From the sequence record SRR31156797_3020: a stretch of 35,713 bases of DNA; one strand, written 5' to 3'. Positions 1-35,713 of the stretch are shown piece by piece (within the stretch, counting starts at the first letter, position 1; every line of letters starts with the position of its first letter). The position numbers and the translations under genes were made by a program. The notes beneath the pieces are model-generated. The model was not told the DNA's origin. It saw only the letters and a program-made list of their open reading frames with translations, and did not search any database.

Positions 1-2
1 GA

Positions 3-1019
3 TTAAAAAGGCATGACGCGATTTCTGCCAAGTTTCTTCGCTTCATAAAGCTTTCTATCTGCCCGTTCGACTATTGCTTCTGGTGTGTCGTTTGGCATTT
101 TTTCAGCCACACCAAAAGAGGCGGTAATACTGCTCACTTGTTCGCTGGTGCGACGATCTTTCACGTTGAGCTTTTCAATCGAAGTACGCAGCATTTCCGC
201 AAATTGTCGTGCAACCCTTAGAGATTTGTGCGGAACCAAAAGGGCAAACTCTTCACCACCATAACGATAAGCGGTAATGCCCGCCTGACAGGTACTCTGC
301 AGACGTTTGGCGATTGCGCGGATCACCGTATCACCAAACAAGTGGCCGTACTCATCGTTGAAAACTTTGAAATGATCGATATCGAGGAAAATCAGGCTAA
401 GGGTTTCTTCTGCGTGGATCAATGAGGCTAAGTCATCATCAAAAGCGCGTCGGTTATACAAACCAGAAAGGCTATCAAACAGAGCCGCTTTATGAACCTG
501 AGCTAATTGTGTTTTTAAACGGGAAATCTCCTGACTGGCGTTGTTTAACTGATCATTCAGGAAGTTGGTTGAATGGCGTATTCCTTGTGATTCACTGACT
601 AAATCACGAATGACCTCCATCGCCTCTTCAATCGATAGGTTTTGATCTTGAACTTTTTCTAAATTGCTAAAGCTTCTGTCAATGACTTCAGAAAATGCGT
701 TAGTGTCCGATAGGGCATCATCCATAGAGCTTGAAAGCTCATGGACTAAAATTTCTACGTTTTGCTTTAGTTGGTTCACATTCGTTTCGGTTTTCGAGGC
801 TATGTAGTCTTTATAAAGTTGGTCACCCGTTGCAACCGGACAGAAACCAAAGCTGTTTAAAATATAATCAAGTTCTAGGTTCAGTTCTGGTATGGCGTTA
901 TCCACGTACGTATACCATAAGGCATAGTTAGCCGGCGTAGCAGCGATACGATGCTTCATCATCAGTGGTACGGTTTTTTTTAGATTTGAAGTTGCTTTTT
1001 TAAAGTCGTCTTCGTTCAT
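3..1019 (-). CDS. Cytoplasmic diguanylate cyclase (coiled coil + GGDEF), resembles Vibrio VdcA-type DGCs
   Basis: DSLSGLYNRRAF, LDIDHFK..ND.YGH..GD, YRYGGEEF and AKKLGRN motifs; no TM segment; no RxxD I-site before GGEEF. Confidence 0.93.
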   Translation of the reverse strand: MNEDDFKKATSNLKKTVPLMMKHRIAATPANYALWYTYVDNAIPELNLELDYILNSFGFCPVATGDQLYKDYIASKTETNVNQLKQNVEILVHELSSSMDDALSDTNAFSEVIDRSFSNLEKVQDQNLSIEEAMEVIRDLVSESQGIRHSTNFLNDQLNNASQEISRLKTQLAQVHKAALFDSLSGLYNRRAFDDDLASLIHAEETLSLIFLDIDHFKVFNDEYGHLFGDTVIRAIAKRLQSTCQAGITAYRYGGEEFALLVPHKSLRVARQFAEMLRTSIEKLNVKDRRTSEQVSSITASFGVAEKMPNDTPEAIVERADRKLYEAKKLGRNRVMPF

Positions 1020-1217
1020 CTTTTATTAGTTTTTTAAGGCGTCGTAAGTAATAAGTTAAGATTAGCGGAAATAAAGGGGCAGTGCTCTAAAAATAGCGTT
1101 TAATTGAGCCTTGTGGCATAGAATACTGTCAATTTTGATGTAACGATGTTTTAACTGACTGCTGAGATGAATGTGTTGTCGTTCACTATAGTCGACATCT
1201 ATTACTGCCCCCCACGC

Positions 1218-2111
1218 TTACAGCGTAGCGAGTTTGAGCTGGCGACGTTTTTTGGTGATGATAAGCAATTGAGGTAGGAGCGAAACAATGATCATCCCGA
1301 ACATCAAACTGTATTGATGAAGATCGTAGATTTCATTCATTAATAGCCCACCACACACAATGCCCGCAATTGGGTTTGCGATACCTGCAAAGGTAAAGTC
1401 AACAATCGACATTCTTTGTAACAGCCACACATAGAGGCTATACGCTATCGCTGTATTGAGCACAATAAGCCATAGTAGGCCAATAGTGTTACTTAGGTTC
1501 AACTGAGTCAGTGCAGAGACATAAGGTTCAGGTAGCGTTAGTGCGTGAATGATGGCAAACAGCGTTAATACGACACCGCCTATAATTAATTGCCAAGTTA
1601 ATACTGTCCACCAGTCTATTTTTCCACCTAATGATTGAGTCAAAGTCGAGCCTAAAACAATACATAAGATAGCGCACAGCATTGCGGTTAAACCAAGCGT
1701 ACTTAAGCGGATAGCCTGAGGATCAAATAGAAACCACGCCATGGCGATCAACAGGATGCCACTCACAATTTGAACAACTGATGGGGCTTTACGATTGAAT
1801 AACCAATGGAAAACCATCGCAAAGACAGGGACAGAAACCATACCGACACCTGATATTGCAGAAGGTAAAGTCATTGCCATGACGAAAATTAAGCTGAAGA
1901 ACGCTGCGATGTTCACCAGACCGATAGTGATTAGCGGTTTCCAGCTTCCTTTACTCGGCAAGCTCGGTTTTAGGGCAAGCAGAATAAGTCCTGCTGGCAA
2001 AGCGCGCAATGCACCCAGTAATAACGGTGGCCAACCTGCCAGCGTGTATTGAGTCACTGCGTAAGTCGTTCCCCAGAAAAAGGCGGGGATCATGGCAAAT
2101 AAAATATTCAT
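1218..2111 (-). CDS. pecM: EamA/DMT family transporter, PecM-like
   Basis: Start MNILFAMIPAFFWGTTY at 2111; PPLLLGALRALPAG motif; about 10 hydrophobic segments; divergent from a PecS-like MarR gene. Confidence 0.85.
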   Translation of the reverse strand: MNILFAMIPAFFWGTTYAVTQYTLAGWPPLLLGALRALPAGLILLALKPSLPSKGSWKPLITIGLVNIAAFFSLIFVMAMTLPSAISGVGMVSVPVFAMVFHWLFNRKAPSVVQIVSGILLIAMAWFLFDPQAIRLSTLGLTAMLCAILCIVLGSTLTQSLGGKIDWWTVLTWQLIIGGVVLTLFAIIHALTLPEPYVSALTQLNLSNTIGLLWLIVLNTAIAYSLYVWLLQRMSIVDFTFAGIANPIAGIVCGGLLMNEIYDLHQYSLMFGMIIVSLLPQLLIITKKRRQLKLATL

Positions 2112-2117
2112 ACTAAG

Positions 2118-2135
2118 TATCTTTATGTGAAGATA
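2118..2135. promoter_or_regulatory. Palindromic MarR/PecS-type operator TATCTT-N6-AAGATA (second degenerate copy at about 2177-2195)
   Basis: Perfect 6-bp arms in the pecM-pecS intergenic region; related TATCTTTACGTTGAAGTAT about 60 bp further on. Confidence 0.7.
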
Positions 2136-2241
2136 TTTTGCTGGCGAATTTATAGCAAAAATTAGTACTTGTAAAGTATCTTTACGTTGAAGTATTTTAT
2201 AACCCACTAGGTAACCGAAGAACTGAAGAGCAATAAAATTA

Positions 2242-2724
2242 ATGGATGCAGTGGATAGAGCGCTTGAACAATGGAATAAAGAGCGACCAGACCTTGATAC
2301 CACGCCAATGGCGATGATTAGTCGATTAATGCGTTTGGGTAAAATACTGGAAATGCGAATCGCGGAAGTGCACAAGCGCTATGGGTTAACCATGGGGGAG
2401 TTTGATGTACTTGCCACACTCCGCCGAGCTGGGGCACCGTATCGGTTAACGCCTTCGGAACTATTAGATTCCATGTTATTGACGTCCGGAGCCATGACTA
2501 ACCGGTTGGATAAGCTTGAAAAAAAATCATTAATTCTTCGTCACCATAGCAAAACGGATCGCCGTAGTGTTGAAGTTGAGTTAACCGACAAAGGATTCGC
2601 TTTGATTGAAGAACTGATTGTGGAGCATGTCAAAGCTCAAGAAGAACTTGTTCGTTCGTTGACTCAGCAAGAGCTACAACAAGTCGGGCAAAGCTTAGAA
2701 CTATGGTTAAGGACATTTGATTAG
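2242..2724 (+). CDS. pecS: MarR family regulator, PecS/UrtR-like
   Basis: N-terminal D.VD....QW..ERPDLD helix, EFDVLATLRRAG, LTPSEL, SGAMTNRLDKLE, DRRS wing motif. Confidence 0.85.
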   Translation: MDAVDRALEQWNKERPDLDTTPMAMISRLMRLGKILEMRIAEVHKRYGLTMGEFDVLATLRRAGAPYRLTPSELLDSMLLTSGAMTNRLDKLEKKSLILRHHSKTDRRSVEVELTDKGFALIEELIVEHVKAQEELVRSLTQQELQQVGQSLELWLRTFD

Positions 2725-2753
2725 GGTCAACAGATCCTAGTGTCGGAGGCAAA

Positions 2754-3125
2754 GTGAACATCATTGATACAAAACAGTTGGAAGAGTATTTATCACAGCT
2801 ACCTCAAGTTGAAGTCTGTTACCCTTTTGGGCCAGATCCCATGGTGTTCAAAATTCGCGGCAAAATGTTTGCCTATTTAGCGCTGGATAACCCCCTACCT
2901 TTTGTGACTTTAAAAGCACAGCCGCAGGATGGTGCGTTTTTGACAGACCAGTACTCGGCAATTAAACCCGGTTATCATATGAACAAGCGCCATTGGATAT
3001 CGGTATTGTTGAGTGGTGATGTTGAACCGTCAATGGCAGAAGAGCTTTGTTTGCGCTCTTTTCAGTTGGTGGTCAGTAAGCTTAAAAAATCCGATAGAGA
3101 AGCCATTCAACTATTAATGCCCTAA
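2754..3125 (+). CDS. MmcQ/YjbR family protein
   Basis: YPFG...VFKI.GKMFA and PGYHMNKRHWISV motifs; GTG start after GGAGG. Confidence 0.9.
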   Translation: MNIIDTKQLEEYLSQLPQVEVCYPFGPDPMVFKIRGKMFAYLALDNPLPFVTLKAQPQDGAFLTDQYSAIKPGYHMNKRHWISVLLSGDVEPSMAEELCLRSFQLVVSKLKKSDREAIQLLMP

Positions 3126-3127
3126 AA

Positions 3128-3160
3128 CAAAACATGCAGCTGAAGGGCTGCATGTTGTTG
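3128..3160. terminator. Bidirectional intrinsic terminator between convergent genes
   Basis: AACATGCAGC-TGAAGG-GCTGCATGTT stem at 3131-3156 with A-rich and T-rich flanks. Confidence 0.75.
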
Positions 3161-3176
3161 TTGTCGAGTTTGCTGC

Positions 3177-4103
3177 TTATACCGTATGAGAAGGCTGAGC
3201 CGAGGATTCGATTTGCTTCGCACCTCTTAGCATCGCTTCAATCAATTCGGTGGCGTTAAATTTCTCAAGTGCTTCATGGGCACCAACTTGATGCGCTCTA
3301 TCGACACATATCTCACTGGATAGCGAAGTATGCAAAATAATATACGCGTGGCTTAATGACGTATCATTTTGCACTTCAAAAGCCAGTTCGTAGCCATCTA
3401 AACCTGGCATTTCAATATCACTCACCAGAATATCAATCGCGTTGCCTTCGTTCGCTAACTTCTTCATTAAATCCGCTGCTTCTAAGCCATTTTTGCAGAT
3501 TTGATAAGGAATATTAATTCTGTCTAACGCGTCAGCAAGCTGCTTACGAGCAATCGAGGAGTCATCCACCAACAGAATGTTTAACGCTTTAAGTCTCTCG
3601 CGTTCGATATCGGTCAGCATCGGAACTTTGGTGGATTCATACTGCGGGTAGATTTTCGACAGTAGCAGTTCAACGTCTAATAGTTGAACGATATGATCGT
3701 TGTAGCGAGTAATACCAGTGACGAACACATTCTTACCCGCTGTGGTTGGGGAAGATTCAATCGAGCGCCAATCACAGTCAATGATCTTTTCGATACTGCG
3801 CACCATAAATGCCACCACAGTTCTCAAACAATCGGTCACGATCAAGTAGCATTTTTCATACTCACTTGGGTCTATTGGTCTAAAACCAATCGCCGCCGCC
3901 ATATCAATCACAGGAATGGTTAACTTACGGAAGTTTACCGTTCCTACTACATGGTGGTGAGAATAAGGAATTTGAGTCATAGGCATATAAGGCACTATTT
4001 CGCGTACTTTTAATGTTCCGATAGCGAACAACTGCTTTTGCAGGTTCAACGTAAACATTAACATCCCTTGAGACTGATTTGCCTTGCTGATTGTTTTAGC
4101 CAT
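3177..4103 (-). CDS. cheV: Chemotaxis protein CheV (CheW + receiver domain)
   Basis: FAIGTLKVREI and IPVIDM (CheW domain); ILLVDDS, SDIEMPGLDG and LHTSLS (receiver); start MAKTISKANQ at 4103. Confidence 0.93.
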   Translation of the reverse strand: MAKTISKANQSQGMLMFTLNLQKQLFAIGTLKVREIVPYMPMTQIPYSHHHVVGTVNFRKLTIPVIDMAAAIGFRPIDPSEYEKCYLIVTDCLRTVVAFMVRSIEKIIDCDWRSIESSPTTAGKNVFVTGITRYNDHIVQLLDVELLLSKIYPQYESTKVPMLTDIERERLKALNILLVDDSSIARKQLADALDRINIPYQICKNGLEAADLMKKLANEGNAIDILVSDIEMPGLDGYELAFEVQNDTSLSHAYIILHTSLSSEICVDRAHQVGAHEALEKFNATELIEAMLRGAKQIESSAQPSHTV

Positions 4104-4264
4104 GGTGCAACTACTTCTTAAACGGGTACTCATATCTATACTAACTGATATTACCGTATCATCAACGGCTGGTATTGATTTAGATAATGAAAGTTGAGAA
4201 AAGCGGGGTGCGTCGCTTTTTAGCTTGATGTAGACTCACGGCTTTCAAAATGGGAGAGAACAAG

Positions 4265-4543
4265 ATGGCAAAAACGGCAGCGGCCCTTCACATACTGGTT
4301 AAGCACAAAGAGCAAGCGGAAGATATCATTAAGCAGCTTAAAAAAGGCGCTAAGTTTCAAGTGCTGGCGAAAAAGCACTCTTTATGCCCTTCGGGTAAGA
4401 AAGGCGGCGATCTTGGCGAGTTTCGTCAAGGCCAAATGGTGCCTCAGTTTGATAAAGCCTGTTTTAAAGGAGAAATCTTGACGCCACAACTGGTTAAAAC
4501 CAAGTTTGGTTGGCATGTGGTGAAAGTGCTATACAGAACTTAA
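4265..4543 (+). CDS. ppiC: Parvulin peptidyl-prolyl cis-trans isomerase
   Basis: [35 protein letters not shown] motifs; 92 aa. Confidence 0.96.
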
Positions 4544-4763
4544 TGCTTTTTACGGCAAAGGCATACGATATTAACTTATTTTTCCCGAGAAACTGCCACC
4601 CATACCGAATATGACAGGTGATTAAGAAAAACTCGGCCCAAAGTTTCTTTTACCTTTAGCTAACCTATTGATTATAAATTGAACTGCCATTAAAAAGGCG
4701 GCATGATAGGACAATGAAATACTGTGAAAAGCCGTATAGATAGGGTTAGTTGTAGGGATAAAT

Positions 4764-5789
4764 ATGAAGTATCCAGTTCCATTAGGTAAAGGTAGTAGAG
4801 TTGCTATAACAGCATTTTCTTCAGGTGTTCCAAGTTCGCTTCACAAGCGTCTGGATATTGTAATCGAGAACCTAAAGAATCAAGGTTTCGAAGTCATTGA
4901 AGGTGAATGCCTGCGTGAAAATACGAAACATGTTAGTGCCTGTGCAAAACATCGGGCTGCGGAGTTTATGCAATTTCTGTGTGATGATACGATTAATGCA
5001 GTAATACCTCCTTGGGGAGGTGAATTTGCCATGGATATATTACCGCTACTTGACTATGAGAAATTGCAAACCGTTAAGCCCAAATGGATCTTGGGATATT
5101 CAGATGTAAGTACGGTTTCTACGGCTTTAATGACAAAACTCGGTTGGGTAACGGTTCATTGCTCAAACCTAATGGATCTTCATCCGAATGAGCCTGATAG
5201 GCTTACATCTAGCACTTTGAATTGGTTAACTAAGGCTGAAGGTTCAGATTTTGAGCAGCATTCATCAAAATATTATCAATTAGATGGAAGTTCATTTTCT
5301 GATGAGCCTAATTTCATTCTAAACGTGACAGAGCCAACAGTCTGGAAGCTATCAGGAAACCAAGAGGTTGAGTTCAGCGGTCGTCTTATTGGCGGTTGTT
5401 TTGACACTATGATGCACCTAATTGGCACTGAATATTTTGATATTCATCTTCTGCACAATAAATTCAAAGCAGATGGTCTCATACTCTATTTAGAAAATGT
5501 TGAAATGTCTCCAACAGTTTTTAAGAGAGCACTACAAAGCTTAAAGTATAAAGGTGTATTCGAACTCTGTAATGGACTGCTCATTGGGAGGAGCTCAGTA
5601 TTAGACAAATGTGGCAAAGACATCACTATTCAAGACGCATTAATTGAAGTTACTAAGAGCTTGGAAATTCCTGTTGTTTATGATGTGGATATTGGCCATT
5701 TACCACCAAATATGACATTACTCAACGGTTCATATGCTGAGGTCGTAGTAAATGGTAGTGCAGGAAAAATACGTCAGACGCTGAAATAA
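4764..5789 (+). CDS. S66 family LD-carboxypeptidase / MccF-like peptidase (cassette 1)
   Basis: PPWGGE, GYSD (catalytic Ser), GRLIGGC, ILYLE and DIGHLPP (His) motifs. Confidence 0.9.
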   Translation: MKYPVPLGKGSRVAITAFSSGVPSSLHKRLDIVIENLKNQGFEVIEGECLRENTKHVSACAKHRAAEFMQFLCDDTINAVIPPWGGEFAMDILPLLDYEKLQTVKPKWILGYSDVSTVSTALMTKLGWVTVHCSNLMDLHPNEPDRLTSSTLNWLTKAEGSDFEQHSSKYYQLDGSSFSDEPNFILNVTEPTVWKLSGNQEVEFSGRLIGGCFDTMMHLIGTEYFDIHLLHNKFKADGLILYLENVEMSPTVFKRALQSLKYKGVFELCNGLLIGRSSVLDKCGKDITIQDALIEVTKSLEIPVVYDVDIGHLPPNMTLLNGSYAEVVVNGSAGKIRQTLK

Positions 5790-5795
5790 TCAACG

Positions 5796-5917
5796 AACTA
5801 ACTGCCCAAGACAGACCACCAAGGCTCGGCGGTTTTGCTTCTGGTTAGGTTTGGTGTTTTATGGTGGTGTTTTTAACTTTTATGGTTTGTTGGCTGCCAC
5901 TTAACTGGGCGTTATGT
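5796..5917 (+). repeat. Degenerate attC site (Vibrio-repeat type), 122 bp
   Basis: Starts AACTAAC 7 bp after the stop; ends GCTGCCACTTAACTGGGCGTTATGT, a typical Vibrio attC right end; GT-rich middle. Confidence 0.75.
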
Positions 5918-5953
5918 GTCACAGATGTTCCCACAAAAATGGAGAGTAATGCT

Positions 5954-6565
5954 ATGCGATTTATCTATGTCATGGATCCTATGTGTGCTTGGTGCTTTGC
6001 TTTTCAACCTGAGTTGGAGCAATTCTTGGAAAAGCATCCAACGGCAGAGGTTGATTGGATAATGGGTGGCCTAGCTCCTGATAATGATGAACCTATGGAT
6101 GATAACCTGAAGGAAACCATTTCTTCTTATTGGTATCAAATCGAGAAGGTGTCTAACGTAACTTTTAATCATAGTTACTGGGAGTTGAACACACCTTATC
6201 GTTCAACCTATCAAGCTTGTAGGGCCGTCATATCCGCCGAAAACATGGTAGAAAGTAGCGCTGAGAAAATGGTAAAGGCTATCCAATCAGCTTATTACGT
6301 TGAAGCTAAAAATCCGTCGTTGAATCAAACATTGATTGACTGCGCTAAGTCGCTCAATTTGAGTGAAAGCCAGTTTGCACTCAAATTGAAATCGAAAGAA
6401 ATAGAGCAGCAGTTTCAGGAGCATTTATATATAGCAGCTCGTTTACAGGTAAGTGGTTTTCCGGCTCTTTTCTATGTCTCAGAAAGTAATCAGGCTTATC
6501 CTCTAGCGCTTGGATATTGTAAGTCAGAGGAGCTTTCAAAGCGATTTAGCCAAGTAAACAGATAA
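5954..6565 (+). CDS. DsbA/FrnE-like thioredoxin-fold protein (cassette 2)
   Basis: YVMDPMCAWC CxxC motif, MGGLAPD, VSGFPAL cis-Pro motif; ATG at 5954 after GGAGAG. Confidence 0.88.
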   Translation: MRFIYVMDPMCAWCFAFQPELEQFLEKHPTAEVDWIMGGLAPDNDEPMDDNLKETISSYWYQIEKVSNVTFNHSYWELNTPYRSTYQACRAVISAENMVESSAEKMVKAIQSAYYVEAKNPSLNQTLIDCAKSLNLSESQFALKLKSKEIEQQFQEHLYIAARLQVSGFPALFYVSESNQAYPLALGYCKSEELSKRFSQVNR

Positions 6566-6675
6566 CAAAAAGTTCGGCATACATGGCATTTGTTAGTATG
6601 CGTTAACTTTACGATTTATGGTGGTATGTGGCGACATTGGTATTACGTTACTCACCGCTTAAGCGTGCGTTATGC
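6560..6675 (+). repeat. Degenerate attC site, 116 bp, left arm partly deleted
   Basis: AGATAACAAA overlaps the stop codon; internal TGGCATTT..TATGCGTT..GGTGGTATG..GGTATT; ends CTCACCGCTTAAGCGTGCGTTATGC. Confidence 0.78.
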
Positions 6676-6691
6676 CTTTGGGGAGAAATAC

Positions 6692-7189
6692 ATGTCAATA
6701 CCAGAGCATTCTAAGTTGTTTGATTATGCCCAAGGGGCTTATTTCGCTGATAGCTATTCACGCGAAATTCCTAACAAAAATCAGACCGCACTCGATGTCT
6801 ATCTTGAAATCGCGAGACAAACACCTGCGTGGGTTTCATTGTTAATGGCAGCGCGAAATCGCATCGTATCTATGCTCGGTTTAAAGCACTTAGGCCGACT
6901 TCAGGATGCGAGTTCAGCGGAAAATCCAGCGAATATTAGTGTTGGTGAAAGAATCGGTATTTTTACGTTACACAGCAATAGTGATACTGAAATTGTCCTA
7001 GAGGACAGTGATAAACATCTAGATGTAAGAGTATCGTTTTTACTGGACGTAGTTGGCGATAAAATCACGGTTCACGCAACCACTGTGGTGCATGTACATA
7101 ATATGTTTGGCAAAGTGTATATGTTTTTTGTTGCTCCAGTTCACAAGCTCATCGTCCCTAGTACTTTGAATACGTTGGCAAAGGCATAA
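6692..7189 (+). CDS. DUF2867-like protein (cassette 3)
   Basis: YFADSY, P.WV..LM..RN.IV...GLK, IGIF, D.DKHLD.RVS, HN.FGKVYM..VAP.HK.IVP pattern; ATG at 6692 after GGAGA. Confidence 0.82.
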   Translation: MSIPEHSKLFDYAQGAYFADSYSREIPNKNQTALDVYLEIARQTPAWVSLLMAARNRIVSMLGLKHLGRLQDASSAENPANISVGERIGIFTLHSNSDTEIVLEDSDKHLDVRVSFLLDVVGDKITVHATTVVHVHNMFGKVYMFFVAPVHKLIVPSTLNTLAKA

Positions 7190-7270
7190 CAAATGCTTTA
7201 GATGGATTTGCAACGCGTATCGGTAATGACTTCTTCGCGTCACACTACGTAGCCCATTTCTATTTAAGCA
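7184..7270 (+). repeat. Truncated attC site (left half only)
   Basis: GCATAACAAATGCTTTAGATGGATTTGCAACGCGT matches the left arm of Vibrio repeats; no closing GTTRRRY found at the expected distance. Confidence 0.65.
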
Positions 7271-7356
7271 TCACTTGCGCTCATCAAATCTTAAAAATTA
7301 ATCATTTACGTCAATATTGCTTAATTATTGTCATTTCCGTAAGTTCACCGTCACTC

Positions 7357-7380
7357 TATAATTAATCAGCCATTTAATTA
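7357..7380 (+). promoter_or_regulatory. -10 box TATAAT overlapped by inverted repeat TAATTAA-N8-TTAATTA (probable TetR operator)
   Basis: TATAAT at 7357-7362; IR arms at 7359-7365 and 7374-7380, just upstream of tetR. Confidence 0.55.
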
Positions 7381-7394
7381 AAGAGACTCTACGT

Positions 7395-8057
7395 GTGACC
7401 ACCCAGAATAGAAAAGCAGGTCGTCCCAGGGACAACAATATAGACGTTAGGAAAAAGCTTATCGAGCATGCTCGTGAACTGTTCACGTCTATGCCTTACG
7501 ATAAAGTTTCAAATCGTCAAATTGCCAATCAAGCTGGTGTGAACATAGCGATGATTCACTATTATTTCGGTAATAAAGAAGGGTTGTTTGAAACGGTAAT
7601 ACGAGAAACGATCAATCCTATGAAAGAACGCATACAATTGATGGTCAAAGACAGTTCACAAAAGAACTTTCTCGACATTATGCGAACCTACTACCATGAA
7701 ATGTACAAAATTCCACAGTTTCCCCGTTTAGTGTTTCAAATCATGCACATGGATACTTCGGAGACGCAGCGAAAACTGTTCGAAAAAGTGTTCGCTGATA
7801 TCAGTCAACCCATGCAAACGGTGATGTTTGACAAGCTCGTTAACAGCAATATCCTCAAGCCTGCTGTTGAGCCTGAATTATGTAAAGTTTCCTATTTTAG
7901 CTTGATGGCCTTTCCATTTATTGCCCCGCCTGGGCTCCTTTCTCTCCACGGCATTGAGCTTTCAGAAGATTTCCTTAACCGGCTGCTTGAACACAACATC
8001 AAACTGATGACGGAAGGCATGCTACAACCCCAAAACTTGCAGGATGAACACTTATGA
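7395..8057 (+). CDS. TetR/AcrR family regulator of the efflux operon
   Basis: GRPR, IANQAGVNIAMIHYYFGNKEGLF HTH motif; stop overlaps the next start (ATGA). Confidence 0.93.
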   Translation: MTTQNRKAGRPRDNNIDVRKKLIEHARELFTSMPYDKVSNRQIANQAGVNIAMIHYYFGNKEGLFETVIRETINPMKERIQLMVKDSSQKNFLDIMRTYYHEMYKIPQFPRLVFQIMHMDTSETQRKLFEKVFADISQPMQTVMFDKLVNSNILKPAVEPELCKVSYFSLMAFPFIAPPGLLSLHGIELSEDFLNRLLEHNIKLMTEGMLQPQNLQDEHL

Positions 8058-9370
8058 AAATAAATAAAAAACTACTGTTTTTCCCGGCGCTTGCCATAGG
8101 GGTAATCACGTTAGTCGTTGCCATAAAACTTAAGCCTGATTTACCCGTTAAGCCTGCCGGCGACCGCGCTCGTTTGGTCGAAACTGTCCCGCTGCTACGC
8201 CAAGCTATCGCACCACAAGCAATTGGCTACGGCAAAATTGCGCCCAAGGTTGAATGGAAAGCCATCGCGGAAGTGACGGGCAAAATCGTGTACCGCCACC
8301 CTAAATTAGAAAAAGGTCAAATCCTTGAGGCCGGAACAGAAATACTGCGTATTGATCCGCTCGACTACGAACTTAAGCTGGTACAGGCACAGGCGGATCT
8401 TAGCTCTGCACAAACTTCTCTGGCTAAGCTAAATCAAGAACAGCGAAACCTAGAGCAAACCCTTGAAATTGAGCGCAACCGCTTAGTGATCGCCAATAAA
8501 GAGCTGGAACGTAAACAAAATTTACGTGCTAAAGGGCTCAATTCACAATCAGATGTTGACCAGCAAGAGCAAAGCGCGCTATCACAACGCAAGTTAGTGC
8601 TCGATATTGAAAATCAAATCGGTTTAATGCCTGACGAAAAACGGGTTGCCCAAGCTTTGGTCAAAGTGAATATGTCTAAAGTGGAAGAAGCGCAGCGTGC
8701 ACTGGAAAAAACCATCATCACTTTGCCTAGCGACCTACGTATTGCACAAGTTGATATCGAACAATATCAGGTTGTTAACCAGCAGCAAACCATGGTCACT
8801 GCACACGGTATGGATGTCATGGAAGTTGAGGCTCAGCTCTCTATCCATGATATGCGCACGCTTGCTTCGAGTCTTGGTAAAGTGAATCGCAACACATCAG
8901 GCATCCCCCAACCAGATATGACCTTTATTGACGCGAGTATTGAGTTCAGCAGTGGCAATATGAAGGCGAGTTGGCCTGCGAAAGTGAGTCGAATTAGTGA
9001 AACTGTAGACCCAGATCAGGCCACTGTCGGTGTGATTTTGGAGATTCGACAAGATTACCGTGAAATAAATCCAAGCTCACAACCACCACTGGTCAACGGC
9101 ATGTTCGTCAGGGCGTTTATCGAAGGTAAGCCGAATCCAAGTTGGGTGATTCCTGAACGATCACTGCATGGCGATAAAATTTATTTGATGGGCGATAATA
9201 ATAAGCTGGTGATTCAATCCGTCTCGGTTCTCTACCGACGTGATAACCAAGTCGTGGTAGAAGGGGATTTAGAGCAAGGTCAAAAGTTGATTCTCAATGA
9301 TCTGTTACCCGCGATTAACGGCATGTTGCTTAAAGAGGCTGACACTAGCCACGAGGAGTCTGAGTTATGA
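8054..9370 (+). CDS. RND efflux periplasmic adaptor (membrane fusion protein)
   Basis: N-terminal TM anchor, AEVTGKIV lipoyl half, long coiled coil, LVNGMFV motif. Confidence 0.92.
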   Translation: MKINKKLLFFPALAIGVITLVVAIKLKPDLPVKPAGDRARLVETVPLLRQAIAPQAIGYGKIAPKVEWKAIAEVTGKIVYRHPKLEKGQILEAGTEILRIDPLDYELKLVQAQADLSSAQTSLAKLNQEQRNLEQTLEIERNRLVIANKELERKQNLRAKGLNSQSDVDQQEQSALSQRKLVLDIENQIGLMPDEKRVAQALVKVNMSKVEEAQRALEKTIITLPSDLRIAQVDIEQYQVVNQQQTMVTAHGMDVMEVEAQLSIHDMRTLASSLGKVNRNTSGIPQPDMTFIDASIEFSSGNMKASWPAKVSRISETVDPDQATVGVILEIRQDYREINPSSQPPLVNGMFVRAFIEGKPNPSWVIPERSLHGDKIYLMGDNNKLVIQSVSVLYRRDNQVVVEGDLEQGQKLILNDLLPAINGMLLKEADTSHEESEL

Positions 9371-12300
9371 TCCGATTCTTCGCCAAACATCCAACCGCAG
9401 CCAACTTGCTGATGTTGTGTTTGCTGGTGCTGGGGGTGACCTCATTAACCACGATTAAGCGCGAAACTTTCCCAGCCTTCGATCCTGCTTACATCATGGC
9501 AGGCGTGGTCTATCCGGGTGCGTCTCCAAAAGAAGTAGAAGAAAGCATCTGTGTTCGAATGGAAGATGCGGTTGATGGTCTTGCAAATATCGAAGAGACT
9601 CAGTGTGAAGCGGTAGAGGGATCGGCAAGGCTGATATTAAAGCTTAACGATAAAGCTGACATCGGAAGAATGTTGGTCGATGTGCAAACCCAGATCAACT
9701 CGATCAATGACTTTCCAAATGAAATTGAGTCTCCTGTGGTACAGGAACTGGATTGGAATGAACCGGTTGTCGATGTGGCTATCACGGCAGATACCACGTG
9801 GCCAGAACTGAAAGCTTACGCAGAGCAGCTTAAACGAACGTTAAAGCTTGATTATGATGTTTCTCTGGTCACTATCGCAGGGTTTTCTGACCATCAGTAT
9901 CTTGTCGAGCTGGACTCGCAAGCCATACGCCAACTTGGCTTAAGTGTCGGCGACATTGCCACTCAAATTGGCCGCCAGAATATTAAATTACCGAGTGGTA
10001 ATATTGAAACGCCAGACAAGAACTTTCTAATCCGTTTTGATGAAAGGCGTATAACACCGGAGCAACTTGAATTGATCGTTGTGGGTTCGGGCGCAAATGG
10101 CTCACAGGTTCGACTTAAAGACATCGCTACCATTACTGACCGCTTTGAATTAGATGAGCAGAAAGTGCTTTTCGACGGTCACCCTTCAGCCTTGCTTAAA
10201 ATCAGTAAGAATAAAGAAGATGATGCGCTTAGAATTAAAGAGCGTGTTGCTCAGTTTGTTGAGCAGCAACAAGCCATCGCCCCTGATGGTGTCAAACTAG
10301 AACTCACTAATGATATCTCGTCTGTACTGTGGGACCGCCTAAGCATGATGTTCAACAATGGTTGGCAAGGTATCATACTGGTGTTCGCAACCATGTGGCT
10401 GTTCTTTAGTTTTCGTTATTCTTTCTGGGTTGCCGCTGGCTTACCGGTTGCTTTCCTTGGTGGCTTATTCCTGATGGCACAGCTCGGGCTGTCAATTAAC
10501 ATCATGTCTTTGGTAGGACTGTTGATGGCGATCGGTATTATGATGGACGATGCGATTGTTATTGCGGAATCCATCGCTTCTCATTTAGACAGAGGGGAAG
10601 ATGTCGACAATGCGGTCATCAAAGGCGTGAAAAAAGTCCTTCCAGGGGTTGTTTCTTCTTTCCTTACCACTGTGTGTATCTTCGGTAGCTTGTTGTTTTT
10701 GCAAGGCGAAATGGGTGCTGTGCTCAAAGCCGTTCCACAAGTGCTGATTCTGGTTCTGATGCTGAGTTTAGTAGAAGCGTTTCTTATTCTTCCTAATCAC
10801 TTATCGCATTCATTGCATAAAGCGAAGAATGAAAAACCACCTGTGAAATTTAAAAAGACACTGCTTGATGGTTTTGATAACTTTCGTAATACAACCCTAG
10901 TCAACGCAGTGGAAAAAGTGGTTGAGTTTCGCTACGCCTTTATCGGTGGGGTTATTACATTACTTTTGATTTCCATTGCTACTTTAGCTGGTGGTTTACT
11001 CAAGTTTCAGCCTTTCCCAGAGTTAGACGGTGATATCGCCGAAGCACGGATCATTCTTCCCCCGGGGTCATCACTTTCTCAAACCGAGGCCGTGGTTGAT
11101 AAGCTGGTTACGTCTGCTCAGAAGCTCGACAAAGAATGGACGCGAGATGTTGAAAATGGTGTCCCACTGATTGAGCATATTACCAGCCAGTTTAATACCA
11201 ATGCTGACGCCAACGAGTCGGGACCCCATATCGCCACCGTTCGACTGGATCTGCTCGGCGCTGAAAGTCGCAATACCGTGATTGATGAGTTCATTGACGC
11301 TTGGCGTCAAGATATTGGTGAGATGGCCGACCCTATTTCACTGGTCTTCAAACAGCCAACCATGGGGCCGGGTGGACGTGCGATTGAAATCCGCGCTAAA
11401 CACGATGATCTCGAGGAACTTAAAGCAGCTTCAATCGATATCCAGCAGTATCTTAACGAGTTTGACGGTGTGCATGGCGTGCTGGACGATATGCGAATGG
11501 GTAAAGAAGAGGTACTGGTCAAACTTCGCCCTGGCGCAGAAACTTACGGTATCAACGGCCAGTTGGTGGCTAACCAGCTACGTGCTGCTTTTTTTGGTCA
11601 GACCGCCGATGAAATTCAGGTTGGCGTTGAAAATATTTCAATTGAAGTGCGTCTCGCCAAAGTTCAAGCGGGCGATCTACAGCAACTGGCAAATTTTCCA
11701 ATCATCATGTCGGATGGCAGTCAGATACCTCTGGCAACCATTGCAACGTTAGATTTTCAACGTAACTATGTTCGAATTCAGCGTGTTGATGGCCTAAGAA
11801 CCATTAGCGTATTTGGTGATGTGGACAATACCAAAGCGAACTCAACCGCTATCATCGCTCAATTCCAACGTGAAGAAGCGTCTAAATTGATGGCGAAATA
11901 TCCGGGGTTGCGTTTCGATTTTGAAGGTCAAAGCAAGGATACTGCTGAAACGGGCGCATCAATGGGTAAAGGTTTTCTACTTGGCCTGCTCGGCGTATTT
12001 GCAATACTCAGTTATCAGTTCCGCAGCTATCTAGAGCCTGTCGTGGTTATGCTTGCGATTCCATTAGCGTTCATTGGCGTGGTTTGGGGACACATATTGC
12101 TCGGCCACTCTTTGAGTATGCCGAGTTTGTTGGGCTTTGTGTCGTTAGCTGGCATCGTGGTCAACGATTCGATCCTGCTCGTGCAGTATATTCGCCATCA
12201 CGTCGATGAAGGCGACAGTGTTCACGACTCGGTGGTGAAAGCGAGTCGTGAACGTTTCCGAGCGGTGTTTTTGACTTCAATGACGACAGCTGCGGGCTTA

Positions 12301-12468
12301 CTGCCTTTACTGACAGAAACCAGTTTGCAAGCTCAGGTCATTCAGCCTCTGGTTATCTCTATTGTGTTCGGTATTTTTGCTTCAACCCTGCTGGTGTTAT
12401 TTATGATCCCAGCGGCTTATTCGGTTCTTGCCGACTTTGGTTTGGTGCATAAACACGAAGAAATATAA
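9367..12468 (+). CDS. RND efflux transporter permease (AcrB/AcrD/AcrF family)
   Basis: 1033 aa; YPGASP.EVE, IGIMMDDAIVIAE proton-relay motif, GIVVNDSI, RFRAVFLTS. Confidence 0.96.
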   Translation: MIRFFAKHPTAANLLMLCLLVLGVTSLTTIKRETFPAFDPAYIMAGVVYPGASPKEVEESICVRMEDAVDGLANIEETQCEAVEGSARLILKLNDKADIGRMLVDVQTQINSINDFPNEIESPVVQELDWNEPVVDVAITADTTWPELKAYAEQLKRTLKLDYDVSLVTIAGFSDHQYLVELDSQAIRQLGLSVGDIATQIGRQNIKLPSGNIETPDKNFLIRFDERRITPEQLELIVVGSGANGSQVRLKDIATITDRFELDEQKVLFDGHPSALLKISKNKEDDALRIKERVAQFVEQQQAIAPDGVKLELTNDISSVLWDRLSMMFNNGWQGIILVFATMWLFFSFRYSFWVAAGLPVAFLGGLFLMAQLGLSINIMSLVGLLMAIGIMMDDAIVIAESIASHLDRGEDVDNAVIKGVKKVLPGVVSSFLTTVCIFGSLLFLQGEMGAVLKAVPQVLILVLMLSLVEAFLILPNHLSHSLHKAKNEKPPVKFKKTLLDGFDNFRNTTLVNAVEKVVEFRYAFIGGVITLLLISIATLAGGLLKFQPFPELDGDIAEARIILPPGSSLSQTEAVVDKLVTSAQKLDKEWTRDVENGVPLIEHITSQFNTNADANESGPHIATVRLDLLGAESRNTVIDEFIDAWRQDIGEMADPISLVFKQPTMGPGGRAIEIRAKHDDLEELKAASIDIQQYLNEFDGVHGVLDDMRMGKEEVLVKLRPGAETYGINGQLVANQLRAAFFGQTADEIQVGVENISIEVRLAKVQAGDLQQLANFPIIMSDGSQIPLATIATLDFQRNYVRIQRVDGLRTISVFGDVDNTKANSTAIIAQFQREEASKLMAKYPGLRFDFEGQSKDTAETGASMGKGFLLGLLGVFAILSYQFRSYLEPVVVMLAIPLAFIGVVWGHILLGHSLSMPSLLGFVSLAGIVVNDSILLVQYIRHHVDEGDSVHDSVVKASRERFRAVFLTSMTTAAGLLPLLTETSLQAQVIQPLVISIVFGIFASTLLVLFMIPAAYSVLADFGLVHKHEEI

Positions 12469-12500
12469 AAACCGTGTTGTTGCGAATTCACTCTCGATAG

Positions 12501-12529
12501 TTGAGTTTCAAAAAGATTGTTGTTAGGTT
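12501..12529 (+). promoter_or_regulatory. Putative sigma70 promoter for the trpS leader (-35 TTGAGT, 17 bp, extended -10 TGtTAGGTT)
   Basis: TTGAGT 12501-12506, TG 12521-12522, TAGGTT 12524-12529. Confidence 0.45.
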
Positions 12530-12535
12530 GTTGGA

Positions 12536-12589
12536 ATGAAATATTTTCCAACGCCTACATCATTCTTTTTCTGGTGGCGCTCTATTTAG
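12536..12589 (+). CDS. Trp leader peptide MKYFPTPTSFFFWWRSI (17 aa), absent from the ORF track
   Basis: Tandem TGG TGG followed by CGC (WWR, as in TrpL peptides), ending 104 bp upstream of a TrpRS gene. Confidence 0.85.
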   Translation: MKYFPTPTSFFFWWRSI

Positions 12590-12690
12590 AGCGGCACGGA
12601 ATTCTTACATTCTTAAGCTGCTGGTAGGTAGCTAAGACTTTAATCTCTTTTTATATCTCCAGTAGCGATCTGTTTTAACTAGGAGATATC
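12569..12690 (+). promoter_or_regulatory. Ribosome-mediated attenuator with alternative hairpins, plus an SD-sequestering stem
   Basis: 1:2 stem 12569-12601; 2:3 pairing AGCGGC(12590-95)/GCTGCT(12617-22); 3:4 stem 12611-12637 followed by a T-rich tract; ATATCTCC(12653-60)/GGAGATAT(12682-89). Confidence 0.75.
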
Positions 12691-12693
12691 CCC

Positions 12694-13716
12694 ATGAACA
12701 CAACCCTCAATGCTGATACGCCAGAAATTATCTTGACTGGTGATAGAGCGACAGGTCCATTGCATCTTGGTCATTATGTCGGTTCTTTAAAGCAGCGCGT
12801 TGCTTTGCAGTCCATTCACGAGCAAACGATCCTTGTTGCTGATATGCAAGGTCTTACTGACAACGCTCACAACCCGAAAAAAGTATCATCCAATATTCTA
12901 AATGTCGTTGCTGACTATCTCGCGGTTGGGATTGATGACTCTAAAACAACGATTTGCCTTCAATCACAACTCCCTGCTCTTGCTGAGTTGACGATGTATT
13001 ACAGTAACCTTGTCACCATCAGTCGGTTAGAGCGAAATCCGACCGTTAAAAGTGAAATCCAAAACAAAGGGTTTGAACGTTCTATCCCAGCAGGTTTTCT
13101 GACTTACCCTATATCTCAAGCGGCTGATATCACGGGGTTTAACGCATCTTTAGTCCCTGTGGGAGATGACCAGTTACCCATGCTTGAACAAACGAATGAG
13201 ATAGTGAGAAAGGTAAATTCGTTAGCGGGGCGTAGGGTTTTAAATGAGTGCAGACCTTTACTAAGTAAGGCATCGCGGCTTCCTAGTACCGATGGAAAAA
13301 ATAAGATGTCTAAGTCGATGGGTAACGCCATTAATCTTGGTGCTACTGAAAAAGAAATCTCTGCAGCGGTAAAATCGATGTATACCGACCCTAACCACTT
13401 AAAAGTTGAAGACCCCGGCAATGTTGAAGGGAATGTCGTGTTTACTTACCTCGATGCTTTTCATCCCGATGAGGGCTATATCAGTCAGCTCAAAGAGCAC
13501 TACCAACGTGGAGGCCTTGGCGATGGTACAACGAAAAAAGTGTTGGAAGAGTGCTTACAAGAAATGCTGCGCCCCATAAGAGAGAGAAGAGCGGAGTTTT
13601 TAAATGATAAGGCTCAGCTGATTGATATCTTAGTTAAAGGGAGCCAAATTTCTCGAGAAAAGACGGACAAAGTCCTTTTTGATGTGAAAGATATCTTTGG
13701 GCTCAACATATTCTGA
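12694..13716 (+). CDS. trpS: Tryptophan--tRNA ligase, auxiliary (TrpS2/TrpRS II-like)
   Basis: ILTGDRATGPLHLGHYVGSL (HIGH-like), YPISQAADI, VPVGDDQLP, KMSKS, SMYTDP motifs. Confidence 0.95.
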   Translation: MNTTLNADTPEIILTGDRATGPLHLGHYVGSLKQRVALQSIHEQTILVADMQGLTDNAHNPKKVSSNILNVVADYLAVGIDDSKTTICLQSQLPALAELTMYYSNLVTISRLERNPTVKSEIQNKGFERSIPAGFLTYPISQAADITGFNASLVPVGDDQLPMLEQTNEIVRKVNSLAGRRVLNECRPLLSKASRLPSTDGKNKMSKSMGNAINLGATEKEISAAVKSMYTDPNHLKVEDPGNVEGNVVFTYLDAFHPDEGYISQLKEHYQRGGLGDGTTKKVLEECLQEMLRPIRERRAEFLNDKAQLIDILVKGSQISREKTDKVLFDVKDIFGLNIF

Positions 13717-13735
13717 ACCGCTTGTTCTCAAACAG

Positions 13736-13768
13736 AAAGAGCCAGCGTAATGTCGCTGGCTCTTTTTT
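13736..13768. terminator. Intrinsic terminator after trpS, possibly bidirectional
   Basis: AAAGAGCCAGCG-TAATGT-CGCTGGCTCTTT followed by TTT. Confidence 0.88.
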
Positions 13769-13819
13769 CCATTTTTTGCTTAAGACACAGTTCGCCGATT
13801 TAAACCTATTGAATAATGG

Positions 13820-14158
13820 TCAGTCCATTCGGGTAATAAAGGTTTGCTCGTCATCCACAAAAGCCACATAGCCGCCGTGGTAGATAAACACCCGACCACG
13901 GCCCTCAACTAAGCAGGCAAGCTGTGGGTTCAAATCTTCTTGGTTATCTTGGCTTTGAAAAGCGCCGGTATCGGTGATTACGCCGTTGAGTGTCGGCAAA
14001 TACCCATAAGTGCGCTTGGCTTGATCAATCAGGCTCAATTCGCTGTCGATAGAGAAGCAAGAGGGTATACTTCCGACATCTTCGATAAACAGTGGTTTTA
14101 GTTCTTCAAAAGCTGTAATAACAAGCCAGTCGATGCCGTTAACTTGATGGATAAACAT
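13820..14158 (-). CDS. Hypothetical cytosolic protein (112 aa)
   Basis: Clean ORF with plausible composition, ending near the trpS terminator; no recognised motif. Confidence 0.7.
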   Translation of the reverse strand: MFIHQVNGIDWLVITAFEELKPLFIEDVGSIPSCFSIDSELSLIDQAKRTYGYLPTLNGVITDTGAFQSQDNQEDLNPQLACLVEGRGRVFIYHGGYVAFVDDEQTFITRMD

Positions 14159-14376
14159 AGAGTTTCTCGGTAATTCTGATGCGCAGATTGTATCACTATC
14201 AGGTGACGGCTTTGTAGGGGGTTAGTTGCTGAAGATGTACCCGTGCCGATCATGGCAAAAACATCTTTGCCCCATTCGGTGTTACTAATCTCATTTGCTT
14301 AGCTTGAATTCCAGATTCTTTGACCAAATTTATCTAATGTAAATACTGACATGTTGAGTCTCTTATTTAAACAATA

Positions 14377-14736
14377 TTAACCAAACATAATTTCATCACC
14401 GACATGTAATGAATTCGGGCAATGTCCTATCACATGCACAGTTCCTGGTTGCTCTGGCTTGAGCTGTCCATCAAATTTAACCGTAATATGACCTAAATTG
14501 GCTAAATTTTGACTTGCAGCACTCCCGACTGCTGTGACGATAAAGTCTTTGTCTGCAATAAGTAATGTGCTTTGAGTCGTGATCGTTCCGATATGCTGCC
14601 CTTGATCGTGAATAAAGCAGTAGTCTTTCACGTCTTTTGGTGCAGTTTGATTAAATAAAATGATCATGTCTTCTTCTAGCGATTCATTCGCTAACATACC
14701 TATCTCAATAATTGTGGCTTTAAACTGGAAAGTCAT
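14377..14736 (-). CDS. srlB: PTS glucitol/sorbitol EIIA, second copy
   Basis: Start MTFQFKATIIEIG at 14736 after AGGTGG; MIILFN, YCFIH (phospho-His), NL.NLGHITVKFDG. Confidence 0.9.
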   Translation of the reverse strand: MTFQFKATIIEIGMLANESLEEDMIILFNQTAPKDVKDYCFIHDQGQHIGTITTQSTLLIADKDFIVTAVGSAASQNLANLGHITVKFDGQLKPEQPGTVHVIGHCPNSLHVGDEIMFG

Positions 14737-14744
14737 CGCCCCAC

Positions 14745-15725
14745 CTATTGGTATATGAACATAGATACAAACCATGCTAACAATACTGTTGGAGCACCTG
14801 TGATAAATCGGGAATACAACACAGAAGGTACTCCCACTTCTACGGTTTCCTGCTTCGCATCGGCAAGTCCTAAACCCACAGGAATAAAGTCGCAGGCTGC
14901 TTGTGAATTGATAGCGAACAAGGCGGGTAGTGCCAGATGAGGAGGAATTGCTCCTGTACCTATTTGCACACCGATTAGTACTCCTATGACCTGTGCAATC
15001 ACAGCTCCAGGGCCTAAAAACGGAGAAAATAACGGAAATGAACAAATTAGAGCTAAAACAATCAAGCCAAGTGGATTAGAAGATAGCGGCGTGAGTAGGT
15101 GGGCGACTAAATCTCCAAGGCCTGACGCAAGAATCACCCCAATCAACATCGAAACAAATGCCATAAATGGCAAAATAGTCTTTATCACTGTGTCTATGGT
15201 ATCTCGACCCGCTTGGTAAAATGTGGACATGACATTGCCCATCGACATGCCAACTTTGGCAATGATGCTACCACTTTGTTCACTTAACTTTTTATCTGTT
15301 TCGTAAGTCAATGGATGATCTTCGTTGATTTTTCCATTTTCTGGTTCGTCTACGTTGTCATGTTCCACGATGCTGATGCAAGATTCATCTACGGAAGAAG
15401 CATAGATTCCCTCATGAATAAACTGGGCAAGAGGTCCTGATTTTCCGGTTGCGTGAATATTTAGGGTATACAGATTTTTTTTGGGATATAAACCACAACG
15501 CAGAGTACCACCACAATCAATAACCACTAGGGCAATATCTTCATCTGCAATTATGTTTTTAAAGCCGTCAACTGCCTCAAGTCCTGTCAGTTGGCTAATG
15601 TAGTCGACAACTTTAGGCTTAGTCCCACCAGTGACATACAGTATTTTCTTTCCTGAGATTATTGATATATGAAGGGGCCCACCCCATCCTTGATTGCCCG
15701 CAACTACGCTTAACGTACGTTTCAT
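14745..15725 (-). CDS. srlE: PTS glucitol/sorbitol EIIBC (EIIB + EIIC1), second copy
   Basis: [24 protein letters not shown] (phospho-Cys), [26 protein letters not shown]. Confidence 0.93.
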
Positions 15726-16285
15726 GACTTGTTTCCGTCTGAAAAACTAACTTGGTCAGACAAGATTTTTCCTTGCTGTTTAGACACCATTGCCGTAGTG
15801 AAATCAGTTATCCAACCTCTGAAAAAATTTGAAACTAACCCGACCAATAGATAGCTCATTGCTAAAGGTGCTAAAGATAAACCAATTTGAGTCAAGCCAC
15901 TTGCTACACCGAGATAGATGAACAACTCACCTGGGTTAACATGCGGAAACATACCGTTCATAGAATGGCAACTATAAGAAGCCGAAGCATAGTAAGATGG
16001 TTTATAACGTTCAGGGAGAAACTTACCTAGGCTCAGAGTCATTGGATTGCAGAAAACAAATGTGCCAATCACAGGAAGAATTAAGTATCTAGAGACAGGA
16101 TTACTAGCGCATTTTGCAGCCAGTTTTTCAATTCGATGCTGACCAATAAAGCGGATTAGTGAATTCATGGCAATCAGCAAACATATCAACACTGGAAGAA
16201 CTCCTGTAACCATACTTACAAGGACTTCTCCACCTTTTTCAAACAACCCTAAAAACCACTCGGCACTTAAAGTGAAATACTCCAT
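15722..16285 (-). CDS. srlA: PTS glucitol/sorbitol EIIC2, second copy
   Basis: [44 protein letters not shown] at 16285 after AGGTGG. Confidence 0.93.
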
Positions 16286-16362
16286 AACGCCCACCTAAAT
16301 AGAGATACAACAGTCGGGCCATTTTGATACATAACGACAGGCTAAACACAATCAGTGTGTTG

Positions 16363-16384
16363 AAATGTGATTTCAATCATCAAA
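16363..16384. promoter_or_regulatory. CRP-like site upstream of the second srlAEB
   Basis: AAATGTGA-TTTCAA-TCATCAAA compared with consensus TGTGA-N6-TCACA. Confidence 0.55.
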
Positions 16385-16407
16385 GAAAAATTTTCAAATT
16401 AAAAATT

Positions 16408-17190
16408 TCATACCTGATAAACAGTAATTCCTTTGCTTTTCAATCCGTCTAAATGTTCTTCTGATAGATCTGTGTCAGTGACGACGATATCAACCAGATC
16501 TAGGGGAACAACAACATTTGGGCTTCTTCGACCAAATTTTGACGAGTCTAGTACAACAATAATTTGTTTGGCAGATTTGCACATCGCTTGGCTAACTTGA
16601 TAAGCTTCGTTGTAAGTCGTACAACCTTGAGTTAAATCAAAACCGTCAGCTCCAATAAAAAGCTTATCAAACGTAAAATGACTAAAGGCACTTTCCGCTA
16701 AACTTCCATGAAAGGAAGCTGAACGTTTTCTGTAAGTTCCTCCAGGCATAATCACCGTATGTTCGGAGTTTAGTTCGTTCATAGCATGAACAATATCCAG
16801 ACTATTTGTCATTAAAGTCAAGGACATAATTTTTTCAAACTCAGGAACCATTTGTAGTGTTGTACTACCACAATCTAGGATTATGGAGTCCCCATCTCGA
16901 ACTAACTGAGCTGCTTTTTCTGCAATACGGATTTTTTTATCAAGATTTAAAGTTTTCTTTTCATCCATAGCGATTTCTTCAGAAGCGCTCGTTGTAGCAC
17001 CATTGCTGGAAACTGCTTCCGCACTTCCGTAGCGTCTTGCCACAATGCCTTTCTCTTCTAAAGCTCTCAGATCGCTTCTAATCGTGGCCCCAGATGTCTG
17101 GAAAATAGAGGCAAGATCATTTACTGCTGTTTTGCCGTTCTTTTGGAGGTAAGAAACCAACTGACTTTGTCTGCTATCAATACTCATCAT
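16408..17190 (-). CDS. srlR: DeoR family glucitol operon repressor
   Basis: SGATIRSDLRALE HTH, IILDCGSTT, MTNSL, GGTYRKRSASFHG, FDKLFIGADG, DSSKFGRRSPNVV. Confidence 0.92.
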   Translation of the reverse strand: MMSIDSRQSQLVSYLQKNGKTAVNDLASIFQTSGATIRSDLRALEEKGIVARRYGSAEAVSSNGATTSASEEIAMDEKKTLNLDKKIRIAEKAAQLVRDGDSIILDCGSTTLQMVPEFEKIMSLTLMTNSLDIVHAMNELNSEHTVIMPGGTYRKRSASFHGSLAESAFSHFTFDKLFIGADGFDLTQGCTTYNEAYQVSQAMCKSAKQIIVVLDSSKFGRRSPNVVVPLDLVDIVVTDTDLSEEHLDGLKSKGITVYQV

Positions 17191-17262
17191 TATATCTACC
17201 GATTAATTTGAGGTTATTCTACACCAGATTATTATCATATTGAATGTGATTTGAAAATTCTG

Positions 17263-17619
17263 TTATTCAGTTTGAAAAGCAACGTACAGAGCTTCCTGAA
17301 TCCCGTTACTCAACCCATTTAGAATATGTTTATCGAGTGGATATGAACTTCCAACCACTTCGGTCAATGTTTTAGGGCGTGCAAATACTGTAACCCCATT
17401 GAGTACTTTGGCATCCGTAATAATACCTTCCTCAGATTCAACTATGACAACAATTGTTCTTGCTTTCCAACGACTTTTAGTTCGTCCAATTTTTACTTTA
17501 CCTTTGCTTGCCATAGATTGGATCATCCTATTAAAGGCACGGATTTGGAAAAAGCTCATCGCTATTTGTGCGACCCAAGCGACAATAGCGATACTGATGA
17601 ATAAAGAAATAGAGTCCAT
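17263..17619 (-). CDS. gutM: Glucitol operon activator GutM
   Basis: AW.AQI....QIRAFNR, G.V.IGR, GVTVFARP; 118 aa; position within the srl cluster. Confidence 0.9.
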   Translation of the reverse strand: MDSISLFISIAIVAWVAQIAMSFFQIRAFNRMIQSMASKGKVKIGRTKSRWKARTIVVIVESEEGIITDAKVLNGVTVFARPKTLTEVVGSSYPLDKHILNGLSNGIQEALYVAFQTE

Positions 17620-17672
17620 AGATTACCTCTAAGTAATAGTCAGAATACTTTGGTTAATGAAAACAAGGACGG

Positions 17673-17707
17673 ATCATGAAACTAGTGATTATCACTAGTT
17701 TCATGAT
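17673..17707. repeat. Perfect 35-bp palindrome (17-bp arms, 1-nt centre)
   Basis: ATCATGAAACTAGTGAT-T-ATCACTAGTTTCATGAT. Confidence 0.95.
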
Positions 17708-17719
17708 GATAAAATTACT

Positions 17720-17842
17720 TTACGGACTATCAATCTTTTTATCTTTGATTTTTGCCTTTGGTGTGAACTTCATATGATTAAGGAACACCTTTGTCCACCA
17801 AGACATAATAAGTAATAGACCAATAGCAAAAATGATATCCAT
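17720..17842 (-). CDS. Unannotated 40-aa single-TM protein MDIIFAIGLLLIMSWWTKVFLNHMKFTPKAKIKDKKIDSP
   Basis: AGGAGA SD 5 nt before ATG; hydrophobic N-terminus and Lys-rich tail; co-oriented between srlD and gutM. Confidence 0.7.
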   Translation of the reverse strand: MDIIFAIGLLLIMSWWTKVFLNHMKFTPKAKIKDKKIDSP

Positions 17843-17860
17843 AACATTCTCCTGACTACG

Positions 17861-17888
17861 AAAAATTAAGGGGCTTTGAAGCCCCTGT
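17861..17888 (-). terminator. Terminator-like hairpin after srlD
   Basis: Minus strand reads AGGGGCTT-CA-AAGCCCCT followed by TAATTTTT. Confidence 0.7.
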
Positions 17889-17916
17889 ATACTTATGCTG
17901 TTTGCTTAATTAGCCA

Positions 17917-18693
17917 TTAAAACATCACCTGACCACCTGTAATGTTGATCGACTGACCTGTACAGTATTTAGCACCGTCACTGATATAGAATTTGAGAAC
18001 ATTTAAAACGTCGTCATAGCCACAACCAGCTTTTAGTGGAACTTTGTCAATGTAATGCTGCATGACTTCATGCTCTTCAAGACCTAATTTTTTAGCATAT
18101 TGTGGGATTAAGCTTTGGAACATTGGGGATTCCAGAAGGTTTCCTAACATCAAGCTATTTACGGTAATTTTGTCATCGGCCAAGTCAAGTGCGATAGACT
18201 GAGTTAAGCCCACCCCGCCAAATTTTGCTGAACTATAACCTGCATTGTGTTTGCTACCCACTTTACCTGATTTGCTGTTAATCTGAATAATGCGTCCGCC
18301 ATTACCTTGTTGAACCATATAACGAGCAGCTTCTCGAGCACACAAGAAGTAGCCATTTAAGTTTACATTCACGTTAAAATTAAAATCTTGCAATGTGAAC
18401 TCGGTAATCTTCGTTGCTTTTGCTACACCTGCGCTATAAACCAAAACATCAATACTACCGAGCTGTTCTTCGATGGTTCTAAATGCATCGACCACACTCT
18501 GCTCATCGGTGGCATCAATACTGACGCCAACCGCGATATCTTGCCCTTTTAATGTACAGATCTCATCAGCTACTTTTGTTGCATTTTGCCCGTTTAGGTC
18601 AGCAACCCCCACTTTGTATCCTGCTTCTGCAAGTCCTTTACAAAGATACTCCCCAAGTGTTTGACCACCACCGACAACGACTGCTGTTTTCAT
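17917..18693 (-). CDS. srlD: Sorbitol-6-phosphate 2-dehydrogenase (SDR)
   Basis: AVVVGGGQTLG, QINSKSGKVGSKHNAGYSSAKFGG, MLGNLL.SPMFQSL, YCTGQSINITGGQVM; ATG at 18693 after AGGAGA. Confidence 0.96.
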   Translation of the reverse strand: MKTAVVVGGGQTLGEYLCKGLAEAGYKVGVADLNGQNATKVADEICTLKGQDIAVGVSIDATDEQSVVDAFRTIEEQLGSIDVLVYSAGVAKATKITEFTLQDFNFNVNVNLNGYFLCAREAARYMVQQGNGGRIIQINSKSGKVGSKHNAGYSSAKFGGVGLTQSIALDLADDKITVNSLMLGNLLESPMFQSLIPQYAKKLGLEEHEVMQHYIDKVPLKAGCGYDDVLNVLKFYISDGAKYCTGQSINITGGQVMF

Positions 18694-18739
18694 AACGAAT
18701 CTCCTAAAATGTGGAGGTGCTATGCACACCTCCAAAAAA

Positions 18740-19096
18740 TCAAATAAAGCTAATAGTTGAACCAACACTCAATGAACGAGGTTGAGTACCGGCTAAATGA
18801 AGGCTACCTACGAAGTCAGCTTCGCTTGATGAATCAAATCGCAATGTAATATGTCCCAAATTACCTAAATTTTGATTAACACCATCACCGACAGCGGTTA
18901 TTGGGTAAGTATTGCCATCAATAACCACCTCACCTCCAACAGAAATTTCACCTTTCAATTGATCATGAGTGTGCACAAAACAGTACTCCGCGGCATCAAC
19001 TGGCACTGACTGGTTAAATAAAATCAACATGTCGTCTTCAAGTGCTTCTAACGCACACTCACCAACTTTAAGGACTTCAACACTATACAAACTCAT
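18740..19096 (-). CDS. srlB: PTS glucitol/sorbitol EIIA, first copy
   Basis: MLILFN, YCFVH, NLGNLGHITLRFD; start MSLYSVEV at 19096. Confidence 0.92.
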   Translation of the reverse strand: MSLYSVEVLKVGECALEALEDDMLILFNQSVPVDAAEYCFVHTHDQLKGEISVGGEVVIDGNTYPITAVGDGVNQNLGNLGHITLRFDSSSEADFVGSLHLAGTQPRSLSVGSTISFI

Positions 19097-19106
19097 CTTC
19101 TTGTCC

Positions 19107-20117
19107 TTAGTTGTAAATGAACATTGATGCAAACCATGCCAACAACACTGTTGGTGCACCTGTTAAGAAACGTCCATAAAGGACAGATGGAACGCCCACA
19201 CGCACCGTTTCTGGTTTCGCTTCAGCAAGGCCTAGACCTACCGGGATAAAGTCACAAGCAGCTTGAGCATTGATAGCAAATAGAGCAGGTAGAGCTAGTT
19301 GTGGTGGAATGTTACCTAAACCGATCTGAGTACCGATCAACACACCGATGACTTGAGCAATAACAGCGCCAGGACCCAAGAATGGAGACAAGAACGGGAA
19401 TGAACAAATCAGTGCCAATATGATTAAACCAACAGGATTAGTTGCAAGAGGAACTAGCACGTGAGCTATTGTGTCCCCAATACCACTTGCCAATATCACG
19501 CCAATGAGCATCGAAACGAATGCCATGAATGGAATGATGGTGGACATAACGGTATCAATCGTGTCACGACCTGCTTGGAAAAACACTGCCATAACATTAC
19601 CCATAGCCATACCGATGCGAGCTAAAAGTCCATCAGATTGTTCGGTAAGTTTTTTAGTGGTATCAATGCCCCCGGTCATCACGGCTGCACCGTTCGAATC
19701 GATAGAAATCTCGTTAGCTGCAATCGCTGAAGTTGGAGTTACAGCTTCAGAGGCGTCAACCACACTCACGCAATCAGCACTTACGCTAGAAACATAGTTA
19801 CTTTCATCTATGTATTTCGCCATTACGCCAGATTTTCCGGTAGGCATCACATTGAGAGTAGGAACATTGTTTTTAGGGTACAGACCACAGCGCATTGAAC
19901 CACCGCAGTCAATTACGGCTACCGCCATGTCCTCATAGTCACAACCGTCGGCGAATCCATCAACCGCTTCTAGGCCAGTCAACTCAACTAAACGGTCCAC
20001 GAGTGCTGGTCTAGTACCGCCTACCATGTACATAATTTTTTTATTTTTGGGGAAATCAACGATCAGCTCTTTACCCCAACCGCCTTTACCTGCTTTGATT
20101 TTTAATGTTGTAGTCAT
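19107..20117 (-). CDS. srlE: PTS glucitol/sorbitol EIIBC, first copy
   Basis: [55 protein letters not shown]; start MTTTLKI at 20117. Confidence 0.94.
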
Positions 20118-20130
20118 GTTCTCTTCCTCA

Positions 20131-20679
20131 TTAACCGAAATGAACTTCACGGTCCAATTGAATGCCTTGCTGCTTTTCGACCATCATGGTGGTGAAGTCA
20201 GTTACCCAACCTCTGAAGAAGTTCGAAATCATACCTACAAATAAATACGCGACAGCAAGTGGTGCTAGAGGTAAACCTAACGTCGTGATACCACTTGCAA
20301 TACCTAGGTAAACAAATAGCTCACCTGGGTTTACGTGTGGAAATAAGCCATTCATTGAATGACACGAGTACGAACCTGCTGCGTAGTAGCTTGGTTTGTA
20401 ACGTTCTGGCAAAAATTTACCCAATGAGAGAGTCATCGGGTTACAAAAAATGAATGTGCCGACAACGGGAAGAATCAAGTAGCGAGAGACTGGATTGCTT
20501 GCACATCTGCTCGCCAGTCTTTCAACTCGGTGTTCTCCAATAAATGCAATCAATGCATTCATTGCACAGAGTAAGGAAATGAGTAATGGAAGAATGCCTG
20601 TCATCATACCCAGCAAAGTTTCTCCGCCTTTTTGGAATAGTCCGATAAACCATTCTGCTCCTAAAATTATGGTATCCAT
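20131..20679 (-). CDS. srlA: PTS glucitol/sorbitol EIIC2, first copy
   Basis: [47 protein letters not shown]. Confidence 0.95.
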
Positions 20680-20735
20680 GTTGTTTCACCTTTTTGTTAT
20701 TTGGTGGGTGCATTATGCACATTGATTTTCACAAT

Positions 20736-20757
20736 GAAAGCGATCTAATTCACATTA
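20736..20757. promoter_or_regulatory. CRP-like site upstream of srlA
   Basis: Minus strand AATGTGA-ATTAGA-TCGCT; enterobacterial srl operons are CRP-dependent. Confidence 0.6.
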
Positions 20758-20975
20758 TGAAAACCAAGCGAAAGCTTGGTGAAAATAATGAAATGTAAAA
20801 ATGAAAGGTATTTTATTTTAAGTGTATATAAATCAATATGTTATGTTGGTGTGTTTTTTGTTTTTAAATTTAAATAAAAATTTTGGTGATTGAATTGGTT
20901 GATTAAACAAGTTACATTGTCAAAATGAAAATAGAGGTCGGCAAGTTAAATATTATGAAAGATGAACGCTGCGAA

Positions 20976-21956
20976 ATGAAAGTTTCTCATATAACAGAAA
21001 TGGTTTGCTCTACAGCACTCAGAATAATGAAAGCGGAGCTGGCACAAGCAAGTAAGCTTGTTGATGTGATTGATAGTAACTTTACTGATGTCTGCCGAGC
21101 TATATGTGAATGTAAAGGCAAAATAATTGTTTCTGGGATCGGAAAGTCAGGGCATATAGGTAAAAAAATTGCTGCCACATTTGCATCAACTGGAACTCCA
21201 TCATTTTTTGTTCATTTAGCTGAAGCCTTACATGGCGATTTAGGGATGATTGAATCTGAAGATATGATTATTTTTATTTCGAATTCAGGCGAAGCACCAG
21301 AATTCAAAATAATGGCTCCCTTACTAGCAAAAAAAGCGGTAACAACCATAGCTATAACTCAAAATCTTGATAGCTTTCTTGCCAAGCAGTGTGCATACCG
21401 TTTATCGACTGCGGTTGATAAAGAAGCCTGTCCATTAGGGTTAGCACCAAGTGCAAGCACCGTTAACACTCTGATCTTAGGGGATACACTGGCTCTTACA
21501 ATCATGACAATGAAGGGGTTTAGTAAGCATGATTTTGCCCTATCTCATCCTGCTGGAGCCTTAGGTAATAAATTATTACTCACGTTAGATCAATTAATTA
21601 GCGATAAACATCAACAAGCATTTTGTAATGCCGATACAAGAATAGCGGATGCGGTAGATCTAATGTGCAACACAGGGTTTGGATTGATCGCGATATTGTC
21701 GGACAGCAAAGTTTCCGGTGTTTTTACTGATGGTGATTTACGCAGAGCTATTCATCGTTGCGATGATCTGATGTTACCCATTGGTGAGGTGATGACGTCG
21801 AGTTTCAAGTGCACATATTCAGACCAACTATGCAGTAGCACGTTGAAATATATGAATGAAAATTCAATAACAGCTTTACCTGTCATTCGACGAGAAAGTG
21901 ACATCTTCTTAGGTGTCATCAATGTAAGTACCATCCACCAAGCAGGAATTTTGTAG
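20976..21956 (+). CDS. gutQ: KpsF/GutQ family arabinose-5-phosphate isomerase (SIS + 2 CBS); start uncertain (20925-21000)
   Basis: GIGKSGHIGKKIAATFASTGTP, EALHGDLGMI, EACPLGLAP, SHPAGALG, GVFTDGDLRR. Confidence 0.9.
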   Translation: MKVSHITEMVCSTALRIMKAELAQASKLVDVIDSNFTDVCRAICECKGKIIVSGIGKSGHIGKKIAATFASTGTPSFFVHLAEALHGDLGMIESEDMIIFISNSGEAPEFKIMAPLLAKKAVTTIAITQNLDSFLAKQCAYRLSTAVDKEACPLGLAPSASTVNTLILGDTLALTIMTMKGFSKHDFALSHPAGALGNKLLLTLDQLISDKHQQAFCNADTRIADAVDLMCNTGFGLIAILSDSKVSGVFTDGDLRRAIHRCDDLMLPIGEVMTSSFKCTYSDQLCSSTLKYMNENSITALPVIRRESDIFLGVINVSTIHQAGIL

Positions 21957-22054
21957 AAATTAAAACTCCAAATACGCGCTAATACAGGTATTCCCCCAAA
22001 GCTCCTAATTACCTGTATTAGCCTTTTTATAAAATGCGATAAGAGAGGCTCATT

Positions 22055-22717
22055 ATGTCCGTTTACCTTGATACTAGTGATATTGAACAAATTAAAACGT
22101 TATCAGATTTATTACCTATTGCAGGTGTCACGACTAATCCAACAATCGTGGCGAAGTCAGGGGTGAAAATGGTCAATTTGTTGCCTCAGATTCGAGAGGC
22201 TTTAGCTAGTGATGGGCTGATTTTTGGGCAGGTAATTAGCACTAACGCAGATGAAATTGTGGATGAGGCATTAAAGCTCAATCAGATGGTTGACAATTTC
22301 ATAGTGAAAATTCCGGTTAACATGCAGGGAATAAGAGCTATTAAAATGTTAAAAAGTGAAGGTGTTGCTACCTTAGGTACAGCTATATACACTTCGCAAC
22401 AAGCCATTTTGGCTGCGCTAGCTGGTGCTTCTTTTGTTGCTCCTTACTTCAACCGAATCGATACACTCACGGGCAATGCTATTGAAACTATTGAATCTAT
22501 ATCGCATCTTCTTTCTTATCATGCTAAGACATGCAGAATCATCGGAGCTAGTTTCAAAAACACGAAACAAGTCATAGAGTGTTTAAGTGTCAGCCAATCT
22601 AGCGTGACCATACCTGTTGAGCTTGCGTATCAAATGATGGAGAACCCATGTGTAAACGATGCAATTAATAAATTCCATCAAGATTGGGTGGATTGCTATG
22701 GCTCTTTATCGCACTAG
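22055..22717 (+). CDS. fsa: Fructose-6-phosphate aldolase (transaldolase family, FSA type)
   Basis: YLDTSD, GVTTNPT, FGQV (Gln), VKIPV (Schiff-base Lys), TLGTAIY, APYFNR (Tyr), ASFK; these are FSA-type rather than transaldolase residues. Confidence 0.88.
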   Translation: MSVYLDTSDIEQIKTLSDLLPIAGVTTNPTIVAKSGVKMVNLLPQIREALASDGLIFGQVISTNADEIVDEALKLNQMVDNFIVKIPVNMQGIRAIKMLKSEGVATLGTAIYTSQQAILAALAGASFVAPYFNRIDTLTGNAIETIESISHLLSYHAKTCRIIGASFKNTKQVIECLSVSQSSVTIPVELAYQMMENPCVNDAINKFHQDWVDCYGSLSH

Positions 22718-22737
22718 GTAAAATAGGTATCTAAAAA

Positions 22738-22775
22738 ATGAAGTAGAGGTTTAAAACCTCTTACTTCATCTTATT
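22738..22775 (+). terminator. Hairpin/terminator after fsa
   Basis: ATGAAGTAGAGGTTT-AA-AACCTCtTACTTCAT. Confidence 0.6.
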
Positions 22776-23087
22776 GATAAATTAACTTTAAAAGTCATAT
22801 GAAGTGTTAGTCTTTCAACTTTATCTGTACCATCAATACGGGATGTCAGATAAGCGGTTTTCCCATACTGGTAGTTATTTGTGAAATGCTAATTTAGCAA
22901 AGTCACTGACTCAGTATTGTCCAAACGTGTTTGAGAGCAAATAAAAGTCTTGTGATCACATCGCAATGTTGTACCTCTTTACTGATAGCCATAGCGACTC
23001 TAGCAGTTTGCAGTGGAATTATTACCATTCTTTGCTAATTTCAAGGTAGGTATGGTCGTTCAACGTCTTGCATGGATTTATATAACA

Positions 23088-24734
23088 ATGAAACGGATTG
23101 ATACACAAGCAAACGGCTTTGAGACAGTGTTTCGCTACTCGAAGGATGGTCTAGCCATTTTCAAAGATGGTGTGTTTGTAGATTGTAATCAATCAATGCT
23201 CGATTTGGTGGGACTTGAGAAAAGAGAGCAGTTTATTGGTAGTACGCCCTTTGATTTCTCACCTGAGTATCAATTTGATGGCAAGAGCTCAGTTGATAAA
23301 GGCATGGAATACATTAACCGTTGCTATGAAGAAGGCAGTGTACGCTTTGAATGGATTCATAAGAAATTCAACGGAAAACCTTTCTGGTCTGAAGTAATTA
23401 TCACTCGGATGGAGCTGGAAGGCGAAATAGTCGTTCATGCTAACTGGCGGGATATCAGTGAGAAAAAAGCTTTAGAACTTAAAGTTGCCGAACAAAAAGA
23501 GGTTTTTGAAACCTTATTTAACGAATCAATGGATGGCTTGTGTATTTTTGATGGACAAAAATATACAGATTGCAACAAAGCCTTTCTGACCATGTTTGGT
23601 TTTGAGCATAAAGAGCAAGTGATAGGCTTGCATCCCAATGATATTTCTCCAGAGTTCCAAGCAGACGGAACTCCCTCCCAAGATGCTGCGAAAGCGTTGA
23701 TTATGGACTCCTTAGACCGCGGTAGTGTACGGTTTGAGTGGATCCATAAGAAAACCGACGGCAGTGAATTTTGGACAGAGGTGATCATCACCAGAGTTAC
23801 TCTTAATGGGTTAGATTCGATTTATGCAGTGATTCGGGATATATCTGAAAAGAAAGACTTAGAACTGCAACTTTATGAACGTAATGCTGAACTTGATGAG
23901 TCAAATACTAACCTCGAGGACATGGTTGAAAACCTTAAGCAAACCCAAGACAAATTAGTTGAGTCTGAAAAAATGGCCAGTCTGGGGTCATTAGTTGCAG
24001 GTGTCGCTCATGAAATTAATACACCTGTTGGGGTTGGGTTAATGGGAATTAGTCAACTCATTGATGAAGCTAAAGCGATACGCCAACACTATGATAAAGG
24101 TCAGCTTGATGAGACTACTTTTGAAGAATACTTGAATAGTGTTAGCGAATTATCTGAAATGGTGAATAAAAACTTAGGTCGAACCGCGCATTTGATTCGT
24201 GGTTTTAAACAGATTGCTGTTGATCAAACCAGCGAAGAAGACCGGACGATCAATCTTAAAGAATATATAGAAGAGGTTATATTCAGTCTCAGCTCGGTAA
24301 CGCGAAAAGTTAATGCAACAGTCTCTGTTGATTGTGATGAGAGTATTAATGTTGTTGTGAATCCTGGTTTAATTTCTCAAGTTCTTACCAATTTGATTGT
24401 TAACTCAGTCAATCATGGGTTTAGTGATGAGAGTGACAGCCATATCAGCATTAGAATCAGTGACCATGGTAAATGCCAATTTTTACTCACTTACAAAGAT
24501 AATGGTAAAGGTATTAGCAAAGAGAATTTGCCAAGGATCTTTGACCCATTTTTTACCACTAATCGATCTAATGGCGGTACCGGGCTAGGTCTTAACGTAA
24601 CTTATAATATTGTCAAAAATGCTCTAAATGGTTCAATTGAATGTTATAGTGAAGAGCAAAAGGGTGTTGAATTTAAGATAATTTTCACAGTACAAAAGCG
24701 AATGTATTCACTTGGTTTTTGTTCCGGTTCTTAA
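23088..24734 (+). CDS. Cytoplasmic sensor histidine kinase with two tandem PAS domains; start uncertain
   Basis: Two repeats ending RDISEKK.LEL; EKMASLGSLVAGVAHEINTP H-box; NLIVNS, DNGKGI, FDPFFTT, GGTGLGL. Confidence 0.93.
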   Translation: MKRIDTQANGFETVFRYSKDGLAIFKDGVFVDCNQSMLDLVGLEKREQFIGSTPFDFSPEYQFDGKSSVDKGMEYINRCYEEGSVRFEWIHKKFNGKPFWSEVIITRMELEGEIVVHANWRDISEKKALELKVAEQKEVFETLFNESMDGLCIFDGQKYTDCNKAFLTMFGFEHKEQVIGLHPNDISPEFQADGTPSQDAAKALIMDSLDRGSVRFEWIHKKTDGSEFWTEVIITRVTLNGLDSIYAVIRDISEKKDLELQLYERNAELDESNTNLEDMVENLKQTQDKLVESEKMASLGSLVAGVAHEINTPVGVGLMGISQLIDEAKAIRQHYDKGQLDETTFEEYLNSVSELSEMVNKNLGRTAHLIRGFKQIAVDQTSEEDRTINLKEYIEEVIFSLSSVTRKVNATVSVDCDESINVVVNPGLISQVLTNLIVNSVNHGFSDESDSHISIRISDHGKCQFLLTYKDNGKGISKENLPRIFDPFFTTNRSNGGTGLGLNVTYNIVKNALNGSIECYSEEQKGVEFKIIFTVQKRMYSLGFCSGS

Positions 24735-24738
24735 ATAA

Positions 24739-26295
24739 TCAATCAGGGTAAATTGCTCTTAATGTCATGATGTTATTAAAATTCTTTATTGCGATATCAC
24801 AGATTTCGGGATCGAAATGTCGTCCGCGCTCCTCTTCGAGTAGTGCAAGAATTTTATCATTAGGCCAAGGTTCCTTGTAGGAACGTCTGGCTGCTAGTGC
24901 ATCAATGACATCAGCAATCGCCATAATTCGTCCTTCGATAGGAATCTCTTCGCCTTTTAGTCCCGATGGATAACCAGAACCATCCCACTTTTCATGATGA
25001 TAGAGCGCGATACGAGCACCGATTTGAGGAAGGGCTCGTTTGGAATTACACAACAAGTCAAAACCAACCTGCGCGTGTGTTTTCATCACTTCCCACTCTT
25101 CAGCATCTAATTTCCCGGGCTTGTGTAAAATACGTTCTGGTACGGCAATCTTGCCAATATCGTGCATTGGCGTCGCGTGTTTAATCAGTTGAACAAAATT
25201 TTCATCCAAACCTAAGCGCTGAGCGATAAACTCACAAATTAAAGAAACGCGACGTACATGTGCCCCGGTTTCTTTACTACGCATCTCAATGGCTTCACCT
25301 AAGATATACATTAGCTCTTGCTGAGTTCGCTCTATATCTTCAAGTCGAGTCAGGTTTTCAAAGATGATGGAAACCTTCGTCAGCATAACATTTAATAGGC
25401 GTAAGGTTAGCGCGGAAACGGGATGATCAAATGTTGTGATAGTCACACAGCAGCACGTTTCGGAAAGCTGAGTGTAGCCACAAAAAAGCTTGTCGTGCTC
25501 AACACTTTCTCTGTCAGTTAAAGCTTGAGTGACTTTATCGTGAATATCTTCCGGAAAGAAATCATCATCAGGGGTGGTATTGATGTGGTAGTCGTCACCA
25601 TCATAAAATAATTGGATTTGTTCATTATTGCCGATTGCATTAACTAGCTGATAGTGGAGGTAGAACCCTCCTGTATCTTGTCCAATTAAGTCTCCAATTT
25701 CCTGGAATACCTGAATACTAAATTGTTCACTGTTGGAAGCCTGAAGGACTCGTGTCGTTGCGCTTACTACTTCTTCAAGCCCTTTTTGACCATTTTTTAC
25801 TTCGAGTATGTCACGGTATGAACGAATTGCTGCGTAGATGGTTGTTTTAAGTCGCGTAGAATTCAGCTCTGTCTTATTTTTGTAGTCATTGATGTCGTAA
25901 TCGCGTATCACATCCTCTTCAGGGGCTTCTCCTGGCTGTCCTGTTCGAATTACCAAGCGGGTCGTAGTGTTTTTGTTACTTTCACGAATCCATTTTATCA
26001 AATCAAGACCAGCATGATCGTTCTCCATCACCACATCTACGATAGCGATAGCAATGTCAGGGTGTCTTTTAAACAAGATTTTGGCTTCTTTAGCCGAGTG
26101 CGCTTTTAAGAACTCAAGTGGACGGTCATCCACCAATACACGCCTCAGAACCATTTCTGAAATAGAAATAACATCATCTTCATCATCAATCAGCGCAACT
26201 TTCCATGGGATAAGTGGTTCTTCAATTTTAGCCTCTGTAACTTTAGGGACTGTTACTAGGGGCTCTGATTTTTTAGAAAACAACGAGTTTGGCAT
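24739..26295 (-). CDS. Response regulator with REC, DUF3369-like and HD-GYP domains (c-di-GMP phosphodiesterase)
   Basis: ALIDDEDD, VDVVME, IRTGQPGEAPE; ETGAHVRRV, MHDIGK, HHEKWDGSGYP, ADVIDAL. Confidence 0.93.
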   Translation of the reverse strand: MPNSLFSKKSEPLVTVPKVTEAKIEEPLIPWKVALIDDEDDVISISEMVLRRVLVDDRPLEFLKAHSAKEAKILFKRHPDIAIAIVDVVMENDHAGLDLIKWIRESNKNTTTRLVIRTGQPGEAPEEDVIRDYDINDYKNKTELNSTRLKTTIYAAIRSYRDILEVKNGQKGLEEVVSATTRVLQASNSEQFSIQVFQEIGDLIGQDTGGFYLHYQLVNAIGNNEQIQLFYDGDDYHINTTPDDDFFPEDIHDKVTQALTDRESVEHDKLFCGYTQLSETCCCVTITTFDHPVSALTLRLLNVMLTKVSIIFENLTRLEDIERTQQELMYILGEAIEMRSKETGAHVRRVSLICEFIAQRLGLDENFVQLIKHATPMHDIGKIAVPERILHKPGKLDAEEWEVMKTHAQVGFDLLCNSKRALPQIGARIALYHHEKWDGSGYPSGLKGEEIPIEGRIMAIADVIDALAARRSYKEPWPNDKILALLEEERGRHFDPEICDIAIKNFNNIMTLRAIYPD

Positions 26296-26574
26296 GAATG
26301 GTTACCTAAGCTTCGATGACAACAGTTTTAAGCTAATTAAACTATAGGTTACGTACTGCCGGATGCCACTTTAAGCAATGAAATAAGCTGTTTTGTATAA
26401 TTAATCACTTTGAGGGGAAGGTACAAGTTTGGAAAAGGGGCGTTCAACTTTCCACTAATTGGCAATACTAATGTAATTCATTTATAGCTAAATTAAGTGG
26501 AAACTCTAACTTGATTTGTCCAGAGGTGTGCTGGCTGGTGCATTTAACACGCCTTTGCCCCGAAATGTACTAGC

Positions 26575-26895
26575 CTAAGATTTAGGACACATTTTTTTTG
26601 TCATAAATGACCTACTTTGTTTCGTTGCCAATAGGTCGAGTAGCATCATGGATTGTTCGAGAATGGTGCCGGTAGAGTCTAATTGTGAGTTGAGACAAGT
26701 CCGCGGAAGACAATTTACATGCTTTGAAAAATCGATATCGAAGTCGTCAACCGATTTGATGTCTTGAAGCGCTCCCAATAAGAATACCGCGTATTCCGTT
26801 GTGCTGGGTATTGGGGTAGAGTACCCAAAGTGAAGCCGCATTATTGCTGAACTTGAATTTAATTTAATTGAGTGTGAAGGGATAGGAAATCCCAT
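26575..26895 (-). CDS. Possible hypothetical protein (106 aa) or spurious ORF
   Basis: Fills an otherwise roughly 630-bp intergenic gap; no motif and no clear SD. Confidence 0.25.
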   Translation of the reverse strand: MGFPIPSHSIKLNSSSAIMRLHFGYSTPIPSTTEYAVFLLGALQDIKSVDDFDIDFSKHVNCLPRTCLNSQLDSTGTILEQSMMLLDLLATKQSRSFMTKKMCPKS

Positions 26896-26933
26896 ACCAC
26901 GATGTCTGAGTAACGCTTTGGGATGATGAGTTA

Positions 26934-27908
26934 ATGGACGATGATAATCGCTACTTTACTATTTTAGATTCTTTACCGGACCATATCTTTGTCTTTTCTG
27001 AAACTGGCGTTTATGTCGATGTTTTTGGCGGCGACGAAAATGCAACAGGGTTTGACTGTAAGCCTTTTATTGGCCGGACACTCCATGATATTGCTCCGCC
27101 AGATATGGCGGATATGTTTCTTTCTTTTGTCTCCAAAGCCTTAGCGGAGAATACGACGCAAAAAGTGAAATATCGATTTGGCGAGACGGACATGATAGAG
27201 CTACCCGCCGATGTGCCACATCCACAGGAGATATGGTTTGAGGGAACCATTAAACCACTCCCTCTGATGTTCAACAACCAAAGAACGGTTCTTTGGATTG
27301 CGAAAAACATCACTCAACAGCATGTCCTTGAGCAGCGGTTAAAAGTCTTATCGGAGATGGATGAGTTAACCAAGATACTGAATCGCCGTTCAATAACACA
27401 AGCACTCAAAGATGCCATCGACGAATACCATCAATTTGGTCGAGTCTTCTCTCTTCTTATGTTCGATATCGATAATTTTAAACGTATCAATGATACCCTT
27501 GGGCATCCTATCGGTGATGAAGTGATTCAATTTGTCGTTAAATTAGCCAAAGAGGAGTTACGAGGGAGTGACAGCATCGGACGTCTTGGTGGTGAAGAGT
27601 TTCTTATCATCCTTCGTGATTCGGATTTAACCAGCGCCTTTAGTGTAGGTGAAAAAATACGTCAACATATTGAGACGAATGTGTGTTCGTTTGATGAATA
27701 CGATGTCCGTGTCACGATTAGCAGTGGTATTACCGAAGTCTCTGTTGAAGACGTTTATTCGAGACACCTTATTGCGAGGGCCGACATGGCGATGTACTAC
27801 TCCAAAGAGTACGGTCGTAATCAAACCACGTTGTATCGCCCAGAGTTACAGTACGAAGACACAGAAAGGTCACGCTGCGTCTGGCTCACGTCGAAGTCTA
27901 AACGTTAA
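26934..27908 (+). CDS. PAS-GGDEF diguanylate cyclase
   Basis: ILDSLPD PAS start; DELTKILNRR, DIDNFKRINDTLGH, RGSD (RxxD I-site), GRLGGEEF. Confidence 0.93.
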   Translation: MDDDNRYFTILDSLPDHIFVFSETGVYVDVFGGDENATGFDCKPFIGRTLHDIAPPDMADMFLSFVSKALAENTTQKVKYRFGETDMIELPADVPHPQEIWFEGTIKPLPLMFNNQRTVLWIAKNITQQHVLEQRLKVLSEMDELTKILNRRSITQALKDAIDEYHQFGRVFSLLMFDIDNFKRINDTLGHPIGDEVIQFVVKLAKEELRGSDSIGRLGGEEFLIILRDSDLTSAFSVGEKIRQHIETNVCSFDEYDVRVTISSGITEVSVEDVYSRHLIARADMAMYYSKEYGRNQTTLYRPELQYEDTERSRCVWLTSKSKR

Positions 27909-28325
27909 TCTTTAGGTATAACTCTCTAGTTTTATGTGTTTTTTAATGATGTCTTGTTCAACAAAACTAACATTAAATTGGGAATCGTAATGTCAGGGAT
28001 TGGCGTTAAAGGGCTTATTGTAAACCTCAATCGGGGGCTTTTTCAGAACAATGGAGCAACTGTAGCGGTTGAGTGAATCTGACCACTTGATTCGAGGTGT
28101 GTGAATCCGTGAGGTACTAATTTAGAAAGTTCACTGACACGTTAATGTCCCCAAACACGTTTGAGGCGATCTCCCCCTTACCGGCATCAATTTCATGTTT
28201 ACCTAGGTTAAAATGCGAGTCACTTCTCGATAGTTCAGTTGTTGTTTAACTATGTATGATGAACTATGAGTTTTAACTCATAGTGTTGGGTATAGTGTAG
28301 CCATTGATTACTGGACGACGAAATA

Positions 28326-28715
28326 ATGAAAAAGTTACAGAGTGTCGCTTGGGTGTTACAGCGAGACGGTAAAGTTTTGTGTGTTAAAACCAAAGGCAAA
28401 GATAAGTACTTCATCCCAGGTGGTAAGTTAGAAGTTGGTGAAACACGGCAGCAGGGATTGGTTCGAGAGATAAAAGAAGAGCTTAATATCGATTTACTTG
28501 AAGCCACCATCTCTCATCAGTTCACGGTGGTCGATGTCGCTTACGGTTTAGATGATACAGAACTCGAAATGTACTGCTATTCGGCGGATTTTAGCGGCGA
28601 AATTACACCTAATGCAGAAATCGAATTGTTACAGTGGTTCGATAAATCGAACATTGAAGAATGTGCGCCAGCTGCTCAGAAAGCCGTGGCTCAGGTGCTT
28701 CTGGATATTAATTAA
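28326..28715 (+). CDS. NUDIX hydrolase
   Basis: PGGKLEVGETRQQGLVREIKEELNI Nudix box. Confidence 0.93.
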   Translation: MKKLQSVAWVLQRDGKVLCVKTKGKDKYFIPGGKLEVGETRQQGLVREIKEELNIDLLEATISHQFTVVDVAYGLDDTELEMYCYSADFSGEITPNAEIELLQWFDKSNIEECAPAAQKAVAQVLLDIN

Positions 28716-28754
28716 CGTCAGTTAGACGTAAAAATAATCCCAATTAGGAGTGAA

Positions 28755-29546
28755 ATGGAACGACTATTAAGTGGTCGCGAAAATTCAATTTTTCGCATAG
28801 AAGATAAAGTGTGTCGTCCTGCTGGAGCTTGGTCTTCTTCGGTGCATCAACTCTTAAAACATCTGGAGAATGAGGGATTCAAGTCTGCTCCTAAATCCTA
28901 TGGTTTTGATGAAAAAGGCAATGAAATATTATCTTTTGTTGAAGGTGACGTGTTTAACTATCCGTTAACCGGTGCCGTTGCAACCGATGAGGCTCTCATC
29001 TCAGCGGCTCAGTTGTTACGTAAGCTTCATGATGCCTCCAGCTCTTTCGTTGCTCAGGCTATAGCTGAGAACTTACAGTGGATGTTACCCAGCCGTGAAC
29101 CGGTTGAAGTGATTTGTCATGGGGACTACGCGCCCTACAACGTTTGCCTGCAGGGTAACCACACGGTGGGAGTGTTTGATTTCGACACCGCCCATCCTGC
29201 ACCACGAGTTTGGGATATTGCTTATGCGGTGTATTGTTGGGCACCGTTCAAAACCCATCAAGCTGATGCGATGGGTGACATTCAATCTCAAGCCGTGAGA
29301 GCAAAGCTGTTTTGTGACGCATATGGTCTCAGCGTTGATGAACGTGAATCGTTAGTCACAGTGCTTATCACAAGGGTACAGGCTTTGGTTGACTTTATGT
29401 ACCGTGAAGCAGAAAGCGGCAATGAAGCCTTTATCGCGAACATTCGAGATGGTCATCATCTGGCGTATTTAGTGGACATAGAATACTTGCAGATTAATGC
29501 ACCATTGATTACCGATGTTTTAATCGCTCCAATAGTACAACCTTAA
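28755..29546 (+). CDS. Aminoglycoside/choline kinase-like phosphotransferase (APH family)
   Basis: CHGDYAPYN Brenner motif, FDFD, LRKLHDAS; SD AGGAG. Confidence 0.88.
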   Translation: MERLLSGRENSIFRIEDKVCRPAGAWSSSVHQLLKHLENEGFKSAPKSYGFDEKGNEILSFVEGDVFNYPLTGAVATDEALISAAQLLRKLHDASSSFVAQAIAENLQWMLPSREPVEVICHGDYAPYNVCLQGNHTVGVFDFDTAHPAPRVWDIAYAVYCWAPFKTHQADAMGDIQSQAVRAKLFCDAYGLSVDERESLVTVLITRVQALVDFMYREAESGNEAFIANIRDGHHLAYLVDIEYLQINAPLITDVLIAPIVQP

Positions 29547-29592
29547 TTGTTTAATATGGGTGATTTGTTTTCACTACGAAATGGAGTTTTCC

Positions 29593-29952
29593 GTGTTTAT
29601 CAAGCAAGCCTCTGAATTATCTGGTGCGACTCAAAGAGCGATTCGATTGTATGAATCTCTTGGGCTAATCGAGGTTGCTCGCAGCGGCAAATATCGTGTG
29701 TACACAGAGACTCATATTAAGTTGATCAAGATGATCAAAGAGGCTCAAACGCTCGGTATTCAGCTGTCTGAAATTGTGAGTCTAAAAAGTGGAAAAGACG
29801 ACTTTGATTGGCAAACGGTGAGCGATATTCTGATTGAAAAGCAGCGAGTCGTAGAGCAGCAGATCAAACAGTTACAACAACAAAAAGAGCGAATTAAGCA
29901 GTATCGGCAATCGATAGATATTTGTATTGAAGCGCTTGACTCTAACCTATAG
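29593..29952 (+). CDS. MerR family transcriptional regulator
   Basis: GTG start at 29593 after GGAG; IKQASELSGATQRAIRLYESLGLI, R.GKYRVY, C-terminal coiled coil. Confidence 0.9.
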   Translation: MFIKQASELSGATQRAIRLYESLGLIEVARSGKYRVYTETHIKLIKMIKEAQTLGIQLSEIVSLKSGKDDFDWQTVSDILIEKQRVVEQQIKQLQQQKERIKQYRQSIDICIEALDSNL

Positions 29953-29967
29953 GTGAGACGTTAAACT
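29936..29967 (+). promoter_or_regulatory. MerR-type long-spacer promoter with dyad operator, overlapping the end of merR
   Basis: -35 TTGACT 29936-41; dyad TCTAACCT-AT-AGGTGAGA 29941-58; -10 TAAACT 29962-67 (20-bp spacer). Confidence 0.75.
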
Positions 29968-29997
29968 CGACTTTTCTTCATTACAGGTCTTTAGATT

Positions 29998-30573
29998 ATG
30001 AAAAAAGTACTGGTTATTAACGGCAACCCTAAAAGTGAGAGTTTGTGTCAATCGTTAGCGGATAAGTACACCCATACCGCGTCTTCCGAGCATGATGTAA
30101 GACAAGTGAATCTCAGTGAAATGAGCTTTGAAATGAGTTTAGATCAAGGGTATGACATTGTTACCACACTCGAAACCGATCTATTGCATTTCCAGCAATC
30201 TATTACATGGGCGGATCACATTGTTATTGTCGCGCCAGTGTGGTGGGGGACGTTGCCCGCGAAGTTTAAAGGTGTGATAGATAGAGTCTTCTTACCTAAC
30301 TTTGCGTTTAAATATGTCACAGGCAAAGCTTTTCCCAAGAAACTACTATCAGGGCGTAGCTCTGAGCTGATCATTACTATGGATACCCCGCCTTTTTATT
30401 ATAAATACTTCAAAGGGAATGCTATTTATAAGCAGCTTAAAACCTCTATTTTAGACTTTTCGGGGATTAATAATCGCTCTACCACATATTTCGGGCCCGT
30501 CATTGGCTCGACCGAAGACAAAAGAAAGCAATGGATCGATAAAGTTGCAAAACTCGCAAGCCAGCTAAGGTAA
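29998..30573 (+). CDS. NAD(P)H-dependent (quinone) oxidoreductase, flavodoxin-like fold
   Basis: VLVINGNP...SL, WADHIVIVAPVWWG..PA.FKG.IDRVF.P.FAF, TMDTP. Confidence 0.92.
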   Translation: MKKVLVINGNPKSESLCQSLADKYTHTASSEHDVRQVNLSEMSFEMSLDQGYDIVTTLETDLLHFQQSITWADHIVIVAPVWWGTLPAKFKGVIDRVFLPNFAFKYVTGKAFPKKLLSGRSSELIITMDTPPFYYKYFKGNAIYKQLKTSILDFSGINNRSTTYFGPVIGSTEDKRKQWIDKVAKLASQLR

Positions 30574-30747
30574 CCCATGGTTGTATTCTAATTATATCCA
30601 ATGGGATTATTGGTTTTCCGCACACGGAATGAATGATAAGTTCCGAGGGAAGCGGTATTTGCCTAGCGGTCCATGTTGTGGAAGTTGGCATTAGCACTGA
30701 GTTAATGCCTTCTTAAGGTCTGGTTGAATAAGGAAGCGATTTAGAGA

Positions 30748-31194
30748 ATGGATGTCAAACTTGTACCGCTTGTCGAACAAGAATTCGATAGTGTTTTTAA
30801 AGTAGTGAAACAAGGGCTTTACCCGCATGTTGAAGCCGTGTTCGGTTGGTGCGATTCGTTTCAGCGCGCGCGTTTGACTAGTGATTACCAGACTGAATGG
30901 TTTAACTGGGTTGAAGTCGATGGCAAACGTATCGCGCTACTGTGTTTCAAACCGTATGACAATGCATTTCATATCCATTTACTGATTGTGTTTCCGGAGT
31001 TTCAGAATAAGAAATTGGGTACAACCATCATGCGATACGTACATGAAATCGCTCGCACTCAAGAGCGCGATAAAATCACGTTATCGAGTTTCAGTTGCAA
31101 TCAATCTGCCATCAGGTTTTATCAGTCTTTGGGGTATGAGATCACTCAGACTGACTCCGAGTTTCACTGTTTATCCTTAACTGTAAGTTCATAA
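30748..31194 (+). CDS. GNAT family N-acetyltransferase
   Basis: VFPEFQNKKLGT motif A; N..AIRFYQSLGY motif B. Confidence 0.9.
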   Translation: MDVKLVPLVEQEFDSVFKVVKQGLYPHVEAVFGWCDSFQRARLTSDYQTEWFNWVEVDGKRIALLCFKPYDNAFHIHLLIVFPEFQNKKLGTTIMRYVHEIARTQERDKITLSSFSCNQSAIRFYQSLGYEITQTDSEFHCLSLTVSS

Positions 31195-31447
31195 ATCCAT
31201 CATTAAAATTGATGGATTACGTGTGGCACTTAAAGTCTGAGTAGAGTGCCAGTAGACAAGAGCTTATACACTGGGTTATAGGTGTTTGGGAGCTGGTAGT
31301 TTTCACAATAGATTCAAGTTATGTCTCAGAAAAACGACTCAGGGCACACATTTATTTTGCTAACCTATTTACTTCAAGGTTGGCAGAGTTCTCTAACACA
31401 ATATAAATAGTCAAATCACGATTTAGTGAATCAAGGTAAATGAAAAT

Positions 31448-31885
31448 ATGAAAAAATTAGCGGTGTTAACGTTGTTATCTTTGGCGGCATTTTCTACTCA
31501 AACTTTGGCCAGAGATGATGTTGGTGCGTACTCCATTGAAAAGGTGATGAGTTCAGAAGGGGCGAAATCGAAATTGGGTTCAGGTATCAGCTTTTATTTT
31601 GGTGAACAGAAGCACGCTGAAGTTACCCAAGCGTTCGGTGAGTTTAAAACCAACAAGAAAACTAATGCCCTTAATAAATCCGATGAAGAAGCGTGTAATT
31701 GGGTATTTTTGTCAGCCATGATTGCATTAAAAGATCGCGCGGTTAAAGAGGGTGGCAACGCAGTGGTCGATATTAAATCGAACTACAAAAACAACCTGAC
31801 TACTAGCACAGAAACTTTCCAATGTGGTGCTGGTACCTTTGTCGCCGGTGTTGCATTAACGGGCAAGGTCGTGAAACTAAAGTAA
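31448..31885 (+). CDS. Secreted small protein (family often misannotated as excinuclease subunit)
   Basis: Signal peptide MKKLAVLTLLSLAAFSTQTLA; TNKKTNA.NKSDEEACNW.FLSA, GGNAVV.IKS, CGAG..VAGVALTG. Confidence 0.85.
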   Translation: MKKLAVLTLLSLAAFSTQTLARDDVGAYSIEKVMSSEGAKSKLGSGISFYFGEQKHAEVTQAFGEFKTNKKTNALNKSDEEACNWVFLSAMIALKDRAVKEGGNAVVDIKSNYKNNLTTSTETFQCGAGTFVAGVALTGKVVKLK

Positions 31886-31903
31886 TTACCTTTATTCGAG
31901 CTA

Positions 31904-31934
31904 AACAAGAAGCGGCATTTGCCGCTTCTTTGTT
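31904..31934. terminator. Bidirectional intrinsic terminator
   Basis: AAGAAGCGGCA-TT-TGCCGCTTCTT between convergent genes. Confidence 0.85.
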
Positions 31935-31954
31935 ATTGTTTTGAGGAAGGGCGG

Positions 31955-33112
31955 TTATAGAGCCAGTTTTAGGATTTCAGCCGCATCATCAGGCGTAATG
32001 TCACCGTGTTCACCCAAAGCAAGCATTCCATGTTGTAACAGTTTCTCTTTCACAGCAGGAATGGCCGATTCATCCAAACCATAGCCAGAAAGGGTGGTTG
32101 GATTGCCCATTGAAGCAAAAAACTGTTCTGTTTTCTGAATCGCGAGTTCGATCTGCTCATCTTCGGTTCCTGATGTGATACCCAGAACACGATTGGCGTA
32201 TTGCAGCAACTTACCTTTTTTCTGCTCTTTTTTGTATCGCCATAGCGATGGCATCACTATCGCAAGGGTTTGCGCATGATCGAGGCCATACAAAGCTGTG
32301 AGTTCGTGGCCAATTGCGTGCGTAGCCCAGTCAGTTGGAACGCCATTTTTTAATGTACCGTTAAGCGCCATCGTGGCTGTCCACATAAGGTTCGCGCGAA
32401 CGTCATAATCTTTCGGCTTTTCTAGCGCGACTGGACCATCTTCCAGAATGTTTACTAATAGGCTTTCTGCAAAGCGATCAGAGACTTTTGCATTGACTGG
32501 GTAAGTCATATATTGCTCCATGATATGCACAAAGCTATCAACCGCGCCATTGGCTATTTGACGCGCTGGAAGCGAATAAGTCGTTTCAGGGTCTAGAATC
32601 GAAAACGCAGGGCGCACGAGGTTTGAACCAAATGAAAGCTTATCTTGTGTTTCTGCACGGGTGACCACGCTGTTGCGGTTCATTTCTGAACCGGTGGCTG
32701 GCAAAGTTAACACACATCCAAGGGGAAGGGCGGTTTCAATGCACTTCCCACCGGTAGTGATGATATCCCAAGAGTCACCTTGGTAACATGCACCCGCAGC
32801 AATGAACTTACTGCCATCAATCACTGAACCGCCACCTACAGCAAGAACGAGGTCGATTTTTTCCTGTTTTGCTATTTCGACCGCTTTAACCAGCGTTTCG
32901 TAGTGTGGGTTCGGCTCAATTCCGCCAAACTCAACGACAGTAAAGCCTTCAAGTGCAGCAATGACCTGATCGTAAACCCCGTTTTTTTTGATACTGCCTC
33001 CACCATATGTAATTAAGATACGGCTGTTTGGGGCAAGTTCTTCTTTGATGGTGGCAATTTGACCTTTACCAAAGTGAACTTTGGTTGGGTTGAAGTAGGT
33101 AAAGTTATTCAT
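31955..33112 (-). CDS. yqhD: Iron-containing NADPH-dependent aldehyde reductase/alcohol dehydrogenase, YqhD-like
   Basis: TYGGGSIKKNG, GGIEPNP, AVGGGSVIDG, TLPATGSE, DWATHAIGHELTA, DHAQTLA. Confidence 0.92.
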   Translation of the reverse strand: MNNFTYFNPTKVHFGKGQIATIKEELAPNSRILITYGGGSIKKNGVYDQVIAALEGFTVVEFGGIEPNPHYETLVKAVEIAKQEKIDLVLAVGGGSVIDGSKFIAAGACYQGDSWDIITTGGKCIETALPLGCVLTLPATGSEMNRNSVVTRAETQDKLSFGSNLVRPAFSILDPETTYSLPARQIANGAVDSFVHIMEQYMTYPVNAKVSDRFAESLLVNILEDGPVALEKPKDYDVRANLMWTATMALNGTLKNGVPTDWATHAIGHELTALYGLDHAQTLAIVMPSLWRYKKEQKKGKLLQYANRVLGITSGTEDEQIELAIQKTEQFFASMGNPTTLSGYGLDESAIPAVKEKLLQHGMLALGEHGDITPDDAAEILKLAL

Positions 33113-33411
33113 AGTGTCTCACAACTTTTTTGGTGTATTTAGTTTGCTCGGTACCAAGCAACAAGTGATCTTGAAGAGTTTAGAGAGCCAGTACTACCAA
33201 GCTTTATTTGAAATCAAATGGATATTTTTATCACTTATTGGGTGTCACTTTACGATCAAATCCATATTGGGTTCAAGTCATCCGCACTGGTCACGAACAT
33301 TTGATAAATACAGAAAAGGCTTAATTTCCCTTTTGATGATGGACAACGGTATGCTTATTGTTGCTTGAACAGCTATGATTTAGCGAAAACATTCTAATCT
33401 AAGGACACCCA

Positions 33412-34836
33412 ATGCCCAAAACCCAGTCTCTAATCGAAGGTCCTATCAATAAAGCACTGCTTTCTCTGGCCATTCCTATCGTTTTTGGTCAACTTTTGCA
33501 GTCGGCTTATCAACTCACGGATGCATTTTGGGTTGGCCGCTTAGGGGCTAACGAAGTGGCGGCGGTGTCGGTCAGTATGCCTGTGACATTTTTAGTGATT
33601 GCATTAGGTGCTGGGTTAGCGATGGCTGGTGCCACACTCACGGCGCAATACATGGGTGCCAGGCAGATGGACAAGGTAAACCATGTTGCAGGGCAAACCA
33701 TGTTGATGGTGTTCATCACTTCGGTTGTTTTAGGATTTATTGGCTATCTTCTGTCGCCCTATTTTCTTAAGTTGCTCGGGGTTGAACAAGCGGTTTACAC
33801 CAACGCGCTCAGTTTTATGCGTATCTCATTTGTGAGTGTTATTTTTGTCTTTGTTTACAACATGTTCCAAGCATTAATGAGAGGCATCGGGCAGGTAAAA
33901 ATACCGTTGTATATTGTTCTTGGCACGGTACTGCTCAACTTCATCTTAGATCCGTTGTTCATTTTTGGTTTAGGCCTTTTTGATGGACTTGGTGTGTCTG
34001 GCGCGGCATTAGCCACGTTGGTAACACAAGCTTTAGCGGCGTTGACGGGCTTTTACATTTTGTCTAAAGGGAAACATGGTATCCATTTAAAATGGCGAGA
34101 CTTATCTCCGGACTGGACATACATCAAACGTGCTTTCTTTTTAGGTGCTCCAGGTTCGGTTGAGCTTTCTGCTCGAGCCTTAGGGTTGATTACGATGTCA
34201 TTCTTAGTGGCCAGTTTCGGTACGGTGACAATTGCTTCTTATGGCGTTGGCTCGAACATTCTTCAGTTAATTACCATCCCTGCCATGGGCCTATCGATGG
34301 CGGTATCGACTTTAGTTGGGCAAAATTTAGGGGCGAATCGTATCGATCGTGCGGCGAAAATTACGGTTATTGGCTCTGTGTGGAGTTTTGCGATGTTAAC
34401 TGTGATTGGAGTCGTTGCGTATTGGTTTGCTCCGAATGTGGTGAGATTTTTTATTCCTGATAACCCATTGGTGATAGAACAAGGCGCCGCATTTTTGAAA
34501 GTCATGTGTCTTTCTTGGGGCTTCATCGGTGTTCAATTATCGATTATGTCGGCTTTTAGGGCTTCAGGAAACATGACCAACAGTATGATTCTATCTCTGT
34601 TAACGCAGTGGGTGTTCCAGTTCCCGTTGGCTTACATTTTGTCTAAACACACCTATTTGGCGGAAGCTGGGATATGGTGGTCTTTTACTGTGACAAACGT
34701 ATTAGTCGCATTGGTTGCGGTTGCTTGGTATGCCCGTGGTAGTTGGAAGAAAACTCGTATTATTGAGCAAGATGATATTGAAACATTAGCTACATCAGAA
34801 GAAGCACTGATTGAAGTGGGTGAACGCAGGGCTTAA
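33412..34836 (+). CDS. MATE family efflux transporter
   Basis: LAIPI, D.FWVGRLG, NFILDPLFIFG, GVSGAALAT, VGQNLGA; about 12 TM segments. Confidence 0.94.
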   Translation: MPKTQSLIEGPINKALLSLAIPIVFGQLLQSAYQLTDAFWVGRLGANEVAAVSVSMPVTFLVIALGAGLAMAGATLTAQYMGARQMDKVNHVAGQTMLMVFITSVVLGFIGYLLSPYFLKLLGVEQAVYTNALSFMRISFVSVIFVFVYNMFQALMRGIGQVKIPLYIVLGTVLLNFILDPLFIFGLGLFDGLGVSGAALATLVTQALAALTGFYILSKGKHGIHLKWRDLSPDWTYIKRAFFLGAPGSVELSARALGLITMSFLVASFGTVTIASYGVGSNILQLITIPAMGLSMAVSTLVGQNLGANRIDRAAKITVIGSVWSFAMLTVIGVVAYWFAPNVVRFFIPDNPLVIEQGAAFLKVMCLSWGFIGVQLSIMSAFRASGNMTNSMILSLLTQWVFQFPLAYILSKHTYLAEAGIWWSFTVTNVLVALVAVAWYARGSWKKTRIIEQDDIETLATSEEALIEVGERRA

Positions 34837-34938
34837 AACACTGTCAGTCTTTACTTATTGCGCTTTTGGGGGATAGGGAGGTTTTGCTCGAAGTGGTACT
34901 TTAATCGAGTTTACTCTCTATATCAGTTGTTATTTATT

Positions 34939-35713
34939 ATGCGAAAATTATGCTCAACTCTTGCGTTAACCCTACTGCTTGTTGCTTGCGGTAGTGATGA
35001 CTCAGCGGAGTACTCTTCATCGAACTATGTTAACGATACCGTTAACAGCATGGTTCTCGCCAATGATGCGACATTACTAAATGCGTCACCTAATGCAAGT
35101 TGGGCTAAAACAGGGCACATCAATCAAGGTATACCCAGAGGCGATGCCGCACCAAGCTGGTGGGCTGATGATATCGTCGATAGCAGTTTGACAACATCGG
35201 AACCATGGAATGCTTTGACGGCGTGGTTTACGGTGTTTGAGTCCGAAACCAATAACTTACAAAATGCGAACGTGCATTACAGTGATTTTGAAATTTGGCT
35301 GCTGAAAGGGAGTAATGTTGAAAGTGCTTCGTGGCAAAAGGTAGCGACAACTCCGACATCCTGGGCTTCATACTATGACACCGATATAGTCACATGGCTG
35401 GGCAGCGCTTTGCCCAATGATTCTGCGGGCTATTATGAGTTTCAACACCCCAATATTTTGCATGGTGGCACCAGTAAAGTCAGTTTTGATGGTAGTGATG
35501 TATTAGGCGTGTTTGTTCGCACTAAAGCCTGGCTTGATAGCTCTGATGCTGATGCCGAACTTCTGATCTCGATTGGTGTTGATTACTATCCAACGTCGAA
35601 CCGTTCGGTCGCGAATGGCGACTTTGCTAATGCAAACTACTTACCTGGAGCGGGCACCAGTCGTTTCGTGTACCTCTCGACTCAACCAACATGGTATTAC
35701 ATGGCTAATATTT
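34939..35713 (+). CDS. Lipoprotein of unknown function, runs off the window end (absent from the ORF track)
   Basis: MRKLCSTLALTLLLVA-CGSDDS lipobox; frame open for 258 codons to the end; rich in Trp, Tyr, Ser and Asn. Confidence 0.85.
   Translation, partial: MRKLCSTLALTLLLVACGSDDSAEYSSSNYVNDTVNSMVLANDATLLNASPNASWAKTGHINQGIPRGDAAPSWWADDIVDSSLTTSEPWNALTAWFTVFESETNNLQNANVHYSDFEIWLLKGSNVESASWQKVATTPTSWASYYDTDIVTWLGSALPNDSAGYYEFQHPNILHGGTSKVSFDGSDVLGVFVRTKAWLDSSDADAELLISIGVDYYPTSNRSVANGDFANANYLPGAGTSRFVYLSTQPTWYYMANI

Follow-up and report, generated by a model that had tools for sequence, protein, structure and literature searches.

The segment 4661-7256 of the DNA analysed here, a stretch of 35,713 nt hereafter called the window, can with good confidence be assigned as a worn CALIN, composed of an attI-like head, the candidate docking site, and three Vibrio-type cassettes encoding an S66 LD-carboxypeptidase, a DsbA-like protein and a DUF2867 protein (Table 1). 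According to the CALIN passages of Cury 2016 (PMC4889954), a locus of this kind has two or more attC sites clustered on the same strand and no intI gene nearby, with 4 kb as the original distance. Here, two significant attC sites are located 643 nt apart on the + strand and are followed by the stump of a third one, and a comparison of all 34 ORFs of the 35.7-kb window with integrase families (E 1e-5) gave no match, hence the assignment of the array as a CALIN. Absence of intI from the window had been part of the original prediction and is upheld by this result. The ends of the window lie 4.7 kb and 28 kb from the array, and intI is absent from both sides within these limits. An arrangement of a complete integron, with intI beside attI and the array, was not found within the window either, and the ppiC gene ends 117 nt before the head. 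The locus is of a known kind (CALIN), with a head that is possibly undescribed.

Table 1. Features of the array and of its flanks (positions of the window)
Feature	Coordinates	Strand	Description
ppiC	4265-4543	+	PPIC-type rotamase; Pfam Rotamase_3, E 6e-21
Integrase-less cassette array	4661-7256	+	Head, then three co-oriented cassettes; in variable DNA downstream of ppiC, Vibrio
attI-like head (candidate docking site)	4661-4748	+	88 nt; ends GTTA; crossover between G4745 and T4746
Cassette 1	4746-5911	+	Gene 4764-5789, 341-aa S66 LD-carboxypeptidase / MccF-like
attC1	5796-5917	+	122 nt; R'' AACTAAC 5796-5802, R' GTTATGT 5911-5917; L box degraded
Cassette 2	5912-6669	+	Gene 5954-6565, 203-aa DsbA-like thioredoxin-fold protein, CAWC motif
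attC2	6560-6675	+	116 nt; R'' AGATAAC 6560-6566, R' GTTATGC 6669-6675; lacks about 12 nt (L'')
Cassette 3	6670-7222	+	Gene 6692-7189, 165-aa DUF2867 protein; carries attC stump
Truncated attC3	7184-7222	+	About 39 nt: R'' GCATAAC, L'', stem start; right half missing
Spacer	7223-7256	+	34 nt between attC3 stump and tetR backbone
tetR and upstream region	7257-8057	+	TetR regulator gene of MFP-RND efflux operon; Pfam TetR_N; right array border

Cassettes and their boundaries

The span 4745-7256 contains three Vibrio-type integron cassettes, each with a 5' core (G|TTRRRY) complementary to the inverse core (RYYYAAC) at its own 3' end. In cassette 1, GTTAGTT at 4745-4751 pairs at 7/7 positions with the AACTAAC of attC1; in cassette 2, GTTATGTGT (5911-5919) pairs with ACAGATAAC (6558-6566) with one mismatch (8/9); and in cassette 3, GTTATGCCTTTG (6669-6680) pairs with CAAAGGCATAAC (7179-7190) at 12/12 positions, with an extended pair of 23 nt at 83% complementarity. 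Each of these pairs, on which the original prediction was based, could be read directly at its position, and two of the stop codons, those of gene 2 (6563-6565) and gene 3 (7187-7189), indeed lie inside the TAAC, within ATAAC in both cases. The predicted spacer ends CTTAACTGGGCGTTA and CTTAAGCGTGCGTTA were also recovered as the ends of attC1 and attC2, where they form a 20-nt repeat with 80% identity. Every cassette junction coincides with the G|TT of a core. Contigs from two other studies bridge the same junctions, those of the runs X5, X6 and X8 in the first study and those of X2 in the second. Joints skipping a cassette were not found in the contigs of the four runs, but since contigs drop rare variants this is no evidence against excision.

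All three genes occur with the same boundaries as cassettes of other integron arrays, which the search for homologues proposed earlier was meant to reveal. Their homologues (84-95% identical in amino acids) are located in arrays of other Vibrionaceae, two of which are intI-linked, with intI about 16-33 kb off on the same contig; in genome G035, intI is about 11 kb from the gene 1 cassette. Similarity to cassettes elsewhere is limited to the core/inverse-core boundaries, covering 4745-5801, 5913-6569 and about 6670-7190, and such boundary-to-boundary similarity was found inside arrays of several genera. Gene 1, whose product matches Pfam Peptidase_S66 and S66C, belongs to a cassette that is 88% identical in nucleotides over 4745-5801 to cassettes of G035 (intI-linked array) and G133, and the G035 homologue is flanked by attCs with identical GTTAGTT and AACTAAC cores. 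Cassette 2 (product matching Pfam DSBA and Thioredoxin_5) is 86-94% identical in nucleotides to G245, G083 (two copies), G282 and G022, and the G083 homologues sit between attCs of 96-107 bits. Gene 3, a DUF2867 gene (Pfam, E 2e-34), has homologues with 84-92% amino-acid identity in arrays of V. tubiashii (L004), G138 (two copies, intI-linked), G071 and Pseudoalteromonas, and the similarity of its cassette begins at CGTTATGCC and stops at GGCATAACAAA.

Sedentary chromosomal integrons of Vibrio with VCR/VXR-type arrays share with the window the same attC family (116-126 nt, starting with TAACAAA and ending with CTTAAC..GGCGTTA), and superintegrons of this genus contain these cassette genes too, identically bounded and oriented. 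In contrast, the window lacks intI, has three cassettes only, and exhibits damaged L boxes and a truncated last attC, and attC1 with its 122 nt is of another subtype than the 97-nt attC that follows the gene 1 homologue of G035. Assignment of the cassettes to the Vibrio superintegron type, as claimed from the beginning, is thus supported by homologues in intI-linked arrays and also by the covariance-model matches described below.

Wear of the recombination sites and retention of the genes

The attC covariance model used here (R1) was built from 48 attC sites of the G035, G138 and V. tubiashii arrays, with none from the window, and differs from the attC model of IntegronFinder. When all 35,713 bases were searched on both strands with filters off, R1 matched at 5792-5917 (43.6 bits, E 2.7e-9), 6560-6675 (44.9 bits, E 1.2e-9) and 7184-7276 (14.7 bits, E 0.09), and nothing further was obtained below E 1 on either strand of the full window. 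The covariance-model check suggested in the original prediction hence recognised attC1 and attC2 at E about 1e-9, though with a narrow-clade model, and a stump only at the third site. With E-values of this order and the exact-boundary similarity to array cassettes in several genera, it is exceedingly improbable that the core/inverse-core matches arose by chance in AT-rich DNA and that the genes are ordinary chromosomal ones, even if two results speak for such a reading: bottom-strand single-strand DNA folds of the window sites are no better than shuffles (z -0.1 to 0.9), and an Rfam scan of 4000-8000 with E up to 10 revealed no attC family, only chance snoRNA-like matches. Many intact 126-nt attCs likewise fold no better than shuffles and lack long-range pairs in the minimum-energy structure. 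Fold energy was rejected as a measure of decay, as it did not separate window sites from intact sites.

Counting the pairs of the model, attC1 keeps 13/19 and attC2 9/19, as compared to 16-19 in 14 non-training sites of intI-linked arrays. Low counts are also observed in arrays of other species (9/19 in L004:2455-2580 and 11/19 in L001 and L006), and R1 is tuned to one clade, with 46 of the 60 intI-linked sites in the pair count being its training set, hence pair counts alone are no proof of lost function. A mobile cassette needs an attC that folds with its R and L boxes paired and with extrahelical bases. In the window, the R box retains 3-4 of its 4 pairs, and the L box 5/8 pairs in attC1 and 3/8 in attC2, which is devoid of L'', the 12-nt gap at this position being visible against the attCs of homologous cassettes in G083 and G022. 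This is in line with the mismatch between left and right arms that had been noted for the first two attC sites. Given the L-box mispairing and the absence of L'', the three units are judged from their sequence to be cassettes by descent that are probably no longer mobile.

Truncation of the last attC, which had also been proposed, is borne out at both sides of the break: attC3 can be aligned with intact attCs of G138 and G071 up to about 7222 only (the BLAST alignment ends at 7216), and similarity to the tetR side of G059 starts at 7257. The right half of the R1 match at 7184-7276 is borrowed backbone sequence. A full-length attC3 with a mutated R' (CACTTGCG) was considered and rejected, as the sequence in question corresponds by alignment to DNA upstream of tetR in G059, where cassettes are absent. 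The spacer at 7223-7256 gave no match in a similarity search and differs between near relatives by insertions and deletions, with contigs of X5 and X8 carrying 12-15 extra letters at 7219-7224. In the run X2, contig cover is absent over 6579-7256 and one contig matches from 7257 after 16 unmatched letters, a possible sign of a relative lacking cassette 3, but gaps in contig cover prove nothing.

The genes present a different picture from their recombination sites. All three cassette ORFs are intact and under purifying selection, with dN/dS of 0.07-0.17 in 16/16 comparisons, without stops (0.08 for gene 1 and 0.07-0.13 for gene 2), these values being pairwise and hence not assignable to the window's own lineage. 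Each gene is preceded by its own Shine-Dalgarno sequence, and ppiC runs in the same direction as the cassettes. Scanning of 4200-7500 revealed no terminator-like site on the + strand, the 3' side of ppiC included, and fewer promoter-like sites than in shuffles, none of them positioned for the array. The three genes could be transcribed by read-through from ppiC or from a putative promoter of the head. The locus thus shows cassette genes kept under purifying selection while recombination sites decay, and provides a concrete picture of integron cargo turning into ordinary chromosomal genes. The original prediction, that cassettes which had left the superintegron are being fixed as ordinary genes, is supported as regards the eroded sites and the intact, selected ORFs, and is not supported as worded for the departure from the superintegron.

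The attI-like head

The start of the array had been placed at 4745, where a core site is indeed present, with the 88-nt head in front of it being overlooked. An element matched in 66 of 285 Vibrio genomes shares 74-83% identity with this head. Of 53 columns with at least 90% conservation across 32 copies, the head of the window departs from 4, and two substitutions lie beside the crossover. A profile made from six intI-adjacent attI sites has its best match in the window at 4694-4750 (E 4.7e-4, 17.2 bits), ending at the cassette junction, and similarity to sites beside intI is hence established at the level of the profile, which also matches 11/12 orphan heads, the score of the window being the weakest among the heads found. 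In true attI sites of Vibrio, located about 200-250 nt upstream of intI (G035, G138, G255, G254, G252 and G120), the last ~57 nt resemble the head, including AAAGCCGTATAGAAAGC|GTTA, and crossover occurs at the same G|TT, after which the first cassettes vary. An attI site lies beside intI and is bound and recombined by IntI in double-stranded form. The head, by contrast, has no intI next to it and is present in up to 3 copies per genome, and neither its left ~30 nt (TAACCTATTGATTATAAATTGAAC) nor the 190 nt in front of it resemble true intI-attI regions. The part to the left of the last ~57 nt is nevertheless conserved among the orphan copies.

The cassettes of the window are inserted at the G|TT of the head with a matching core of the first cassette, the head junction GTTAGTT being complementary to the inverse core of attC1 over its whole length. 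Comparison of this junction 7-mer with the inverse core of the first attC gave 7/7 complementarity in 10 of 19 loci, the window included (8 counted by script, L083 and the window by eye from printed sequences), and 6/7 in 2 more. Members of the head family share a core of about 90 nt, preceded by some 190 nt that are more loosely conserved, and the copies of one genome lie at unrelated loci. Among 30 head-bearing genomes, intI was not found in 17, and in the 15 genomes with both intI and a full-length head the two were never within 5 kb of each other, the nearest distance being about 15 kb (G035). An attC on the same strand follows the head in about 20 of 31 assessable loci (10/11, one of them weak, plus 10/20), and the remaining 11/31 gave no downstream match with the narrow R1 model. 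Upstream of the heads, covering 1.9 kb in 12 loci and 0.6 kb in the other 20, R1 yielded a single weak partial match (L061) in 32 loci, and the genes there are ordinary and different at each locus.

Since the array starts at a conserved head shared by many integrase-less Vibrio arrays, the head looks like an attI-like docking platform that collected cassettes, rather than a random secondary site; this assignment is made by comparison of sequences. As the head starts with TAAC and ends with GTTA, it may alternatively be a folded attC-like site; Rfam gave no match on four head loci. Two further candidates were rejected. An internal gene-less cassette was rejected in view of the absence of an upstream attC match, within the distances given, in 31/32 loci and of the ordinary, varied upstream genes. 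The ordinary attI of a resident integron was dismissed because the head does not resemble the true attIs found in the relatives G059, G245 and G288, which end in GTATAAGAACTGTTA, and attIs of the G035 type have only the last ~57 nt in common with it.

According to the statements on attI in Cury 2016 (PMC4889954), IntegronFinder skips the attI of chromosomal integrons, the sequence of which is unknown for most integrons. Standard tools thus ignore chromosomal attI, and arrays bearing such heads would be filed as anonymous CALINs.

Origin of the array and relation to known systems

As to how the array arose, an integron integrase encoded elsewhere most likely inserted the cassettes successively at the head by attI x attC recombination; in the relatives G059, G245 and G288, intI is located on another contig. 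Damage to the excision sites, with a mismatched L box in attC1, loss of L'' in attC2 and an attC3 stump abutting the tetR promoter region, has probably rendered the cassettes effectively immobile. Beyond this, it is possible, and tentatively proposed here, that the head family constitutes a free-standing docking and expression platform, served in trans by one integrase encoded elsewhere, and that the arrays at such heads are satellites beside the superintegron, persisting or spreading even where intI is not found. A candidate satellite of this kind in G035 contains at least 26 attC sites and lies about 3 kb past the end of the intI-linked array.

The flanks bear on a different origin, put forward in the original prediction, in which IntI moved one or several cassettes excised from the superintegron into a secondary site of the non-specific attG type, located between ppiC and tetR, where they are now decaying. 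Insertion outside att sites is documented (10.1101/2022.09.11.507474, in its account of attG sites), it is listed as one CALIN origin in the discussion of such loci by Cury 2016 (PMC4889954), and the window with its superintegron-type cassettes and absent intI would fit it. Comparison of the ppiC-tetR interval across strains, which had been recommended, did not reveal a conserved interval. The ppiC gene is the last conserved core gene before a variable region of about 24 kb in the window, and similarity to G245, G059, G145 and G288 stops at 4539-4545. The tetR gene, followed by two genes for an RND adaptor and a permease (NCBIfam), lies in DNA that matches G059 at 90% identity from 7257 and G245 at 90-95% from 7282, with no cassettes upstream of tetR in G059. 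In G245, G059 and V. tubiashii, ppiC and tetR lie apart from each other, and in G245, the closest genome compared, the two flanks are on different contigs; hence there is no conserved interval for cassettes to drop into. Furthermore, attG insertion should leave the distal attC whole up to its G, but attC3 is cut after about 39 nt, and the proximal junction is no arbitrary sequence but a conserved 88-nt attI-like site. A transfer of cassettes from the superintegron into a ppiC-tetR interval is hence not supported, and secondary-site insertion is considered very unlikely. In the material on attG insertions and SALINs (10.1101/2022.09.11.507474), cassettes likewise occur outside a complete integron and may become fixed, and attG sites are described as very unlike att sites, both in sequence and in structure. 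By comparison with the insertions described there, the insertion point in the window is a conserved attI-like sequence reused in many genomes.

A once complete integron, possibly the main one of the species, from which intI and the intI-attI region were deleted in place, would also leave an attI-like site at the very start of an array, as found here 117 nt from ppiC. Loss of intI is a recognised CALIN route in the treatment of CALIN origins by Cury 2016 (PMC4889954), and the intI search covered the 35.7-kb window only. Such a remnant is nevertheless unlikely, as neither the ORF list nor similarity searches showed any piece of intI in 4544-4660, and the 15 genomes with both elements never have the head within 5 kb of intI. 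The left part of the head is moreover unlike true intI-attI regions yet kept among orphan copies, hence any deletion of intI would predate the spread of the head family and would not be local to this locus.

Insertion at the head by an integrase encoded elsewhere remains the preferred account, and a platform served in trans would have consequences for how CALINs are understood. CALINs are common, and integrase loss, rearrangement and secondary-site insertion have been proposed as their routes of origin. In common with the CALINs characterised in Cury 2016 (PMC4889954), as far as its description of them extends, the window has at least two same-strand attCs, cassette ORFs between them, no intI nearby and the small size of most CALINs, and relatives have a complete integron elsewhere in the genome. 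It differs from them by a recognisable conserved attI-like head and by visibly eroded attCs. Copies of the head occupy unrelated loci in roughly a quarter of the Vibrio species searched, and in every genome that was checked they lie apart from intI. If the head works in trans, integrons would be multi-site systems and not one platform per integrase, and if satellite platforms exist, the origin of such CALINs would be neither integrase loss nor random secondary-site insertion.

Non-coding integron parts that act or travel apart from intI have been described in two other settings. Delta-attI-type cassettes of mobile integrons (PMC12901181) are, like the head, non-coding parts separated from intI, and gene-less promoter cassettes of Vibrio superintegrons (PMC11014356) are non-coding, act apart from intI and can drive expression of downstream cassettes. 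Both sit inside integrons between att sites, whereas the head starts arrays at ordinary loci with attC-free DNA upstream. Searching genome contigs with an exact 19-nt pattern of the head gave 13 matches, 12 of them in unrelated phyla, attributable to chance in AT-rich DNA, and one in a Vibrio record.

Junction geometry and cassette identity

The array region gave no match to an attC family in Rfam, and therefore a dedicated covariance model (R1) was built from 48 attC sites taken from three arrays of other genomes, a narrow model tuned to one Vibrio clade, and was run with filters off over both strands of the entire window. With this model, a check proposed with the original prediction, attC1 and attC2 were recognised at E values of about 1e-9; besides the three sites listed in the table, no match below E 1 was obtained on either strand of the whole window. 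As had been claimed, intI is absent from the window, none of its 34 ORFs matching an integrase family. Given the attC matches and the missing integrase, the locus agrees with the published definition of a CALIN (attC cluster without integrase; PMC4889954) and is thus a locus of an already known kind.

Reading of the sequence located all three predicted core and inverse-core pairs in their expected places: GTTAGTT with AACTAAC, GTTATGTGT with ACAGATAAC (one mismatch), and GTTATGCCTTTG with CAAAGGCATAAC, complementary at 12 of 12 positions and extendable to 23 nt at 83%. The stop codons of genes 2 and 3 indeed lie within ATAAC, and both spacers close with closely similar 15-mers, which form part of a 20-nt repeat of 80% identity. 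A 12-nt sequence, GGCAAAGGCATA, is repeated exactly and in direct orientation: one copy is found shortly past the stop codon of ppiC, the other closes gene 3 at its 3' end and overlaps R'' of attC3, such that the pair brackets the entire array. Roughly estimated, chance would give about 0.3 pairs of this kind in 3 kb.

Features of the array, with matching genomes (G) or public sequencing runs (X)
Feature	Position	Matched in	Details
Head	4661-4748		begins TAACC, ends GGGTTA
Core pair 1	4745-4751, 5796-5802
Gene 1	4764-5789		S66 LD-carboxypeptidase
attC1	5792-5917		R1 43.6 bits, E 2.7e-9
Core pair 2	5911-5919, 6558-6566
Gene 2	5954-6565		DsbA-like protein with CAWC motif
attC2	6560-6675		R1 44.9 bits, E 1.2e-9
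Core pair 3	6669-6680, 7179-7190
Gene 3	6692-7189		DUF2867 protein
attC3	7184-7276		R1 14.7 bits, E 0.09
Direct repeat	4554-4565, 7177-7188
Cassette 1 match	4745-5801	G035, G133
Cassette 2 match	5913-6569	G245, G083, G282, G022
Cassette 3 match	about 6584-7216	G138 (twice), G071, G077, V. tubiashii
ppiC-head-cassette 1 junction	4498-4841; 4643-4868; 4711-4924	X6; X5; X8	0 differences each
attC1 junction	5589-6018	X2
attC2-gene 3 junction	6559-6777; 6598-6814	X8; X5
attC3 stump-tetR junction	7182-7420	X8	12-15 extra letters at 7219-7224

When window 3177-9370 was searched in 285 Vibrio genomes, cassettes 1-3 were matched separately and in different genomes, with identities of 86-94% at the nucleotide level, and for all three units the match limits were the cassette boundaries. 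In G035 the gene 1 homologue lies within an array about 11 kb from intI on the same contig, between attCs having the identical GTTAGTT and AACTAAC cores; attCs of 96-107 bits stand on both sides of the gene 2 homologues of G083; and gene 3 homologues are array members in G138, where intI is about 24 kb off, as well as in G071, V. tubiashii and Pseudoalteromonas, the alignment of seven gene 3 loci beginning at CGTTATGCC and ending at GGCATAACAAA. The three units are hence real cassettes, as predicted.

Comparison of the gene 1 cassettes (L034:7305-7401 vs window 5796-5917) revealed identical core and inverse-core 7-mers and attCs of different subtype, those of G035 and G133 being 97 nt long and that of the window 122 nt; the inner attC has been swapped or homogenised separately from the gene. 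In V. tubiashii T33 (L004:6489-6620), the array closes with the cassette of the DUF2867 homologue, a parallel to the window: here too the attC is truncated, its inverse core is mutated, and a strong terminator hairpin comes after it.

An attI-like head at the array start

The left border had been placed at 4745, where the core site is present; at this border ends an 88-nt element, the head, which the prediction had missed. In 66 of the 285 Vibrio genomes an element was matched that shares 74-83% identity with the head, with at most three copies per genome. Among 32 fetched copies, 53 columns of a core of about 90 nt are at least 90% conserved and about 190 nt 5' of it are conserved more loosely; the window head mismatches four of the 53 columns, two of these mismatches adjoining the crossover. 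Copies terminate with ..AGCGTTA or ..AACGTTA in 29 of the 32, and diverge from the very next base. Genes 5' of the heads are ordinary and different at every locus (for example SBF, MatE, GNAT/LysR, EamA, ABC permease, BREX, DNA polymerase A, TnsD-like), and those 3' are typical cassette cargo. R1 matches follow 3' on the same strand at 10 of 11 assessable loci (one weak) and at 10 of 20 loci of a second set; upstream, one weak partial match was the only one in 32 loci. When the junction 7-mer is compared with the inverse core of the next attC downstream, 7/7 positions are complementary in 10 of 19 loci, window included (L083 and the window scored by eye, the rest by script), and 6/7 in two more, which identifies GTTA as the recombination point.

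In L059, L060, L063, L064, L066 and L067 the looser upstream part opens, about 270-300 nt before GTTA, with a hairpin whose arms vary between copies in compensatory fashion, followed by GCCCCATTCCTTCTCAG. This hairpin looks like a terminator, and might shield the array from transcription that enters from upstream.

Over its last ~57 nt the head is similar to the true attI sites of G035, G138, G255, G254, G252 and G120, which lie about 200-250 nt upstream of intI. A profile built solely from these six intI-adjacent sites matches window 4694-4750 (E 4.7e-4) and 11 of 12 orphan heads, and the head appears, by sequence similarity, to be attI-like. A full-length head adjoins intI in none of the 15 genomes possessing both; intI was not found at E 1e-60 in 17 of 30 head-bearing genomes, some of them incomplete assemblies. 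In G059, G245 and G288, intI is on another contig than the window-like attC-bearing loci. The superintegron of G035 is bipartite, its order being intI, attI, an array of 19 attCs, a MatE gene, the head and a second, head-led array of at least 26 attCs; in this region (C1 1988000-2020673; L034, L059, L080, L044) the MatE gene between the arrays is on the opposite strand. Full-text searches, in the literature accessible to them, did not turn up any account of Vibrio arrays led by a conserved attI-like head that is independent of intI; according to Cury 2016 (PMC4889954), chromosomal attI sites were not searched for since they are unknown for most integrons.

Eroded attC sites and intact genes

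Scored on an alignment of 111 matches, attC1 keeps 13 and attC2 keeps 9 of the 19 base pairs of the R1 structure, with 5/8 and 3/8 in the L box, in line with the predicted mismatch of left and right arms. In intI-linked arrays, 15-19 pairs are retained by the 60 sites scored; 46 of these sites had served to train R1, so that their fit is built in, and the other 14 retain 16-19. However, counts equally low occur within arrays of other species (9/19 in L004:2455-2580, 11/19 in L001 and L006), and therefore the pair count by itself is no proof of decay. Fold energies did not separate the window attCs from intact sites and were dropped as not discriminating. Direct alignment is the stronger evidence: attC2 lacks about 12 nt exactly at the L'' box relative to attCs of homologous gene 2 cassettes (G083, G022), and attC3, predicted to be truncated, can be aligned to its intact counterparts in G138 and G071 over no more than its first ~39 nt (7184-7222). 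The stump is followed by 34 unassigned nt, and from 7257 the window is alignable to G059, whose tetR upstream region is free of cassettes.

The genes themselves are intact. All three ORFs are preceded by a Shine-Dalgarno-like GGAG and are full length versus homologues, no subject containing stop codons, and dN/dS was 0.07-0.17 in all 16 comparisons. Recombination requires L boxes and a complete distal attC. An IntI encoded elsewhere would have inserted the cassettes at the head via attI x attC recombination, and the loss of L boxes and of the distal attC may later have frozen the array. Transcription could proceed by read-through from ppiC or from the head; within 4200-7500, no terminator-like sites were found on the + strand and the promoter scan gave nothing convincing.

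Persistence and surrounding DNA

Contigs of public runs from two other studies bridge the array junctions, and thus the array is stably present in related populations, and its broken end is variable, with insertions and deletions such as the extra letters at the stump. Among the genomes compared, G245 is the closest; it aligns with window 2-4539 at 86% identity and with 28635-35713 at 82-87%; as both flanks lie only 4.1 kb apart on one of its contigs, window 4540-28634 constitutes variable DNA downstream of ppiC. The tetR-MFP-RND module (7257 or 7282 to 12468) shows 89-90% identity among the window, G245 and G059, in three different contexts (the window, G245:C8, which is not the flank contig, and G059:C2), whereas identity of the core flank with G059 is no more than 73%; therefore the module is mobile too. 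In G245 it also adjoins a cassette remnant containing the gene 2 cassette, with a different last unit and the junction 25 nt further right.

Within the variable region, a tryptophan-tRNA ligase gene (12694-13716), 75% identical to G059:C1:1459099-1460291, may be an extra copy. The sorbitol/glucitol PTS region (14265-22923), with srlA and srlE duplicated, is 98-99% identical to G245:C2:158141-166800, as against only 82-91% for the neighbouring core genes, and looks recently exchanged.

Follow-up and report, generated by a model that had tools for sequence, protein, structure and literature searches.

Why would a short open reading frame with two adjacent tryptophan codons stand directly upstream of what looks like a spare tryptophan--tRNA ligase gene, and does the RNA between them control that gene? 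The question arises from a stretch of DNA of 35,713 nucleotides (SRR31156797_3020; hereafter the window, with all positions counted from its first letter), in which an earlier note had proposed an attenuator of the TrpL type in front of a trpS gene, here called trpS2. Comparison of the locus with its closest relatives leads us to conclude that the leader is very likely a Trp-tRNA-sensing leader-peptide switch that induces trpS2. Because two further covarying helices reach the SD of trpS2, the switch may well gate both transcription termination and translation initiation, a two-output version that we hold tentatively, at a shade under an even chance.

Comparison set and alignment

To collect relatives of trpS2, a single genome from each species was scanned with a pattern; this yielded 233 stretches encoding relatives of its product, and the best 80, at 72–93% protein identity, were kept. 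These loci belong to Vibrio, Photobacterium, Alteromonas, Paraglaciecola, Shewanella, Pseudoalteromonas, Psychromonas and Agarivorans, with a few MAGs, and two genomes carry two copies each (L012 with L028, and L027 with L049). Statistics refer to 79 sequences, namely the window and 78 of the loci. Left out were L023, which has no leader, is unrelated in sequence from TrpRS residue 8 outward and has only 216 nt of contig upstream, and L070, where the leader ORF is present and the start of trpS was not placed. The alignment, made with MAFFT, holds 77 distinct sequences. Shuffles (n = 500) served as controls for the helices, which were first read from these same, related sequences; given this kinship and the apparently recent spread of the cassette, the shuffle controls overstate significance.

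A TrpRS-II-type gene behind the leader

The product of trpS2 (12694..13716, plus strand) is a TrpRS-II-type tryptophan--tRNA ligase of 340 residues with the Pfam domain tRNA-synt_1b, scoring 230.5 bits against TIGR00233 (cut-off 176.75). Among solved structures it is closest to chains 1yi8 and 2a4m (E = 8e-105, residues 11–332), the latter entered in the PDB under the title 'Tryptophanyl-tRNA synthetase II'; the Bacillus-type enzyme 1i6k (7e-31) and other bacterial TrpRS chains (1e-27 to 1e-30) match far less well, so that it falls nearer to this pair than to TrpRS of the E. coli or Bacillus type, and hence in the TrpRS II subgroup. Its nearest relative of solved structure is thus the TrpRS II of Deinococcus radiodurans, which we take to be the source of both chains. 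A distant second TrpRS, 27–32% identical, was found in all five of the relatives' genomes that were checked and is presumably the housekeeping enzyme, in keeping with the auxiliary role that had been suggested for trpS2. In these five genomes the gene behind the leader is therefore one of two for TrpRS, the arrangement of Streptomyces trpRS1.

Upstream of the leader lies a gene for an RND efflux permease (9367–12468), and an intrinsic terminator on the plus strand (13734..13777; a 14-pair stem at 13734–67, then a T run) closes the unit. A sorbitol PTS operon with a DeoR regulator is found downstream of trpS2 on the opposite strand.

A conserved Trp-Trp leader ORF

The 17-codon Trp-Trp ORF reported upstream of trpS was recovered as described. 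The predicted leader ORF, MKYFPTPTSFFFWWRSI with its stop, occupies 12536..12589 on the plus strand, with ATG at 12536, TAG at 12587–89 and, as read from the sequence, the Trp codons TGG TGG at 12572–77. In 79 of the 80 loci (the best 80 of 233 relatives) the 400 nt ahead of the gene contain a small ORF with WW. Across the 79 sequences WW is invariant and the peptide closes with WW[R/C/H]S: the next codon specifies Arg in 66, Cys in 11 and His in 2, followed by Ser in all 79. The stop stands three codons past WW in 75 of 79, is UAG in 77, and falls in the loop and 3' arm of the first RNA helix described below (P1), with WW itself overlapping the 5' arm. Consecutive Trp codons in a short ORF, placed with the stop such that a ribosome would mask segment 1 or segment 2 of the RNA, are the arrangement expected of a trpL-type leader; the ribosome footprint sizes used for this masking are well established. 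The N-terminal part of the peptide is variable, with 68 distinct peptides among the 79 sequences. Phe precedes WW at positions −1, −2 and −3 in 59, 65 and 36 of the 79, respectively, is missing from all three in 4, and is encoded by both TTC and TTT; additional sensitivity to Phe, as had been suspected, is possible, with Phe near WW not invariant.

A cmscan of 12300–12900 against Rfam at E values up to 10 gave six matches at chance level, and RF00513 (Trp_leader) was not among them.

A predicted promoter at the leader ATG

Comparison of the relatives predicts a promoter immediately upstream on the plus strand, with a −35 box TTGAGT (12501..12506) and an extended −10 element TGtTAGGTT (12521..12529, hexamer 12524–29). 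A TAnnnT box precedes the leader ATG in 76 of the 79 sequences, at a gap of 6 nt in 65, 7 nt in 8 and 9 nt in 3; TG is present at −15/−14 in 65, and in all 76 with the box the −35 element begins with TTG, at a 17-nt spacing in 75. A simple consensus scan of 12300–12800 found no promoter, because the −10 hexamer TAGGTT matches TATAAT at three of six positions. SD-like motifs ahead of the leader ATG were confined to one of the 79 sequences. Since the promoter ends 6 nt before that ATG, transcription probably starts at or beside A12536 and the leader ORF would be leaderless. Inspection of the promoter by eye revealed no palindrome that could serve as a TrpR operator. Of 11 sequencing runs, 7 are on record as RNA, each containing a small share of the stretch in the form of contigs. 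Four of these gave contigs of relatives, 85–99% like the window, one of them with 136 nt upstream of 12536; as DNA carry-over or read-through could account for that contig, it carries no information on expression or on either end of the transcript.

Mutually exclusive helices at and after the Trp codons

Starting within the Trp codons, the RNA ahead of trpS2 can form three helices, 1:2, 2:3 and 3:4, that share segments and exclude one another as in trpL. Helix 1:2, or P1 (12574..12597, plus strand), pairs GTGGCGCTCT (12574–83) with AGAGCGGCAC (12588–97) through 9 pairs and one G.G mismatch, at −15.3 kcal/mol in the window and a median of −14.9 over the 79 sequences. The stem had been drawn at 12569–12601 as covering both Trp codons; the helix exists and covers them in part, over the exact span given here. 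Pairing in P1 is kept in 98.7% of alignment cells. One of its C-G pairs is U-A in 11 sequences, a change that also turns Arg (CGC) into Cys (UGC), and since this Arg-to-Cys substitution comes with a compensating G-to-A in the 3' arm, it is the RNA, and not the peptide, that is constrained.

Helix 2:3, the putative antiterminator (12590..12622, plus strand), joins AGCGGC at 12590–95 to GCTGCT at 12617–22, exactly the pairing that had been proposed, and is extended on the same strand by GGAAT at 12598–602 with ATTCT at 12609–13. Its energy is −10.2 to −11.3 kcal/mol in the window (median −11.0 over the 79 sequences). This helix is conserved as pairable, in 97.4% of cells and with at least five segment-2:segment-3 pairs in 76 of 79 sequences, and is unproven by covariation: one pair varies (G.U in 58, A-U in 11, G-C in 8), both-sides changes are absent from the alignment, and 139 of 500 shuffles equal its score.

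Helix 3:4, a terminator or trap hairpin (T; 12605..12643, plus strand), has an inner stem in which 12611–15 and 12617–22 pair with 12627–32 and 12633–37 around the tetraloop GGTA (11 pairs; TCTTA(A)GCTGCT-GGTA-GGTAGCTAAGA, then CTTTAATCTCTTTTTAT), and an outer stem, 12605–09 with 12639–43, that carries one mismatch in the window. A 7-pair AU-rich stem (12612–19 with 12630–36) had at one point been drawn for T and was replaced by the 11-pair stem from RNAfold. The span of 12611–12637 claimed for 3:4 in the earlier note was exact; the stem is longer than that note drew it, and a U-tract follows it in 54 of the 79 sequences only. T folds at −11.6 kcal/mol in the window, with a median of −16.5 for the T region over the 79 sequences; of 12 pairs tested, 7 show both-sides changes, and pairing is kept in 83.5% of cells. 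MAFFT aligned T poorly in divergent clades, and single-sequence folds build both T and the 2:3 hairpin from different letters in both Photobacterium clades, L074, L076 and L080.

The U-rich tract behind T in the window, TCTCTTTTTAT (12644..12654, plus strand), was read directly from the sequence. At least 5 U within 9 nt follow T in the 54 sequences just mentioned, the window included, and 19 of the 79 are U-poor there (at most 3 U of 9), among them the Photobacterium clades, L074, L080 and most of the splendidus-type copies in which 12 nt are inserted after T. In the window T has a bulge, the outer-stem mismatch and 5 U among the 9 nt past the inner stem, and a simple consensus scan of 12300–12800 left it unflagged as a terminator, probably because of the bulge.

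With the RNA masked to 12587, as it would be under a ribosome stalled with UGG in the A site, the fold of lowest energy is 2:3 while the 3' end moves from 12622 to 12637, past which T overtakes it marginally (−11.6 versus −11.3 kcal/mol), a kinetic situation familiar from textbook attenuators. T forms when P1 is present, or when a ribosome at the stop masks 12575–12602. Alignment of the orthologous leaders, which had been named as the check on the attenuator proposal, thus gave a conserved WW and covarying 1:2 and 3:4 helices, with 2:3 lacking any both-sides change. Taken with the stop spacing kept in 75 of 79 sequences, the invariant WW and the covariation of 1:2 and 3:4 support a TrpL-type logic for the leader, as far as comparative sequence analysis can reach.

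Two covarying helices that reach the trpS2 SD

Segment 3 has a further partner. In the long-range helix LR (3:5; 12617..12666, plus strand), 12617–24 pairs with 12659–66 and 12626–30 with 12654–58, at −20.4 kcal/mol in the window, and the helix covers an anti-SD. That anti-SD, ATATCTCC (12653–60), can alternatively pair with the trpS SD, GGAGATAT (12682–89), in a sequestrator hairpin (12653..12689, plus strand; −11.0 kcal/mol in the window), so that its two possible partners are the trpS SD and, within LR, the motif GG(U/A)AGGUA just past segment 3. Neither helix figured in the earlier note, and both covary. In LR, two U-A pairs vary to C-G, one in 12 sequences and the other in 3, and 71 of the 79 keep all 8 pairs canonical; the sequestrator is paired in 92.5% of cells with three covarying pairs, and its outer pair occurs as GU in 15, GC in 13, UA in 13 and AU in 10. 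Scored as whole states, P1 with a small hairpin and LR has 96.9% of cells paired and 31 both-sides cells against 5.5 in shuffles, and P1 with T and the sequestrator has 90.7% paired and 70 both-sides cells against 26.1, neither value being equalled in 500 shuffles. RNAalifold, given no hint, returns P1 and LR. By eye, a direct 4:5 pairing between GCUA and UAGC looked too weak.

The accessibility of the SD depends on which state is enforced. Opening a 7-nt SD window costs a median of 10.3 kcal/mol with T and 2.2 kcal/mol with LR, the cost being higher with T in all 79 sequences and by at least 4 kcal/mol in 78; an SD hairpin competing with a leader-linked helix is the pattern of ermC-type leaders, with the functional link between the two presumed here. 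Left unconstrained, most orthologues adopt P1, T and the sequestrator as the minimum-energy fold, and the window adopts P1 and LR because its outer T stem is mismatched. The LR state lies above the minimum-energy fold by a median of 3.9 kcal/mol (range 0–11.2), and an ON state would therefore need kinetic control. The antiterminator alone does not open the SD at equilibrium: with 2:3 forced, the SD was more than 50% unpaired in none of the 79 sequences, for which reason the model that we propose is kinetic.

Proposed mechanism

The following scheme goes beyond the sequence evidence at several points: where transcription starts, how much RNA a ribosome covers, whether T terminates, in which order the segments fold and which way the response runs are all inferred. 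When charged Trp-tRNA is plentiful, the ribosome would reach the UAG three codons past WW, where it would mask segment 2, or P1 would re-form after its release; in either case T could then form, and with its U-tract would terminate transcription in the window and in most Vibrio/Alteromonas-type copies. Any read-through RNA would retain T, leaving the anti-SD free to pair with the trpS SD and shut translation. When Trp-tRNA is scarce, whether through starvation or through inhibition of the housekeeping TrpRS, the ribosome would stall on UGG UGG and cover the 5' arm of P1, so that segment 2 pairs with segment 3, T is blocked and RNA polymerase continues. In this 2:3 state GG(A/U)AGGUA would be single-stranded and could nucleate the 13-pair LR with the emerging anti-SD, leaving the SD open, and LR would then, on our reading, displace segment 2. 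In the T state the same toehold would be locked in the tetraloop and stem, and the anti-SD would take the SD.

Alternative readings

The simplest competing account makes T the sole regulated step of a transcription attenuator and assigns LR and the sequestrator to the structure of the read-through mRNA, with a role in its stability or basal translation. The 1:2, 2:3 and 3:4 geometry is indeed complete without them, a U-tract stands behind T in 54 of 79 sequences, and the SD is predicted to stay paired even with 2:3 forced. We nevertheless consider this account unlikely, since LR and the sequestrator covary, all helices are kept in the 19 of 79 copies that have no adjacent U-tract, and in every one of the 79 sequences opening the SD costs a different amount with T than with LR; nor are LR and the sequestrator independent of T and 2:3, since the two overlap segment 3 and one another. 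The same U-poor copies, with the fall in SD-opening cost from 10.3 to 2.2 kcal/mol and the failure of a simple scan to call T a terminator, could be turned into an argument for a purely translational attenuator of the ermC kind, in which T is a trap hairpin that terminates nothing and the stall is relayed through 2:3 and LR. A U-rich run behind the full T stem in most copies (54 of 79) and in the window, and a T stem of 11–20 pairs capped by a tetraloop, are terminator-like, and make this account a distinctly doubtful one.

Control might instead lie in the peptide, either as a nascent-chain sensor of free Trp in the manner of TnaC or as a leader peptide acting in trans, such as is reported for a Trp leader peptide of Sinorhizobium. 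The C-terminal ..FFWWRS. is strongly conserved while its Phe codons vary synonymously between TTC and TTT, as a peptide-level constraint would predict. Against this, 13 of the 79 sequences replace the Arg that follows WW, 2 by His and 11 by Cys, and each of the Cys replacements is matched by a compensating RNA change; the 79 sequences encode 68 distinct peptides and hold no conserved arrest residues independent of RNA pairing, including any conserved Asp or Pro near the stop such as the TnaC motif has; and induction of a TrpRS by excess Trp would have no obvious logic. We therefore regard peptide sensing as very improbable. That a chance ORF and chance hairpins happen to share this intergenic region has the small size of the ORF in its favour and nothing else. 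The WW ORF is present at 79 of 80 related loci (the best 80 of 233), for which reason the ORF is not a chance one, and the hairpins, to judge from the sequences, are not either: the 181-nt region folds with z = −4.11 (none of 200 shuffles folds as well) and its helices covary, leaving chance a vanishingly small likelihood and the reading already refuted.

Relation to known leaders

The switch resembles E. coli trpL (RF00513) in its short ORF with two adjacent Trp codons, in the exclusive 1:2, 2:3 and 3:4 helices, in a stop placed for masking of segment 2, and in an antiterminator that wins kinetically and not thermodynamically. It differs in its target, trpL controlling biosynthesis and the leader described here a synthetase gene, and in having no Rfam match. 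Compared with trpL it also has two extra covarying helices reaching the SD, its promoter ends 6 nt short of an ATG that no SD precedes, and its terminator stem is weaker and interrupted.

The closest biological parallel is Streptomyces trpRS1, where a leader with Trp codons and an attenuator precede one of two TrpRS genes, and where the attenuator was reportedly tested by Vecchione and Sello in 2010 (J Bacteriol 192:3565). The Streptomyces enzyme confers antibiotic resistance. In both cases the expected inducer is a drop in charged tRNA-Trp, including one brought about by indolmycin, whereas the phylum is different, and the likeness drawn here concerns gene arrangement and expected inducer. 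An attenuator at Streptomyces trpS/trpRS1 was predicted by Seliverstov et al. 2005 (PMC1262725), who also cite pheST as a gammaproteobacterial precedent. E. coli pheST (pheM) is likewise a gammaproteobacterial synthetase operon with a leader rich in the cognate codon; there the codons are for Phe and the enzyme is a housekeeping one, in contrast with Trp and a spare paralogue here.

In ermC, stalling of a ribosome within the leader ORF shifts the pairing of the segments downstream, and an SD that had been sequestered becomes free. Release of the SD is the feature in common, with the anti-SD:SD hairpin and its competitor LR in the corresponding roles; in ermC, though, the stall is by a drug-bound ribosome over four segments, and here it would be at hungry codons over six segments, one of them terminator-like. 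For a leader ORF at the very 5' end of its transcript, Sinorhizobium meliloti trpL offers a precedent, its attenuator RNA (rnTrpL) being described as leaderless at the native locus (PMC6614838). That system is alphaproteobacterial and controls trpE(G), and the leaderless start proposed here is only predicted.

Our search of the literature found no description of such a leader in Vibrio or other Gammaproteobacteria; older comparative-genomics papers, such as Panina et al. 2001 and Vitreschak et al. 2004, could hold a prediction for the Gammaproteobacteria. The class of mechanism is a textbook one, whereas the conserved form in marine bacteria has apparently gone undescribed. Its departures from the known kind are the six segments of the RNA, with covariation in LR and the anti-SD:SD helix, the probable leaderless start and the cassette-like spread.

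A bounded and probably mobile unit

Similarity between the window and its relatives has sharp limits. In blastn comparisons of the best 80 of 233 loci (first alignment per locus), similarity starts at 12480–12522 in 52 of 80 loci, at 12535–12572 in 15 and inside trpS in the 13 most divergent, and no alignment begins before 12480 or ends past 13763. Neighbouring genes are not common to related loci, and protein identity between Vibrionaceae and Alteromonadales is 85–93%. Because similarity runs from the −35 box to the trpS stop, the unit is self-contained and probably a mobile cassette, and this bounded similarity, with the protein identity across orders, points to horizontal spread of a segment reaching from promoter to terminator.

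A more speculative reading, which we think unlikely, takes the whole unit of ~1.3 kb (promoter, leaderless WW leader, six-segment RNA, TrpRS-II gene and terminator) as a mobile 'sense-and-resist' cassette for inducible antibiotic resistance rather than for a starvation response. Here a passing stall of the ribosome would be fixed by the six-segment RNA as a translationally ON conformer that lasts: the toehold GGAAGGUA, freed by the antiterminator, would let the 13-pair LR capture the anti-SD, while transcripts leaking past the terminator would be held OFF. In nature the signal would come from marine neighbours, as a TrpRS inhibitor that they release. Producers of indolmycin are reported among Pseudoalteromonas, with a TrpRS gene within the biosynthetic cluster (PMC5069768).

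Implications

No known principle is overturned by these results, and the value of the leader lies in being a new and testable member of its class with unusual wiring. A single leader-peptide switch that apparently drives both termination and SD sequestration, and does so from a probably leaderless mini-ORF, would offer a compact setting for work on how RNA folds during transcription and on how transcription and translation are coupled. Should the enzyme prove resistant to TrpRS inhibitors, marine bacteria would possess in this cassette a resistance module that is inducible and spreads horizontally. The switch would add a well-defined and widely distributed regulatory RNA to the repertoire of Vibrio, Alteromonas, Shewanella and Photobacterium, and would explain the 'extra' trpS in those genomes.

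Limits of the trpS2 cassette and variation within it

Among the best 80 of 233 related loci, similarity to the window was confined to a single stretch (12480–13763), running from the predicted promoter to the trpS stop codon, and the genes flanking this cassette differed at every locus. A neighbouring ORF of 112 aa on the minus strand (13820–14158), which had no match in NCBIfam or Pfam, had a relative (82% identity) in only one of these 80 loci, L029, where it sits upstream of trpS2.

The leader ORF was missing from just one of the same 80 loci, L023, in which similarity stopped at TrpRS residue 8 and the DNA 5′ of that codon was unrelated over the 216 nt available before the contig start (L023:1–216); this difference could reflect a rearrangement or an insertion. 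In the Phe codons immediately preceding the two adjacent Trp codons (WW) of the leader (12563–12571), both TTC and TTT are used among orthologues, and what is constrained here therefore seems to be either the Phe residue or the richness in pyrimidines rather than one fixed sequence. Downstream, splendidus-type copies (L034, L036, L044, L047, L055, L058–L061 and L063) carry a 12-nt insertion 3′ of hairpin T, the predicted terminator or trap hairpin (12605–12643), in columns 187–197 of the alignment of 77 distinct leader sequences. The insertion looks like a duplicated 3′ arm of the hairpin (AAGAAUGUCAUC / AAGAUUGUCGUC), and shifts the U-tract away from the stem.

Distribution of the cassette among genomes

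Two genomes held two full leader + trpS2 cassettes, each copy preceded by a WW leader of its own: Vibrio sp. MA40-2, with the copies on chromosomes 1 and 2 (L012 and L028), and Vibrio sp. HN007, with both on chromosome 2 (L027 and L049). The search of relatives' genomes returned three TrpRS matches in the genome with L012. The otherwise gammaproteobacterial cassette was also present on a contig titled as a Desulfobacterium MAG (L074, a deltaproteobacterial bin), with a leader of 19–23 codons and the C-terminal sequence CWWHSLL, an occurrence that could be explained by mis-binning or by transfer. The TrpRS proteins encoded by the cassette share 85–93% identity between bacterial orders, which suggests that the cassette has moved by horizontal transfer.
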